The translations under genes and the position numbers were made by a program. 64,000 bases of DNA from a virus, in the IMG/VR virus record IMGVR_UViG_3300047157_000174, positions 1 to 64,000 of that record; one strand, 5' to 3'. A model generated the notes under the pieces. That model was not told the origin of the DNA, made no database searches, and saw only the letters and a list, made by a program, of their open reading frames with translations. This document shows positions 1-64,000 of this stretch, piece after piece. Within the stretch, counting starts at the first letter, position 1; each line of letters starts with the position of its first letter.

Positions 1-491
1 AGGTAGAAGAAAAGAACCTATCCTATCAAAACTTTAGTGTAGAAGATATTGGTAAAGCCAAAGTAAAGGTGCTTGGTAATAAAATTGGAATACAATCTGC
101 TATCAACGATAAAAGAGAACACCAAGTTCTTACTGCTAAACAATTAACTGAAAAGAAGTATGATTTAGTTATCTGTTGTGTAGACAATTTAGCGGCTAGA
201 AGACTCCTTTACAAAACAGGACACGGTGAAGACAGTGCTGTTAAGTGGTTAGACCTTAGAGCGCAAGGTAGGAACGGAGTATTGATTTCTTACAAAGTTA
301 ATCCAATACTAATACCGGATTTACTTGTCGGTGCAGAAGGTTCATTCAGTTGTCAAGGTGGAGATTGGGATGGTTCGGCTAAAGATATTAGTACTATGCA
401 CATTGCCATAGCAGGTATTGCAACCCAATGGATTCAACGTTGGTTTAATGATAATAATGACGTAGCAGATAAAATGGTAGTGAATGTATGA
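1..491 (+). CDS. ThiF/MoeB/E1-like adenylating enzyme (5' truncated by window edge)
   Basis: The frame is open from nt 3: VEEKNLSYQNFSVEDIGKAKV matches the ThiF 'VE.SNL.RQ.F...DIGK.KV' motif. Also DLVICCVDNLAARR and a candidate catalytic Cys in GSFSCQ. Confidence 0.85.
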   Translation, partial: VEEKNLSYQNFSVEDIGKAKVKVLGNKIGIQSAINDKREHQVLTAKQLTEKKYDLVICCVDNLAARRLLYKTGHGEDSAVKWLDLRAQGRNGVLISYKVNPILIPDLLVGAEGSFSCQGGDWDGSAKDISTMHIAIAGIATQWIQRWFNDNNDVADKMVVNV

Positions 492-730
492 GTGAAGAAG
501 ATACAGAAATAGATGATTTAATAGAAGAAGATGTAGGTAATATAATGAATGTTATTGCAACAGATGGTTTTTACTTACAAGCAGAAATAGTAAAGGTATG
601 TTGTCCTGTTTGTCTAGAAGAGTTCATGGGAACTAAAAGACACGCAGGTGGTTTCATAGCCGGACATAGAGCATTCCATGAGTTTGAGAACTCTCAAGAC
701 TTTATGGTAGAACAAATGGGGGGAATATAA
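488..730 (+). CDS. Small acidic C2H2-type Zn-finger protein
   Basis: CPVC...HRAFH; ATGA overlap with the E1-like gene. Confidence 0.6.
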   Translation: MSEEDTEIDDLIEEDVGNIMNVIATDGFYLQAEIVKVCCPVCLEEFMGTKRHAGGFIAGHRAFHEFENSQDFMVEQMGGI

Positions 731-732
731 AA

Positions 733-1305
733 ATGAAAGAAGAAAATAAAGAAGAAATGAATAATGAAGAAAATAAAGAAGCAATGAAGGACTTTGATTG
801 GAAAGAACACATTAGGAGTGTTTACAAAGATATGTCTAATAGTGAAGGTGGTGTTAATTTTGTTAGACCATGTGCAGATACAGAAATGTTTCTATCCGCT
901 ATTTGGCAAATGTCTGATGAAGTATTAGAGGGCATGGAAGTACAAGTAGTAATAGATGACAAAGATGATTTGTATATTAGTAGCGGTACACCCGCTTTCG
1001 TATCGTTTCAAGGACACGAAGATGAATTAGTAAATGGCGCACCAATGAGAATACCGATTAAGAGTTGGATTCATACACACCCTTTCGGTGAAGCATACCT
1101 AAGTAGTACTGATTGGAAAACTGTCAATACATGGAACACTATGATGAAGAGTGCAATAGTATTAGGTGATAATCAATACCTAGCAGTTAATATGAATAAT
1201 GAACAATACGAAGAAGGAACTTATTCTGCAAAGAAAGTTTTCTATGGTTTGTTGCAACAGACAGTTTTTGATGATATAGAACCTACAACGGATGGTGAAG
1301 AATAA
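733..1305 (+). CDS. JAB/MPN+ metallopeptidase
   Basis: Upstream Glu (MEVQVV) and WIHTHPFGEAYLSSTD, matching the JAMM motif E..HxH-x7-S-x2-D. Confidence 0.85.
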   Translation: MKEENKEEMNNEENKEAMKDFDWKEHIRSVYKDMSNSEGGVNFVRPCADTEMFLSAIWQMSDEVLEGMEVQVVIDDKDDLYISSGTPAFVSFQGHEDELVNGAPMRIPIKSWIHTHPFGEAYLSSTDWKTVNTWNTMMKSAIVLGDNQYLAVNMNNEQYEEGTYSAKKVFYGLLQQTVFDDIEPTTDGEE

Positions 1306-1614
1306 ATGAATGGTAAAGAATTAGTTGAGAACACAAACAATATTGCTAAGGCTGTAAAGACATTAGTTAAAGATAATAATGAACTAACAGATTTAGTTTG
1401 CTACATGAGAAAATTATTAGATGAATGTCTTCACGAAAATAAGGAAGGAGATTTAGTTATGTTAACTAATGATGATAAGAAATTATCTAGAGCATTTGAA
1501 ATTATGATGTTAGTTCAACATGAAAAAGATTTAGCGAAGGAAAGGAAAGAACAACTTAAAAGGCATTTCGGTAATCCGAAAGACGGGCAACAAGGGTTAG
1601 GTGCATTTAAATGA
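1306..1614 (+). CDS. Hypothetical coiled-coil protein with PIP-box-like C-terminus
   Basis: Coupled ORF ending QQGLGAFK. Confidence 0.55.
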   Translation: MNGKELVENTNNIAKAVKTLVKDNNELTDLVCYMRKLLDECLHENKEGDLVMLTNDDKKLSRAFEIMMLVQHEKDLAKERKEQLKRHFGNPKDGQQGLGAFK

Positions 1615-2075
1615 ATGAAGAAAATAGTAGACAAACAACATTGAAAGAATTTGGATTAGTATTCTTGGTAGCAGTAATGTTATCAGGATGTGCGGGTGAA
1701 ATTATTCCCGACCCACCAACAGATGACGATAGAGTTATTCCTAACTCTTCTACATTAGAAGGTTCTTTTACAGTATTAGTTGGAGATAATAATTCAACTA
1801 CTCCTGTAATAGTATTGGGTAATTCAACAACATGGTTAGAGGTAATCAATTGTAATTATACTGCAACCCATCTAAGTTTTACAGTTGATAATAATACTGT
1901 ATCTTTTCACAATTATACCTTTGAAGTCGGAGGTTATGTTTCACAAGGAAACACACTTTGGTCTAACGGCTACGCTCCATCAATAGGTTCAGTAGAATTA
2001 CATTTCTCTGATTTTACATATGATATAACAATTAATTATACTGTTACATATAGAGAGTGGAGAGGAACAGAGTGA
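1611..2075 (+). CDS. Putative lipoprotein / surface glycoprotein
   Basis: Hydrophobic signal ending in the lipobox LSGC; 8 N-x-S/T sequons in a beta-rich domain. Confidence 0.7.
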   Translation: MNEENSRQTTLKEFGLVFLVAVMLSGCAGEIIPDPPTDDDRVIPNSSTLEGSFTVLVGDNNSTTPVIVLGNSTTWLEVINCNYTATHLSFTVDNNTVSFHNYTFEVGGYVSQGNTLWSNGYAPSIGSVELHFSDFTYDITINYTVTYREWRGTE

Positions 2076-2155
2076 GTGGCTGTCTTTATTGTGAAGATAC
2101 TGTTTATCGGCATGGTTTTTGCTACGAATGTTATTGTAGGGAAAAGGGCTTCTGA
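2072..2155 (+). CDS. 27-aa micro Zn-finger protein (not in ORF track)
   Basis: MSGCLYCEDTVYRHGFCYECYCREKGF; GTGA overlap upstream and TGATG overlap downstream. Confidence 0.55.
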   Translation: MSGCLYCEDTVYRHGFCYECYCREKGF

Positions 2156-2559
2156 TGGTTAAACACAAGGCGGTTACTATTCAGTTCCCTGCCCCACTAC
2201 CTGCTGAAATTCTATGTCCTATTTGTGAAGGAAACAAATGTAAAGTTTGCGATATGACAGGTAAGATGAAATTAGTAGTTGATGCTAAAGTACCAATACA
2301 AAGAAATCTAATAGTGAAATATGTTTCTAATCATTTAGAATCTATTGCGTTAGAATTATCTAGAAACTATGGTCTAGTTCCCGAAGTAAATACAGAAGAA
2401 GTATTTGAGTGTGATGAAAAAAGACAGTATGAGATTGTAAAGATAAGTAGTTTAGGTGGGGTGATTTGGGTAGCAAATAGATTAGATGATTTAGAATCGC
2501 CTAGATATTTTACCACACTTAAGGAACTTACTAGATTTAAGGAAGGTTGGTTTACATGA
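2155..2559 (+). CDS. Zn-finger protein (CxxCxG repeats, DnaJ-like finger)
   Basis: CPICEGNKCKVCDMTG. Confidence 0.6.
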   Translation: MVKHKAVTIQFPAPLPAEILCPICEGNKCKVCDMTGKMKLVVDAKVPIQRNLIVKYVSNHLESIALELSRNYGLVPEVNTEEVFECDEKRQYEIVKISSLGGVIWVANRLDDLESPRYFTTLKELTRFKEGWFT

Positions 2560-2786
2560 GTGATGATATGGATATTATAGCGAGAGTTCCTCGCAACGCT
2601 ACTACCGAACTACTAATTAAAACAGGTGAGTTTTGGAAAGTAGAAGTAGTAGATGTAAGATGGTATTCCGATGGAAAGCCAACAAGAAAAGGAGTCAGAA
2701 TAAATATGGAAGAATTACCTACGTTAATTAAAGCGTTGGAAAAAATAAATAATAAAAATGAGGCGAATAAGGATGACACTAATTAG
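2556..2786 (+). CDS. PC4/p15-family ssDNA-binding protein
   Basis: EFWKVEVVDVRWYSDGKPTRKGVRI matches the PC4 'F.G...VDIR.Y....PT.KGI.L' pattern; ATG at 2556 overlaps the upstream stop. Confidence 0.75.
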   Translation: MSDDMDIIARVPRNATTELLIKTGEFWKVEVVDVRWYSDGKPTRKGVRINMEELPTLIKALEKINNKNEANKDDTN

Positions 2787-4302
2787 ATTTGCAAGAATGT
2801 GTGAAGCAATAGAACTACAAGACAGTACAAAAAACAAAATTAGAATAATAGACGAATCTCTTAGTTCATTTTCTAATCCAAAAATAGTTATAGATATACT
2901 TAGTCTTAATTTAGAGGTTAATTCTATTGGTAACAAACGTGCTATAACTTGGATAGCAAATGCATTAGAATTATTTGATGCAGAAGTTAAAGCAGAAGAA
3001 GAAATATGGGGAGATATTGGTGAAGGTATGTATCAATTCCTACCCAACGGTAAAGAAAGTAATTACACCATTAAACAATTGTATTCTCTATTAACATTAG
3101 ACTGTTCCAGTATTAATAGCGATTCTTATACTACCTTTGCTGAGTCAATTAATAATATGTCTAATTTAGAATTAAAATGGTTTATTCGTTATTGGTTGAG
3201 GACACCTAGAAACAATATTTCTAATTCTACTGTTGTTAAAGCACTTAAAAGAAGATTTCCCAACCAAAAGGTAGAATATCTATCTTCCATACAACCTGTT
3301 TCCACTGTTTTTCAATATTTAGAGCAAGGAAAAGAACCTCCTACTACTATTCAAACAGGAATGTTTCTAAAACCTTCATTAGCAAAATCTTATTCTAATA
3401 ATTTACCTAAAAGATATATTTTAGATGTTAAATATGATGGTAATAGATACCAAATACATAAAAATAAATCTGATGTATTAATTTTTAATAGGAAAGGTAA
3501 GATAGTAAGTAATCAGTTTCCCGATGTAGTAGAACAAGTTAAAAAGTTTAACGCCAGTACTTGCATTTTAGATACTGAGATATATCCTGTCATCGAAAAC
3601 GGCAGTATAGACCCTGCACCACACAAGAAAATGGCCGCTAGGGTTCATGCTAAAGATAAACAAGAAGCCATGCTTAAATGCCCTGTTAAAATGGTTATAT
3701 TTGATATAATACAATACATGGGATTCCTGTTAATTGATGAACCATATGAAAAACGTCTTATTCATCTGAAAGATTTTCCTATCGAAAATAGAGTGTGGTC
3801 GTTTTCTAGAGAAACTACCATTGCAGCAGCCTATAACACTTCTATTAACAGTGGTTTTGAAGGTATTATGATAAAAGATTTAGATGCAAAATACAGAAGT
3901 GGTAGAAGTAGTAATATTTTGAAACACAAACCTCCTAGAATCGAATTAGATTTAGTTATAACTTCTGCTAAATATGGTGAAGGTAAAAGAGCAGGTTTGT
4001 TTGGTTCTTTTGGTATTTCAGCCAAAACTAAAAATGGTTATCAAAGTGTAGGCAATGTTGGTAGTGGTTTATCTGATGGGGATTTATTATACTTAACAAC
4101 AGAACTTAAAAAAACTATTGATAAGTATGCTTCCGATGTATTCTACGTTCTACCTAGAATTGTATTAGAAGTAAGGTGTGATTTAATATCACAAGATTCC
4201 GATGGTAATTATGGTCTGAGATTTCCTAGAGTTGTAAGAATTAGGAACGACAAACACGCTTACAATTGCAGTACAATGGAAGATATAAAAAATATGATAT
4301 AG
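2773..4302 (+). CDS. lig: ATP-dependent DNA ligase (replicative)
   Basis: Motif I VKYDGNR, ILDTEI, FDI, EGIMIK, KHK, and an OB domain with LRFPRVVRIRND. The start is probably near MTLIRF; the ORF track start is 2758. Confidence 0.92.
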   Translation: MTLIRFARMCEAIELQDSTKNKIRIIDESLSSFSNPKIVIDILSLNLEVNSIGNKRAITWIANALELFDAEVKAEEEIWGDIGEGMYQFLPNGKESNYTIKQLYSLLTLDCSSINSDSYTTFAESINNMSNLELKWFIRYWLRTPRNNISNSTVVKALKRRFPNQKVEYLSSIQPVSTVFQYLEQGKEPPTTIQTGMFLKPSLAKSYSNNLPKRYILDVKYDGNRYQIHKNKSDVLIFNRKGKIVSNQFPDVVEQVKKFNASTCILDTEIYPVIENGSIDPAPHKKMAARVHAKDKQEAMLKCPVKMVIFDIIQYMGFLLIDEPYEKRLIHLKDFPIENRVWSFSRETTIAAAYNTSINSGFEGIMIKDLDAKYRSGRSSNILKHKPPRIELDLVITSAKYGEGKRAGLFGSFGISAKTKNGYQSVGNVGSGLSDGDLLYLTTELKKTIDKYASDVFYVLPRIVLEVRCDLISQDSDGNYGLRFPRVVRIRNDKHAYNCSTMEDIKNMI

Positions 4303-4306
4303 AAAA

Positions 4307-4338
4307 TGCGATAGGTAAAATATTAATTACCTATTGCA
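4307..4338 (+). promoter_or_regulatory. 12-bp inverted repeat / hairpin immediately before the RBS of the LAGLIDADG-like gene
   Basis: TGCGATAGGTAA-N8-TTACCTATTGCA (one G.U pair), then AGGAG at 4341-4345. Confidence 0.5.
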
Positions 4339-4350
4339 CAAGGAGTTAAT

Positions 4351-4752
4351 ATGCTAGACCGCAATATTGTTCTCGGTGTTTGTTCTGTAATAGCAAAGCC
4401 GACTGTATCAATTATCAAAGCGGAAAGGTATAGTTTAGGTTATAGAGTAAAATTATCAATAGTCTTTAGGAGTAACGGTGGAAGATTACAGGCACTACAC
4501 CGTTGCTTCTTACAAAATAATATTCAAAGTAAATATAAAACATCCGAGTCTAAAAACAGACAAAGACCAATATTAACTATATCTAAGTCAGATGATATAA
4601 ATAGATTTTTACAGACATATGATATGTCATCGGTATCATTTGACAATAATTGGGATGTCTTTAAAGAAGTTAAAGATATAATAGATACTAACCGACACAA
4701 GACAATGGATGGTCTTGATGAAATACTAGAATTGAAGGGGTATCTAATATGA
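4351..4752 (+). CDS. Single-domain LAGLIDADG-like protein, probably catalytically dead
   Basis: YRVKLSIVF...ILTISK...HKTMDGLDEILELK resembles the LAGLIDADG fold; the N-terminal helix (VLGVCSVIAK) lacks the acidic catalytic residue. Confidence 0.6.
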   Translation: MLDRNIVLGVCSVIAKPTVSIIKAERYSLGYRVKLSIVFRSNGGRLQALHRCFLQNNIQSKYKTSESKNRQRPILTISKSDDINRFLQTYDMSSVSFDNNWDVFKEVKDIIDTNRHKTMDGLDEILELKGYLI

Positions 4753-5093
4753 AAAAGAAAGAAGAGTTGTGTCCTAGATGTGATTTAAGACCTACTAAAA
4801 ACGGTAAACATATTTGCGAAATGTGCAACCTTTCAATTCTAGAAAACAAACCCGTTGATTCAGTTAACGATACCGAAATATTAGGTTATCACATACACCA
4901 AATACTTTGGGAAGGATGTCAAGATTGTGGAAATAATAATTTTCATTGTGATGCGGGTGTTGTAGAAGAAAACAATTTAAAGTGGTACATAATACAAGTA
5001 CAATGTCAAAAATGTAATGTTAATTACGAACAAATAATGGAAGTGAGAATGAATGAGTCTAATAAAAATAAGCAAAGAACACACAAAGAGTAA
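4749..5093 (+). CDS. Multi Zn-ribbon protein
   Basis: Four CxxC pairs. Confidence 0.6.
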   Translation: MKKKEELCPRCDLRPTKNGKHICEMCNLSILENKPVDSVNDTEILGYHIHQILWEGCQDCGNNNFHCDAGVVEENNLKWYIIQVQCQKCNVNYEQIMEVRMNESNKNKQRTHKE

Positions 5094-5904
5094 ACCAATA
5101 ATAGTACTAGGCAATACAAAAATGGATAAAATGAAAAGGGCTATGTCCTTTGTATCCGATAGTCCCATAGTTATGTATGCTAACGAATATAACATATCCG
5201 ATAACTTTAGTATCCCTAAAGATGTAGGTATTATTATTGACGAGATGCACTACAAACCTAATACTGATTTAATAAGAAGAACTGTATTAGAATATGCAGG
5301 TCAAGTTGTATTAATTACTGATAGTAAAAAGGCAGTACCTACTACTTTGTATAATTTATGTGATATGAAAAGACCAACAGAAAAGTTAGATGTTCTAAAC
5401 ATATCTCCTAGAGCCGATGAACCTATTAATTATGATTTAGATATGTTTACATTGGTTAGAGAATATCTAACTAATAGAGATAGAGATGAAGTTGCTACCA
5501 AATTAAAAATGAACAGTCCCGCAGATAATCAAATATTATCTTGGATTATCCCAAACATAAATCCAAACAAAATAGCATTCATTGATAATAATGTGAAAAG
5601 ACGTTGGGATAGTTCTTACTTTTATGAGTTGTTAGCATATTCTCATAACGGTAAACTTAGTGCTAAGATGGTGATGCCTACTAGAAGAAAGTATTCTAAG
5701 TTAGGTAGTATTGCTAGTAGGTTAGGATTAAGAAGACACGAAACTTATCTTCTCAATGATTTATTGAAAGATGATAAGTTCAAAAAATATGCAATGACTA
5801 AGTTAGATAATTCAGAATGTAGGTTATTGAAACTTGGAGAAAAAAGAAAAATAGAAACAAAGAAGGTAGTATTACCTTCACCCACTTTAGATAAGTGGTT
5901 ATAA
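5053..5904 (+). CDS. Degenerate AAA+ protein, probable clamp-loader large-subunit analogue
   Basis: Eroded Walker A (VLGNTKMDKM), Walker B IIIDEMH, C-terminal PIP-like SPTLDKWL; lies close to the RFC small subunit gene. Confidence 0.55.
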   Translation: MSLIKISKEHTKSKPIIVLGNTKMDKMKRAMSFVSDSPIVMYANEYNISDNFSIPKDVGIIIDEMHYKPNTDLIRRTVLEYAGQVVLITDSKKAVPTTLYNLCDMKRPTEKLDVLNISPRADEPINYDLDMFTLVREYLTNRDRDEVATKLKMNSPADNQILSWIIPNINPNKIAFIDNNVKRRWDSSYFYELLAYSHNGKLSAKMVMPTRRKYSKLGSIASRLGLRRHETYLLNDLLKDDKFKKYAMTKLDNSECRLLKLGEKRKIETKKVVLPSPTLDKWL

Positions 5905-5922
5905 AAATAAAGAGGAATAAAA

Positions 5923-6096
5923 ATGAGAAAACAATTGAATGATAGAAAATATAAACGAAGAATGGATAAAATGTTAGATTTATTAGAGAAACAAAATGAA
6001 CTGTTTCTAAAACTAACAAATGAACTACCTGTCTTACAAGCAGAAGTTAATCGACTTAAATCTAAATTATTATTATTAAAAGGAGAGGAAGAGTAA
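5923..6096 (+). CDS. 57-aa coiled-coil protein (not in ORF track)
   Basis: RBS AGAGGA, ATG at 5923, TAATG overlap with the next gene. Confidence 0.55.
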   Translation: MRKQLNDRKYKRRMDKMLDLLEKQNELFLKLTNELPVLQAEVNRLKSKLLLLKGEEE

Positions 6097-6395
6097 TGAA
6101 AACTAAAGACGACTTTGAAATTTTACAATGTGTTATTTGCCTAAAAAACATAGAACATAAAATGTTATTCGGTAAAGTTTTCCGCACACAAGGCCATAAC
6201 GCTGAACCAATTGCATTAGGAAGATGTTGTGATTTTTGTGATTGTATGGTAGTTGAACCTTCTAGGATAGGAGGCTTGTTTGACAAACCTATTGACGTTA
6301 TTACTTATGGTCTAAGAACCTACAAAGAAAGAATGGCTAAAGATAAAGCCAATGGCATTACAACTAAAAGTTTGAAACAGAGGGCGATACAATGA
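6096..6395 (+). CDS. Zn-binding viral hypothetical protein
   Basis: CVIC...GHNAEP...GRCCDFC. Confidence 0.6.
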   Translation: MKTKDDFEILQCVICLKNIEHKMLFGKVFRTQGHNAEPIALGRCCDFCDCMVVEPSRIGGLFDKPIDVITYGLRTYKERMAKDKANGITTKSLKQRAIQ

Positions 6396-7312
6396 GTGAA
6401 TTATGGACTGAAAAATATAGGCCAACAAGACTTAATGAAATAATAGGACAGACTAATTTTGTATTAGATGCAGAACATTGGGTTGCCAATAAAGAAATGC
6501 CTAATGTTTTATTGTACGGTGTAGCGGGTGTAGGTAAAACTGCTGCTGCTATTTCCTTAGCAAACGGAATACTAGAAGATAATAGAAAGAATAACTTCTT
6601 TGAGATTAATGCTTCTGATGATAGGAAGTTAGAGACAGTAAGAAATAGAATCAAAGAGATTGCTTCTACTAAAAGAATTGGTGATGTACCCTTTAAGATT
6701 ATTTTACTAGATGAGATGGATGGTATGACTAAAGATGCACAAAATGCATTGAAGAGAATTATGGAAAGGTATGCTGATAATTGTAGGTTCATCATTACTT
6801 GTAATGATAGACATAAAATTATTAATCCTTTGATGTCAAGATGTGCTAACTATAATTTTAAGCGTCTTAACAATAAAGACATGAAATACATATTGTGCGA
6901 AATCTTGTCAAAAGAGAACATAAATACACATTCAGAAGAGGAATTAGATAAGTTTATTATATATTTACAAGGGGACTTAAGACGAGGGTTGAATGAATTA
7001 CAGGCTTCATCGGCAAGTAAACGAACTCTCCAATATCAAATAGACATGAATATGAAACCATACTCTGAAATTATAACAATGATAAATGAAAATAACTATG
7101 AAAATGCTTTAGAGAAGGTGCATAAATTGATTTACGATTCAACAGACATGAAGACTATATGTATTAATTTACATACAACAGTTCTAGAAACTGAAAGTGA
7201 TTCTAGTTACAAGTTCAAAATGCTTCGTATAATTGGCGAAACAGAATGGCGCAGTAATAACATGAATCCTAAAGTCTTGGCATCTTGGATGGTAGGACAG
7301 ATGATAAAATGA
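6392..7312 (+). CDS. rfcS: Replication factor C small subunit (clamp loader)
   Basis: LWTEKYRP, GVAGVGKT, EINASD, IILLDEMD, SRC motif and GDLR. Confidence 0.95.
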   Translation: MSELWTEKYRPTRLNEIIGQTNFVLDAEHWVANKEMPNVLLYGVAGVGKTAAAISLANGILEDNRKNNFFEINASDDRKLETVRNRIKEIASTKRIGDVPFKIILLDEMDGMTKDAQNALKRIMERYADNCRFIITCNDRHKIINPLMSRCANYNFKRLNNKDMKYILCEILSKENINTHSEEELDKFIIYLQGDLRRGLNELQASSASKRTLQYQIDMNMKPYSEIITMINENNYENALEKVHKLIYDSTDMKTICINLHTTVLETESDSSYKFKMLRIIGETEWRSNNMNPKVLASWMVGQMIK

Positions 7313-7392
7313 TAGAGTTACTTTTGGGGTTGATTGGATTGAGAATATTAATTAAAATGTTAGATAGTAACGGGGGGAGAAGAAGATGGTAA
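7309..7392 (+). CDS. 27-aa hydrophobic micropeptide (not in ORF track)
   Basis: MIELLLGLIGLRILIKMLDSNGGRRRW; ATGA overlap with rfcS. Confidence 0.4.
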   Translation: MIELLLGLIGLRILIKMLDSNGGRRRW

Positions 7393-7628
7393 AAAGATTC
7401 TTTGACTTTAATAAAGATGGAGTTGTTGACAAAGATGACTTTGAACATCTCATACTTAGATATGAGATAATCGTGTTAGGTGGTATAGCACTAATTATAC
7501 TACCAATATTAAACACGTTAAATTACATTAGTGTAGATTCCAATTTCTTTTGGGTGCTTTGCGGATTAGTAATGGCAGCCGAAGGATTGGTTGAAATAAA
7601 ATACGAAAGGAAAAAAAGGAGAAAATAA
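7386..7628 (+). CDS. Small 2-TM membrane protein with EF-hand-like loop
   Basis: DFNKDGVVDKDD followed by two hydrophobic helices and a basic tail. Confidence 0.6.
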   Translation: MVKRFFDFNKDGVVDKDDFEHLILRYEIIVLGGIALIILPILNTLNYISVDSNFFWVLCGLVMAAEGLVEIKYERKKRRK

Positions 7629-7629
7629 T

Positions 7630-8856
7630 ATGAATGAAGAAATGAAAAATGAAATAATGAAAGCAGCAGAACTGCTCGGTTTATCCGAGTCAGATGCTAT
7701 GAGTAAGTTCGAGGACATATGTACTAAGAACAATCTCGATGCATCTAAAGAACCTCTATTGGCTAGAGGACTTTGGCGACAATATTTTAGTAGTGCTAGA
7801 AACATACTAAACCGCGAAAAGACACAAACCAATACGAACAATTCTTTCTATAAGAAAGCATTTGGGTTCTTTGTATCGCTAAATGATGCAGTAGATATAA
7901 TGGCACTGGATAGAGATAGAGTAGTAAAAGAGTACAATAGAGATAGTGATTTAACTTACTCTCTTGGAAAAGTTGCAATCTTTGCACAAATAGAAGACGG
8001 AAAGTTTGAAGGAAGAATGATGAGAGACAATGAAGAAAGAGTCAAAGTTATGGAAGCCTTACCTGAAAACAATGTAGCATTAGATAACGGTCTATTCTTA
8101 GTACCACTAAATACTAATGACGCAGCATGGAACAAAAAGAACTACGGTAAACCTACACCTGTTTCAGAGTGGAGAAGAACCGGAGTTTTCGTTGGTGAAG
8201 TAGACGGTAGGATGGGAGCATTCGCTTTTAGTTACAAAGGTGATTCATCTCTTACCTTTACACCTAATACTTTTGAATGGGTACACTTTGATGCGTTCTT
8301 TATGAACGAAGATTATAGTACTATCTTTGGTGGTAAATCTAGAACAATGGAGTCTTTAATTCTTAACGATGATTTAGCAGAAGAAGACGATAGAAAGAGA
8401 GTACCATTCGGTTCTGTCCAAGACATAATTATGGAATACTGTACTGAAAATTACAGTCCATTAGTTGACTTAGAACAGGCTCATAGCAATGCTGCATCTA
8501 GACCATACAAACAACGCTATGTTGTTACTGATGGTACTGTTACTAGTATTAATATGACACCGACAGGTAATGGCAATAGAATCATTAACATTGACGATTT
8601 AACCACCGAGTTTAATTTTGATAATGATGGTTTTACAGCAACTACTTGTTGGATTCCATCTTCTTTAGTAATTGATTTTGGTATCGGTTCAGAAGTTATT
8701 ATAGTTGGTAGAACAAGTCAGGGAACAGATGACGAAGGCGCATTAAGACCTGTAACAATTAATGTTAGTGGTATCTATGTTATTAGTGCTAGAGGCGGAA
8801 GTCCTGAATTAATCGAACACGTTGAATCAGAAGAAGACGATTGGTTCTTTGACTGA
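7630..8856 (+). CDS. Putative OB-fold ssDNA-binding protein (RPA-like)
   Basis: Beta-rich C-terminal OB-like segment (VTDGTVTSI...GSEVIIVGRT), acidic-aromatic tail EEDDWFFD, and position in the replisome cluster. Confidence 0.55.
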   Translation: MNEEMKNEIMKAAELLGLSESDAMSKFEDICTKNNLDASKEPLLARGLWRQYFSSARNILNREKTQTNTNNSFYKKAFGFFVSLNDAVDIMALDRDRVVKEYNRDSDLTYSLGKVAIFAQIEDGKFEGRMMRDNEERVKVMEALPENNVALDNGLFLVPLNTNDAAWNKKNYGKPTPVSEWRRTGVFVGEVDGRMGAFAFSYKGDSSLTFTPNTFEWVHFDAFFMNEDYSTIFGGKSRTMESLILNDDLAEEDDRKRVPFGSVQDIIMEYCTENYSPLVDLEQAHSNAASRPYKQRYVVTDGTVTSINMTPTGNGNRIINIDDLTTEFNFDNDGFTATTCWIPSSLVIDFGIGSEVIIVGRTSQGTDDEGALRPVTINVSGIYVISARGGSPELIEHVESEEDDWFFD

Positions 8857-8933
8857 TTATGTAAAAGTGTAGTCATGCACATATTGTTGGCTATAAGGGT
8901 GCAATACCCTTTAAATTAAAAGGAGAATATAAA

Positions 8934-9146
8934 ATGAAAGAATATGAAATAATAAATGAAACAGTAATTAAAGGAAGTAGTTATTGGTTTAATGTAAGTA
9001 AGGTTGACTTTACTACTAGAAAACTAAATGACATTACAGGACAATATTGGGTTAAGTTCCATTTCTCTTCCGGTAAAGAAATAAGAATAATAGTAGAAGA
9101 AGAAGATTTAGATGAACTAGTAAATATCTTTGATTATCTATTATAA
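8934..9146 (+). CDS. Hypothetical protein
   Basis: AGGAG RBS and ORF. Confidence 0.6.
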   Translation: MKEYEIINETVIKGSSYWFNVSKVDFTTRKLNDITGQYWVKFHFSSGKEIRIIVEEEDLDELVNIFDYLL

Positions 9147-9151
9147 TATAA

Positions 9152-10003
9152 ATGGTGATAAGAATGACAATGAGTTATGAAGAAAGAAAGAAAATAATAA
9201 TGCAACAAATACAAGACAGAATGAAGAGAGAAAAAGAGTTCCTTCTATTAGGAATTACAGGTAATCCTAAAGTTGGTAAATCCGGTTTAGCAATGGATTG
9301 TAGAACAGAAGAAGAAATTAAGAAAGGTATGACAGTAGAAATACTAGACCTAGATGACGGTTCTACTGCTACTTGGGATTCTGCATGGGATAGAGATGAG
9401 AACATAAGAGTGTTCGTACCTAATGTTTGGAATGAAGATGGTTCAATGAATTGGGATGAAACATTCCACAACTGTTCTACTTGGATTAAAATGTTAGAAG
9501 AACAAATTAAAGAAGGAAACGTAAAGGCTGTAATTTTAGATGGTGTAGATAAAATCTACGAAGGTTCTAGTGATGTACTTCGTAAATCGTTAGTAAAAAA
9601 TGCAGCAAGAAGCGGCTCTGTAATACAGGATTCAGATACAGTAAGAGTAAGTCCGTTGGATTGGAAAGTTAGAAATAAGATTTATGATAGAATCATTAAT
9701 CCTTTTGTAGCATTAAGAACTAATAGGTTTCTTATTACACACATGAAGCCCGTCTACGAAGGCATCGGTGCGCCCGTAGCAGTAGGTGAAGTACCCGATT
9801 GGTACAAAACAACCCCTCACAAACTACTACAAATAGTAAATATAAAAGAGCAAAAGTTAGGAAAGAAAACTACCTACATGGCAACCTTAGTTGCAAGTAA
9901 AACTAATTCCAAATTAGTAGGTAAGAAATGGCCTGTCTTCGTGTTAGAAGAAACAGGAAATCAATGGAATGGAATATCTGAATTAAAAACAGGTGAATTA
10001 TAA
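9152..10003 (+). CDS. RecA-superfamily ATPase (RadA/Sak4-like)
   Basis: Walker A GNPKVGKS, ILDLDDG, Walker B VILDGVD, LITH. Confidence 0.75.
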   Translation: MVIRMTMSYEERKKIIMQQIQDRMKREKEFLLLGITGNPKVGKSGLAMDCRTEEEIKKGMTVEILDLDDGSTATWDSAWDRDENIRVFVPNVWNEDGSMNWDETFHNCSTWIKMLEEQIKEGNVKAVILDGVDKIYEGSSDVLRKSLVKNAARSGSVIQDSDTVRVSPLDWKVRNKIYDRIINPFVALRTNRFLITHMKPVYEGIGAPVAVGEVPDWYKTTPHKLLQIVNIKEQKLGKKTTYMATLVASKTNSKLVGKKWPVFVLEETGNQWNGISELKTGEL

Positions 10004-10018
10004 TGGAGATAAATAGAA

Positions 10019-10789
10019 ATGAAAATAATAATAGAAGCAAAGGAATTGAGTGAATTAATAGAAAGCGTAGCATTAAAAGGAAGATATTTTGATGGTGGGG
10101 AATCTAAAAATGGTATGTTATCAGCACACGCATATTTAGTAGTCAGTGAAAATAGATTACAAATATGGAATGCTGATAACACCACCATTTGTGGATTGAA
10201 CCATGACTTAGCAGAAGCAACTCATGTCTCTGTTGAGAATGGTTCAGCAGTAGTTGACATTAAAAAGACTGTAAAATACTTGAAAGGTTTTACAGGTGTC
10301 GTAACTGTGGAGGCAAATGACTTCTTATTTGTTAGTAGTGAATCATCAAATGCTACCCTACCTTTAGTGGTTGAACATAGTCATCAACCTATGATTGATA
10401 TGTTAGTAGAGTTCGAGAAAACAGTAAGGGATGTTAATGTAACGTTCCCTACATTTAGAAGGACTACCTTTGAAACTAAACTTCATGTTTCTTCTCACGC
10501 ATTATCAGAAGCAACAAAGGGATGTGATGTAATCAATACTGCTAGATACAAGTTCGACTACAATGATAACACATTTACAATGTCGTCTATCAAAACTGAT
10601 TTAGATAAGTATGAAACTACAATACAACCAATGACTAGAGATGGTGAATCTTCAACAGTAGAGTTTACAGGTTTCTTTCATGGATTCTTTAAGACAGTAG
10701 TTAATATTTATCTCAAGGATGATTCGCCTATTCTGTTCGTGTCACCAACTAGAATACTATTGAAAGCGCCCTACATGGATAGGAGTTAA
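10019..10789 (+). CDS. pcn: PCNA-like sliding clamp
   Basis: 256 aa with a two-domain pattern, MKIIIEAKEL start and C-terminal SPILF...LLKAP; directly upstream of PolB. Confidence 0.7.
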   Translation: MKIIIEAKELSELIESVALKGRYFDGGESKNGMLSAHAYLVVSENRLQIWNADNTTICGLNHDLAEATHVSVENGSAVVDIKKTVKYLKGFTGVVTVEANDFLFVSSESSNATLPLVVEHSHQPMIDMLVEFEKTVRDVNVTFPTFRRTTFETKLHVSSHALSEATKGCDVINTARYKFDYNDNTFTMSSIKTDLDKYETTIQPMTRDGESSTVEFTGFFHGFFKTVVNIYLKDDSPILFVSPTRILLKAPYMDRS

Positions 10790-10793
10790 GAGT

Positions 10794-12494
10794 ATGATAA
10801 TCAATGAAATTAAAAATGGTATAGGATTAGTTTGGAGAGATGAAAATAATAACAGACTACAAGAAACTGTTTCTTTGAAAGACTACAAACATTACTTTTT
10901 CATTAAGTCTACCTCGACTAGACACACTAATTTGTTAGTTAAAGACAACAATACAAGAGGTAAGTTTCAAGTGGACTTGACTTACGAATTAGGAGATTGG
11001 GTATCTCTCGAAGGCGAATCTTTGGTGAAGGTTTCTTGGGGTACTAAATCTCCTAGTCTTAGATATCAGATTAGAGAGAAATTAGAAGAGTTAGGTGTCG
11101 ATACTTATGAAGCAGACATACCACATCATTATCGCTATGCTGTGGATGAGTTAAGTTCTATTCCCGAATATAAAATGCGTAAGTGTTTTTGGGATATGGA
11201 GTGGATGCAAGGCGGAGAACATGATGGTAAGATTACCTGTATAGTAATATACGATAGTTACGATGATGAGTATAGTGTATTCGCTTGGTTTCCTAACTTA
11301 GAACAGAAACTTAGTATGGAGTTCCTTTACAAATTAAGAAGGAATTATAACTTAAAAATATTCAAGTCAGAAGAATCTATGCTTGACAACTTCTTAACAT
11401 ATTTTATTCAGAAGAGACCGGATATGTTAATCTCATGGTTCGGATGGAAATTCGACTTACCTAAACTAATAGAGAGAAATAGTGCTTACAATATTGATTC
11501 AAGAATGTTATCTCCTTTTAATGAAGTAAGAGGGGTTTCTTGGAAGGATAACAAAGTTAAGATATATCCTAAACAAGTAAACGGGTCTTCTCCTATAACA
11601 CAACCAATTAAGGGAGTGATTACAGTAGCATTAGATTTAGTTTTTGAAAGACAGTGGAATGATTCACAAAGAGGAACATTACCTTCTATGGCTTTAGATT
11701 ATATTTCTGAATCTGTTTTAGGCGATAAGAAATTAGTTAGTGAAAAGTTTCCTGATAAAAATGAGTTCTTTGCTAGAGGTTGGTTAGAAGATACTGAAAC
11801 ATATCTAGAGTATGCAATAAAGGATGTTGAGTTAATAAAAAGAATAGATGATGAAAACCATTGTATTGATTCAGTTTTAGCATTACAGAAATTACTTATT
11901 GCTCCTTTTGATGCTTGCTTCTATGCAAGTAATATGGGTGGAATATATTTTATGCGTAACGCTAATTGGAAAGCACCAACAGGAAAGAAAGGTGAGAAGG
12001 TTAACTACGATGGAGCAATGATATACAATCCATTAACAGAAGGCACGAATGGAAGATATGATAACGTAGCCGCGTTTGATTTCGCTTCTCTATATCCTTC
12101 AATGATTATTTCACGGAATATATCATGGGAGTCTAAATCTAAAAGTCCTACTGAGTTTGCAGTTAATCTAGCAATACCTAGAGATTTTAGTGAAGTTAAA
12201 GAAGAGAGGATGTTGTATTACAATACAGATAAGTTAGGATTATTACCTAAGTCTCTTATTGAACTTAAAGCATTAAGAAACCAATATAAAAAGAATATGA
12301 AAGAATCAACAACTAAAGATGATAAGATTAAGTGGAATAATAATCAAATGGCTGTCAAGAGATTGATGGCTTCATTTTATGGTATTACAGCCTATCAAGG
12401 ATTTGGTTGGGCTGATATAGACCTAGCCGCTAGTATTACTGCTAGTGCTAGAGAGGCTATTAGATTAGCCGCATTTAAAGCGAGGGAATTATAA
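10794..12494 (+). CDS. polB: Family B DNA polymerase, N-terminal part (3'-5' exonuclease, motifs A and B)
   Basis: ExoI WDMEW, ExoII FDLP, ExoIII YAIKD, motif A FDFASLYPS, motif B KRLMASFYG; ends before motif C. Confidence 0.92.
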   Translation: MIINEIKNGIGLVWRDENNNRLQETVSLKDYKHYFFIKSTSTRHTNLLVKDNNTRGKFQVDLTYELGDWVSLEGESLVKVSWGTKSPSLRYQIREKLEELGVDTYEADIPHHYRYAVDELSSIPEYKMRKCFWDMEWMQGGEHDGKITCIVIYDSYDDEYSVFAWFPNLEQKLSMEFLYKLRRNYNLKIFKSEESMLDNFLTYFIQKRPDMLISWFGWKFDLPKLIERNSAYNIDSRMLSPFNEVRGVSWKDNKVKIYPKQVNGSSPITQPIKGVITVALDLVFERQWNDSQRGTLPSMALDYISESVLGDKKLVSEKFPDKNEFFARGWLEDTETYLEYAIKDVELIKRIDDENHCIDSVLALQKLLIAPFDACFYASNMGGIYFMRNANWKAPTGKKGEKVNYDGAMIYNPLTEGTNGRYDNVAAFDFASLYPSMIISRNISWESKSKSPTEFAVNLAIPRDFSEVKEERMLYYNTDKLGLLPKSLIELKALRNQYKKNMKESTTKDDKIKWNNNQMAVKRLMASFYGITAYQGFGWADIDLAASITASAREAIRLAAFKAREL

Positions 12495-12838
12495 TGAGTA
12501 AAAGATGGAAGAAAAGAGTTAATCAAAACAATAAAGAAACAATGAAATTATCAGAATTAATAGCATTAATGATGAGTAAATATTCTATGACCGAAGAAGA
12601 ACACAACGCAATATTAAGTTGGGAAGAGTTCAATACTAAAATAGAAAGACAACCATTAACAGAAGAACAAGCAAAACAGACATTTTCAATAGAAGCAATT
12701 GCAGGTGTAACTGCTACCTTTCATTTGTGGCTTTTAGGAAGAGTAAAAGATAGGTGGGAATCAGAAGATTGGGATTTAGATAAAGCCCCTCATGCTATAT
12801 CTGTTAATGCTAAAGTGGATTGGGGAGATGATATATGA
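12494..12838 (+). CDS. Hypothetical protein inserted between polB halves
   Basis: TAATG overlap with polB-N. Confidence 0.65.
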   Translation: MSKRWKKRVNQNNKETMKLSELIALMMSKYSMTEEEHNAILSWEEFNTKIERQPLTEEQAKQTFSIEAIAGVTATFHLWLLGRVKDRWESEDWDLDKAPHAISVNAKVDWGDDI

Positions 12839-13200
12839 CAGAATTAGTTAATTTAACCAATCACGATGTAACATTAGTAAAAACAATTGACGGTGTTCAG
12901 AAAAAGGTTGTAATAAAACCTAGCGGAATGTGGTATAGAATGAACAACCAAACACAAGATAGAGTTGATGTAATCGTTCAAGATGGGTTAACAATAGACA
13001 TATATGAAAAAGGCGATTGGTATGCTAACACTAAATGGAAAGGCAGACATTTTGGTTTACCTTCTCCAAGAAAAAATGTATATTATATTGTTAGTAGGAT
13101 TATGGCTTATCATAATTTAGATAGAAAAGATTTATTGATACCCGAATCGTCTTCTAATAAAGAAACTAAATATCTGTATAGGATGGTGTTAGATAAATGA
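12835..13200 (+). CDS. Conserved viral hypothetical protein (NLTxH...GLP...YIVS family) inserted between polB halves
   Basis: LVNLTNHDV...PSG...GLPSP...YYIVSR...DLLIP; ATGA overlaps on both sides. Confidence 0.6.
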   Translation: MTELVNLTNHDVTLVKTIDGVQKKVVIKPSGMWYRMNNQTQDRVDVIVQDGLTIDIYEKGDWYANTKWKGRHFGLPSPRKNVYYIVSRIMAYHNLDRKDLLIPESSSNKETKYLYRMVLDK

Positions 13201-14123
13201 AAGTAGTTTACGGACACACAGATTCAATTTATGTACAGTGTGATGATATAGAAAAAGCAAAGAACGTTTGTAGTGAAATTAACGACCATGTTAGGAAATC
13301 ATTTCCTAATCTATTAGGTTTAGATGAACACCCTGTTACTTTAGAGTTTGAAAAGTATTACAAATCTCTTGGAGTTGGTGCAACAAAGAATAGAAATGCA
13401 GGTTTAATAACTTGGAAGGATGGAGAATATCTTGAAGAAGACGAGTTTGTTCTTACAGGTTTTTCTGCTAAAAGAGTTGCACAAACTAAATTAGCAAAGG
13501 AAACTCAACTAAAGGTTCTGAGAATGTGGGTTGATGGTGATAGTGAAGAAACTATTACTAATTACTTACATGAGTTATTTAACAGAGTTTTATCGGGAGA
13601 CATAGAATTATCTATGCTTACCAATAGAACAAGATACCGTGAAGAGAGGTTTAAGGTAAAATGTATGGGAGATTGTAAAAAAATGAAATGGGGGAAGGTT
13701 TTCTCACTATCAGAAATAACTGAGAATATTAAAGAACATCGTAGTAATTTTTCTAGCAATAAGTGGAAGTGTTGTAACAAACCCAATCTTAGAACATTAC
13801 AAGATAAGAAACCTACAATTGGTTCGGGTATAGAAGGAGTGTTGTATTACAACTCTTTTAGCAATACTCCAATAGATGATTCTTACCTTTATCTTAAAAT
13901 TAAAAATTGTACGAATACTTACATTCATCCCTTAACTCAAGAAGATACTATTCCTTCTTGGGTTTCAGTTAAGAATGAATCAGAATTAAACAACTTTACT
14001 CCTGACTATTTACATTATGCTTATCAAGTAGTCAGTAAAGCAGAGCCTATCTACAATGCAATGGGGTGGAATATAGATAATATTACTAGAAGTAGGAATC
14101 AAAATTTGGGGGAGTGGTTTTGA
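13197..14123 (+). CDS. polB: Family B DNA polymerase, C-terminal part (motif C, thumb, Cys-rich insert, PIP-like tail)
   Basis: Starts MKVVYGHTDSIYV, then LEFEKYY, KNRNAG, CMGDC...CC insert, and ends NQNLGEWF. Confidence 0.9.
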   Translation: MKVVYGHTDSIYVQCDDIEKAKNVCSEINDHVRKSFPNLLGLDEHPVTLEFEKYYKSLGVGATKNRNAGLITWKDGEYLEEDEFVLTGFSAKRVAQTKLAKETQLKVLRMWVDGDSEETITNYLHELFNRVLSGDIELSMLTNRTRYREERFKVKCMGDCKKMKWGKVFSLSEITENIKEHRSNFSSNKWKCCNKPNLRTLQDKKPTIGSGIEGVLYYNSFSNTPIDDSYLYLKIKNCTNTYIHPLTQEDTIPSWVSVKNESELNNFTPDYLHYAYQVVSKAEPIYNAMGWNIDNITRSRNQNLGEWF

Positions 14124-14527
14124 AACTATCTTGGTCTATGCAAAGAAGATTAGAAAGATGGAAAATTAAATATGCAAAAATTATAAATTGGAGTATGTTT
14201 ATCAAAAAAGAAATAGTTAGTGATTATAATAAAATTAAGAAACTATTGGAAAGAAAAAATAAAAAGAAGGTTAAAAAAATGAAAATAGATAAAAATAAAA
14301 AAGAAACTATGTTCTTTGACTCAAAAGAATATATAGGATTAACAGTAAATAAAGGTGAAATTAAACTTATAGAAAAACCACCACAAGAAATTATTTCATT
14401 CAAAAATGATGAAATTAAAACAAAACCAACATGGTTTGAACATGATAGGAATTGTGATTGTGAAGAATGTTTAGATAGTTTAATAACTGATTTAAAGTTT
14501 AAGTTTGATACGGAGAATGATTTTTAA
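14114..14527 (+). CDS. Basic hypothetical protein with H-x3-CxCxxC motif
   Basis: HDRNCDCEEC. Confidence 0.5.
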   Translation: MVLKLSWSMQRRLERWKIKYAKIINWSMFIKKEIVSDYNKIKKLLERKNKKKVKKMKIDKNKKETMFFDSKEYIGLTVNKGEIKLIEKPPQEIISFKNDEIKTKPTWFEHDRNCDCEECLDSLITDLKFKFDTENDF

Positions 14528-15423
14528 TGAAGATACAAAATAAAGAAGGATTTGGTAGGAGTTTTACTTATCAATTTGATGCAAAGTGGAAAGAAGAAGA
14601 TATTAGTAAACCGATATTAAAGATAACGAAATCTTCGGTTGGACAGTTCGATTGGTGTCCAAAGAAATATCAGTTTAGTTATATTGAAAGAAAACCTCAA
14701 GATACAACAGAAGCAATGCACAACGGCACATTAGTACACAACGCACTTGAAGACTTTTACAATGTTTTTGATATTAAAAAGGCTGAAACTATGGATAATA
14801 AAGAAGTTACTGAATATATGTTTAGTCTATTTCCTATTGATAATATGTCTGAAATGTATGAAACCTTGTCTATTAATGAAGCGCAACGTTTTATGATTGC
14901 TAAAGAAGATAAAACATTAGAAGAGTTCTTACCTGTAATTAATGAAGTTACATTAGATGCTCAAATTACAATACATAGAGCAGACTATCCAAAGTTCCCT
15001 CTAAAGAGAGATTATGTTATTCATCTTCAAGGGATAATTGATAGAATGTTTGTTGATAAAAATGGTTATATCCCTATGGAATTAAAGACAGGTCAATGGA
15101 AAGAGTATAAAAAAACTATGATGAGAAAGGAAATGGCTTATTATAAATTATTATTTGATAATTGTCCTATTGAACAGTTAGAAGCAATCGGTCTTAACCG
15201 CGATAAATCAATAACACACTGGGGTTGGAGATACCCTGCTTCAAATCATATATATGTAGAAGAACAAAAAAAGTCTAGTCACAAAGCAGTTATGCGTAGT
15301 ATAGTAAAATTATTGAAGGCTTATGAGGATAATTCATTTCCAACAAAATACAATGCTAGAACGTGTTCCTATTGCAGTTACTTGGATATTTGTGATGGTG
15401 GAGCAGATGAGGGGTGGCTTTAA
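14527..15423 (+). CDS. Cas4-like PD-(D/E)XK exonuclease with Fe-S cysteines
   Basis: WCPKKY...HNGT.VH...GIIDR...ELKTG...CSYCSYLDIC. Confidence 0.85.
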   Translation: MKIQNKEGFGRSFTYQFDAKWKEEDISKPILKITKSSVGQFDWCPKKYQFSYIERKPQDTTEAMHNGTLVHNALEDFYNVFDIKKAETMDNKEVTEYMFSLFPIDNMSEMYETLSINEAQRFMIAKEDKTLEEFLPVINEVTLDAQITIHRADYPKFPLKRDYVIHLQGIIDRMFVDKNGYIPMELKTGQWKEYKKTMMRKEMAYYKLLFDNCPIEQLEAIGLNRDKSITHWGWRYPASNHIYVEEQKKSSHKAVMRSIVKLLKAYEDNSFPTKYNARTCSYCSYLDICDGGADEGWL

Positions 15424-15653
15424 TGGTTGAAATTATTATTTGGTCTGCTACATGGTGTATGCCATGTAAAGGTCTTAAGGCTTGGACGGATGTACATTTT
15501 CCCTTTGTAGTTTACAAAGATATAGAAAAAGACGTAGCCCCATTCGAGATTAAATCTGTACCTACTTTACAAGTAGGACAGGAATTTGTAGCGAATGTTT
15601 CAACAATAAAACAATATTTATCTAAAAGGGGGAATCAAATTAATGGAAGTTAA
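15423..15653 (+). CDS. Thioredoxin/glutaredoxin-like protein
   Basis: WCMPCK and the SVPTL cis-Pro motif. Confidence 0.8.
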   Translation: MVEIIIWSATWCMPCKGLKAWTDVHFPFVVYKDIEKDVAPFEIKSVPTLQVGQEFVANVSTIKQYLSKRGNQINGS

Positions 15654-15915
15654 ATGGATTTATCATAATGGTATTAGAGTTCTAGCACTAGTAGTCAATG
15701 ATAACGACCCATATGAATTTTGTGAAAATTGTGGTAAGAAACATTATTCTCATCCTAAATTAGCAATCAAGGAATACAAAGATTGGTGCGGGGATTGTAA
15801 TGATGAATATTTTAAAAAACATATGTCTGATGCAGAATTAGGAATGTGGACTATATACCAAATGGAAAGAAATAGAGCAGTAGTAGTAGTAAAAGAGTTT
15901 GATGAAAATGAGTGA
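15643..15915 (+). CDS. Zn-finger protein
   Basis: CENC...CGDC. Confidence 0.55.
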   Translation: MEVKWIYHNGIRVLALVVNDNDPYEFCENCGKKHYSHPKLAIKEYKDWCGDCNDEYFKKHMSDAELGMWTIYQMERNRAVVVVKEFDENE

Positions 15916-16093
15916 AATAGAAGATATAGTAATTAAAAAAATAGAAGCAAGAGCAGAAATTGGAGAACGTAAGTATAATACCACAATGGAAAGAGTTGAT
16001 TTGACAAAAAAAGCATGGTTAATTCATGCTCAGGAAGAGGCTTTAGACCTAGCAATTTATTTACAGAAATTGATATTGTTGGAGGAAGAGTAA
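15908..16093 (+). CDS. Small all-alpha NTP-pyrophosphatase-like (MazG-like) viral protein
   Basis: RAEIGERKYNTT...WLIHAQEEALDLAIYL (EExxD). Confidence 0.55.
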   Translation: MSEIEDIVIKKIEARAEIGERKYNTTMERVDLTKKAWLIHAQEEALDLAIYLQKLILLEEE

Positions 16094-16226
16094 TGAAAAA
16101 TAGTTGGTCTTTAAAAATAATATATTTTATAGGTAAAGTATCTACTATATTTAAGAGGTGGAAAAAATGAAATGGAAAGAATACTTTAGAAGAAAAAAAG
16201 AATATAGAGAGAGGAATAAAAAATGA
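16093..16226 (+). CDS. Two translationally coupled basic micro-ORFs (16093-16170, 25 aa; 16167-16226, 19 aa)
   Basis: TAATG and ATGA overlaps chain them exactly between the flanking genes. Confidence 0.4.
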
Positions 16227-16567
16227 AAATGAATAAAAATGAAGTAGTATATATGTTGGGTTATTTAACTCACCGCCAAATGATAGATGCAGTAATAAAT
16301 GAAAGTGTAAGTGCAAGTAGTATGATTGATATTTGTGAACACATGAATAAACACTATTGGGGTGGATATGAAGGTTGTATTAGTTATTGTAAGTTCTTTC
16401 AAGAAGATAAAGAGTTAGCAAAACTATTTGAAGAATGGTATTTTGTCGGGGAACATTTAACAAATTTTGACCCTGATGGAACATTTTACAATGGAACGGT
16501 GGATATTCAAGATACGCATGAGAACTTTAGGAAAGAATACGAAAGAATGAAGGCGGTGTTAAAATGA
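16223..16567 (+). CDS. Hypothetical protein
   Basis: GAGAGGA RBS; coupled ORF. Confidence 0.6.
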   Translation: MKMNKNEVVYMLGYLTHRQMIDAVINESVSASSMIDICEHMNKHYWGGYEGCISYCKFFQEDKELAKLFEEWYFVGEHLTNFDPDGTFYNGTVDIQDTHENFRKEYERMKAVLK

Positions 16568-16962
16568 AAGATAAAGTTGAAAAAATATTAAATTCTAGAG
16601 AATGGACGTTTGCAGATTTAACTAATACTACTAAGTTAGTAAAAAGTTTTTCAGATGAAATATACCACGACTTAAGTTCTAAAGAAATGTTGGAATTAGT
16701 ATGGAACATTCCTGTTCCCGACCCAATTAATTTTGAAGATTTTATGAATGATTCATTTGGTAAACTGTTTCAAACACTTGTCATCGAACAGATTCAAATA
16801 GAAATGACAAGTATATTAAAAGAAAAACTACTAAGTGCTAATGTAAACTTTAGTAATAATAAAAATAAGGAGGAAGAAAACAATGATGTTTCCGAGGGAA
16901 GTTTGGGCGGGAAGCCACTTAAAGAACGCACCGCAGATGAAAAGAAAGATAGTGAAGAATAA
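16564..16962 (+). CDS. Hypothetical protein
   Basis: ATGA-coupled ORF. Confidence 0.55.
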   Translation: MKDKVEKILNSREWTFADLTNTTKLVKSFSDEIYHDLSSKEMLELVWNIPVPDPINFEDFMNDSFGKLFQTLVIEQIQIEMTSILKEKLLSANVNFSNNKNKEEENNDVSEGSLGGKPLKERTADEKKDSEE

Positions 16963-17884
16963 GAAAGAATTTATTGATTGGGTTAATATTTACAATGGAA
17001 GAATGAATTGTTATACAACAGTTTATGATTTTGAAGTTGTCAATGATAATACCAAAATAGATTCTTCGGTTGTTCTTGACAGGATGTTTCTTGATTTTGA
17101 TGCACACGGAGAGCCTTTAGAAAATGCACATAGAGATTTTATGAGTGTTGGAAAGAAACTATTGTCATTAAATATAATGTTCAATGCTTATTTTAGTGGA
17201 AAAGGTTTTCATATAATTGCACATGGGGAGCGAGTTAATGATATCAGATGCATTCAACAATATTATACCGAATTGGCTAAAGACCATCCTACTCTTGATA
17301 GAACGGGTATTCAGACTAATAGGTTAAGAAGAGTACCTAACACTTTGAATTTAAGCAGTGGTAAAGAAGGTAATCACTACTATTGTTCACCTTTAGATTT
17401 TGCTTCATTGGATGGAGTTTCTATGTATGATATATTAGTTATGGCTAAACAAAGAAATCCTATGATAACTACGGGTACTGAGAGAATCGTATTCCCTACT
17501 GTTAAACCAATTCATCTAGCAGATATTGAAATAGAGATACCAAAACCTATTGGTACATTACCAATCATACCCTGTTTACATAATGCGATTATGGTCGAGA
17601 ACCCTAGTCATTATGCTAGAGTTTACTTAGTTCAATGGTATAGAGATTTACTTACATTAGGTGAAAGAAAAGTTTCTTTAGAACAACAAAAGGAAGTAAC
17701 CGAATTGATTATGACAGAGTTGGCAACAATAGCAGGTCATCCCGAAGTATGGTTAGATTGGGATTACAATAAGACTAAGAAATATGTTAGTGGAATTGTA
17801 TCCAAGGGTTATCATGCAGCAGGTTGTGAAACTTTAATTACACAAGGATATTGTGTAGGAAAATGTTGGAGGTATCACGAATGA
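16883..17884 (+). CDS. priS: Archaeo-eukaryotic primase: catalytic domain fused to a PriL-like Cys-rich domain
   Basis: FLDFD, SGKGFH, RLRRVPNT; C-terminal PCL...GCETL...YCVGKC. Confidence 0.85.
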   Translation: MMFPREVWAGSHLKNAPQMKRKIVKNKKEFIDWVNIYNGRMNCYTTVYDFEVVNDNTKIDSSVVLDRMFLDFDAHGEPLENAHRDFMSVGKKLLSLNIMFNAYFSGKGFHIIAHGERVNDIRCIQQYYTELAKDHPTLDRTGIQTNRLRRVPNTLNLSSGKEGNHYYCSPLDFASLDGVSMYDILVMAKQRNPMITTGTERIVFPTVKPIHLADIEIEIPKPIGTLPIIPCLHNAIMVENPSHYARVYLVQWYRDLLTLGERKVSLEQQKEVTELIMTELATIAGHPEVWLDWDYNKTKKYVSGIVSKGYHAAGCETLITQGYCVGKCWRYHE

Positions 17885-18579
17885 AACTAATAATAGATAG
17901 TAGAGAAAACTCGGAACTAACAGAGAGAGTAATAGAAAAAGCCCAAAGTCTAAACGTACCATTTGAAAAACAATGGTTAGAAATTGGCGACTATGTTTTC
18001 AATGACGTTTGTTTCGAGGCCAAATCTTCTTTTGATTTCATACAATCCATTGTAAATAAAAGATTGTGGAATCAATTAGATAATATGGATAGAGCCTATG
18101 TAAATAATTTAGTTATTGTTTACGGTTCATTTGAAGATGGATTCAGAAAACATTTGGAACACATAAAAACTAGCATGAATAAAACAGCACAAAGAGTTAT
18201 TCTTAGAAAGAAGTTCTTTGGTTCAATGAGTAAAATAATATTAGATACTGATTGTAGTGTTATTTGGGTTAGAGATGCTTTAACAGCAGCAGAATTAATT
18301 GCAGTTGTTTGTAAAATGCAACCACATGATAGAGAAGTATATGTTCCTAGAATTGTGAAACAGAAAAAAATTAGCACTACTGATTTAAGAGTAGATGTAT
18401 TATCTACAATTAAAGGAGTAAGTGATAAGAAGGCTAAACTTTTGATAAAGAAGTTTGGTTCTATAATGGAAATAGGTGAGGCAACACCTTCTGAACTTTC
18501 TGAAATAGATGGTATCGGCAATGTACTAGCAAAACGCATTGTTGATACATTAAACTCAGAAGAAAAATTGCAAATATAA
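17881..18579 (+). CDS. ERCC4/XPF (Hef-like) structure-specific nuclease with HhH
   Basis: IIDSRE, GDY, FEAKS, and tandem HhH (IKGVSDKKA, IDGIGNVLA). Confidence 0.9.
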   Translation: MKLIIDSRENSELTERVIEKAQSLNVPFEKQWLEIGDYVFNDVCFEAKSSFDFIQSIVNKRLWNQLDNMDRAYVNNLVIVYGSFEDGFRKHLEHIKTSMNKTAQRVILRKKFFGSMSKIILDTDCSVIWVRDALTAAELIAVVCKMQPHDREVYVPRIVKQKKISTTDLRVDVLSTIKGVSDKKAKLLIKKFGSIMEIGEATPSELSEIDGIGNVLAKRIVDTLNSEEKLQI

Positions 18580-18591
18580 GGAGAAAGAAAA

Positions 18592-20166
18592 ATGAATAAT
18601 ATTGATAATAATTTTAATGAAGATGAATTACTAGAAGAAGCAATGAGAAATCAGTTTAATGAAACGATAAATACAACATTAAGACTACCAAAAATAGTTG
18701 AAGAATATGCAGATAGTGCAATAGAGGTATCTAGAAATAATAGAGTACCCGCAATATTATCAGCCTATTCCTTACTAGGGCAGATTTGTAAAGAAATGGT
18801 TTACGTTCCAAAAGGAAGAGGAACAGAAGATGTTAGAGTTCACATTATTTGGCTACAAACAAGTGGTTCGGGTAAAAGTGAAATGTATAATTTTACAGGT
18901 AGAATAGCGCAGTATGTTTTTGATATCATTAATGGTAGACATAGAGATAATGTTGAAGCAGAAACCGCAGGTGAAAGACATAATAGATTTTCTATTCATG
19001 CCGTTAAGTCAACAACAGATGCAGCACTTATCGGTAAAATGAAAATGGAAGATGTCACTATTACTGATGATGACGGCAACACTACATACGAACAAATACC
19101 TAAACAACTATTTGGTGGTTTGGAAGGTGATGGTCTTTGTGTGTATGATGAGTTTGAGTATTCGGGTGTTTTCAAACCTACACAACATAAACAAGAAGTT
19201 GTAATGTATTTGAATACACTAATGAATACTCTAGCAGGTCAAAATTATAGAATAACAAAACAATTAGCAGAAGGTGGAGAAATGTATTGTGATAGCAGAC
19301 GTTCTATTTACGCTACATCCTATATTCCTAAAACACTAACTAGTGTTATAGCAGAAACAGGATTGCTGCAACGTTGTCTTATCTATATTAGAGAAGTTCC
19401 TATAAGTGAACAGAACGCTGTAAGAGAAACTTTGAGTAATGATTATGGTAGGATTATAGATACACAAACACCAATCAATAAGTTTGGTGATGCATTTGTG
19501 GAAATCTATGAATGTCTTAAAGAGAAGTACGATTCTGTTCCATTGGTAGTTAATGATAATATGTCAGAAGAACAGATTAGAGAAGCAGAAGTAATCAGAA
19601 GAAAGAAAGTAATCACGTTTTCTAAAGGTGTAAACGATACAATAACAAACGAGACAATTAAGTTTCAGAACTTTGTACATGATAGCCGACCTGCTGTAAT
19701 TGAGATAGCAAATAATTTTATTACTAGAATGCAAGTAAGTATGGTTAGACTAGCAGTTCTTTCTTGTATTGCAGAAGCACCTAAATTACCAAAGAAAGAT
19801 AGATTCAAACTAACTAGTAAACACGTTTTACAAGCATCTCATGTAACCCAACAATGTTATAAATCTCTTGTATTGTGGTTAGATTCAGCCCTAAGAGCCG
19901 AAAGACTATCTTCTGCCAAGAAACAAAAGTTAGATGTATTTACAAAAGAGTATAAAAAATTAGTAGAAAATGGAAAATCAGTAAGCATAGAAGGACAGAC
20001 AGGAGAGTGGATAAATAAATCTGTACTATTAGAAACAGTAAGATTAGTAACCAATGCATCACCTGCAACAGTATATAGGAACTACAAATCTAATAAGGAG
20101 TATTTTGACGAAATAAGACACAACAAAACTAGATTTGTAAATATAAAAAGGAGAGGAATAAAATGA
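18592..20166 (+). CDS. MCM-like AAA+ replicative helicase
   Basis: Walker A QTSGSGKSE, STTDAALIG, Walker B CVYDEFE, GLLQR, and a C-terminal wHTH-like SPATVYR. Confidence 0.7.
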   Translation: MNNIDNNFNEDELLEEAMRNQFNETINTTLRLPKIVEEYADSAIEVSRNNRVPAILSAYSLLGQICKEMVYVPKGRGTEDVRVHIIWLQTSGSGKSEMYNFTGRIAQYVFDIINGRHRDNVEAETAGERHNRFSIHAVKSTTDAALIGKMKMEDVTITDDDGNTTYEQIPKQLFGGLEGDGLCVYDEFEYSGVFKPTQHKQEVVMYLNTLMNTLAGQNYRITKQLAEGGEMYCDSRRSIYATSYIPKTLTSVIAETGLLQRCLIYIREVPISEQNAVRETLSNDYGRIIDTQTPINKFGDAFVEIYECLKEKYDSVPLVVNDNMSEEQIREAEVIRRKKVITFSKGVNDTITNETIKFQNFVHDSRPAVIEIANNFITRMQVSMVRLAVLSCIAEAPKLPKKDRFKLTSKHVLQASHVTQQCYKSLVLWLDSALRAERLSSAKKQKLDVFTKEYKKLVENGKSVSIEGQTGEWINKSVLLETVRLVTNASPATVYRNYKSNKEYFDEIRHNKTRFVNIKRRGIK

Positions 20167-20408
20167 GTAATAAAACATATGAACATACATTTCAAATGTA
20201 TAATGTAAAAGATGGCCCGAAAGTAATGATTGAAGCACTAAACACGTTAGGACAACAAGGTTGGGCTTTAAGCACAGTAATGAATATAGGAACTGATAGA
20301 TTAATCGCTTTCTTAGTAAGAGACACAACTAAAGAAGCACCTAATCCACAAAAAGCAGACCAAGATAAAATTACTGCTTTGTGGTCTGCAACAGGTGATG
20401 AAGAGTGA
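20163..20408 (+). CDS. DUF4177-like small protein
   Basis: YEH...LNTLGQQGWAL. Confidence 0.6.
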   Translation: MSNKTYEHTFQMYNVKDGPKVMIEALNTLGQQGWALSTVMNIGTDRLIAFLVRDTTKEAPNPQKADQDKITALWSATGDEE

Positions 20409-20480
20409 TACCATATAGAAAAAAAATGTGGTTCGAAAGAATTTTTGATATATTAAAATCAACCGGAGAGGATGATTCAG

Positions 20481-21083
20481 ATGGCGACTAATGTTTTAGC
20501 AATTGATTTAGAAACAAAAAATATGTCTCACGAAATTGGTGGTTGGGAAAACACCCATATGTTTCAAGTATCAACAGTTTGTACTTGGGATGGGGATGTA
20601 GGTACTATCTATATTGACAAATCAGTAGATGATTTGAAAAAATCTAATGTAATTATCAAACCATTATCAGAATTAAAATTCGATTTAGAAAAACATTTTG
20701 ATAACGGTGGAAAATTACTAGGACACAATATACGAAACTTCGATTTACCTGTTTTGAAAAACGCAATGGATATTTATTGTATCAGAAAATACCTAGATAA
20801 TCCTGAATCATATATTGATACTAGCGCAATACTTTCTAAAGAATACGGTGAAAGATATTCTCTTTCTAATTTAGTTCAACATACACTTGGTTCTGATAAA
20901 TTAATGGATAGCGCAGATGCACCAAAGATTTGGAAAACAGGAGGTTACTCTCAAGTTGCTGAATATTGTTTGAAAGATTGTGAATTAGTTTATGATTTGT
21001 GGAAACACGGTGTTGAGAACCAAATAGTTAAAGGCTTCTCCCTTGAAGAAGCAATTGAGAAAGATTTGGAGGTGATGTGGTAA
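20481..21083 (+). CDS. DEDD 3'-5' exonuclease (RNase H-like, YprB-like)
   Basis: AIDLET, GHNIRNFDLP, YCLKD. Confidence 0.85.
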   Translation: MATNVLAIDLETKNMSHEIGGWENTHMFQVSTVCTWDGDVGTIYIDKSVDDLKKSNVIIKPLSELKFDLEKHFDNGGKLLGHNIRNFDLPVLKNAMDIYCIRKYLDNPESYIDTSAILSKEYGERYSLSNLVQHTLGSDKLMDSADAPKIWKTGGYSQVAEYCLKDCELVYDLWKHGVENQIVKGFSLEEAIEKDLEVMW

Positions 21084-21244
21084 TGGCTTTAAGTGCAACA
21101 TCTATTGCTATTTGGATTGTTTTTATAATTATGATTTCATTATTATTTTTTGCAGCCTTTGGCAATAGTAAATATTCAGAAGATACTATTGAAGAGTATA
21201 TGACGAACCTAATAAATGAGGAACAAAAACGTGGCTCTAGTTGA
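21083..21244 (+). CDS. 53-aa single-TM protein (not in ORF track)
   Basis: TAATG overlap; MALSATSIAIWIVFIIMISLLFFAAFG. Confidence 0.6.
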   Translation: MALSATSIAIWIVFIIMISLLFFAAFGNSKYSEDTIEEYMTNLINEEQKRGSS

Positions 21245-21368
21245 GGTATGTAACTTCTGTAAAGAAGAGACTATACCAAGACGGATTCGTGGGGTCTATG
21301 TTGGTAGTCTTGATGAAATCAAGATTTGGCAATGTAGAAAATGTAAGGCTTTGTGGTCGAATAATTAA
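21231..21368 (+). CDS. 45-aa Zn-ribbon protein (not in ORF track)
   Basis: GTG start; CNFC...IWQCRKC. Confidence 0.6.
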   Translation: MALVEVCNFCKEETIPRRIRGVYVGSLDEIKIWQCRKCKALWSNN

Positions 21369-21389
21369 TTTTATTCGGCCATGAGGCTG

Positions 21390-21468
21390 CTTTTTTTTTG
21401 TAATTTTTTTTAGACATTTTTATTTAAATTAGTATTTTTATTTTTTTTAAGAATAGTATTTTTTTTTG
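21390..21468 (+). terminator. Oligo-T tracts, probable archaeal-type terminator of the replication operon
   Basis: Several T7-T10 runs right after the last coupled plus-strand gene. Confidence 0.55.
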
Positions 21469-21590
21469 TAAAGAGCAATTCTGAGAGTATATAAACTGTG
21501 CAGAATTTGTATTTTAACATAAAAAATACCGCAATGTAAATTAACTACTTGGTGTTAGAACTACACTAGAGTGAAGCGGGTTTGTCAACA

Positions 21591-21943
21591 GTGGAAATTA
21601 ATCAATCAATTATAGAAGGTTTAACCCACTTAGATTTAGACTTCGCTATGTTTTTTGTAAATACTTTTTTTGTAATCGTATCGCTACAAATGACTCACTT
21701 ATTTTATGTATTATGGGAGGAAAAAAGATATGAAAGAAAGAACACATCACAATGGTAAATGTAAGTGGATGACCGATTTTATGGAGTCATTGAAAGATAT
21801 AGAAGTTGAGTAAAATGAATGAAGATTATTGGGAAGCACAAATAGAAGGTTTTGAAAATCAATTCAAGAAACCAATTTGGAGAGACTACTTAGAAACTCA
21901 ACGTAAGTTATTAGATGAAGTATTTTCTTTAGGTTTAGATTAA
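21591..21943 (+). CDS. Three small ORFs (21591-21758 TM-containing; 21730-21813; 21815-21943)
   Basis: Tightly packed; GGAGG RBS before 21730; the last stop shares TTAA with the convergent minus-strand gene. Confidence 0.4.
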
Positions 21944-22245
21944 CAATCTACGCCTTCGGTAAAACCATCTTTGGTTTTTAAATCTTCATAGCATTGTTTA
22001 ATTATGTTGTATTGAGTTTTAGTAGCAGATTTGTTCATCAAAAAATTACCATTGAAACCGCCAACAGGAGATGCGTTGTCAGCATATGCTTCTGAGTTTG
22101 CGTATATTTTTCCATTATATTCAATTGAAAATTTATTATCTCCTTCAACATCTATTTCTTTATTACATCTAGTATCAATTATTACACATATTGCATCTCT
22201 GCATAATATTCCAAAGTTTGTATTGTAGTCAATTTCTAACGCCAT
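21940..22245 (-). CDS. Hypothetical virion-module protein
   Basis: Last gene of the late block; TATA-like TTATAAAAAG about 25-30 nt upstream. Confidence 0.55.
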   Translation of the reverse strand: MALEIDYNTNFGILCRDAICVIIDTRCNKEIDVEGDNKFSIEYNGKIYANSEAYADNASPVGGFNGNFLMNKSATKTQYNIIKQCYEDLKTKDGFTEGVDC

Positions 22246-22284
22246 ATTAATTTCCCCGTGTTGTTTTCTTTTTATAATTATTCC

Positions 22285-22542
22285 TTAAAACCAATTTTCC
22301 GTTTGAGGCCAATTATCAACAGCATCATTTGCTGTCTCATAATTTTCTGGTGCATCTCTTAACCATTGTCTAAAAGTAGTAATAGCATTTTGTTCTTCTT
22401 CTGTTAAAGAATTATATTTATCTGTTAACATATGAAAATCTGTTGCTAAAAGTGCAAGGTTTCTTGATTCTCTAAACTGTTCCCATGAAACATCATAGGG
22501 TACACCATCTTCTGTTCTGTATAATTGTGTTAATCTAATCAT
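22285..22542 (-). CDS. Tail fibre assembly chaperone-like protein
   Basis: RESRNLALLATD...FRQWLRDAP...WP pattern of the phage tail assembly chaperone family. Confidence 0.7.
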   Translation of the reverse strand: MIRLTQLYRTEDGVPYDVSWEQFRESRNLALLATDFHMLTDKYNSLTEEEQNAITTFRQWLRDAPENYETANDAVDNWPQTENWF

Positions 22543-23228
22543 GTTAATGTACTCCATACTGCTGTTTTGTTTCCCGAACCCGAACCTGAAAAACTTACAG
22601 ATGTTGCCGGAGAAGTTGAACCATTAACCCACATAGCAAACCCATTACTAACACCTACGTTTCCACCCGAACCTGTAATGTTAGGTATTCCTGTTCCAGT
22701 CCACCCTAAAACTTGAAAATTAGTACTACCGGAGTTTTGATTATTAGCCCAATTAGATGTTAGAATAGCATAATATTTTGAACTATCTAGTGTTAATGAT
22801 TGTCCACTCGCTACTGTCCAATCTTCTGAATTGTAGCCTGTTGAACCCGATGATGTAACAAACTTTGATGCCGCCCAAGTAGCCGTAGCAATTAGTGTTC
22901 CATTAGGACTACTATCTGTCAACACACTATCTGCTAATTCATACAGTGCGGCAGTAAGTCCTGTTCCCGCACTACCGGATGCTAATGTATTAATATATAT
23001 CCATGCCTTATCTAAAGTTTTATTTTCTAAGAAACTTACTAAATTACCATAAGCCCAATAAGCATTCATGCTTGGGGCAGTTGTAATATTGCTAGCAGCA
23101 CCATTCATCATTGGAACTCTATTTGAAGTTGGAAACTTAAAACCTGCACCATCTGTATTTGCACCACCGCCTGTTCCATCATCTACTGTTCCATCACTCT
23201 TTCTTCTTCTGAATGCTTGTCTACCCAT
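22539..23228 (-). CDS. Putative virion beta-sandwich / receptor-binding accessory protein
   Basis: G/S/T/N-rich beta protein downstream of the giant fibre; GGTGA RBS. Confidence 0.5.
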   Translation of the reverse strand: MGRQAFRRRKSDGTVDDGTGGGANTDGAGFKFPTSNRVPMMNGAASNITTAPSMNAYWAYGNLVSFLENKTLDKAWIYINTLASGSAGTGLTAALYELADSVLTDSSPNGTLIATATWAASKFVTSSGSTGYNSEDWTVASGQSLTLDSSKYYAILTSNWANNQNSGSTNFQVLGWTGTGIPNITGSGGNVGVSNGFAMWVNGSTSPATSVSFSGSGSGNKTAVWSTLT

Positions 23229-23239
23229 ATTTAATCACC

Positions 23240-26200
23240 TCATGGATGGCATACTGCGTGTATGCTACCTGCTAATGTTCTTGTTGCTCCTTGTGTATTC
23301 TTAAATCTTATGCGGATATTATTACTATTAATATCAACTTCTATTTCTCCTATTGGCGCAGCACCATCATAAATAATACCGTATTCTGTAAAGTTAGCGG
23401 CTGAACCATCATAATGACACATCACATCCATTGTCTGCACTTCATTAGACGAAGAATCTGTAATATGAACTGATGCTTTGATTGCCTTAAAGTTAGCATG
23501 GGGAACTGCTAGTAATGTAATATAGTTATTATTAGCAGTACTTGTTGCACCCACTACATTACCTAATGTTTTAATTCCGCTAGGATTATGAGTTAAACCA
23601 CCGTAACCGCCTGTACCATCTACTGATACTACATCAGTTTGTGTACCATTAATAGCGACATTCAAGAACATAGTACCATCGTGTGAACCATTACCAACGG
23701 TTGTGGATTCTTGTCTTATGCTTCCGTATGCTCTAGGATTTCCACCAACATCTTCACCATTTAATTCTATTTTACCTAATACATCATTAGCAAGAGGGGA
23801 AGCAGTATTTCTATACAAAGTTAAAACAGGGCCATTAGTGGCATCTGATTCATTATCCACAAGTAACAATGTTTTAGTGGTGTCTGAATCGTCATTAATT
23901 ATTGTAACTACACCGTTTGCAGGTAATGGTTGAGTACCTGTACCAACTTCTAATGCTGTGGGAATATCTACTGCACCTGTTGAAGCACCTGTTATCCAAG
24001 TAACACCACCATCACCAGAACTTATTGATAACTGACTATCACCTGTTGCACTTGCTACATCAGCCGCACCAATTACTACGTTAAAATCTCCGCTAGTGAT
24101 ATTATTTCCAGCAGTTTGTCCTAATGCTATGTTCTTCGCGCCTGATGTAATACTTTGTAATGAACTTGTGCCTATTGCTGTGTTATAATTAACGTCATTA
24201 CCTGTTGCGGCACTCATAGAGTGTGTGCCTATTGCTACGTTGTAGTCTCCGTCATTATTTATTTGACTCATTGTATTAAAGCCTGTTACTATGTTATAAC
24301 TACCCGACCTTAAACCTCCACCTGAGTTTTGTCCTATAACAGTATTATATGTACCATCCGTTGCTCTAAAGTAAGAGTAAGAACCTATTGCCGTGTTATG
24401 ATTTCCTTCGATTAATGCTGTCGCAGAATTATAACCTATTGCTGTGTTGTTATCTCCCGATGTTAAAGCATCAAGCGTGTAATTCCCAATTGCTACTGTG
24501 TATTCTGCACCTGCTACTGAACCACCTAAAGCATCATAACCTATTGCTATGTTATCTGATTCTGATGTAGCACCATCATAAGACTGACCTCCAATACCAA
24601 TATTTCTATTTCCTGTGGTAATGTTCATCCCTGAATTTTTACCAAACATTAAGTTTGAAGAACCACTCTCCAACTCCCTTAATGAAAAAGCACCCATTCC
24701 GATGTTGTAGTCTCCTGACGTTATATCATATCCAACGAAACTTCCTATGCCGATGTTGTATGTTGCACCACTAAGATTACTACTTGATAAAGCCATAGAG
24801 CCTATCGCAATGTTGTGTGCTTCTGTTGTAACCCCATAACCCGCCCCTTCACCAATGAATACTGAACCTGCACCGGATGTTAGATTAGTTCCGGCAACCG
24901 CACCAATAACAACAGCATTTGTAGCGGTCATGTTTCTTCCCGCATCTGCACCAATAGCAACTCCTTGCGCTACTGCTGTTGTGCTGTCCATTGCACGATA
25001 ACCAATAGCGACAGACTTGTAGCCCGTAGTGAAAGATTTCATTGCATTAAATCCAAGTGCGACATTTGATGAACCACTTGCTACTACGGATAAAGCATCT
25101 TTTCCAATTCCAACATTTGAATGTGCATTACTTAAAGTTCCATGTGGGGGGGCTGCACCATCAGGAGAAATTAGAATACTGTCTGTAAAGTTAGTAATAT
25201 TAGAAATTACATCTGTTAAACCATTGAGAGCAGTAGCACCACTACTACCACTACTACCTGTTGAAGCAGCAGTTAATCTCCCTTGTGCGTCAACAGTAAT
25301 ATTAGCGTTAGTGTAAGAACCCGCAGTAACAGCAGTATTTGCTAATTGGTCTGAACCTATACCATCATCAGCAACCTTGAAAGTTAAATCAAACTCATCT
25401 CCATCAGCACCACTATCTGTATCTGTAAAATTAATATCTAAACCATTGCCTTCAACAAATCTTAATTGCCTACCATGTGCAATAAGCACTTCTGTATCGT
25501 CAGCATCTTGAACTGTAAATACTGTTTGCGCCCCATTGTAATTACTCGAATGAATTGTTCCCGCATTAGCACCCGTCCAATCAATTACTCCACCGCCACT
25601 AGGTATAGTAGGAGTTCCACTAATTTGAGAGTATGCTATTGTAGCCCAAGCCGCAGTTCCACTTACACCTGAATACGTTAAAAATTGGTCAGCAGAACCA
25701 AGTGTCGGAATATGCTTATTACCTGCTGTTGTTGGGTGAGTATAAACAGTATCAGCAGTTCCCGACAATACACCACTACTAATTGTTAAATTAGAACCAA
25801 CTTTAATACCTCCTAAAACAGTTGAAGAGGCTGTTGGGAGAGAGTAAACAGTATCAGTATTAACACTAGAAATATCCAAAGTTTGATTAGTTCCTCCGGT
25901 TACAGTTGCCGTTATAGTTGAACCACTAAGAGATAATCCCGATAAAAATTTATTAGTATCAGTATTAATTGATGCTATATCTAAAGTTTGATTAGTTCCG
26001 CCCGTTACTGCGGCAGTTATGGTAGTTCCACTAAGGGATAATCCCGATAAGAACTTGTTAGTATCAGTTGATGTAATAACTCCTGTTGTTGAATTATAAG
26101 ATGAATTACCACTAGCAGATATTTTACCTCTTACATCTGCTGTTGATAGTTGAGTGTTTTGAGTAGGGATTGTAAAATCACCCGCACTAACAGGTAATGT

Positions 26201-29200
26201 TATTGTAACATCAGTAGTAGTAGGATTATCAGCAGTAAGTAATACTTCATATGTATTGCCATCACCTGCTCTAAATGCTAATGTATTATCTTCTACAATT
26301 TGTATCGTTTCATTACTATATGTTGTATCTCCTGTTACCACTAAATTACCTGCAATAGTTATTGTATCGTTTGAATCACCAAAGTTTACAGCACCCAAAT
26401 TAGAATCAAGAGCATTCTTTAAATTAGCAACAGAAACATCATCAATAGGAGTTGTAGCATCTATAATATCTGTTAATACTGTATTAAGAGATAGGAACTT
26501 ATTTGCGCCAATTGCAGTTAGCCTCAATCCACTACCTGAAAAATTAGAATTACCAGAATTAGCAGTATCAGCATTAATTCTTATAGTTTCTATACCCGCA
26601 TTAGAAACATCTGTATTACCTGCAAATGTTAGATAATTACTTCCACCACTTACTATTGTTAAATCCGAAGCCGTAATATTTCCCGAAGCCGCCGCACCCA
26701 AAGAAGTTCTAGCAGTAGATGTTGTTTCTAAAACAAAGTTTGTTCCATCACCAACAATAATTCCTCCATCTGTTACAGCCAAACCTGCTATATCTGCTAA
26801 ACGTGCATGGTATGCTTGAACGTCAGTTCCAATTTCTAAATCTAAAGCAGTTCTCATTTCAGCCGCAGTTAATCCTTCTAGTGTAGTTGAATTAGCATTA
26901 GAAGCCCCTGTAAATCTAGGGAAGTCTAATCCTTGAGGAATATTTCCTGAACTTGCCGCCGCAAGAGAACCTGTTAAGCCACTACCATATTCAGAAGGAA
27001 CAGGAATAGAAACATAAGTAGAGCCGTCATTTGTAAATTTCCATCTTCCCGCACTTGTATCATATACAAGTGATTTGTGAGCAATATCACCACTATTGGT
27101 TTTACCCGCTTCAACTTCTATACCATAGTAATCACTTAAAGTTCCACTAATAACATTTACATTAGCATCCTTCTTTCCGATTAATATTACATTATCGTTA
27201 ACTTCTAAATTAGAAGCAGAACCTCCAAAGGTAACATCACCCGCTACTGATAAAGCACCTCTCAAACTTATAGTGTCTCCCGCATCAGCACCAATGAATA
27301 ACGTTTCATCATTATTAACACCGCTTGCTGATTCTAAATTACTTAATGCTGTTCTTAAATTGTCATTAGAAACACTAACATCTGTATTAGTAATTTTATC
27401 ATCGTTTGCCGCTACTCTATTTTGTAATTTACCAAATGCCTCTAATATAGTATCGCCAGTAGCAAGCGCACCACCCGAAGTAGCATTTAATCCTGTTAAT
27501 ACTTTACCGATTACTCCGGCATTACTTAAGTTAGTATCAGTTACCGTTTCTGTTGCAGTTGTTAGTGCTGTTATATGCCCGTTACCATCTAATGTAAGAT
27601 TTTGAATATAGGTTCTTCCACTGTTACTAGTAGTGCTTGCGGCAGTAATTGTTGGGTGTGCAGTTAAATATGTGCTAGTATCAACAGTGTAACTACCTGC
27701 GCCTGTTCTTTTCAATAATCCATTATTAGTAAAATCTCCATCCATCAACGCCCCTGCCGCCGCTACATTAGTTGCATCAGTAATATCAGCACCGTTTTCT
27801 ACATTGTTTAAACCTAACATTGTCGTTACTTCTGACTTAGTTAAAGCAATTGGAATGCCCGTTGCAGAAACACGATTACTACCTAAAATAGTTCCCGCGC
27901 CAATATCCTCCATTTTTGCTAAAGTCAACGCACCACTAGCAATCATACCTGCCGCTACTTGAACTTCTGATACAGCCCCATCTGCACTTGAACTTCCTAA
28001 TAATCTATTTGCAGTAGCAACGTTTTGTATCTTAGCATAAGTTACTGCATCATCTGCAAGAGAAAAATTATTTGCGTTTTCTGCTATATTATCTAATTTG
28101 TCGTGATGTGCAGTTGACATTAGCCCTGCTACTAAATTTGTTGCTTCCGAATAAGTAGTATCTTGTGTTGGTATTGTAAATGTAGCATTAGGAATTGTTA
28201 CTATTCTATTTTCAGTTGGGTCTGTAATTCTTAATGTAGTAGTCTTAGCATCAGCAGGTGTTGCAGTATCATAAGTAAATACTAAAGCATCTTGAACATC
28301 TATTTCTGTTTTATTTAAAGTAGTAGTTGTTCCATTAACAGTTAAATCTCCTGTTATTGTCAAGGCATTATTAACTGTAACTAAACCTGCACCTGCTGTT
28401 CCTAAAGAATAAGACGCTACATCATTTAACAATGCAGTTATTTCAGAAGCAGTTTGGTCGCCTGTTGCACCATTTTCTATTGTTGATGTTCCCTCACCAA
28501 TTCCTATTATTGTCCGAAGATTTGCGGCTGTTAACTCTTCAATATTACCTGCACTAGTTGATATTCTTCCTAATACTCTACTTGTAGCAGAAACATTTTG
28601 CATTTTAGCATAAGATACTGCGTCATTAACTATATTATGTGTTGATATTTGACCTACTGAATAATCACCTGCATTTGTTCCTCTAAACATTATCCCTGCA
28701 CCAGTAAAATCCCCATCAACTAATACATCTGCGTGTGAAGTTTGAGAAGTTAGATATGTGTTTGTATCTAAACTAGTGCTTAATGTTCCATTTGTATTTG
28801 TTAGTTTTAATAACCCATTAGTGTTATTGCTAGGATTTGTAGTAGCAACTATTTTTTCACCAATTGTAGTTACACTATTTAGTATGTCAAAATGAGTAGA
28901 TGTCAATAACCCTGCCGCACTTGTTGTTGCGGCTGAATATGTAGTATCTGTATTGGGATTATCAACTAAAGTGAAAGTGGTAGTGCCATTAGCGGCAGTA
29001 GCCAAGTTTACGAACTTAGTTGTTACTCCTGATAATGGTGTTGATGGAACAGAAGGCCATGTTACAGCACTTGATAAATCATTAGTTTCAGAAGTTAGAT
29101 AATTAGCGTTATATGCTTGAACATCTGTTCCAATAACTAATCCTAATGATGTAGCCGATATATTACTATTCAATACTGATGAGGGAACTGTCCCTGTTAA

Positions 29201-32200
29201 ATCACCCCAAGTAACGCCTGTTAGATACGAAGCCGAAGCATGATTTCCCCAACCATAAGCAGTATCCCAATTAGAACTAGAATCAGTTATTCTGGTATAT
29301 GTATTAGCACCTGTTTTCTTTAACAAACCTGCTGTATCATTTAAACCTGCTATGGCTACTAAATCAGCATCTAATGTTACTTCATTCGCCGTTTTAATTA
29401 AACCCGTTCCAACAGTTATTTGTCCTAATCCCGAAAATTGAGTGAATATTAAATCATCAGTATCTAATGTTGTCGCTTCTGTTGTTAAAACATATCCTTG
29501 ATTTGCATTAACTGTTCCTTCTTCAACCCAAGTAAACATTCCTTTGTTTATTTTAGCAACAGTATTTGCATCTGTTGCCCTAGTCCAAGCACCGGCTTTA
29601 CAAAGATAAATACCATTATCTTCTGCATCTGTTTGATTCTTTACTAATACTCTATCATCAGCAATTACACTTATTGCATCAATAGTTTGAGTGCCACTTA
29701 AAGTAATGTTTCCAGTAGTAGCAACTCTTACTGAATCTTTAATGTCTAATCCTTGTTGAACTATTGCTGCTCTAGCATCAGCAATAACAGTAATTTCAGC
29801 CTCAGTTTTGTAAGTACCCAAATCACTTATTTGTGATTCTGTAATACTTAATGCTCCTTGATGAGTAGTAACATCTGATTGCGATACCGTATAAGAAGTT
29901 AGATAACTAGGGTTTGAAGAAGGAATCCATGAAGGTACAACACCCGAAATATCAACAGTTACATCTGATATTGTATTATTGTTACTTGTTAATGACAATG
30001 TTCCACTAGCAAAACTAGCGGCATTTATAAAATCATTACTATCAACAGAAGAACCTGCACCAATAGAGGTTCTAAATGCAGTTGCTTGAATAGTAGTTAA
30101 ATCATCTGCTCTTGCTAAAAGATTCGCTACTGATACATTGTCAACTGCGGTAGTCCCTGCTAGAGCGTCTGTTATTCCATAACCTGCAAGGGTTGTCGGT
30201 TTACCCGTTAAATTAGAAAACGCTCCACCGAATGATGATGTTCCCGCACCGATATTACTGAGTATTGTGCCTTTATCGGTATTACCAATACTAGTTGCGG
30301 CAACTAACGCAGCAGTTACATTTGCTGCATTAGCAGTTAGTTTAGCAGTATTAGCAGAAACAGCAGAAGCATCAGTATAACTTATTTTACTATTATTAGT
30401 TGCTATATTAGTTGCCATTGTATTTAGATTAAGTGCAGAATTAACAGTAAGGTGTCCTACTTTCGTAGCGTCTGCTGTTGGATATGTATTCTTAGCAGTA
30501 TTAAGATTTAGAGCAGTAACCAAGTTTTGAGTGCTACCACCATTAGGTATAGTAATATCACCTGTAAACGTGGGGTCGTCAAACATAGTAGTTTTACTTT
30601 CATTAGTTACATTGGTTAATCCTACCATTGCTTTAGTAATGCCACCTACTGTGCCTGTAAAAGTAGGACTAGCGAGATTAGCCTTTAAATCTAAAGCAGT
30701 TTGTTGTGCGGTTGAAACTGGTTTAGCAGTATCAGCAGTATTATCAACATTAGATAACACCCCTCCTAACGTTCCTGTAAATGTAGGAGAAGACATTGTA
30801 GGACTTGTAAACATAGTTGCTTTGCTTTCATTGGTTACATTTCCTAAATCTACATCACTAGCACTAGCGGCAGTTAATATTTCAGATTGTAAAGTGGAGG
30901 CAGATTTATTATCTACATTGTCTAATTGCATTGTTGTTTTTAAAGCAGAAGGACTTTCATTAGCAACATTATCTAAATTTAAAGTTGCAGTAGTTATTTT
31001 AGAATTATCAAATATAACATCAGCATTACTAGCATTTTGTATAATTACCGCAGTGCCACCATCGTTAATTTCTAATTTACCTGCCGCATTTATTCCTAAT
31101 GTTAAGTTATTAGAAAGTGCTTTACCCGCAATAGTTCTAGATGTAGGGACTTTTGCTGCCAAATCAGTAGCCAAATCAGTAATCTTAGATTGCGCTAAAG
31201 TCGGTATTCTAGCAGTATCAAAAGTTCCACTTGTTATTTTAGCAGTTGAAAGGGAAGGTATTAATGATTCAGTTACAGCAGCCATTAATTCTGTTAAACT
31301 TAATTTTTTAACTGCGCCCGAATCACTATTATCACGGAAAATTAAACTATCGTTTGCTATGTCTATACTAGATAAAGCAGTTAAACCACTAATAATATCA
31401 GTAGTTCCAATGTTAGTATTTGTATCTGTATTTATTGCTGAAATATCTAGAGTCTGATTCGTTCCCCCCGATACAGTAGCAGTTATTGTTCCTCCACTCA
31501 AAGATAAACCGGAAAGAAATTTATTTGTATCTGCTGTCATGTCATCAACACTAACAGTAATTTTACCACTCGAATCATCGTAAGTAGTTCCTAGCCTTGT
31601 ATGTGAACCGTCAAACATAGCACCTACAATATCTTGCACTGCTTCTGTTGATATTTGACTATCAGTAGTAAATCCTTGACCTGTTACGAAAGTATGTATT
31701 TGGTCTGCCGTAGCCAAACCCGTACCTCCATCAGCAATAGCAGCAGTTCCTAAAGTAGCAGCAGCACCTAATCCTAAATTAGTAATAGCGTTAGATTTTT
31801 GTGTTGCTGTTAAGTTCTGACTTGCAGTATCTATTCTTAATCTGTTACCTAAAGCAGTTGAAGTTGTTGTAGCAAAGTTAGCATCATCCCCTAATGCGGC
31901 GGCTAATTCATTTAATGTATCTAAAGCAGTAGGTGCAGAACTAACTAGCCCCGATACTTGACTATCCACATAAGCCTTAACTGATTCCGCAGATGCAACA
32001 TTAGTAGCAGAAGCACCCGACATTGTATCACTATCTATTAATGGTAGTTGGGTATTTGTATCAGTAGAAGCAATCGTAATATTATTTGCATCTGTATGTG
32101 TAAGTGTAATGTTAGAACCCGATACAAACTTAATATCTTGATTACCTGAACCTGCACCACTTTCTGTTAATCTTAACATTATATCGCCCGAATCATGGCC

Positions 32201-33022
32201 TATGAGTGTAGAAGTATCTACAAAAGAGGTAGCATATTCATTTTGTGTATTTGTATCAGTGTTAGCAATATAAGCAGGTATTCCGAAAGTTCCGTCATGT
32301 TTTAAGAAATGCCCCGCCGTTCCCGCCGAAGGAACTAGACCGTTATTTCCTGTGGAAATAGCAGAAGAATATGCTACATCAGCAGTTCTCGCCAAAGTTC
32401 CTGTCGTAGATGGAAGAGTAATAGTAGCAGAACCTTTTGTTAATGTTCCATCAGGATTAATTCTAGTAGTTTCAGCACCACCATTTATTGCAGAAAAGCC
32501 TCTAGAAGTTTGTACATTTCCTGTTAGCCATTGTACATCTCTATTAGTAGCATTATTTGCAGAACCCGCAGTGTATTTAATCAAAGCAATTGGTATATCT
32601 CCATCCTTCAATTCTGCTACTGTTTCAGTAGTAGTGTTAGCCTTGCCTGTTACTGCCCCTTCCCTGAAATACAAGTTGTTTAACGTTTCACCGCTTTCTG
32701 TACCGTCTGCAATTACAATTAAACCGTACCAATTTTTAGATGCGTTTGCTGTACTTGTTGTTGTGATATTTTTATATGGTACGGACACAACAAGACCATT
32801 TCTAATTGCTGTTAAAGCATCACTACCATTGTTTGTTTTTTCAACTTCATAAGCAGTATAACTACTACTAGTACCCTGAGTAAGAACAGCAGTACTGATT
32901 AATCTATTTTGACCCATAGCAGTATTAAGAGTTTTAATTATACCAGTATGTATTGCATCTGTTCCATCTACTAATTGTGTTGTAGCGCCTAATCTACTGA
33001 TAAATCCTGTATTGTCAACCAT
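23240..33022 (-). CDS. Giant (3260 aa) tail fibre / adhesin
   Basis: Phage fibre motifs (APTALDTLNELAAALGDD; VRVATT..ITLSG.QTID...DRVLVKNQ), internal repeats, and C-terminal YadA-head-like N-x-A-I-G repeats. Confidence 0.8.
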   Translation of the reverse strand: MVDNTGFISRLGATTQLVDGTDAIHTGIIKTLNTAMGQNRLISTAVLTQGTSSSYTAYEVEKTNNGSDALTAIRNGLVVSVPYKNITTTSTANASKNWYGLIVIADGTESGETLNNLYFREGAVTGKANTTTETVAELKDGDIPIALIKYTAGSANNATNRDVQWLTGNVQTSRGFSAINGGAETTRINPDGTLTKGSATITLPSTTGTLARTADVAYSSAISTGNNGLVPSAGTAGHFLKHDGTFGIPAYIANTDTNTQNEYATSFVDTSTLIGHDSGDIMLRLTESGAGSGNQDIKFVSGSNITLTHTDANNITIASTDTNTQLPLIDSDTMSGASATNVASAESVKAYVDSQVSGLVSSAPTALDTLNELAAALGDDANFATTTSTALGNRLRIDTASQNLTATQKSNAITNLGLGAAATLGTAAIADGGTGLATADQIHTFVTGQGFTTDSQISTEAVQDIVGAMFDGSHTRLGTTYDDSSGKITVSVDDMTADTNKFLSGLSLSGGTITATVSGGTNQTLDISAINTDTNTNIGTTDIISGLTALSSIDIANDSLIFRDNSDSGAVKKLSLTELMAAVTESLIPSLSTAKITSGTFDTARIPTLAQSKITDLATDLAAKVPTSRTIAGKALSNNLTLGINAAGKLEINDGGTAVIIQNASNADVIFDNSKITTATLNLDNVANESPSALKTTMQLDNVDNKSASTLQSEILTAASASDVDLGNVTNESKATMFTSPTMSSPTFTGTLGGVLSNVDNTADTAKPVSTAQQTALDLKANLASPTFTGTVGGITKAMVGLTNVTNESKTTMFDDPTFTGDITIPNGGSTQNLVTALNLNTAKNTYPTADATKVGHLTVNSALNLNTMATNIATNNSKISYTDASAVSANTAKLTANAANVTAALVAATSIGNTDKGTILSNIGAGTSSFGGAFSNLTGKPTTLAGYGITDALAGTTAVDNVSVANLLARADDLTTIQATAFRTSIGAGSSVDSNDFINAASFASGTLSLTSNNNTISDVTVDISGVVPSWIPSSNPSYLTSYTVSQSDVTTHQGALSITESQISDLGTYKTEAEITVIADARAAIVQQGLDIKDSVRVATTGNITLSGTQTIDAISVIADDRVLVKNQTDAEDNGIYLCKAGAWTRATDANTVAKINKGMFTWVEEGTVNANQGYVLTTEATTLDTDDLIFTQFSGLGQITVGTGLIKTANEVTLDADLVAIAGLNDTAGLLKKTGANTYTRITDSSSNWDTAYGWGNHASASYLTGVTWGDLTGTVPSSVLNSNISATSLGLVIGTDVQAYNANYLTSETNDLSSAVTWPSVPSTPLSGVTTKFVNLATAANGTTTFTLVDNPNTDTTYSAATTSAAGLLTSTHFDILNSVTTIGEKIVATTNPSNNTNGLLKLTNTNGTLSTSLDTNTYLTSQTSHADVLVDGDFTGAGIMFRGTNAGDYSVGQISTHNIVNDAVSYAKMQNVSATSRVLGRISTSAGNIEELTAANLRTIIGIGEGTSTIENGATGDQTASEITALLNDVASYSLGTAGAGLVTVNNALTITGDLTVNGTTTTLNKTEIDVQDALVFTYDTATPADAKTTTLRITDPTENRIVTIPNATFTIPTQDTTYSEATNLVAGLMSTAHHDKLDNIAENANNFSLADDAVTYAKIQNVATANRLLGSSSADGAVSEVQVAAGMIASGALTLAKMEDIGAGTILGSNRVSATGIPIALTKSEVTTMLGLNNVENGADITDATNVAAAGALMDGDFTNNGLLKRTGAGSYTVDTSTYLTAHPTITAASTTSNSGRTYIQNLTLDGNGHITALTTATETVTDTNLSNAGVIGKVLTGLNATSGGALATGDTILEAFGKLQNRVAANDDKITNTDVSVSNDNLRTALSNLESASGVNNDETLFIGADAGDTISLRGALSVAGDVTFGGSASNLEVNDNVILIGKKDANVNVISGTLSDYYGIEVEAGKTNSGDIAHKSLVYDTSAGRWKFTNDGSTYVSIPVPSEYGSGLTGSLAAASSGNIPQGLDFPRFTGASNANSTTLEGLTAAEMRTALDLEIGTDVQAYHARLADIAGLAVTDGGIIVGDGTNFVLETTSTARTSLGAAASGNITASDLTIVSGGSNYLTFAGNTDVSNAGIETIRINADTANSGNSNFSGSGLRLTAIGANKFLSLNTVLTDIIDATTPIDDVSVANLKNALDSNLGAVNFGDSNDTITIAGNLVVTGDTTYSNETIQIVEDNTLAFRAGDGNTYEVLLTADNPTTTDVTITLPVSAGDFTIPTQNTQLSTADVRGKISASGNSSYNSTTGVITSTDTNKFLSGLSLSGTTITAAVTGGTNQTLDIASINTDTNKFLSGLSLSGSTITATVTGGTNQTLDISSVNTDTVYSLPTASSTVLGGIKVGSNLTISSGVLSGTADTVYTHPTTAGNKHIPTLGSADQFLTYSGVSGTAAWATIAYSQISGTPTIPSGGGVIDWTGANAGTIHSSNYNGAQTVFTVQDADDTEVLIAHGRQLRFVEGNGLDINFTDTDSGADGDEFDLTFKVADDGIGSDQLANTAVTAGSYTNANITVDAQGRLTAASTGSSGSSGATALNGLTDVISNITNFTDSILISPDGAAPPHGTLSNAHSNVGIGKDALSVVASGSSNVALGFNAMKSFTTGYKSVAIGYRAMDSTTAVAQGVAIGADAGRNMTATNAVVIGAVAGTNLTSGAGSVFIGEGAGYGVTTEAHNIAIGSMALSSSNLSGATYNIGIGSFVGYDITSGDYNIGMGAFSLRELESGSSNLMFGKNSGMNITTGNRNIGIGGQSYDGATSESDNIAIGYDALGGSVAGAEYTVAIGNYTLDALTSGDNNTAIGYNSATALIEGNHNTAIGSYSYFRATDGTYNTVIGQNSGGGLRSGSYNIVTGFNTMSQINNDGDYNVAIGTHSMSAATGNDVNYNTAIGTSSLQSITSGAKNIALGQTAGNNITSGDFNVVIGAADVASATGDSQLSISSGDGGVTWITGASTGAVDIPTALEVGTGTQPLPANGVVTIINDDSDTTKTLLLVDNESDATNGPVLTLYRNTASPLANDVLGKIELNGEDVGGNPRAYGSIRQESTTVGNGSHDGTMFLNVAINGTQTDVVSVDGTGGYGGLTHNPSGIKTLGNVVGATSTANNNYITLLAVPHANFKAIKASVHITDSSSNEVQTMDVMCHYDGSAANFTEYGIIYDGAAPIGEIEVDINSNNIRIRFKNTQGATRTLAGSIHAVCHP
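25853..26066 (-). repeat. Tandem 35-aa (105-nt) repeat in the fibre gene; a third copy lies at about 31415-31531
   Basis: DTNKFLSGLSLSG.TITA.V.GGTNQTLDI...NT occurs three times. Confidence 0.85.
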
Positions 33023-33384
33023 TATTTCAACTCCACTCTAATTGTAAAAGACACCGTATCAGATGCCGCGACTACGCCTGTGCTAGTGAATGTTACTCTT
33101 GTTAACATTGCGCCCGCATTAGAACCACTTCCTGTACCGTCATGGAATATACCTAATTCACTAACTCCCGAAGTTGGTATTTGAGAACCTAAGAAATCTA
33201 CATTCCAAATTAAAGTAGAACCAACTCTAGTCGGAGTTACATTAGTAGCGTGTGTATAAACAACATGGTCTAAATTAAGTTGTGATGGAGAAGTGCTATC
33301 CGAACCATCACCTATCTTAATAACCGTATATTTAGACATAATATAATTCGCCATTATTTCTTCTTTACCTGTATTCACTATCAT
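33022..33384 (-). CDS. Baseplate / fibre-attachment protein
   Basis: IVNTG...IKIGDG...ELGIF...MLTRVTF pattern of tail-fibre N-terminal/baseplate domains. Confidence 0.6.
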   Translation of the reverse strand: MIVNTGKEEIMANYIMSKYTVIKIGDGSDSTSPSQLNLDHVVYTHATNVTPTRVGSTLIWNVDFLGSQIPTSGVSELGIFHDGTGSGSNAGAMLTRVTFTSTGVVAASDTVSFTIRVELK

Positions 33385-33386
33385 AC

Positions 33387-36300
33387 TTATACATCCTTTT
33401 CACTCTTGTAGGTTTTTAATGTTGTTGACCCTGCCCCGAATCCTAACAACGTATCGAAACCTAATGCACTATCAAAACCTAAATTAGCACTAGACCTAGT
33501 TATTTTATATTCTATTGTGCCGTTTTGTATTGTAAACGAATCAAATACACTCTTTCCTACAACACTTTGTACTGAGTTTTTACCGAATAAAGTAAATGAA
33601 CTGCTTGTTTGTTTACTGGAAAGTTCTCCCAATCTTTCAGCAATTGTTTTATTAAAAGTTCCAACGGTAATAGTTGATACTCCATCCAAGATATTTTCAA
33701 TTTCAAAGACTTGATAATCATTAATTGGTATGTCGTGATTCGGGAAATCTAAAGTTAAAATATCTCCCGCCTCTAATAATTCTAATCCTTCTTTTTGTAT
33801 TTTTAATTTTATTTTTCTTATATCTGCATTGTGTATTTCTAACAATTGTGTTGCTTTTATTTTCGCATCTGATAATGATTTAATTGAAGAATCTACATGA
33901 CGAATAGTTCTAGTCCTTTTAGTAGTAGGTATTTCTGATTCTGCTTTGACACCATCACCAACTACAATTATTTTATTTGCTTTATCCAATAAAGATTTAT
34001 TACTTTCTACTGAAATTAAATTATGTCCCGATTTATAACTAATAGAAAATCTCCTAAGACTGTGAACATCTTCTACGTTCTTCGCTATTATTTCACCATT
34101 AGATATTTTATAATCTAATCCTCTTTTACTAGCCAAATGATTAATTGCAGTGAATGAATCTACGTCTTCAAATTGTGCATCTGAAATAAATATTTTATTA
34201 TTACGTTTAATTAATTCGTCATACGAAGAAGGACTAAAAACAATATTATCAAATGTTATAGTAGTATTGCTAACGACAGTAACCTTACCTACTAAATAAC
34301 CTTCTTGAGTGTAAATAACATCATTTACATCAACTCCAATCGGTTTATTTACACAAGTTATTACATTACCATTAACTGAATCTACTAAATTAGTCGTATA
34401 TTCTTTAAGACTTTGTTCATAATTCATATCTAAACCGGATTCTTTTGCTATCTCTTCAATAGCATTATTTATTTTAGAACTAATATTTACTATTGTACCC
34501 ATAAAACATTTTTTAGGTTTTATGTTTATTTTTTTAGGAACGGTTATAGTATTTATCTTACCAAAAGAAACACAACCATTTCCTGTTATAGTGCCATCGT
34601 ATTCAAATTTAAGTGAAGTGTTAGTTTTAGTAACAGACAAAGATTTCTTTTGTTCATTTATACCATCACTAATAAAACAATCAATCTCTTCTCCATCGGT
34701 AAACATACCCATGTTAGTAAATAGCCTTCTTTCTAAATATGTATTAGTCGTATCTATTTCTAATAGCATTTGCATAGAATACACACCTTCCGAATCAGTA
34801 GATTTAGTCCCCTCAGTACCTCCTGTTTTAAAGTCGGCAAATACCTTATCATGTTGTAAGCCTGAGTCATCCATTACATTAATTTCAAAGAAATCAGGTG
34901 TTTCATCAAATGTGGTTTCTGATATTCTCATTAATCTATATGTACCCACAACACTCAAATCTTTATCAAAAGTAATTGTATGTTGCCATTTGTTACTAAC
35001 TACTTTTTTCGTATGGCTAATTATTTTACCAATATATGATGGAGTACCTCTTGCAGTTATATTTGGCCCAACTATATATTGTCCTGTTAAATCTACCATA
35101 TAGTGTAACCAATGATGTGTAGAACTACTATCCATAGTTCTAGTAATCACATTAGGAGAACTACTATAATCACCCGACACAATATTAAATCGTGGTTTAA
35201 TTAACATCTGAGCAGCAAATATTTTTCCATGCTCATCATCATTAGAAACCTCATTATGTATAGTATCGGCATCATTATCTCCACTTATTTTATTTATATT
35301 TAGAAATTTATTCGCATTAATTAAAGGGTAGTTTTCTGTTTTCATTCCTATAAATGAGGCGGGTAAATGTCTTTGCCCACCTAAATTATATCCTTTTCTG
35401 ACTAAAAGGTTTTTAGAATGTTGATTCTGAGAATTTGTGGATAAATCAATATTTGTGTTATTATAATCATTATCTATGGTAAGTAAAGAACTAGAATCAA
35501 AATCATATAAATTACTTGCATCTTTACTAGTTATATTTTTAATATTTCTAAATACAGCAACACAATTATCATAGATAGTTTTAGACGGAAAATCAGCATA
35601 ATAATGTGGAGTTACAATTCCATTACTATTACCCAATAAAGGTGAGGATAAACCCGACAAAACTGCTGAACGATGATACAGGCTTCCGTTAGCACCGCCC
35701 TCTACCGAGCCAGTAGGCGCACCCATTATGCCGTAATGTACTCCCGATTTAACAAATGCCTTAGTATTAGAAGTACCATCATTAGTAAATGTTTTAGATA
35801 TAATTGGTAAAAATACATTATGAACATCATAACCAAAATTACTACCATTTTTTAGAGCATTGTAAGCAAAATACTGTTCTCCTCTATGTGTTAATGCTAA
35901 ATTAGGTAAAGCAAAATATGCAAGAGTAAAATTAACACCCTCACTACTGTATGTAGCAGCATCACCAACACTATACAAGTAATCATCCGAAGACAATAAT
36001 AATGGCGATTGAGGTCTATTTGTATTGTTCCAAATAACCCCACTTTCTTTATCTGAAAACCTACTTAACTGTGTAATAGGAACTTTAGATATTTCATCCC
36101 TATTTTTTAACGAATCTGAATCTATTGGATTAAAATGCCAGTCAAATGTTGATTCAACCAATCTAATAATACCCCATCTTCTCAAATCTTTAGTATTTGT
36201 TATTGCTGATTCAGTTATAGAAGAGGTATCATAATCTTTGTCTTGAATAGATACTGAACTAGTTTTACCTTGATAATTACTATGTGATATTTGGTCTGTA

Positions 36301-39300
36301 TTAGTTCCGATACCTTCCCACAACATTCCATAATTAACAACTTGATTTGATTTTCCATTATATGAAATATGATTGTAACGTAAATACGAATCAGGAAATA
36401 AATCACCCGCTACAAAAAATTCATACGTTCTAGTCCTGTAATCTTTCTGAACAAATAACTCAACTTTATCATCGAAAGTATTATTCAATACACTAGCATT
36501 AAATCTTGTATCTGTTGAAAGAGCATTCATTTCCCAATAGTTACTAGTTGCACTATTAGATTGACCGTCTGTAACCATAACATTTGAAGTTCTTATTGTG
36601 TTGGTTGTGCCTGTTTCTGTAAAGTTTTGAATCAAATTATTATTAGTTACAATTGATGTGTCCTTATCCATTCCTTCAAATGTAATATTATGTGCTAAAG
36701 TATATCCACTTATTTTACTAGGTTTTTTACCATCCAAATATATACTATCAGAATCATTAAAATTAATTGTTCCAGAATTAAAGGATTGTAAATCAATATA
36801 TCTAAAAATATCATTTGATGTGTAAAAATTATTAAACGTATTATCTAGTTTATGTATATAGCCACCTCTAGGTAAATTAGTATTTAATAAATATATACTA
36901 GCAGATTTAGTGTGATTAGAATTAATTCTAGTATCGGAAGAATTTTCATCTATTAACCCTAAAGAAACTGGAAAAATAGGACTAACGTTTATACTAGTTT
37001 TATTTGTTTCCGATTCAATTATATCTACAACAGACATATAATTAGAACTTTGAATCATTTTTATTGCTTTATTAACATATATTTCATTTTCTTCTGCTAG
37101 TTGAAATAAAAATTTAGAATCAAATTCACTAATTGAATTGATACTATGTAAATCATAACCCATTTTATCTTCTGTTTGGAGTAAAGTATTCTTACTAATG
37201 TCTTCTAATTCTAAAGATTGATTAAAAGAAAATCCTTGTTCTATTCCTATTCCTTTTTCAGAAGCCCCTTCTAAAGTAGTTGGTCTCAATGACATTAATT
37301 TATTAGATGACATGGCTTTGTTGAGAGATAAATAATTACCTGTTGTAAATGGATTATAATAGTAATATGTTGTTCCATTACTTATAGAAATATATGAATT
37401 ATCTAATAATGTTATTGTGCTAGTTCCTGATGAATGGGTTATATTATCAACTTCTCCTATCAAAACTTTGTTTGTGTTAAACAATAAAGTATATTTTGTA
37501 AATAAACTAGTCTTATCACCGCTTACGGTAACAGTCGTGTTTGTAGTATTGCTATTAATACTAGTAGCAATTTCATCTATCGTTCCGGTAACTTGAGTTA
37601 ATGTTAAATTAGGATTTAATGAAGATTTGATAATATCTGAAGAAAAATTAAGATTTTTATTAACAGTAGTAGTCAACAATTTAGCAACATCATCCCTTCC
37701 CGAAACTGTATAAGTCATCATCCCATTTTCATTTTTAGATTCTATATCTTCCACATTACCGTTGAATATTTCTTCATTTAATGTAAAACTACCATTGTAA
37801 TAATACATTCTAGAAATGGGTGTCTTCTGATAATACTGTTTCGTTGATTCTAAAACTGTCAAATATTTATGTGTCTTATCTCCATAATTCACTCTTAAAT
37901 CATGTCCTCGTCTATTAGTTATTGACAATCTAGAATTGTATAGTTTTGTATTCTCCACTTCTATTGTTCTATCCTCTAGGGTTAATCTATCGCTTTGGTC
38001 GTGTCTTACTGTTGTATCTGCTGCGAACTCAACATTTAGTTTATTGTTAGAATAAGGAACTATGTAACAATCAGCACTAGTAAAAGTATGAACAGTAGCA
38101 CCACCAACAAAAACATTACTGTTTACAGTTTTTCTAGCATCTATTGTAAAAGTTTGAGTTGTTAATGTATAATTTCTAGCAGCAACCGACTCTACAACAT
38201 AATGATAACCGTCTATTTCTAAGATAGTATTATCTGATAGTATTGAAGAATAATCATATTCTCCGGTTAAACCATTTATAGTAATAGTATTAGAACTAGA
38301 ACTTACTTTGTGTTCAATTTTTTTAAGTTTCATACTATCCGAGAATAAACCATTTCTAACTACCATTTTAGAATCTTCTGTAACTTTCAAATGTTGAGTA
38401 CCGCTATTATCTAAAGTAGTAACAGTAGCAATTTTACTCATTTTATTTTTAGGATTATTTACTATTGTATCTAATGTTGTAGGTATTTTATCATTCTTTA
38501 AGGAAGCAGTTTCAAATGTTATATATTTCATAGCACCGTTTAAATTTTCACTTTCAGTCCAAACATTACCCGAAAAAGAATGTGCATCGGTAGAACTTCT
38601 TTTCATTAAAGGGAACGCTTTATTCCAATACAATGGGTCGAAACTACTATCATCTTCATCATCTATTAATGTATTATCAACTAATACGGCATCCATCAAT
38701 CCTCGACCCTTATTTTGTATGGTATTGTCATATTTTTTTTCTGTTTTGAAAACTACATTTTGTATTGTATGTCCTATTTTTAAGTCGGCATCTGTTGAGG
38801 CCGATATTGCTATTCTAGCAAAGTCTAACCTAGCATTATACACCCTACTTTCAATTGCTCCACCGTCATCTCCTAAAGATTCTATGTTACCAATATATGT
38901 TCCGCTTGAATTAAACAATGACATTCCTTCTGTCAACTTATCCCAATTTGCTTTTTTAGCCGTAGAAAATTGAATTTGTCTCCCACCTCCACCAATTGCA
39001 TAAACATCATGTTCATTAATTACACTAGTAGAAATTGTAGATAAAGTAGTTTCCCAAATTCTATTAGATGTTACAGTGTATTTTTCATTGTAATCTAATT
39101 GGTCTTTTTCTTCTAATCTATCATTATAAAAATAAAATGTAGGAGTATTTACATTACATATTTTATCATATTTATTTGTTGTAGCAGAAGTATCTCCTCT
39201 AAGACCGTATGATACTGCTACTAAATCTGTATCTGTTTTTGCTGCACCCTTGTATATTTCAAACTTAGTTCCTTTCGGTATTTCACCATTATATTTAGGA

Positions 39301-39842
39301 CTGAACTCTACACCATCACCAAACTCATCAAAGGAAACTATTCTAGTTATTTTAGCAAAATGTGCGTTAACAGAATCAACCCCCATTCCATTTTTAGTAT
39401 CTACAATATCATGGTTTAAAATTATAAAATAATCATAATCTTCTATATCAAAACCTACTCTATTAGGAGGGAAATTTAAACTAGAATGATAAGTTGCCCG
39501 AAGGTTAGTAGCAACATTACTAACAGTTTCATCATCAAAATTAGAATCATATATTTTCACTTTGAAAGAAGGGGTAGTTTCTTTGTTTGTAGTTCCAACT
39601 ATTTTTGTTTGAACTGTTCCATCTTTTCTAGGTGATTTTCTTATTTCAGTAAATATAGTTGAGGCAACTGGATTCGTGGAATCGGATTCTTCTTGTAATC
39701 CGGCAGTATATAATGTAGGATTTACTGAAACATTTTTGAATGCTTTAGCCTTTGCATTAGTTCCATTTCTATCAGTATAAGTAGCAGTAACATCAGATTC
39801 ACTTACACCCGTATTCAAAGGAAATAACATTCGACCTGACAT
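33387..39842 (-). CDS. Large tail tip / baseplate hub protein (2151 aa)
   Basis: Position after the tape measure; hub-like motifs IFNGNVEDIE..YTVSGRD and ANKIIVVG...LEAGDIL. Confidence 0.6.
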   Translation of the reverse strand: MSGRMLFPLNTGVSESDVTATYTDRNGTNAKAKAFKNVSVNPTLYTAGLQEESDSTNPVASTIFTEIRKSPRKDGTVQTKIVGTTNKETTPSFKVKIYDSNFDDETVSNVATNLRATYHSSLNFPPNRVGFDIEDYDYFIILNHDIVDTKNGMGVDSVNAHFAKITRIVSFDEFGDGVEFSPKYNGEIPKGTKFEIYKGAAKTDTDLVAVSYGLRGDTSATTNKYDKICNVNTPTFYFYNDRLEEKDQLDYNEKYTVTSNRIWETTLSTISTSVINEHDVYAIGGGGRQIQFSTAKKANWDKLTEGMSLFNSSGTYIGNIESLGDDGGAIESRVYNARLDFARIAISASTDADLKIGHTIQNVVFKTEKKYDNTIQNKGRGLMDAVLVDNTLIDDEDDSSFDPLYWNKAFPLMKRSSTDAHSFSGNVWTESENLNGAMKYITFETASLKNDKIPTTLDTIVNNPKNKMSKIATVTTLDNSGTQHLKVTEDSKMVVRNGLFSDSMKLKKIEHKVSSSSNTITINGLTGEYDYSSILSDNTILEIDGYHYVVESVAARNYTLTTQTFTIDARKTVNSNVFVGGATVHTFTSADCYIVPYSNNKLNVEFAADTTVRHDQSDRLTLEDRTIEVENTKLYNSRLSITNRRGHDLRVNYGDKTHKYLTVLESTKQYYQKTPISRMYYYNGSFTLNEEIFNGNVEDIESKNENGMMTYTVSGRDDVAKLLTTTVNKNLNFSSDIIKSSLNPNLTLTQVTGTIDEIATSINSNTTNTTVTVSGDKTSLFTKYTLLFNTNKVLIGEVDNITHSSGTSTITLLDNSYISISNGTTYYYYNPFTTGNYLSLNKAMSSNKLMSLRPTTLEGASEKGIGIEQGFSFNQSLELEDISKNTLLQTEDKMGYDLHSINSISEFDSKFLFQLAEENEIYVNKAIKMIQSSNYMSVVDIIESETNKTSINVSPIFPVSLGLIDENSSDTRINSNHTKSASIYLLNTNLPRGGYIHKLDNTFNNFYTSNDIFRYIDLQSFNSGTINFNDSDSIYLDGKKPSKISGYTLAHNITFEGMDKDTSIVTNNNLIQNFTETGTTNTIRTSNVMVTDGQSNSATSNYWEMNALSTDTRFNASVLNNTFDDKVELFVQKDYRTRTYEFFVAGDLFPDSYLRYNHISYNGKSNQVVNYGMLWEGIGTNTDQISHSNYQGKTSSVSIQDKDYDTSSITESAITNTKDLRRWGIIRLVESTFDWHFNPIDSDSLKNRDEISKVPITQLSRFSDKESGVIWNNTNRPQSPLLLSSDDYLYSVGDAATYSSEGVNFTLAYFALPNLALTHRGEQYFAYNALKNGSNFGYDVHNVFLPIISKTFTNDGTSNTKAFVKSGVHYGIMGAPTGSVEGGANGSLYHRSAVLSGLSSPLLGNSNGIVTPHYYADFPSKTIYDNCVAVFRNIKNITSKDASNLYDFDSSSLLTIDNDYNNTNIDLSTNSQNQHSKNLLVRKGYNLGGQRHLPASFIGMKTENYPLINANKFLNINKISGDNDADTIHNEVSNDDEHGKIFAAQMLIKPRFNIVSGDYSSSPNVITRTMDSSSTHHWLHYMVDLTGQYIVGPNITARGTPSYIGKIISHTKKVVSNKWQHTITFDKDLSVVGTYRLMRISETTFDETPDFFEINVMDDSGLQHDKVFADFKTGGTEGTKSTDSEGVYSMQMLLEIDTTNTYLERRLFTNMGMFTDGEEIDCFISDGINEQKKSLSVTKTNTSLKFEYDGTITGNGCVSFGKINTITVPKKINIKPKKCFMGTIVNISSKINNAIEEIAKESGLDMNYEQSLKEYTTNLVDSVNGNVITCVNKPIGVDVNDVIYTQEGYLVGKVTVVSNTTITFDNIVFSPSSYDELIKRNNKIFISDAQFEDVDSFTAINHLASKRGLDYKISNGEIIAKNVEDVHSLRRFSISYKSGHNLISVESNKSLLDKANKIIVVGDGVKAESEIPTTKRTRTIRHVDSSIKSLSDAKIKATQLLEIHNADIRKIKLKIQKEGLELLEAGDILTLDFPNHDIPINDYQVFEIENILDGVSTITVGTFNKTIAERLGELSSKQTSSSFTLFGKNSVQSVVGKSVFDSFTIQNGTIEYKITRSSANLGFDSALGFDTLLGFGAGSTTLKTYKSEKDV

Positions 39843-40952
39843 TTACTCACCAAATGTATAATAAAATAAAATGTTACTGTAACTAGGCGTTAAAGTATTG
39901 ATTGTCAAACTTGGTTCTTTTCCTTTGTGCATTGAGATTTCAAAAAGTTCTCCCATAAATTGTTCACTAGTAAGAGTCCCTTTACCTATCCTAGATTCAC
40001 CATTATTAGTAGTTGAATCAAACTCAAAAGTAGGAACTGAAAGAGTTTGAGTTTTAATAGATTGATTGTTAACATACAATTCTATTTGTCCGTTTTTCCT
40101 ATACGAACAAGAAACCTTGTAAACTTCTTCTAAATACAATGCTTCTCTAGGTTGTGAAACATACACATCTCCTGTAATTGTGGAAGATTGAGATAGAGAT
40201 AATGTAGCAGTAGTAGCATTTTTACTAATAACTTTGCCTAAACTAACTCCACCACTACTAAATATTTCACTACCACCATTACTATGTGTTCCTAATTTTC
40301 TCATTATTGCTGTTTTTTCAGCAGATGTACCGCTAGTAAAACTAAGTTGTGTTCCTGTAATACTAGCAACAGAAGTTAATTTAGTTAAACTAGTGTTATG
40401 TTTTTCATAATAACCATTAGAATCATAATAACCGTGTAAAGTATTAACAGCAGTAATAATAGGATTATCGCTAGAAATAGTAGTAGTTAAACCCGAAGTG
40501 TTTGTAAAATCAACACATAATTTATATTCAGCAGGTTGGTTATAATTAGTAGTTGTAGTATTCTGCAAATAAAACTTAAACTTATTATTGTAAAACAGCA
40601 TCATTTTATGAGATAGCCTATTAGTAACGTGGTTTGTATAATCTCCTGTTCCAAAGTATCTAGAACTTTGATATAAGTTAAAATTGGAGGGCGAATTATC
40701 TGTCGGTGTGGGTGGAGTTCTAGTGGAAGTTATTGTATCTTCTCTAATACTTATATCATCTTCTTGAAATCTCCCGTTTCCATTAACGTCATATGGCGTT
40801 ATTATTGCTTCAATGGTAAAACTATCAGTATGATTCCAAAAGTTGCCTTTAGAAGCGGCTGTGCCTACTGTATCGGCATCTAATTTTAAATAGCCATCAC
40901 ACATAACAGGAAATACTAATGCTTTAGAATCTCCAATATATACGTTAGCCAT
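39843..40952 (-). CDS. LamG/concanavalin A-like tail protein
   Basis: SFTIEAII...IELYVN...SRIGK...FMGELFEI. Confidence 0.65.
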   Translation of the reverse strand: MANVYIGDSKALVFPVMCDGYLKLDADTVGTAASKGNFWNHTDSFTIEAIITPYDVNGNGRFQEDDISIREDTITSTRTPPTPTDNSPSNFNLYQSSRYFGTGDYTNHVTNRLSHKMMLFYNNKFKFYLQNTTTTNYNQPAEYKLCVDFTNTSGLTTTISSDNPIITAVNTLHGYYDSNGYYEKHNTSLTKLTSVASITGTQLSFTSGTSAEKTAIMRKLGTHSNGGSEIFSSGGVSLGKVISKNATTATLSLSQSSTITGDVYVSQPREALYLEEVYKVSCSYRKNGQIELYVNNQSIKTQTLSVPTFEFDSTTNNGESRIGKGTLTSEQFMGELFEISMHKGKEPSLTINTLTPSYSNILFYYTFGE

Positions 40953-40963
40953 TTTTCTTCACC

Positions 40964-41662
40964 TCAATCAAAGAAATTATCGCCTATCACTTTTGCTTCT
41001 TCAAAATTTAAACTAAACCCAACTTTAGGAAATTCGGAAGCAACTATGTTTGTTGTAAATGAACGCATAAATCCTGTAATTCCTGTATGATTATTACTTT
41101 TACTAGCATCGTCAAAAATTTTGGATTGACTATCCATTGTATTTCCTGTACCAAAAGCAAATGAATTATCATAAGCCCTGTTTTTAAAAGTAAACGGTAT
41201 AATCGGCAAGTCTTCTATTGGAGTATTTTCTGTTACATTAGTTCTATAATCAAATTCATTATTAACTCTACTAGGATAAAAGAATAATATTTTACTAATA
41301 TTTTGGTCGTCTTGTAACGCACTAGAATCCGCATATGAATGTATTAATTGTGCTATTTCAAATGAAGTCATAACCACGTTTTTTACACTTCCTGTCCCTG
41401 TTGTTTTCTTGATAGTTTGTTCAGTTAAAACTCCTTGAATATCTATTGTCTTAGATGCAAGCCCCATGTCAAAAGCAATATTCAAAGATTCGCCCCTAAC
41501 CGCACCCGAAAGAGGAATTGGAATATTAGGTACAGTTTTATTAGTAGCAATATTAATAGTTTCAACGTGTAAGGCTATTCTATTAGTGATAGCATCACTA
41601 CCAACTTCATTTCTTCTAGACAATTCTAACATTACCATATTGTTCGCATCTTTAGCACTCAA
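40964..41662 (-). CDS. Distal tail (Dit-like) protein
   Basis: Directly after the tape measure; DMG...TIDIQGVL. Confidence 0.5.
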   Translation of the reverse strand: MSAKDANNMVMLELSRRNEVGSDAITNRIALHVETINIATNKTVPNIPIPLSGAVRGESLNIAFDMGLASKTIDIQGVLTEQTIKKTTGTGSVKNVVMTSFEIAQLIHSYADSSALQDDQNISKILFFYPSRVNNEFDYRTNVTENTPIEDLPIIPFTFKNRAYDNSFAFGTGNTMDSQSKIFDDASKSNNHTGITGFMRSFTTNIVASEFPKVGFSLNFEEAKVIGDNFFD

Positions 41663-43221
41663 AAGTTATTCACCCCACTACTTGTTCTACTCATTCTTAG
41701 ATTGATTTCTCTAGCAACCTTATTTGCTATATCTCTTATTTCTGCATCTGATGCACCAACTCTACCATTGACATGAACATTAATTGTATTTCCACCCGAA
41801 CTTGCTACCATTCTTTTACTATCTGCATTGGAATGTACTCTTGAACCTCTAGGTAAAGATACTAATTCAGCACCTCTTTCTCCTACTAATTGCATATCAG
41901 AATTAACAACTCCACCTGCATGGAAACCAAGAACGTCTAAAGCCCTTCCACCCATATTAACAAATTCTTTAGCATTGGATAAAATTGCACCACCTATTGC
42001 TAGGGCAATCCATTGTCCTAGAGTCAATATCCAAGCACCTGATGTAAACCATACAACAGCAACTCCAATTAAACCTGCTACTAACATCACTTGTCCTATG
42101 GCTTTTAAAATACCGTTTAACGCTTCGAACGATTTTATACCATTTTCCTCTATATCTCTAACCGCATCGTATATCCCACCTAAAATTAATGACCCTAAAG
42201 CCGCTATTGCTGTTCCAAGTATTGTAACTGCCAACATTAAACTAACAACAACTGCACTAACCATTAATTGTATCAGTCCTTCTAACACCATAGCAAAATC
42301 TCCCGTAAACATTCCCATTAGTATTTTGCCTAAACCTTCAAAGGCAAATACTATCCAAGTACCAAACCAACTAAACCAATCTTGTATTATTTCTATTTCG
42401 GTAAATATATATTTAAACATAGGTAAAGCAGTACGAAATATTAACATTAGCCCCGTAAAAACAAGCATTCCTATTAAGAGAGCCTTACCAAATGCTAACA
42501 TTATAGGAAGTGTTGCCTTTAACCAAGGCCCGATTGCTTTGAAAAAATTACTAATTTTAATTTTCTTTTCCAATAAAAACTTTCTAAACTTATCTTTAGA
42601 GTCATCATCTGCATCCATACCATATATTTTCATTTGGTCTCTAAAGTTTTTTCTAAACTTGCTTGCTTTTTCAGACTGTATTTTTCGTAAGTTTAGTTCA
42701 TCCATTTGTGGTTGGATAAAACCTTTAACTGCTTTCAAAACTTCTCTTCTGTCATCAATATTTTTCGGTTTCTTACCACCTAAAACATCTTCTTCAATTT
42801 TAGAAAATCCCGCTATCTTTTTACTAAGCGATACATACTGTGCTTTTGTTAAATTAAACTGACCTTTTTTAGCACCTGATTGATATACACTTTTAGCATC
42901 AAATAATTTTTTAACTCCACTTTTATCCATTATTCTTTCCATTTTTTCTAAATCTGCGTATGCGGCCATAGCCTCCGCGTGGTCTTTAGCGGCTTTTTCC
43001 TGTCGTTTGTAATATTGTTGAAAAATAACTGTTATGGCTCGCATTTTGTTTTGTACAGACCAAAAATTAGGAAAAATACCTGAAGACATTCGGCTAATAA
43101 TACCCCATGTTGGAGACTTAGCGAGACTATCCATAGTGTCTTCAAACTTACCGGAAGTTCTTTCGAGTTCTTCCATAGCCTTTTGAATATTGTAAATATT
43201 ATCAGCAGGGGTTTTAGCCAT
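41659..43221 (-). CDS. Tape measure protein
   Basis: Helical N-terminus, hydrophobic middle, C-terminal FHAGG...LVGERGAELV motif; follows the tail chaperone. Confidence 0.75.
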   Translation of the reverse strand: MAKTPADNIYNIQKAMEELERTSGKFEDTMDSLAKSPTWGIISRMSSGIFPNFWSVQNKMRAITVIFQQYYKRQEKAAKDHAEAMAAYADLEKMERIMDKSGVKKLFDAKSVYQSGAKKGQFNLTKAQYVSLSKKIAGFSKIEEDVLGGKKPKNIDDRREVLKAVKGFIQPQMDELNLRKIQSEKASKFRKNFRDQMKIYGMDADDDSKDKFRKFLLEKKIKISNFFKAIGPWLKATLPIMLAFGKALLIGMLVFTGLMLIFRTALPMFKYIFTEIEIIQDWFSWFGTWIVFAFEGLGKILMGMFTGDFAMVLEGLIQLMVSAVVVSLMLAVTILGTAIAALGSLILGGIYDAVRDIEENGIKSFEALNGILKAIGQVMLVAGLIGVAVVWFTSGAWILTLGQWIALAIGGAILSNAKEFVNMGGRALDVLGFHAGGVVNSDMQLVGERGAELVSLPRGSRVHSNADSKRMVASSGGNTINVHVNGRVGASDAEIRDIANKVAREINLRMSRTSSGVNNF

Positions 43222-43225
43222 ATTA

Positions 43226-43803
43226 TCACTTCTTGTTCTGTATTTTTTGTATTTCTTCTTGTTCTATATCCTTTACTACTGATTCTATCAGTAACATTCT
43301 TTTCATTAATTCTACGGGAGTTTCTAACGCATCCTTTGGGTTAATACTAAACGCTTTACAATAAGAGTAAAACAATATATCCAAAATTATTTTTGGATTT
43401 TTAACATTGCTTCCCTTTAAGACTCGTTTGTACTGTTTTCGTTTCCCGTATCATCCCCCATCATATCGGTGAAAGGATTAGGGAGAATTTCTTTAAGTTG
43501 TGCGCCAACATAAGGGCTTAATCGTAGTAAATCAACAGACGTTAAAACTGGGTCTGTTTTTTCAACAAAGTTTTCAACCATAAATCTGTACATTTTATTC
43601 AAATCTAAATCAAAAGATTTACTTGTTGAATCAATGTTCATCACGCTTGACAACGCTTGTTCTACCTGTAACCAAGTTGGTTCTTTAATCCAAACTTGGA
43701 GGTATTCATCACTATCAGGGGCTACCCTTATGTGATGGCATTCTGTATTTACTGCGGCAAATAGCCTACTCTTATCTGTTATTGCTTTCTTTTCTTCTAC
43801 CAT
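43226..43803 (-). CDS. Tail assembly chaperone GT (-1 frameshift extension of 43417-43803)
   Basis: In-frame slippery heptamer G GGA AAC (43447-43441); the -1 frame stays open for 71 codons to TGA at 43228-43226. Confidence 0.75.
43417..43803 (-). CDS. Tail assembly chaperone G
   Basis: Lies between the tail tube and tape measure genes. Confidence 0.75.
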   Translation of the reverse strand: MVEEKKAITDKSRLFAAVNTECHHIRVAPDSDEYLQVWIKEPTWLQVEQALSSVMNIDSTSKSFDLDLNKMYRFMVENFVEKTDPVLTSVDLLRLSPYVGAQLKEILPNPFTDMMGDDTGNENSTNES

Positions 43804-43890
43804 GTTTTTCCACCTAACTATATACTAACAAACAAACGATGTTAGTGGAATGTGATATTGAACTATTATCTAATTTAATAGTCCTCCGTA

Positions 43891-45636
43891 TTAATGCATT
43901 AAAGCCCATTTACCTTTATATTGTGCATTGTTTAATGTTCTTGCTGATGCTGTAAATGAAACCTCTATTGCACCTTTATCTTCGGGGAAAGGAATATCAA
44001 CAGTGTTTATTATAAAATCTGTTAATTTTAATTTAATAAATTCTCCTGATTCCTTAGTAAAGTTCAATTCAATAAAACCTACTGATTCATTATCTTTTCT
44101 TAATTCATCCCAAAGTGTTGTATCTGTAATCAATGCTGTCATTGAAATCTCATATGTTCTTTGTGCAGGTATATGTTCATTCATAACTTGCCTACTTGTA
44201 TTTCCGATGTATCTAGCAGGTGTAATATTATTATTTATAGTGATAGAACCTGATTTAACTCTAGCATATGTTTCACTAAACACTTTCAACGCACCATCAG
44301 AAAACATAAATGGGTAATTATCTGAAGCAGTAGCACTAAAGTTTTGTAAATCACTTGTGTTTAATTTACCATTATGCGGCACATAATCATCTGCTTCAAG
44401 CATAACAATTGCTCCAACCGGAAAACTAGAAGTTAATGCTGTAATTGTTAAGGTGTTAGTTGATTTTGCAGACCATGTAAACTCAACTCCGTTAATAGTA
44501 CCTCTACCTGTACTTCCAAAGCCACTAGCGTCAGCAAGAACTAATGATGTAGCGTTAGCAGTATAAGCAGTAGCGACGGTATTTTGAACTACGGAATTAG
44601 AAGGTGCATCAAAAACTCTCCTACAAACTAAATCTAAACTAGTTTTTAATTCTGATTCTGATTCAAAATTAAGAGTTAAGGTATTAACTTGACAACCCGT
44701 AAATATCCGAGAATATATATTCTCATGTGGGGTTAGATTATCAACGGGAGTGCTTGCAGACACACCTGCTTTTCTATATGATACATCTAACCCGAAAGAA
44801 GGAAGGGAAGCACCGTTGGTTTCGTCAAAAGTATAAGTCAAAAAATCAGCAGAAGCAATTTCATCATAAGCAGGTAAGTTACTAAGAGTGCCTTCGACAG
44901 TATCGGTTGTCGTTGAAAGAGGTGGGTATTCTATTCCCCCTGTTATCACTCTCGAAATACCAACCCCCCCACTATTGTAGATAAATTTATTTTCAGTTGA
45001 GGCATCCCATGCTTCCGAACTATCACTGCCACTATTTGTTAATGCAGATACTTTTCCTAAAGCATAAAATAACCAAGAACCGTTATTCATTGATATATCT
45101 AAAGAACCTCCACTAACGGTTTCTGCACCTTTATATTGTAAACCAATATTTCTAGTATTTCCTCCTACTAAGTTTAGTGAAACTAACTGAGCGTCAACGC
45201 TAGGAGGTGAGAATGAATTAACTAACCCTAACCAATTATCTGACAATAATTTAGGACTTCCTAATGCACTATTAGTATAACTAGTAGGTGCAATAACAGG
45301 AGCGCCAAAACTCAATAATGTAACATGAACGACTTCTGTACCTGTGGTTATCACCGATACATCACTATCTAAAGTAAAACTTTTAGAATCATTAGAATTG
45401 ACACTAGCGTAGAAAACAGCCCCTCCTGTTCCGCTTACAACCTTTACCCTACATCCTTGATATAAATTAGTAATAAGTTTAAATTTTTCTTGGTCGGTTG
45501 TTTCCAAAACTACAATGTTTAAATTAGGAACTTCGGCTGAACCAAAAGTAACTACACAATCATCAAAATACATATCCATTTCAGGCACTAAAGTAGCCAT
45601 TGTCCCTGCGCCTACAAACACTTCATTACTTACCAT
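43891..45636 (-). CDS. Major tail tube protein (siphovirus-like) with inserted beta domains
   Basis: SGGSLDI, LPSFGLDV, FTGCQVNTLTLNF, RTYEISMT; no sheath gene nearby. Confidence 0.75.
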   Translation of the reverse strand: MVSNEVFVGAGTMATLVPEMDMYFDDCVVTFGSAEVPNLNIVVLETTDQEKFKLITNLYQGCRVKVVSGTGGAVFYASVNSNDSKSFTLDSDVSVITTGTEVVHVTLLSFGAPVIAPTSYTNSALGSPKLLSDNWLGLVNSFSPPSVDAQLVSLNLVGGNTRNIGLQYKGAETVSGGSLDISMNNGSWLFYALGKVSALTNSGSDSSEAWDASTENKFIYNSGGVGISRVITGGIEYPPLSTTTDTVEGTLSNLPAYDEIASADFLTYTFDETNGASLPSFGLDVSYRKAGVSASTPVDNLTPHENIYSRIFTGCQVNTLTLNFESESELKTSLDLVCRRVFDAPSNSVVQNTVATAYTANATSLVLADASGFGSTGRGTINGVEFTWSAKSTNTLTITALTSSFPVGAIVMLEADDYVPHNGKLNTSDLQNFSATASDNYPFMFSDGALKVFSETYARVKSGSITINNNITPARYIGNTSRQVMNEHIPAQRTYEISMTALITDTTLWDELRKDNESVGFIELNFTKESGEFIKLKLTDFIINTVDIPFPEDKGAIEVSFTASARTLNNAQYKGKWALMH

Positions 45637-45648
45637 TTTTTAATCACC

Positions 45649-46176
45649 CTATGTATTCCGTCCAATCCGTTTCATTTCAACTGATAACTTGTACCCTAAT
45701 AGTCTTTTACCTCTATCATTAGCCTCGCTTCTACTTGTTAACTTTAGTAACTCGGCACTTTCCTCTATCGTTCCTGAAGTTCCCCCACCAACATAAACAG
45801 TTGGACGTAGGGAGTTATGTTCTAAAATGTATCGCGCGATTCTATACAAGGCTTGTAGTCTATCTCTAGAATAAGTAGCATTAGGAAAATCTCTTCTGTG
45901 TAAAACTCGTATGTGTAAAGTAAAGGTAAAAGTTTCATTTCTAACTGCATAATCTATTGTAGGATATTCTGTATTCGCACTCTCTTCAAACACCACAATT
46001 ACCTCTTGAGAATCAATATCAACTCTTCTCCCTTCCTTTGGTTCTATTGAACGTACATCAATAAACTTTGGAGTTACTGCATGACTTGCAATAATACTAC
46101 CATTATTTGTTAGAGTTGTAGCAGTAGAAGCCCAATTATCATTAAGTAATCTAACAATAAAAGTTACTTCATCCAT
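45649..46176 (-). CDS. Tail terminator / completion protein
   Basis: Synteny before the tail tube; size and LLNDNW start. Confidence 0.55.
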   Translation of the reverse strand: MDEVTFIVRLLNDNWASTATTLTNNGSIIASHAVTPKFIDVRSIEPKEGRRVDIDSQEVIVVFEESANTEYPTIDYAVRNETFTFTLHIRVLHRRDFPNATYSRDRLQALYRIARYILEHNSLRPTVYVGGGTSGTIEESAELLKLTSRSEANDRGKRLLGYKLSVEMKRIGRNT

Positions 46177-46361
46177 GCACTCATCTCCTTTTCAATATCC
46201 TTAACTAATTCTGCACTAAGAACATCTATTGCATTATTCAAAATATCATCTTCTGAAAAACTAATATCGAACCCCAACTCTGATTCTAATTCCTTTAGAA
46301 TTAGATTACGTTCCTCTTGTATTCTAATTAATTCAGTAAGTCTTTGATGAAAGTTTCTCAT
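46164..46361 (-). CDS. Small hypothetical protein
   Basis: ORF fills the gap between head-tail genes. Confidence 0.5.
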   Translation of the reverse strand: MRNFHQRLTELIRIQEERNLILKELESELGFDISFSEDDILNNAIDVLSAELVKDIEKEMSAWMK

Positions 46362-46366
46362 ATTAA

Positions 46367-47443
46367 TCACGAAATAAAATGTATTAGATTTTTCTTACCA
46401 TCAATAATTTTATTTGCCTCTTCAAGTAAAATATCATGTTTAGTTTTCAAATCTATGTTAGAACCTGTCTCTGCAATCATAATAGAATTATCATCATGTC
46501 GAATAACTTCTGCTGCTACTAATTTAGTAGCGGCTTCGTGTATAGGAGCAGGTACTCTTCCATCTCCGGCTACATAAGTTACTCTAATAGAATGGTTTTG
46601 TACATACGGAAACTCTCTTCTAAAAAATATCTTACCTTCACTATCAATAGTCCAATAATCTCCCATTCTATTTTGGTCTTGATTATCAGTAAAACTTGTA
46701 ACTGAACCAAAGTTAGAAGTCAAAGTACAGGCTGAACCATCCTCACCCATTAATAAAGAAGAAATAATTACAGTTTTACTATCTTCTGAATCAGTAGTTG
46801 CATAAAAGAAATCCGAAATATGCACATTAGTATTACCATTTGCAGTAACAGATTTAGGTGCTACCTCTCCTGTAAACTTAGCAGTTTTATGTGGGAAAAC
46901 TTCATTGATAGCATCCACTAACTGACTAGCAGTAGTTTTAGGGCCGAAGTTATCATAAAAATGCGTACTCTCAACTAAGTTAAAAGTGTAAGAACCTACT
47001 GTTAATGAAATAGTCCAAGCACTATTTGTTACAGATGTTGGTAATGTTATTTTAGCAGTAGCAGAAGCCAAATCTTTGTATTCATTTCCCTGCCAAACTT
47101 CTAATCTTACTATTTTCTGAACTTTAGGTTGCGACAATTGAACAAAACCAACATAATCTTTCCATATAGATACAGGATAAGCCCCTTTATTCCAACCATC
47201 AAAAGAAAAATATTCATCCTTATGTATTATAGGACGATATGATTGTTTGATACCGTCATCTATTTTTTCTTCTACTCTTTTTATTATCTTACCAACTTCT
47301 GCTCTTGTAGGAGTAGTACTATCACTAAAAGCACTAATTTGTAATAGATTAGAAACATCTGTATGAGTAGTATAATACCCAAATCCAATATTATAATTTA
47401 CGTCTATATTTGTGAAATCGCTTGGTGAACTTACTTTACCCAT
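46367..47443 (-). CDS. Head-tail adaptor/connector protein with inserted domain
   Basis: YTTHTDV...IIKRVEEKID N-terminus and IRVTYVAG...VPAPIHEAATKLVA C-terminus. Confidence 0.7.
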   Translation of the reverse strand: MGKVSSPSDFTNIDVNYNIGFGYYTTHTDVSNLLQISAFSDSTTPTRAEVGKIIKRVEEKIDDGIKQSYRPIIHKDEYFSFDGWNKGAYPVSIWKDYVGFVQLSQPKVQKIVRLEVWQGNEYKDLASATAKITLPTSVTNSAWTISLTVGSYTFNLVESTHFYDNFGPKTTASQLVDAINEVFPHKTAKFTGEVAPKSVTANGNTNVHISDFFYATTDSEDSKTVIISSLLMGEDGSACTLTSNFGSVTSFTDNQDQNRMGDYWTIDSEGKIFFRREFPYVQNHSIRVTYVAGDGRVPAPIHEAATKLVAAEVIRHDDNSIMIAETGSNIDLKTKHDILLEEANKIIDGKKNLIHFIS

Positions 47444-47447
47444 ACTA

Positions 47448-50400
47448 TCATACCCTTCCTTCTTCTCTCGAATATCTGTTTCTTGCAGGTAATATTATAT
47501 CAGTAATTGCGTCTCTTTCCGGTTGACTTAATCTTTCGGGAACATAATCTATTACCTCAATCATTTTATTGTTCACTTCCCTTTTCCTTCCGGTAGGTTT
47601 TGCAACTTTTTTAGGAGGTCTTCTATCAGAACTCCTAAACTTATTAGTTTGACCTGCGGGTTCAAAATCTATTTTATCCATAGAATCAAAAGTAGATTTA
47701 TTTTCCTTCAAAATGGGTATAAAAGAAACATCCTCCAAAACTTCAGCAAATCCTTTTTGTTCTATTTTTTTATTATATATTTCCTTTAAAAACATTATAC
47801 TATACGCTGCTTTGATACCGTCTATATCATACTGTCCTTCTGTTTTTTTAGGTAAACTTCCACTAAGATTAGATGTAAAATCAGGGTCTAATAAATCAAT
47901 CAATCTAACATTTTTACTATCATCAAAAGTAAACTTTAATAGTGAAAAATCTTGGAAAGCAGCCTTTACATTTTCTCTAACGCTATCACTCATCCAAAAG
48001 AACATCCAATAAAATACATCGTCTTCATATCCGCTTTCTATATCTGCTTTTAATAACATTTTACCAAACTGTTCATAATAATTATTTTCTTTCGCTTTCT
48101 TTCTTCTAGCAAGTTCAGCCTGACTTTCTGCATATTCATCACTTGCTATATTTTTACTAGGTTTGGGTGGCTGTGTCATCTCAAATCTTTTAGCATCTCT
48201 ATCATATCTATCTTGAGCAGTTTCCATATCCATCTGTTGTTCAGGATTTTTAAATTCATCTGTTGAACCATCATCTATATCATCGAGGTCTAATTTTTTA
48301 TTCTTATTATAATTATATTTTATTGTTTCTAATATATTCTTTATATAATCCTCGTTTTGTTTATCTAAAAATTCCTTATTTTTTTCAAAGTATTTTTTAG
48401 CATCTTGACTCAAACCAAACATTATATCTAAAACTTTTTTCCATGTGTTTAAACCAAAAATTTCGTTGTCAAATTCTTTAATTTGTTTTTCATTTAAGGT
48501 CTCAAACCATTTTATAAAAGGCTCATTTCTTACTTTATAATATTCATAATATGCCTCATAATCATCGGGTCTTATTGTATATTCTCCACCGCCACTATAA
48601 ATTTCCTTTCCTCTAAGTTCTTCAGCAGTTCTAGGACTATCTTTGTAACGTGTCGTAACGTATTCGCCTGTTTCGGGGTCTTTCTCTAATTGTAAAACAT
48701 CCTCAAAAGACACAGTTTTTTCTTTGAAGTATTTTTCCGGCATCCCTAAATTTTTAATCTCTTCAATATACATTTCTATTGCTTCTATTAATTTAGGCTC
48801 ATTTAATTTATTAGTGTTAACTAATTCTGTAATGTTAATTCCTTGTTTTTCCTCGATACTTTCTATTTTTCTATCTAAGACAGTCAAATCCCTATTTATT
48901 GCGCTTAATAGTGTTTTAATATTTTGAGACTTTTTACTTCCTGTTCCATAAAAGAACCCCAATACAAAATCATCTAAATCTTCATCGTTAATTTCTTCCT
49001 TTAAAGGAGTTGCTTTACCTTTAGTATATTCAAAGAATTTAGTATTTTCAAATGCACCTTCTAAAGAATCCTTTAAGTTTTGAGTACCTACTAATATTTT
49101 ATCAATTTGATTGATTGCTTTCTTTTTTGCATCAATTTCAGATTGGTTTTCTTTATCTTCATAAGTTTCTAAATATTTTTTCAATCCTTCTACTAATTTA
49201 TCATCCAAAATATTTTTTTTCTCTGTATTAATCCCACCCTTAGCATCTGCACCTTGATGTTCGTTAATATCTTTTTTACTAATAAAATACTTATAATTTA
49301 ATTTCATTTTACCGACTTCTAATTTTCTATTAACAGGAGTTAATCTCAGTAAAATATCACTTCTAATATCTGCTAATCCTTTTATTGGCTTAACTTCGTC
49401 TAACAATATTTTTTGTATTCTTAGTTTTACTTTATCTTCATCTGATAAGTTTTCAACCTCCTTTTTAAGTTCTTTAATGACATCTCGCGTGGAAAGTTTT
49501 TGTTTTTTTGTATTTGACATTATAGAATAAAGTGTATAGCCACCATATTCATTACCGCTTTTTCCCATCCAATCTTGCACATGAGTTATTAATCTGTCAT
49601 CTTTTTTTGCCAACATTTGTTGTGCTACCATTCGGTCTTTTACTTTAACAGGTATTGCGGGCAGTATAATGTTGCCTAGTTCATTAGTACCCAAAACTTC
49701 TCTCATAGTCTCAAATAAAATCTCTCTTTTTTCCTTTTCCGGTATTGCATTTATTGCCGCTTCTAATATATTTTCTTCCTTTCTAATATCAAATATTCTT
49801 TCTATCAATATAAGAGAACCCTTCGGTGTAGATTTACTTTCCACCAATTTACCTACTCTTTCTTCTTGTTTAATAATAGTAATAGTTTCTAATACTGATT
49901 TCAATAACTGTTTAGAAAAATCCATTTTTTCTTCTTCATCCTCTTCAGGATTTTTATACGCTAACAGACCTTCTGAATCTAATTCGACATCATCATCAGT
50001 ATTGCCTTCTTCGTCACCATACTCCCCTTCTACTGTTTCAGAATACTCAGAATCTCCACCTTCTTTTTCTCTGTATATTTCCTTTATTTTGTTTACTATT
50101 TCTTTAATATCATCAACGTCTAATTCTTTTTCTTTAATGTAAGTATTACTATTATCTTGCATTAAACCAATAACATCTTTAATCATATTTTCAGAAAAAT
50201 CTATTTCTTTTAACGCATTAGTAGTATTACTTAGAGATTCCTTTTTACGTTTAATTTCTTCTTCTCTTTCATTTTGATATTTTTTATATTTAGCATCAGA
50301 TTCTCCTTTCTTTTGTTCTCTTTCTGTTCTAACAAAAACTCTTCCTTCAATTATATTATCCAACCAATCATATATTTCACCATTGTTGTTACCAAAATTG

Positions 50401-51428
50401 TTAAACTCTTCAAAAGCCTCTTCAAAATTCTCATCCTCATCTTTACCCGAAGAAGTAAATACAAAACTATCTGTACCTAATGTTCCCATATTTGCTTCTA
50501 TCATCAACTCTTTCATATATTCATATGTATCTACTGTGATAGAAAATTCAGTATCATTTGTAGTTATTTTAATATGTTTCATTAGTTTTTTAGGATTAAA
50601 AATTGGATTAGATTTATCAGCAGCATTGATTATTTTGTTATCCATCCTCGCCCCGATATTCTTTATTCTTTTTGTTTCTTTTCTTAAATCTTTTTTTGTC
50701 ATAGGATTATCAGTTTCCTGAGAATCATCATACTGTTGATTGAGTTTTTCCAATTCTCTTTCTAGATAATCCTTTTTTTCTTCACTCGTTTTATATTCCT
50801 GTCGTTTACCCGTCTTAGTATAATCTTCATCAACTGCTTGGTTAATTTTTTCAGAGTTTAAATCTGCTAGTTTTAAATCCTTCAAACGCTCAGTTATGTT
50901 TACAGTAAGTACAGTTTTACCATTTGGTTTAATTAAAAAATCATTATCCTCCAATGTTTTTAATACCGCAATTATTTCAGATTTCCCTATTATTTTATTA
51001 ACTTCTTTAATACAGTCTTCTAATTCGTTTAGCATTTCATCTGCATTATTAGGATATTCTCCTTCAATATCATCTTCATCTATATTCAAATATTGAGAAT
51101 ATCTTTTCTCACTATCTTTCGCTTTGTTTGTATTGTTTTTGTTTCCTATAAAAGTTTTTGAAATCAAGAAATCTAAAAAGAATCCTTTTACGCCATCAGA
51201 AACTCCTTCAAAACTTTTATCCACAACAATACTATAATTTGCGGGCTTATTTGTTATATTTTTGAGTTCCTTTTCATCAGTTATTGTAACTAATTCACCT
51301 TCCACTCTTTTCTTATAAACAGGTTTTAATGTAGAAGTTAAAGGTTTTATTTTTTTAACTTCTTTTAAAGTTAAATTAAAAGAAACAGGTACGTCATTAA
51401 TTCCAATGTCAGTACTAATTTCTACCAT
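47448..51428 (-). CDS. Large (1326 aa) K/E/D-rich protein of unknown function
   Basis: Long ORF with GGTGG RBS; highly charged and helical. Confidence 0.6.
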   Translation of the reverse strand: MVEISTDIGINDVPVSFNLTLKEVKKIKPLTSTLKPVYKKRVEGELVTITDEKELKNITNKPANYSIVVDKSFEGVSDGVKGFFLDFLISKTFIGNKNNTNKAKDSEKRYSQYLNIDEDDIEGEYPNNADEMLNELEDCIKEVNKIIGKSEIIAVLKTLEDNDFLIKPNGKTVLTVNITERLKDLKLADLNSEKINQAVDEDYTKTGKRQEYKTSEEKKDYLERELEKLNQQYDDSQETDNPMTKKDLRKETKRIKNIGARMDNKIINAADKSNPIFNPKKLMKHIKITTNDTEFSITVDTYEYMKELMIEANMGTLGTDSFVFTSSGKDEDENFEEAFEEFNNFGNNNGEIYDWLDNIIEGRVFVRTEREQKKGESDAKYKKYQNEREEEIKRKKESLSNTTNALKEIDFSENMIKDVIGLMQDNSNTYIKEKELDVDDIKEIVNKIKEIYREKEGGDSEYSETVEGEYGDEEGNTDDDVELDSEGLLAYKNPEEDEEEKMDFSKQLLKSVLETITIIKQEERVGKLVESKSTPKGSLILIERIFDIRKEENILEAAINAIPEKEKREILFETMREVLGTNELGNIILPAIPVKVKDRMVAQQMLAKKDDRLITHVQDWMGKSGNEYGGYTLYSIMSNTKKQKLSTRDVIKELKKEVENLSDEDKVKLRIQKILLDEVKPIKGLADIRSDILLRLTPVNRKLEVGKMKLNYKYFISKKDINEHQGADAKGGINTEKKNILDDKLVEGLKKYLETYEDKENQSEIDAKKKAINQIDKILVGTQNLKDSLEGAFENTKFFEYTKGKATPLKEEINDEDLDDFVLGFFYGTGSKKSQNIKTLLSAINRDLTVLDRKIESIEEKQGINITELVNTNKLNEPKLIEAIEMYIEEIKNLGMPEKYFKEKTVSFEDVLQLEKDPETGEYVTTRYKDSPRTAEELRGKEIYSGGGEYTIRPDDYEAYYEYYKVRNEPFIKWFETLNEKQIKEFDNEIFGLNTWKKVLDIMFGLSQDAKKYFEKNKEFLDKQNEDYIKNILETIKYNYNKNKKLDLDDIDDGSTDEFKNPEQQMDMETAQDRYDRDAKRFEMTQPPKPSKNIASDEYAESQAELARRKKAKENNYYEQFGKMLLKADIESGYEDDVFYWMFFWMSDSVRENVKAAFQDFSLLKFTFDDSKNVRLIDLLDPDFTSNLSGSLPKKTEGQYDIDGIKAAYSIMFLKEIYNKKIEQKGFAEVLEDVSFIPILKENKSTFDSMDKIDFEPAGQTNKFRSSDRRPPKKVAKPTGRKREVNNKMIEVIDYVPERLSQPERDAITDIILPARNRYSREEGRV

Positions 51429-51441
51429 TCATTAAACCACC

Positions 51442-52155
51442 TTAAGCAAGCCATTTGGCCCATGCAACTGCTTTACCCAATCCTTGTGCTAGACCTAGAC
51501 CACTTTGAGGTGGAGTATATGTTGGTTGACCTGTTTGTGGGTCAATCCAATAAGGATTATTCATGTTGTCATAACCACTAGGAGGAATAGGATAACCGCT
51601 ACCGTTGTTCATAGCCATTTGTTGTTGGTTTAGAGTATTGTTAAAATTAGTACTCATGTTTCCTCCTTGTATTTGACTTGGATTTAACCCTTGAGGATTC
51701 ATACCCATTTGAGGATTCATACCCATGTTGGTAGAAGGAGCAGGTGCAGATGGAGAACTAAACCCTTGTGCTTCGAGATACTGTTGTTTAGCCATTCTTC
51801 TTTGCATTACAACTTCACTATTGATAGCAGTAGCCAATAGATTTTGTATATCTAAATCAATATTTTCTTGCGTTATAGCAGTAAATTCATTTAACGCATC
51901 GGGTGTAATAGAAAGGTTTCCACTAGAACTTTGACTAAATTCTAATTTAACTAACATCTGACTAACACTTCTAGTAACTGTATCTTCAATTAGTTTTTCT
52001 AATGCCGTTAAGAATGATTCTCCATGATATTGAAAGAAATCTTCTACATGGTTTTCTTGTAAAGTTAGAAGATTATTCATTGCCTTGAATTGTGTTTGTT
52101 GTTGCGCTCCTATTTGAGTCGCAAGGTTACTATTACTTGTACCAAATAATCCCAT
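51442..52155 (-). CDS. Q/N/P-rich protein with WW-like C-terminal motif and amphipathic termini (GTPase cassette)
   Basis: MGLFGTS start, MGMNPQ repeats, PPSGYD...PYWIDPQTGQPTYTPP, ends LGKAVAWAKWLA. Confidence 0.6.
   Translation of the reverse strand: MGLFGTSNSNLATQIGAQQQTQFKAMNNLLTLQENHVEDFFQYHGESFLTALEKLIEDTVTRSVSQMLVKLEFSQSSSGNLSITPDALNEFTAITQENIDLDIQNLLATAINSEVVMQRRMAKQQYLEAQGFSSPSAPAPSTNMGMNPQMGMNPQGLNPSQIQGGNMSTNFNNTLNQQQMAMNNGSGYPIPPSGYDNMNNPYWIDPQTGQPTYTPPQSGLGLAQGLGKAVAWAKWLA
51691..51726 (-). repeat. Perfect 18-nt tandem duplication encoding MGMNPQ x2
   Basis: ttgaggattcatacccat occurs twice in tandem. Confidence 0.9.
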
Positions 52156-52158
52156 TAA

Positions 52159-52848
52159 TCACTCCCCCCCTGTTTCAACATTGACAACGTTAACGCCTTC
52201 GGTTAATAGAGTTTTGACTCTTTCATTAATATTGTTAGTTTCAATAATTAATCTAAATAATTCTTCTTCTTTATTTTCAACACCGTTGTTTGGAGGTCGG
52301 ATAGTCCAACCCATAGCAGAAAGAGATTGCATATCTGTTTGTTTTAATGTTGTCATTGGGCCTGATGTTACTAAGTTAACAGGATTTAAACTTTTAGCAG
52401 ATGGAATATATGCACTAAAAGAAAGACCATGTTCCTCTGCTAATATTTGCTGTTCTAACATCTCATATTGTCTATGAATTGCAGCGTGTTTTTCACAATA
52501 TGTTCCTCTCATGGGATAGCCTTTTCTTACTTTATGTAAAGGTAGAGGAGGTCTCCTAACATCACCTGATTCCCAAACTTTTTGTGAACCACAAACCACA
52601 CATCTATCTTTTAAATTATATTTGAATCGGTATGGTATTTTCAAAAATTTCTTTTTTTCGGGCATCAAAACTTTGATTATTTCTTTCAATTGTTTTTTGG
52701 GCTTTAGGTTTTTATACTCATATTGTATAATTGAACCTGCTGCTCTTGCGGCAGAAAATCTATCTAAAAATGGGTTAGTTCCCACATGGGCTGACTGTGC
52801 GCCAATAAGGTTTGTTGGGTTGTAGTTCATTGTCATGTGGTAATTCAC
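52159..52848 (-). CDS. Zn-finger/coiled-coil protein (GTPase cassette)
   Basis: CVVC...CEKH and a C-terminal coiled coil. Confidence 0.6.
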   Translation of the reverse strand: MNYHMTMNYNPTNLIGAQSAHVGTNPFLDRFSAARAAGSIIQYEYKNLKPKKQLKEIIKVLMPEKKKFLKIPYRFKYNLKDRCVVCGSQKVWESGDVRRPPLPLHKVRKGYPMRGTYCEKHAAIHRQYEMLEQQILAEEHGLSFSAYIPSAKSLNPVNLVTSGPMTTLKQTDMQSLSAMGWTIRPPNNGVENKEEELFRLIIETNNINERVKTLLTEGVNVVNVETGGE

Positions 52849-52850
52849 CC

Positions 52851-53519
52851 TTAGTAGTCCTTTATCATTGTTAGGATTCCTCTATATACCATCTCTGAAT
52901 CAGATTTGGCACTTACTATATATTTGTAGCATGGTATTCCTTTATCATTTAACTTCTGCATACCATTTCTAAAGGATTCAAATATTGGATGTTTTTCTAT
53001 TGTTTCATAATCATATTTGTCTTTCCACAAATCATGTTTGTTAGCCCAAAGACCAACTGCTACGGGATAATCATGTAACTTTTTCTTTTTTCTTTTTCCG
53101 CCAATATTCCAATAAGGACTACAAATAGTATCTACCAAAAAAGTCCAACATAATTGTTGTTCTATATCATAGTGCTTATCCATATGTCTATCATCTAACA
53201 TAAAAATTATATATTTAACTTTTCGAGTTCTCATATCTTCTACCCACTCTTGCCAAAATACTGTTTCACCTCCGACATCAGCAGTTTTAACAGTATGAGC
53301 ATCACCGTCTAATTTTACATATTTTCTTGAGGCTCTATGTAGCCCTACGGTTCTATCTGTAATAGAAGGAACTTCACCTCTAGTTCTTAATTGATGATGT
53401 AATGTAGTTTTACCTGCTTTACTTGCTCCATATACCCCAAATGGTATAGAATGTAATCTTTGGTAAACTTTATTCATACCTTCTACTAATAGAATAGCGA
53501 AGCCCGCCATTACTGACAT
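52851..53519 (-). CDS. Arf/Ras-like small GTPase
   Basis: G1 GASKAGKTT, G2 RTVG, G3 DVGGE, IIFMLD, G4 ANKHDL, G5 SAK; hydrophobic N-terminal helix. Confidence 0.88.
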   Translation of the reverse strand: MSVMAGFAILLVEGMNKVYQRLHSIPFGVYGASKAGKTTLHHQLRTRGEVPSITDRTVGLHRASRKYVKLDGDAHTVKTADVGGETVFWQEWVEDMRTRKVKYIIFMLDDRHMDKHYDIEQQLCWTFLVDTICSPYWNIGGKRKKKKLHDYPVAVGLWANKHDLWKDKYDYETIEKHPIFESFRNGMQKLNDKGIPCYKYIVSAKSDSEMVYRGILTMIKDY

Positions 53520-53525
53520 TATATA

Positions 53526-53750
53526 TCACCATAAATGATGCCATAAATTAACTATCCCATTCCATGTAGAAGTAAACAAATTATAACCAAACAAAGATAT
53601 TGCATGGCCGACCAAGAAACTAATTCCACAAGCAATACCACTCCAAAGAAAAAATCTTGCTCTTAAAAACCAAATATCAGCAGAATGCGCTCTTTGTAAA
53701 TCATAGGCTAATGTGGATTCATCGAACCCCATTAGGATTTCTCCTACCAT
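53526..53750 (-). CDS. Small membrane protein (GTPase cassette)
   Basis: FFLWSGIACGISFLVGHAISLFG TM segment and a Trp-rich amphipathic tail. Confidence 0.65.
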   Translation of the reverse strand: MVGEILMGFDESTLAYDLQRAHSADIWFLRARFFLWSGIACGISFLVGHAISLFGYNLFTSTWNGIVNLWHHLW

Positions 53751-53758
53751 ATAATCAC

Positions 53759-54184
53759 CTACTCATTGAACCCTGTTAAAAATGTTGGGCTAATTGTATT
53801 CCCTTCAAACTGTTGTGATTGTTGTTGCATTGCAGGTAAATTAGCATCTCCATAGAAAGGTTGACCGAATGATTGATTGAAACTTCTAAGTGATTCTCTA
53901 ACTCTTTTACGATTTTCCTCATCTCTTGCTTTTCTATTCCAATAAGCATCTATTTTTCTTTGTAATAAAAAATCTTCAATAATATCATTTAACATTAAAT
54001 CAAATAATGCCTTCAATAACATAATACCTCCTACTGTACATATTCCAAACAGTACTGCGTGGGATAATCCCGTGTATGGAAAGTCAACTCCATATATAGT
54101 GTAAAAATAAATGTTAGTGCCACTAATAGCACCAACGAAAAGTATAGTCATTACTAATCTTGTATCTGTATCAATACTAGGCAT
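53759..54184 (-). CDS. 2-TM membrane protein with coiled-coil tail (GTPase cassette)
   Basis: Two hydrophobic helices, then a charged helix and a Q-rich tail. Confidence 0.65.
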   Translation of the reverse strand: MPSIDTDTRLVMTILFVGAISGTNIYFYTIYGVDFPYTGLSHAVLFGICTVGGIMLLKALFDLMLNDIIEDFLLQRKIDAYWNRKARDEENRKRVRESLRSFNQSFGQPFYGDANLPAMQQQSQQFEGNTISPTFLTGFNE

Positions 54185-54188
54185 TGTT

Positions 54189-54464
54189 TCAACTCCATGT
54201 GCAAGAGTATGAACCGCCCGAACCTGTTAGAATTGCAGTTATTCCTGTACCCATTGACCTATTGTGCATATCAAATTCTATTGTGCTATTAGCAGTTAGA
54301 ATTAATCTAGCAACCTCATCTGCTGAACCAACAGATGTATTGTTATGGTCGTATATTTTTAATGTAGCAGTTCCGGTAGAACAAAAATGGATGCTTGTTA
54401 ATTTGCACCTGCCATCATTTACTACTGCACTTGCAGTTTTTACAGGACTACCTGCGGAAACCAT
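54189..54464 (-). CDS. Small beta-rich virion (head decoration-like) protein
   Basis: LTSIHF...ATLKIYD...GI pattern; downstream of the capsid gene. Confidence 0.45.
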   Translation of the reverse strand: MVSAGSPVKTASAVVNDGRCKLTSIHFCSTGTATLKIYDHNNTSVGSADEVARLILTANSTIEFDMHNRSMGTGITAILTGSGGSYSCTWS

Positions 54465-54910
54465 TACTTCACTTCCTTTTTAGTAGTAGTCTTTTTTGCA
54501 GGGGTTTTCTTTTTTGCAGGGGTTTTCTTAGCGGCAGGTTTTTTCTCTATTACTTTTTCTTCCTTCGGCAATATAGTTTCAGTTACAGTATCCACAACAT
54601 TTTCTACTGCTGCTTCAACCTTTTTCTTTACAGGAGTTTTTGCTTTCTTAGGATATAATATATCAAGAATATCTCCCTCAACACCTAAGTGCCTACGAAT
54701 TGCTTTTACTCTATTTTCCGGTAAGTTTGCAATATCCTTTTTATCATCTTCTGTAAAGTCTATTTCTATTGATTCATCTCCTAAATACAATGCTGCGATT
54801 CTTGCAGGTACTTCGCAAGGAGCATTTGCATTAATGGAATACAGTGTTTCCCCTGCCCCTCTTATTACTAGTTCGCCATTTCTATGTGTTTTCAATTTTA
54901 CTAAAGCCAT
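54464..54910 (-). CDS. Protein with histone H1-like Lys/Ala/Pro tail
   Basis: KKPAAKKTPAKKKTPAKKTTTKK. Confidence 0.6.
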   Translation of the reverse strand: MALVKLKTHRNGELVIRGAGETLYSINANAPCEVPARIAALYLGDESIEIDFTEDDKKDIANLPENRVKAIRRHLGVEGDILDILYPKKAKTPVKKKVEAAVENVVDTVTETILPKEEKVIEKKPAAKKTPAKKKTPAKKTTTKKEVK

Positions 54911-54933
54911 AATTATCAACCCTTTTTTATAGG

Positions 54934-54975
54934 GTAGTAATCCCTACCCCGATACTTCGGAGTAGAGACTACTAC
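54934..54975 (-). promoter_or_regulatory. 19-bp RNA stem-loop downstream of the capsid gene
   Basis: GTAGTAGTCTCTACTCCGA-AGTA-TCGGGGTAGGGATTACTAC; all three non-Watson-Crick pairs are G.U on the coding strand. Confidence 0.7.
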
Positions 54976-55003
54976 TTTACGTTTTCACTTATTACCAAGT
55001 ACC

Positions 55004-56407
55004 TTAAGCACTCTTTAGGTTTGTAATTTTACCTTGTCCCTTGAAGAAAGAACAGCAAGTTTCTCCCATAGTGCGGTACATTCCTTGATTTCCAAGTTTA
55101 CCAACACCGAATGGGTTTCCACTAGTAATACCATCTTCGAAGTATTGTGTAGGTTTCATTACAGATAGCCATAGGTGGTCGGTATCTAGAACTAATATAT
55201 CACTAATTCTGTTAGATGTGGACTTACCTGTTGACGGCATATCTTTAGCAGGGATGATTGGTATGTCATAGTATGTTGCAACTCTGAAACCAACTTCTTG
55301 ACCCTTGACACCACGAACACCATTATGGGAAGGAACGATTTCTTTCCTATCCATAAATCTCTCTTGTGATTGTAGTAAATCGGAGATTTTCTGAATGGTA
55401 TCGTATCCTGTAATGATAACTTTAGGGTTTCCACCGTTAGTACGGATTCTTCTAATCATATCATTAAGAATACTTAGTGTTAGAACTCTACATTCACCTG
55501 ATGTATAACCTGCACCGAAATCAACTTCTGCATCTAGGAAAGATGGAACACCTGTGTAGGTATATGCTCCACTTCCTCCTGATGTGTTAACAGTAACAGT
55601 TCTAGTTGAACCAAAGATAGTAGTAGCATCAGCAAGTTGTGCTGCTGTACCGTTATTTGTTTGGTTGTGGTAGAATACGTCATCATCGGCCATAGTTGCA
55701 ATTTCAACAGCAGAAGAAACTATCTTCATCAAAGAAGTGTAGTTCTTCTCAATACCAGTAGTACCGTTCTCTGAGTATTTCTCAAGAGGCATAACTAACA
55801 TTTTGCTCTGAACCTCTGCGTGTAATTTACCCATGTCTTCTCTTACAATAGCACGAATATCACCAACACCATCATCTATTGCAGCCATTTCCATTCCTAG
55901 TTCTGAGAACTCGAATAGATGTGCAATAGTCTTAGGGCTAACATATAGTTTAGTATATTCAGGAGCAATTGCTCTGAAACCATCTGCACCACCTAATGTT
56001 GCGTTTTCTCCAACACCACCAATTTGGTCTGCTCTAGGAGTTGCTGCATCTGCTGATGAAATACTAGCGGTAACTGCATTAGTACCTGTACCGAATGCTG
56101 CGTCACTACCACCAATAGGTCGTGATTTCAGAACTCTCCATCCACTAGATGTGTATGGTCTCTTAGCAAGCATTGCTAGAGGGTTTACTTCTTGGTTTAA
56201 TACAGACCAAACTTTCTGTCCATATAGTAGGTTGTACAAATCACCTAGACCTGCTGCACCCGTAAATGCATTAGCACTAGTATCGTGAGGAGTACCGAAA
56301 CCACCTACAACTCCACCTGCTTTAAGCAAGGCATTGCCGCTTCCTGTTCCGCCATATCCGTATGTTGCTGCTTCTAAATCTTTCATTGTTTTAATATATC
56401 CACTCAT
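55004..56407 (-). CDS. Major capsid protein (HK97 fold)
   Basis: Follows the prohead protease; YGQKVWSVLN, SGWRV, GGNPKVIIT, ATYYDIPIIP, and C-terminal QGKITNLK. Confidence 0.85.
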   Translation of the reverse strand: MSGYIKTMKDLEAATYGYGGTGSGNALLKAGGVVGGFGTPHDTSANAFTGAAGLGDLYNLLYGQKVWSVLNQEVNPLAMLAKRPYTSSGWRVLKSRPIGGSDAAFGTGTNAVTASISSADAATPRADQIGGVGENATLGGADGFRAIAPEYTKLYVSPKTIAHLFEFSELGMEMAAIDDGVGDIRAIVREDMGKLHAEVQSKMLVMPLEKYSENGTTGIEKNYTSLMKIVSSAVEIATMADDDVFYHNQTNNGTAAQLADATTIFGSTRTVTVNTSGGSGAYTYTGVPSFLDAEVDFGAGYTSGECRVLTLSILNDMIRRIRTNGGNPKVIITGYDTIQKISDLLQSQERFMDRKEIVPSHNGVRGVKGQEVGFRVATYYDIPIIPAKDMPSTGKSTSNRISDILVLDTDHLWLSVMKPTQYFEDGITSGNPFGVGKLGNQGMYRTMGETCCSFFKGQGKITNLKSA

Positions 56408-56419
56408 AATTTCACTTCC

Positions 56420-57604
56420 TTAATTTCCCCTCACAAGAGAATGTACGTCATCCCAAGTCATATTGGCTGCTGCCTCTAAACTTGTAGGTATTCCTTCCGG
56501 TAATGCCATTGACATTTCCGCGCTCTTGCGAATTGTTTCGTCTTTCTCTGATAGAGATTTTCGTAGTAGAGCAAACTCTTCTTTTAGTGCTGCTACATCT
56601 GTTCTAGCATCGTATGATGCGGATTCTGCTGCTGATTTCTTAACTGCAAGTTCTTCTGAAAGTCTTGCTTCAAATTGCTTAGAAAGATTATCGTATGCAA
56701 GTTTTTCCATCTGCTCTGCTTTGAATTGTGCATATGCTTTCTCAACATTTTCTGCACTTAGGTTAAGAGTACTAAAGTCCGAAGCCTCTAAGCCTTCACT
56801 CTTTAGTTCAGTAGGTGCAGCAGTAGGCTTACCGCCACTTACTACTAATTCACCTGCTTCGTAGTCTCTAGTTGAATCTTCATCAAGAGCCTTCTCTTCC
56901 ATTTCAGATTCATCCATAGATTCTTTTTCCATTTCCTCATCATCATCGGCATCCATATATGCCATTTCATTCTTCGTTACTTCGTCATATTTTCCTTCCT
57001 CTCCGAGTCCGTTAACTTGTTTCATCAAGTCATTCAACTCTTCGAGTGCTTTTTCCAACTTCTCACTCATTGTTTTATCCTCCATTTTTAAAATGTCGAA
57101 TTTTGCTTCGGGATTAATCCCCTTTTCACAGATAGTTACTTCGTGTAACTCCAATCTGTCTATCTCATTGTATTCACCGAACTCATCCGATGTTTTTTGT
57201 TTCTTAGAAATCGCTTGACCTCCAATACTAAAAGAACGTAAAGTTCCTTTTCTAATACTTCTTGAAATTTCTTTTGCTTTTTCTATGTCATCTCTTAATT
57301 TAATAACAACATAAAACCCTACATCATCTACTCCTGTCTTGTGTAGAGTACCATTAGTATCTCTATACTTTTCAATGACTTCTCCTACCTGTACATTAGA
57401 ATGATTAGACATAACATTCCTATATTTCTTTTCAGACATATATTTTTCAACTGCTTCATCTAACGCCTTCAATGTAATTAAATCATTTTGCTTATCTACA
57501 ATTTCTATTGAAGCATAGCCTCCAATAACTAAATCATCAGACTTGAGAATAGTAAACTCATGTTCTTTATCTACTTGCATTAAAATAGATGGCTGCATGA
57601 GCAT
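56420..57604 (-). CDS. Prohead protease fused to scaffold
   Basis: IGGYASIEIVDKQND, His in NHS, catalytic-Ser motif SFSIGG, LHEVTIC...INPEA; acidic coiled-coil C-terminal half. Confidence 0.85.
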   Translation of the reverse strand: MLMQPSILMQVDKEHEFTILKSDDLVIGGYASIEIVDKQNDLITLKALDEAVEKYMSEKKYRNVMSNHSNVQVGEVIEKYRDTNGTLHKTGVDDVGFYVVIKLRDDIEKAKEISRSIRKGTLRSFSIGGQAISKKQKTSDEFGEYNEIDRLELHEVTICEKGINPEAKFDILKMEDKTMSEKLEKALEELNDLMKQVNGLGEEGKYDEVTKNEMAYMDADDDEEMEKESMDESEMEEKALDEDSTRDYEAGELVVSGGKPTAAPTELKSEGLEASDFSTLNLSAENVEKAYAQFKAEQMEKLAYDNLSKQFEARLSEELAVKKSAAESASYDARTDVAALKEEFALLRKSLSEKDETIRKSAEMSMALPEGIPTSLEAAANMTWDDVHSLVRGN

Positions 57605-57628
57605 TATTTTTTTGTCTTTTTAGTTTTA

Positions 57629-57637
57629 CTATATTAA
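57629..57637 (-). promoter_or_regulatory. Candidate TATA box for a leaderless protease/capsid transcript
   Basis: TTAATATAG about 25-33 nt upstream of the ATG at 57604, which has no SD motif. Confidence 0.4.
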
Positions 57638-60247
57638 CTAATCGTTAATTTTAGGTGGAAATTCTAAATTGGAATATTTATCCTCTTGAATATTCCAAAC
57701 ATCTACGTCATCTTCATCCTTCAACATATCTTGTTTTTTACCTGTCCAAACTATCCATGTTTTTTTCTCATTAAGAGGCACTACTCTAACGTGTATTCTA
57801 GTGTCGAACTTATCTCCTTCTAATTTATATTCATGGTAGCCATCCTTTTGGACTCCTAGAATAACATTTCCCTTGTCTATAACTTTACCACCGTTTATTT
57901 TTTCTGCTACAATAGCAGGGTATTTATTCGATTTACCAAATAAATTATACACATCATCAGTATCTTCAATGTCTATTAACCAAGCAAACCGTTTTTTCTT
58001 ATAATCAATTATAAAATTAAGATTGCCGTCTTCTTGTTTAGTTATTGTAAACTCGCCCGTTCTAGATTCTTCTTTATGAATAACCATATCATCTGTATCT
58101 TTTTCTAAAACTTCTTCGTTAGACATGAAAGTATTAGGGTGTTTGTAAATGAACGAATCTTGTTTTTTCATCCAATTCATTAATTTAGATTCGAGTGAAT
58201 CAAAAAGACTTTGGTATAAATCCATATGATTTTTTCTAACAAATAGTAATATTTTATCAAACTCTAGAGCATCTTTACCACTATCTAATATTTCATTACG
58301 AATTGATATTCTTAATTCGGAACGTTTACTTTTTATTAATTGATTTAATTCTTCTTTCCACAAATCAATATTATGCAGAGCATTTTTCTCCATTAAATTA
58401 TCGCCCTCAAATCCATATAAAGTATAGCCTTCTAAATTTTCCTTTAATATTATTTCAGCAACACCGTGCGTATCATCTGTAATATAATATCCTTTCTTAA
58501 GTTTTTTAGGTTTTACTAAATCGGATTCCATACCACTCATAATTCTAAATGGCTTAGGAACTTTACCTGCAAGACCCTGTACTAAAGTGCTAAGAGATTT
58601 CTTACTTTTGCTTGCTAATTTTTCTAAAGTAGCAATATTATCAGATTGTGTTACTTCCGGTATTTCTATTACTTTAGCAGAATACAAACTGAATCCGTTT
58701 TTCTTCTTAGTTACTTCATCAACTTTAACTCTAACAATAGAGCCTATGTCAACATTTATTTTTGTGTTGAGAGCCTTACCAACTTCTAAATATGCTTTAT
58801 CTTCATAATCAACAGTAGAATAGTTTCTAGCAACTTCTGCTGTAACAGGGCCGATTCCCATAGTATAAGAATGTAGATTACTTTTTGTCTTTCTATCGTT
58901 TAATACCACTACATCTAAATCAACAAATTTTTTCCACTTAATCCACTTTGGATTTTTTCTATTTCCTATGTAATATGTAGATTCAATGTCTTTGATAACC
59001 ACACCTTCTGACGCAGGTAGTTTCATAATATCTTGAGAATAGTTTTCAACTTCTTTCTTTGAATCTGCTATTCTAGTATCTTTCTTAGATGGGAATGCTA
59101 GTTTTTCTGAGGAATGTTGAGCGTATTGATATAATAAAATATTAATTCTTTCTCTTAATGGAGTATCTGTAATATCTTTACCTTCGTGTAACATAATATC
59201 AAAAACGTGAGCCTTCAATGTGCCTTCTGTTTTTTTGTGGAATACATGAGTGATAGTATCTGCTCGGTGTAACGGTTCATCTTCCATAAACAACATTAAT
59301 TCTGCATCTAAAATACAATCTCCAAACTGTTTCTTTTCCATATGCTTAACTTGTTCTGAACATTTAGAAGTAATATCCTTTTGATTAAAGGAATATATTT
59401 TAACTTCATCATTGAACTTGTGTATTTGTATTCTCATACCATCGTATTTTTCTTGAACAACAAACTCTCCCGTTAACCCCTTAATGTCATCTAAATCATC
59501 TATCTCGAAAATCCGATACATTGGTTTGTTAGGTTTAATAAAATCTATACCTGCTTTTTTTTCTTGTTCATCATCTGCCTTTGAAATGTCTAATTCTAAT
59601 AATGAATCCCATTGTTCTTCATTATATTTTTCTAGATATATTTTTTCTAATTGTTTAAATCCCTTTTTACATTTAGATTCTATTCTTCTGTTATCAGAAT
59701 CTTCATCACCATAATGTTCCAATATGTAAATAGGTACATCTTTAGGTTCTAAGTCTAACCCCATATATCCCTGCGTTATTTCATCGGGTTTCATACCATG
59801 TGCTTTCCAAGATTTTTCCGGTATAGTATTAGCATGAGACCTTACAGCATAATGAATAAATGCTAATAACATTGATTCATTTTTTAGAAACTCTTTGATT
59901 ACATTATCTCCTAATTGTTTAGAAAAAGGGTCTGATATTTTATCTGATTTAAACCTAAGATTTTTTACTCCTTCATATATTTCCTTTGCCTGTCTTGAAG
60001 TAGGGTCATATGCCTCATCGGAAAAAGCAGTATCTTCTTTTAGATGTCTTTTCAATTCTCTAGTAAAATCTCCCAAAGAATCATATTGGTCTCTTACTTC
60101 TTTAACTGTTTTTTTCCATTTATTTCCATACTCGGAAGGATTCTCTTTTGCAGAAAGATATGAATATCTTACCCTTTCAAAAAAGTCTAGAACTCTTTTA
60201 GTTAAAGAACTCTTTTCCTTTTCAAATAAAAGTCCTGTTTGTGGCAT
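57638..60247 (-). CDS. Second ATP-dependent ligase-domain protein, in the head module
   Basis: QEKYDGMRIQIH, ILDAEL, FDI, EGVVIK, WIKWK and an OB domain; long N- and C-terminal extensions. Confidence 0.8.
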   Translation of the reverse strand: MPQTGLLFEKEKSSLTKRVLDFFERVRYSYLSAKENPSEYGNKWKKTVKEVRDQYDSLGDFTRELKRHLKEDTAFSDEAYDPTSRQAKEIYEGVKNLRFKSDKISDPFSKQLGDNVIKEFLKNESMLLAFIHYAVRSHANTIPEKSWKAHGMKPDEITQGYMGLDLEPKDVPIYILEHYGDEDSDNRRIESKCKKGFKQLEKIYLEKYNEEQWDSLLELDISKADDEQEKKAGIDFIKPNKPMYRIFEIDDLDDIKGLTGEFVVQEKYDGMRIQIHKFNDEVKIYSFNQKDITSKCSEQVKHMEKKQFGDCILDAELMLFMEDEPLHRADTITHVFHKKTEGTLKAHVFDIMLHEGKDITDTPLRERINILLYQYAQHSSEKLAFPSKKDTRIADSKKEVENYSQDIMKLPASEGVVIKDIESTYYIGNRKNPKWIKWKKFVDLDVVVLNDRKTKSNLHSYTMGIGPVTAEVARNYSTVDYEDKAYLEVGKALNTKINVDIGSIVRVKVDEVTKKKNGFSLYSAKVIEIPEVTQSDNIATLEKLASKSKKSLSTLVQGLAGKVPKPFRIMSGMESDLVKPKKLKKGYYITDDTHGVAEIILKENLEGYTLYGFEGDNLMEKNALHNIDLWKEELNQLIKSKRSELRISIRNEILDSGKDALEFDKILLFVRKNHMDLYQSLFDSLESKLMNWMKKQDSFIYKHPNTFMSNEEVLEKDTDDMVIHKEESRTGEFTITKQEDGNLNFIIDYKKKRFAWLIDIEDTDDVYNLFGKSNKYPAIVAEKINGGKVIDKGNVILGVQKDGYHEYKLEGDKFDTRIHVRVVPLNEKKTWIVWTGKKQDMLKDEDDVDVWNIQEDKYSNLEFPPKIND

Positions 60248-60257
60248 ACTACCTCAC

Positions 60258-60473
60258 TCAGTTAGAATCTTTCTTTTCTTTTCCTTCTATATTACTAGTT
60301 TTAGGTAGCGGCACTTCTTTAGGATTTTCTTTAGGTCTTTTCACTTTAACTTCTTCACCTGTTAATGGTTCATCTATTTCCATTGTATTTACATTAGCCT
60401 CTTGTAATACTTCCTTTGCTTTAGCGATTGCTAGTTCTAATAATTTCTCTTCTCTTGTTACTTTTTCCGGCAT
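60258..60473 (-). CDS. Small charged protein
   Basis: GGAGA RBS before MPEKVT; the ORF track start is 60518. Confidence 0.55.
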   Translation of the reverse strand: MPEKVTREEKLLELAIAKAKEVLQEANVNTMEIDEPLTGEEVKVKRPKENPKEVPLPKTSNIEGKEKKDSN

Positions 60474-60475
60474 AC

Positions 60476-60706
60476 TTATCTCTCCATAGTAGTTACTAGT
60501 TCGTGTATGTCTTCCCAAGCCATACTCTTTTTGATAGTATTATCCATTGGAATATTATTACTATCCATTCTAGGAGAAGGGGAATCCACCACAACTAATC
60601 CTGATTTCATAAGTAGGTTATCTTTGTGATAAACTGCTTGTTCTAAATGTTTCACTTTAGATACCAATTCTTTCAATAACATTAACATTTCACTATCTTC
60701 ACTCAT
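60476..60706 (-). CDS. Small protein ending in a scaffold-like motif
   Basis: MAWEDIHELV resembles the protease/scaffold C-terminus MTWDDVHSLV. Confidence 0.55.
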   Translation of the reverse strand: MSEDSEMLMLLKELVSKVKHLEQAVYHKDNLLMKSGLVVVDSPSPRMDSNNIPMDNTIKKSMAWEDIHELVTTMER

Positions 60707-60928
60707 ACAAACCATTCCTAATTAATAACGCTACTAGTTCTTCTCTTAATAAAGTTTTAAGTTCTGCTTTCATATTCATCTCTTACTCACCATCTCTTCA
60801 ACTGCCTGTTTTAAATCATCTATAATTTTTCTAAGTTTCATTCTAAAAGTCAAAGGAATTTCCATAGTGCTTATAGTTTCTATAATTGTTTTTAATGTTT
60901 GAATTGTTCTTTGGTCGTATTTTGTCAT
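60699..60928 (-). CDS. Two small coupled helical ORFs (60928-60776, 50 aa; 60779-60699, 26 aa; not in ORF track)
   Basis: GGTGA RBS before 60928; ATGA overlap between the two. Confidence 0.5.
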
Positions 60929-60939
60929 TCTAAATCACC

Positions 60940-61263
60940 TCAATAATAATCCCACGCTAAGTATTTTCTTGTTAACTTACCTCTTTTATCGAACTTATAA
61001 GTAGCAACTGTATATTCTGGAATAGGTTCACCATCATCTATACCAACATCAAGATAATATGCCTCATCTTCATCAAGATAACTTATATCAAGAATGTAGT
61101 CTTTTAATTCATCTACATCATAACTTTTTTCCCTTAATTCTTCTAATTTGGTTTCATTGTAATCATCTTCGCCAAATATATGTTGATTAAAGAAATCATC
61201 TACTGCTTTATCTAATTTCTTCGGATGCAATCTTTTTATTTTTAGTATATCTTCCCAACTCAT
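60940..61263 (-). CDS. MSWEDILK-tagged acidic protein
   Basis: Shared N-terminal tag; GGAGTGA RBS. Confidence 0.65.
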   Translation of the reverse strand: MSWEDILKIKRLHPKKLDKAVDDFFNQHIFGEDDYNETKLEELREKSYDVDELKDYILDISYLDEDEAYYLDVGIDDGEPIPEYTVATYKFDKRGKLTRKYLAWDYY

Positions 61264-61557
61264 TCTAAATCACTCCACATTACCTAATCTGACTTTTATT
61301 GATACCTACACCTCTGACGGTGAATTTCGCTGTCTCTCTAGGTCTATCTTTTGTTCCCATTAGACATCTAACAAAAATAGGCAGGTCAAAACCAAGAACA
61401 GGTTGTGAGGAAGAGGAATAAATAACGTCGGATTTAACACCAAACTTCTCATCTATCATTTTCATGATATCTTCTAAATCCCCCTCTTCTCCTATCAGTT
61501 CCTCTAACTCTGCCATTACATCTTTCTTTAGTATATCTTCCCAACTCATTCTAAATC
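61241..61557. repeat. Identical 31-bp direct repeat (61241-61271 and 61527-61557) spanning the start region and MSWEDILK codons
   Basis: tttagtatatcttcccaactcattctaaatc occurs twice; partial copies at about 60926 and about 61850. Confidence 0.9.
61280..61549 (-). CDS. MSWEDILK-tagged protein
   Basis: Shared N-terminal tag. Confidence 0.65.
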   Translation of the reverse strand: MSWEDILKKDVMAELEELIGEEGDLEDIMKMIDEKFGVKSDVIYSSSSQPVLGFDLPIFVRCLMGTKDRPRETAKFTVRGVGINKSQIR

Positions 61558-61872
61558 CCCCTTACTCTTTGGATAAACCAAGTCTCGTATTTGCCGATAC
61601 AAAGTTTCGTAATCTTTTCTAAGTTCTGCTGCTGATGAAACTATTTCTAGATTCTTTTCATCAAAGCCCTCGAACTTTTTTTGAAGTCTTTTATCAGACT
61701 TAATTAAGTCTAATTTTTTCATCTCATCTAACAGGTCTGAAAGATGTGTCATCTCTTGACCCATGTATTCAGTAGGCTGAGTTTTTTGAAGAAGTTTCTT
61801 AAGTTTCTTCTTTTGTTTAGCATCAATTTTTTCTAAAATTGAAGGTGATTTTAGTATTTCTTTCCAACTCAT
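61546..61872 (-). CDS. MSWKEILK-tagged helical protein
   Basis: Shared N-terminal tag. Confidence 0.65.
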   Translation of the reverse strand: MSWKEILKSPSILEKIDAKQKKKLKKLLQKTQPTEYMGQEMTHLSDLLDEMKKLDLIKSDKRLQKKFEGFDEKNLEIVSSAAELRKDYETLYRQIRDLVYPKSKGDLE

Positions 61873-61922
61873 ACTCAACCACTTTGTTTATCCGTTCCTA
61901 CAACTAGTTTATCAAATTATCT

Positions 61923-63761
61923 TTATTCTTTATTTTTCTTAGAAGTAATGTTGTTGCCAAATGTTTTATCGGCAAGTTGCCTTGCTTCTTCCGATGTTAT
62001 CTTAGATTTAGATTTATATTTCTTTTTTCTTCGTCTATATTTACCTGTATCTAATTTTGGTAATTTTTTCCTAGCCTCTTTCTGTTCCTTATTATTAGGT
62101 TTAATAGTAAATTTATCTCCATTTAACCGTCTTAATTTGGTCTCTTCTACTTCCTCCATATATTCATCAGAAGGAATAAATGAAGACAATTCTTTAGGGT
62201 CATATTCTTTTTTTGGTTTTCTTTCATTAGGCATTGTTTTATATTCTTCAACATTTATTCTTTCACCAAAAGGTCTAGGGGGAAGTTTAAGTTTTGTCTG
62301 TCTGAGTCCATAATCAGAAAGCCAATCTCTTCCAGTTCTTTCTAGTTCCTTTATGTCTTCTTGAGAAATGCTATCAAAGGTAAATTTGTCTTGATGTATC
62401 TTCTTCTTCGGTGAGTTTGTTTGTTTAGGTTTAGTTTCTTTAAATTTAGTTCTTTGAGAATATTCTGCTTTATCTGAACCGAGTTTGAGTTTGTAAGGTA
62501 GTATATTTTTCTCAACAAGTTCGATGTATGTCTTCATTAAATTTTCTATTTCTTTATTTTGTACTTCTCTATCCTCGAAAAACTTTAAAGTTTTATCTGA
62601 ATATTCATCTGAATACTTATCTTCTTCGGACAAACCTTCTTTTTCTTTCAAAAAATCTCCAAGTGTTTTTGTTAATGATTCAAGTTTTTCCTTTATATCC
62701 CTTTCAATGTTTTCCATTTCGGCATCTTGTTCAAAAATTCTTTTTACATCTTTTCCTTCTGAATTATCTGCAATACTATCAGAAATTCTATTTCTTAAAT
62801 TTACATAAACTTCAAATTTATTTTCAACCTTTGTAAGATTTTTTATTTCAGCACTTATTTTTATAAGTTCTTCATTTATGTTCGCTTTAAAATCCTTTTC
62901 TCTTTGTTCAGCGTTTTCATCAACAACAAGGTTTCCCTCTCCCGATGGTGATTGTGTTCTTCTAAACGATTGAGGATTCTCTAGTTTTTTCTTGTATAGA
63001 TTTCTTAATAAATCCATTTTTTCTTCCGGTAAGAATAGACTAGAATCAAGAACAACCCCCCTCGTACTCATATAGTCTAAATCTTTTTGTAAATTACTAA
63101 GACTTCTAGCAGATATTCTATACGAAGGTACTTTACTTATCTTAGCCATAACGTCTAATGCATTATTCAAATACACAATTATTTCGAAATTAGATTCTAA
63201 TGTATCTTTAGCCTCAGATAATACCTTACTACCTTGCAATCTAGTGTCTTCTCTAATATCATCTTCCAAAATCGCAATTCTAGAAATTAATTCTAAAACT
63301 AAAAATTTATTTTCTGAATTGAACAGAATAGATATTTCAGAATCTTTCATAGCATCTAATAAAGATTCGGGATTCGATGTGCTTAATCTTTTAATAATAG
63401 GTTTTAATTCTGTTAATTTAGAATCATATTTAAAATTAATATAATTATTGAATGCTTCTCTATTTGGGTTTTTAGTGGCATACTTATTTTTCTGTTTAAT
63501 ACCTAACTTTTTAAACAAACGATATAATTTTTTTTCATTGTTATCTCTGTCTGCTTCAATTAATTCACTATATCGTTTAGGTAGAATACCACCTCTTAAA
63601 AAATAATTATTTAAGTCTTTATACAAATTTCTAAGAAGTTTTTCTTTCTCTTCATCTAGAGAATCTTTGTTTAATATTTCCTTAAACAACCTTAGTTCTT
63701 TTTTTAATTTAGATTCTTTATCGTCCCTTTTTTTATTTTTTAAAATATCCATGAACGACAT
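61923..63761 (-). CDS. 612-aa K/E-rich coiled-coil protein with MSFMDILK start
   Basis: GGAGG RBS; variant of the shared tag. Confidence 0.65.
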   Translation of the reverse strand: MSFMDILKNKKRDDKESKLKKELRLFKEILNKDSLDEEKEKLLRNLYKDLNNYFLRGGILPKRYSELIEADRDNNEKKLYRLFKKLGIKQKNKYATKNPNREAFNNYINFKYDSKLTELKPIIKRLSTSNPESLLDAMKDSEISILFNSENKFLVLELISRIAILEDDIREDTRLQGSKVLSEAKDTLESNFEIIVYLNNALDVMAKISKVPSYRISARSLSNLQKDLDYMSTRGVVLDSSLFLPEEKMDLLRNLYKKKLENPQSFRRTQSPSGEGNLVVDENAEQREKDFKANINEELIKISAEIKNLTKVENKFEVYVNLRNRISDSIADNSEGKDVKRIFEQDAEMENIERDIKEKLESLTKTLGDFLKEKEGLSEEDKYSDEYSDKTLKFFEDREVQNKEIENLMKTYIELVEKNILPYKLKLGSDKAEYSQRTKFKETKPKQTNSPKKKIHQDKFTFDSISQEDIKELERTGRDWLSDYGLRQTKLKLPPRPFGERINVEEYKTMPNERKPKKEYDPKELSSFIPSDEYMEEVEETKLRRLNGDKFTIKPNNKEQKEARKKLPKLDTGKYRRRKKKYKSKSKITSEEARQLADKTFGNNITSKKNKE

Positions 63762-63773
63762 AATCTAACCTCC

Positions 63774-64000
63774 TTAGAATGGTATATTTTCACTACGCAT
63801 ATTCTTTCTTTTAGGAGTTATCATAACGTCAGGAATATTACTAGGTGCATCATCAGTTTTATTTTTTAATGTTGTACTTGGGTCAACACCTACAACAGAA
63901 TAATCCCTACTAATAGTAACATTATTCTTCTGCTCTGCACCTTCTTTAATTCTCGCTTGCTTTAATTCTCTTTCTAATTGTCTTACACTTTTTTCTTCAC
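63774..64000 (-). CDS. Hypothetical protein (5' truncated by window edge)
   Basis: Open frame EEKSVRQLERELKQARIKE...ENIPF*. Confidence 0.55.
   Translation of the reverse strand, partial: EEKSVRQLERELKQARIKEGAEQKNNVTISRDYSVVGVDPSTTLKNKTDDAPSNIPDVMITPKRKNMRSENIPF

Follow-up and report, generated by a model that had tools for sequence, protein, structure and literature searches.

A conserved late-gene cassette of magroviruses encodes an Arf-like small GTPase together with small membrane proteins: a candidate membrane-associated switch

Introduction

The hallmark of the Arf family of small GTPases is an N-terminal amphipathic helix whose release is coupled to GTP binding via the interswitch toggle (10.1101/2024.02.28.582541). 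In Haloferax, vesicle formation is driven by a small GTPase that likewise has an N-terminal amphipathic helix and is encoded in an operon with a zinc-finger protein (PMC10927574). In archaeal head-tailed viruses, the players of lytic egress were described in a 2024 review as 'completely uncharacterized' (PMC10791045). Magroviruses, which infect uncultured marine group II archaea, have been described as some of the most abundant viruses in the surface ocean (PMC5434244). Here we describe a cassette of five genes in the late region of a magrovirus-type genome that encodes a divergent small GTPase flanked by small membrane proteins, a predicted zinc-binding protein and a Q/N-rich protein. The searchable literature yielded no paper describing this five-gene GTPase cassette.

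Genomic context of the cassette

The window is a stretch of 64,000 nucleotides (positions 1 to 64,000) of the IMG/VR record IMGVR_UViG_3300047157_000174, a complete 96 kb genome of a magrovirus-type tailed virus, a type associated with marine group II archaea. The initial annotation of this DNA had singled out five tightly packed, co-oriented genes; both their positions and the types of protein assigned to them are confirmed. The cassette occupies positions 51442-54184 on the minus strand and consists of the following genes:

g1, 53759..54184, minus strand, 141 aa: small membrane protein, two hydrophobic segments followed by a charged, helical C-terminal part
g2, 53526..53750, minus strand, 74 aa: small single-pass membrane protein, Trp-rich
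g3, 52851..53519, minus strand, 222 aa: divergent, Arf-like small GTPase of the Ras superfamily
g4, 52159..52848, minus strand, 229 aa: predicted zinc-binding (C-x2-C ... C-x2-H) and helical protein
g5, 51442..52155, minus strand, 237 aa: Q/N/M/G-rich protein

The recognisable virion genes around it are:

55004-56407: major capsid protein (PF17236, 1e-10)
56420-57604: prohead protease (Pfam/PHROG search)
46367-47443: adaptor-like gene (phrog_442, 6e-4; phrog_17057, 2e-19)
43891-45636: tail tube

The intergenic gaps within the cassette are 2-8 nt, the upstream gene (91 aa) is 4 nt away and the downstream gene (1326 aa) 13 nt; spacings of 2-13 nt are too short to accommodate separate promoters, and the cassette is probably co-transcribed with the late genes. 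The capsid gene is separated from the cassette by two small genes (151 aa and 91 aa), and on the other side the 1326-aa gene, which is hypervariable, stands between the cassette and the adaptor-like gene. Hydrophobic or membrane-type segments are present in four of the five cassette proteins.

The initial annotation had noted that no holin or endolysin is recognisable and that standard head-tail modules contain no GTPase of this kind. Both observations hold in a wider frame: neither a conventional lysis gene nor an endolysin was recognised among about 55 scanned proteins of the virus genome, and no such GTPase is found near the capsid genes of the haloarchaeal tailed relatives.

The GTPase

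The g3 protein has the motifs G1-G5 in order and a small G-domain fold, which together place it among the Ras-superfamily small GTPases (TRAFAC class). The motifs read GASKAGKTT (G1), RT(V)G (candidate G2), DVGGE (G3), NKHD (G4) and SAK (G5), the last of which we take to be Ras/Rab rather than Arf wording. The switch II region is of the Arf/Sar/G-alpha type, that is, DxGG with a Trp at +7, g3 itself having Glu after DxGG. This Trp (W92 in g3, DVGGE-TVFWQE-W92) is found in all 154 homologues in which the motif could be parsed; G1 is present in 161 of 162 homologues and G4 in 162 of 162. The full set of G motifs, their Arf-like wording and the hydrophobic N-terminal helix that had been read from this sequence alone are accordingly corroborated, with G1 and G4 near-universal in the family. 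Glu85 of g3 occupies the position of the Arf catalytic Gln. At this position the close group has E or Q and the distant groups have Q, E, D or H, a variation which indicates that the mechanism of hydrolysis may differ from that of Arf.

The AF2 model of g3 (pLDDT 86, pTM 0.83) gave at least 500 Foldseek matches at E < 1e-3, to Rab, Arl and Ras proteins, and all 1000 re-aligned chains had a VIA Z of at least 8. The top structural match is a GTP-bound Arf/Arl protein (Z 18.8, rmsd 2.4 Å over 161 residues), with Arf6, Arf1, Arl1 and Arl3 at VIA Z 18.8-16.6. The first 35 entries of the ranking are all Arf/Arl (Z 18.8-17.4), followed by the first G-alpha at 17.3 and the first Rab at ~16.5, so that the margin of Arf over Rab is only about 2 Z units. 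In a profile search of the PDB the first match is 8OUN (6e-9), which we take to be an Asgard ArfR judging from the sister entry 8OUM and the accompanying preprint (10.1101/2024.02.28.582541). The only viral matches of the model in BFVD are Ras/Rab/Ran-like GTPases of giant viruses, at 8e-11 and weaker.

Family profiles are less specific. The best single Pfam match of g3 is SR-beta (PF09439, SRPRB; 1e-4) at 22.2 bits, below its cut-off of 25, and Arf (PF00025) scores 17.8 bits against a gathering cut-off of 22.3; indeed, every Pfam and NCBIfam match of g3 lies below the cut-off, with SRPRB, Roc, Ras and MMR_HSR1 about as good as Arf. Across 57 members of the GTPase family, MMR_HSR1 is the most frequent weak Pfam match (44 members), and Arf matches at E <= 0.01 occur in 22 (best 3e-6). 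Judged by its motifs and predicted fold, g3 is Arf-like; the earlier label 'Arf-like' stands in this sense, and with all profile matches sub-threshold it does not extend to family membership.

Two features of g3 are of the kind expected at a membrane surface. The N-terminal helix (residues 3-22) is predicted with pLDDT 55-60 and is directed away from the core; in the family this helix has a conserved hydrophobic core of 12 residues with a median KD of 2.37. The best 19-residue hydropathy at the N-terminus has a median of 1.36 in the family, below the value of 1.6 over 19 residues taken as the threshold for a TM segment, so that the helix is mostly too short or too polar to be a TM helix, although a few distant members reach 2.1. 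The second feature is a conserved polybasic beta-hairpin inserted before beta5 (residues about 134-153), which is present in all groups with a median of 6 Lys/Arg. As sequence features, the helix and the hairpin suggest peripheral membrane binding.

The partner proteins

In g1, hydrophobic segments at residues 10-28 (KD 1.56) and 43-61 (KD 2.13) are followed by a charged helix, the tail containing 10 K/R and 8 D/E. This architecture, two hydrophobic segments and a charged tail, resembles that of a class-II holin, without a match to any holin family in PHROGs or Pfam. The g2 protein has one TM segment (residues 33-51, KD 1.73). Neither g1 nor g2 has a Pfam, PHROG or NCBIfam family match at E <= 0.1, and small TM proteins are in themselves unspecific.

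The zinc-finger-type motif proposed for g4 proved to be a conserved Cys/His pattern, C83-x2-C86 ... C118-x2-H121: C83, G87, G110 and C118 are invariant and H121 nearly invariant across 72 homologues. Iterated HMM searches place g4 homologues at +1 of the GTPase in 84 of 84 distant loci, and this invariable position directly after the GTPase makes g4 a candidate regulator or effector. The AF2 model of g4 has an overall pLDDT of 69, rising to 80-91 in its core (residues 30-145). A Foldseek search of the PDB gave no match below E 5, the best Z of a VIA-wide comparison was 4.3, which is background level, and scores in the ESM Atlas did not exceed 0.84, which is chance level. Pfam, PHROGs and NCBIfam at E <= 0.1 returned only noise for g4 and g5, also across the members of their alignments. 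By its sequence and predicted model, then, g4 is a protein outside the known families and folds, and no likeness to a known GAP, GEF or effector emerged from Foldseek, VIA or the family scan.

A correspondence with the Haloferax proteins was considered. OapC/ArvC (PF09845) is absent from g4 (E <= 0.1), from the 72 g4 homologues (E <= 0.05) and from the six-frame translation of the 96-kb genome, and ArvB (DUF2073) has no Pfam match in the five cassette proteins or the flanking genes (E <= 0.1). With both families absent, the identification of g4 as ArvC/OapC and of the cassette as a carrier of ArvB was rejected.

The g5 protein consists of 21% Q+N. In the alignment, its N-terminus shows a conserved MG(L/W)F motif, ~90 aa form a central domain, and the C-terminus is rich in Gly and hydrophobic or amphipathic; in many distant members this C-terminal segment scores as TM. 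ESM Atlas scores of its core were at chance level (<= 0.80).

Conservation and distribution

The order of the five genes is intact in 80 of 80 close IMG/VR relatives, which is far beyond chance and provides the synteny that the initial annotation had named as a check. Within these loci, conservation in the neighbourhood is highest for the GTPase, at a median identity of 80% versus 74% (capsid protein) and 70% (protease); g1 is present in every locus that reaches it (45-96% identity) and g2 is syntenic in all 80.

Homologues of the GTPase with 28-35% identity are encoded on other viral contigs of 30-118 kb, where the layout recurs, complete with homologues of the zinc and Q/N-rich proteins, at another place in the late region. 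The trio GTPase-g4-g5 is homologous across 84 distant loci (iterated HMM), with g5 homologues at +2 of the GTPase, and the order is [TM protein][small TM protein][GTPase][g4][g5]; in many cases a small 2-TM protein comes next. This six-gene version is present in other virus groups; in HMM searches the additional 2-TM gene has no copy in the present genome or the close group. At the g1 position, distant groups have only a positional TM analogue of 143-272 aa, and at the g2 position an analogue of ~72-89 aa with a TM segment in most cases. There is no sequence homology of g1 or g2 across groups; despite this sequence turnover, TM proteins are retained at -2 and -1 in practically every group.

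The cassettes of the distant groups are found upstream of the terminase. The proposed location between capsid and adaptor therefore applies to the present genome, where the 1326-aa gene intervenes, but not to these groups. Jackhmmer searches detected no homologues of the capsid protein, protease, adaptor, ligase, or the 151-aa, 91-aa and 175-aa proteins within 8 kb of the distant cassettes, and Pfam and PHROGs searches with ten neighbours from distant loci were uninformative. The constant composition of the cassette at shifting genome positions marks it as an autonomous functional module.

The GTPase family is nearly confined to viruses. Metagenomes contain 364 homologues, and in a set of 1.84 billion proteins the family forms only 59 clusters at 50% identity. 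Among 185,579 species genomes of cellular organisms there are two cassette loci, both in one probably mis-binned MAG, so that the cassette is essentially absent from cellular genomes. A tblastn search of 50,697 phage records gave no match to the GTPase; in the same collection the capsid protein matches only viruses of haloarchaea and methanogens, and magroviruses seem to be absent from it.

Proposed function and alternative explanations

The explanation that we tentatively prefer, and to which we give somewhat less than an even chance, is that the cassette encodes a GTPase switch complex that is specific to viruses, associated with the membrane and produced along with the products of the late (virion) genes; its binding to membranes, its assembly into a complex and its function are all inferred here. 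In this scheme, g3 would dock on the cytoplasmic face of the host membrane via its hydrophobic N-terminal helix and polybasic hairpin, and there cooperate with the integral membrane proteins g1 and g2. The g4 protein may act as a regulator or effector of g3, and g5, with its hydrophobic C-terminus, as a multivalent scaffold. GTP binding and hydrolysis would time a membrane event late in infection, the likeliest being progeny release by GTPase-controlled triggering of the holin-like g1/g2 or by local disruption of the membrane. We regard a function in egress or membrane remodelling as plausible, and within the membrane-switch explanation the odds of egress are, in our estimate, roughly even. 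The bolder claim that the cassette is the missing lysis/egress machine of abundant tailed archaeal viruses, with the Arf-like GTPase as the timer or trigger of holin-like proteins, we consider unlikely. The tailed viruses of haloarchaea whose capsid proteins are nearest are lytic, yet have no homologue of the cassette, which therefore is not the general egress system of archaeal tailed viruses. Taken as a whole, the initial annotation, which had envisaged a membrane-remodelling or egress machine, is partly supported.

The location of the cassette in the present genome, tightly coupled within the head-neck gene block, would also suit a module for building or maturing the particle, such as one that performs a GTP-dependent step of assembly or quality control where particles assemble at a membrane, or a set of packaged internal or ejection proteins that act at the membrane of the next host. 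Conservation as high as that of the capsid protein fits an essential virion-linked function, and in podoviruses the genes for membrane-active ejection proteins sit among those for head and tail. We nevertheless regard this explanation as rather doubtful: the distant cassettes stand upstream of the terminase, with no capsid, protease or adaptor homologue detected within 8 kb; related haloarchaeal tailed viruses build similar particles without the cassette; its proteins match no known structural-protein family; and none of the five carries the N-terminal M-S-W-x-x-I-L-K type tag that is present in 13 other late-strand ORFs of the genome. Somewhat less probable still is a viral counterpart of ArvA-type vesiculation, in which the outcome would be vesicle budding or non-lytic remodelling rather than lysis, with vesicle-mediated release, decoys, superinfection exclusion or a replication/assembly compartment as possible forms. 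The logic of ArvABC, a helix-bearing small GTPase beside a Zn-finger protein in one operon, is shared (PMC10927574), the predicted fold of the viral GTPase is Arf-like, and the prevalence of weak MMR_HSR1 matches along with Arf matches is as reported for ArvA; against this, the OapC/ArvC and ArvB families are missing from the viral locus, the integral membrane partners and the Q/N-rich protein are missing from ArvABC, and exit by budding is not known for tailed viruses.

The GTPase might also switch something other than a membrane event, such as late gene expression, translation or the handling of nucleic acids; the hairpin and the zinc protein would then bind RNA or DNA, and the TM neighbours would be functionally separate. 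Polybasic loops and Cys/His zinc modules are often nucleic-acid binders, the most frequent weak match, MMR_HSR1, includes ribosome-associated GTPases, and g1 and g2 lack homology across groups. The persistence of TM proteins at -2 and -1, the hydrophobic terminal segments of both g5 and the GTPase, and the membrane-traffic GTPases that head the structural matches make this the least probable of the alternatives, and in our view a remote one.

With a conservation exceeding that of the capsid protein and a fixed association with membrane proteins, the GTPase is a concrete, expressible candidate for an egress factor. Should the egress reading be true, it would represent a release mechanism without a bacteriophage counterpart. 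If the membrane switch is real, an Arf-type switch would exist outside eukaryotes and Asgard archaea, and Arf-style switching, with a membrane-inserting helix on the GTPase, would extend to viruses of Euryarchaeota; it would bear on the origin of such switches because ArfR proteins are reported to be almost exclusive to Asgard archaea. Even with another function, the GTPase-g4-g5 trio is a good set of marker genes for this virus assemblage.

Comparison with known systems

For g3, the nearest known proteins are those of the Arf family (Arf1, Arf6, Arl1, Arl3, Arl8, Sar1 and the Asgard ArfR GerdArfR1, PDB 8OUM; 8OUN). They have in common with g3 a G domain of ~200 aa, an N-terminal helix of ~20 residues with a hydrophobic face, an xAGKTT P-loop, DVGG(Q/E) with Trp at +7, (I/L)IF(M/V)xD after switch II, and NKxD. 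The viral protein differs in its low identity (about 20%), in the Glu or Gln at the catalytic position, in the extra polybasic beta-hairpin, and in its carrier, a prokaryotic tailed virus with a presumed euryarchaeal host, in contrast to the near restriction of ArfR to Asgard archaea. SR-beta (PF09439) shares with g3 an Arf-related G domain that follows an N-terminal hydrophobic anchor; however, g3 falls below the cut-off of this family, its N-terminus is mostly not of TM grade, and no SRX/longin-type partner was recognised in g4.

The phage lysis cassettes (holin, antiholin, endolysin, spanin) resemble the viral cassette in their small, probably late-expressed membrane proteins with 1-2 TM segments and, in g1, a charged C-terminus, and in their location inside a morphogenesis operon. 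The lysis genes of P2 sit between head and tail genes, so that a non-structural cassette in such an operon has precedent. In the viral cassette, by contrast, there is no match to an endolysin, spanin or holin family, and the presumed host has no murein. To our knowledge, nothing corresponding to the GTPase, the zinc protein or the Q/N-rich protein occurs in the lysis cassettes described so far. The Ras/Rab/Ran-like GTPases of Nucleocytoviricota are recent captures of eukaryotic host genes, whereas the magrovirus GTPase represents a separate, deeply divergent lineage carried by prokaryotic viruses.

Another close known system is ArvA/ArvB/ArvC (OapABC) of Haloferax volcanii (PMC10927574), which likewise combines a membrane-acting small GTPase with an N-terminal amphipathic helix and a zinc-finger protein in one operon. 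By its published description ArvA, like the viral GTPase, is only loosely classifiable by HMM (MMR_HSR1 or Arf). Beyond these shared elements, the viral cassette also comprises two integral membrane proteins and one protein rich in Q/N.

The virus genome

The record (IMGVR_UViG_3300047157_000174) is a complete virus genome of 96,094 bp with direct terminal repeats and a G+C content of ~33%; the window is its first 64 kb. The plus strand carries the replication block and the minus strand a long late block, which starts with the terminase and a weak portal match, both beyond the window, and continues with a second ligase-domain protein, the prohead protease, the HK97-type capsid protein, neck and tail-tube genes and giant tail proteins.

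Replication genes and the second ligase
2758-4302, plus strand: ATP-dependent ligase, replication block
6392-7312, plus strand: clamp loader, replication block
10794-12494 and 13197-14123, plus strand: PolB, apparently split over two ORFs, replication block
Plus-strand replication block: exonuclease
57638-60247, minus strand: second ATP-dependent DNA-ligase-domain protein, 869 aa (PF01068, 2e-29), in the head module upstream of the prohead protease

Two small ORFs lie between the halves of PolB. The first half comprises the exonuclease part and the beginning of the polymerase part, and the second matches the polymerase part of phrog_262; a DNAP split in this way has been reported for some magroviruses. 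In magrovirus groups A and B, a ligase is reported to be embedded in the structural module (PMC5434244). The presence of two ligases, one of them within the structural module, together with the split PolB, capsid proteins closest to those of haloarchaeal tailed viruses and homologues widespread in Tara and other marine metagenomes, matches the published groups A/B, and from that study we infer a virus of the magrovirus type with a marine group II host (PMC5434244).

Thirteen late-strand ORFs (window 60940-61878; genome 64180-80622, minus strand) open with an N-terminal tag of the type M-(S/T)-W-(E/F)-(D/N/E)-(I/V)-(L/V/I)-K. Haloarcula virus HCTV-16 (locus L167; MZ334524.1, 72227-75856), whose capsid protein is the nearest among those of the haloarchaeal relatives, has no GTPase. 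Its head module does contain a large non-structural insertion, which separates the Mu gpF-like gene from the protease and consists of a 1209-aa protein annotated as 'zeta toxin'.

The five-gene cassette

The five minus-strand ORFs described in the initial annotation are present at exactly the position assigned there, spaced 2-8 nt apart.

Genes of the cassette
53759-54184, minus strand: g1, 141 aa, two hydrophobic segments followed by a charged helical tail
53526-53750, minus strand: g2, 74 aa, one TM segment
52851-53519, minus strand: g3, 222 aa, complete set of GTPase motifs
52159-52848, minus strand: g4, 229 aa, C83-x2-C86 ... C118-x2-H121
51442-52155, minus strand: g5, 237 aa, 21% Gln+Asn, Gly-rich hydrophobic C-terminus

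Two small genes separate g1 from the capsid gene, and between g5 and the adaptor-like gene lies a gene for a 1326-aa Lys/Glu/Asp-rich protein (47448-51428, minus strand) which has no family match and is hypervariable: in most close relatives, tblastn finds either nothing or a match of just 22-44% identity, whereas all the neighbouring genes are 60-99% identical. The N-terminal tag of the late proteins is found in none of the five cassette proteins.

In g4, the Cys/His cluster is invariant and the core (residues 30-145) is well predicted in the structural model, for which no structural neighbour was found; no Pfam family was detected in any of 72 members, nor any match in the ESM Atlas. Identity of g4 with the OapC/ArvC zinc ribbon was rejected in the 72-member Pfam scan and a whole-genome search, and the cassette is not ArvABC, the vesiculation operon of Haloferax volcanii, by membership, ArvB and ArvC both having been explicitly rejected. 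The g5 protein begins with a conserved MG(L/W)F and ends in a hydrophobic, Gly-rich segment; in between, a domain of ~90 residues is flanked by Q/N/M/G stretches of low complexity. No relatives of g5 were found outside this virus assemblage.

An Arf-like GTPase

Pfam gives only sub-threshold matches for g3 (SRPRB, 22.2 bits; Roc, 18.2; Arf, 17.8; MMR_HSR1, 17.0), and across 57 family members the matches are spread over MMR_HSR1 (44), SRPRB (36), Roc (27), Arf (22) and Ras (22); NCBIfam returns only the generic small_GTP domain, under its cut-off. The AF2 model built from the 57 sequences is confident (pLDDT 86) and consists of an N-terminal helix of 20 residues, a six-stranded G-domain core and an additional beta-hairpin. 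Foldseek searches with this model matched the entire Ras superfamily and, in the viral library, only Ras and Rab proteins of giant viruses. Upon re-ranking with VIA-align, GTP-bound Arf6, Arf1, Arl1 and Arl3 came out on top (Z 18.8-17.4; rmsd ~2.4 Å over ~161 residues), followed by G-alpha (Z ~17.3) and the first Rab (~16.6). The best match of the family profile among PDB sequences is 8OUN (6e-9), followed by Rab33, Arl8 and Ras at ~1e-7; its sister entry 8OUM is named among the structural matches as the Asgard GerdArfR1, and our reading of the preprint is that 8OUN is also an ArfR (10.1101/2024.02.28.582541).

The Arf-type wording of the motifs noticed initially holds, namely xAGKTT, DVGG(E/Q) with Trp at +7, IIFM(L/I)D and NKxD, and the Trp is invariant, as in Arf, Sar and G-alpha. 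G5 reads SAK. The catalytic position after DxGG is Glu in this virus, Glu in 52 and Gln in 28 members of the close group (80 IMG/VR loci with all five genes), and Gln, Glu, Asp or His in the distant groups (84 loci, GTPase identity 28-35%). Throughout the family, ~12 strongly hydrophobic N-terminal residues (median KD 2.37), mostly too short a stretch for a TM helix, are followed by basic residues, and a polybasic hairpin (median 6 Lys/Arg) precedes beta5. These two features suggest peripheral membrane binding of the GTPase. According to the ArfR preprint, Arf proteins are defined by the coupling of the interswitch toggle to an amphipathic helix at the N-terminus (10.1101/2024.02.28.582541), and the protein is here termed Arf-like rather than a member of the Arf family.

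Conservation and mobility of the cassette

Homologues of the GTPase number 364 among metagenomic proteins (E <= 1e-3), many of them on contigs of 60-104 kb, and 140 loci in IMG/VR. Synteny in related viruses is borne out, the five genes and their order being intact in all 80 loci fetched; the GTPase has the highest median identity of the region (80%), followed by the capsid protein (74%), the protease and g4 (70%) and g1, g2 and g5 (66-68%). An exhaustive phmmer search against 1.84 billion cluster representatives matched just 59 clusters: members of the family, fragments of them and a small number of full-length relatives with 28-38% identity. Ordinary Arf, Rab or Ras proteins of cells did not pass. 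The near-absence from cellular genomes is likewise supported, within the limited sensitivity of a single peptide pattern: the 185,579 species genomes contain two loci, NZMJ01000101.1 (L165; 29 kb, GTPase identity 76%) and NZMJ01000024.1 (L166; 12 kb, 62%), both from one MAG labelled Maricaulis sp., a bacterium, and most likely viral contigs mis-binned into it.

The distant relatives of the GTPase are also found on viral contigs (30-118 kb), with an identical layout: two TM proteins, the first of 143-272 aa and the second of ~72-89 aa, precede the GTPase, and a 256-347 aa protein and a Q/N-rich protein of 190-272 aa come after it. Iterated HMMs identify true homologues of g4 and g5 at +1 and +2 in each of the 84 loci and at no other position; the TM genes upstream correspond to g1 and g2 by position only. 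Most distant groups (L085-L164; e.g. L118:10172-10429) encode at +3 an extra 2-TM protein of ~77-91 aa, yielding a six-gene cassette; an HMM of this gene found no copy in this genome or the 80 close loci.

Up to a distance of 8 kb, the distant loci contain no detectable counterpart of the head and neck genes that flank the cassette in the window. There, a giant protein of 2,200-2,300 aa precedes the cassette, and directly after it lies the homologue of a Cys-rich protein that in this virus has 226 aa. This Cys-rich protein, the only nearby gene other than the cassette conserved with the distant groups (28-35% identity, E 1e-28 to 1e-43), is encoded in this virus outside the window, upstream of the terminase and 21 kb from the cassette (whole-genome record G000, 74740-75420, minus strand; L168:10740-11420); it has no Pfam family match, and a distant homologue gives weak HNH and HTH_5 matches. 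Two distant records (one rated complete, the other 61% complete) have the terminase on the strand of the cassette, 9-12 kb further downstream. Thus, the initially proposed placement between capsid and neck genes is correct for this genome but is not a fixed property. Given its constant layout in a changed neighbourhood, the cassette behaves as a self-contained unit of the late region, and the GTPase module is older than its genomic position.

Possible functions of the cassette

The results argue for a GTPase switch complex that is associated with the membrane and produced along with the late genes, whatever process the switch may control. Progeny release is ranked first among the possible roles because of the context of expression, the architecture of g1, which resembles that of a holin, and the lack of a recognisable lysis gene, as initially noticed and now seen among roughly 55 proteins scanned; in addition, the players in egress of archaeal tailed viruses are described as 'completely uncharacterized' (PMC10791045). 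However, related haloarchaeal tailed viruses lyse their hosts without any such GTPase, which counts against release; as a means of release, the cassette would therefore be specific to its lineage. A module for morphogenesis or ejection is an alternative weakened by the mobile position of the cassette and by its lack of the N-terminal tag common to many late proteins of this genome. A second alternative is an ArvA-like system for vesiculation or non-lytic remodelling, with which the cassette has its logic in common, although the partner proteins are not homologous; a third is a role of the cassette without membrane involvement.

In the literature searched, no mention was found of a GTPase encoded by magroviruses or by viruses of Poseidoniales. 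The present analysis adds that the cassette changes its position, that it occurs with five or with six genes, that the polybasic hairpin of the GTPase is common to the whole family, and that ArvB/ArvC membership is rejected.
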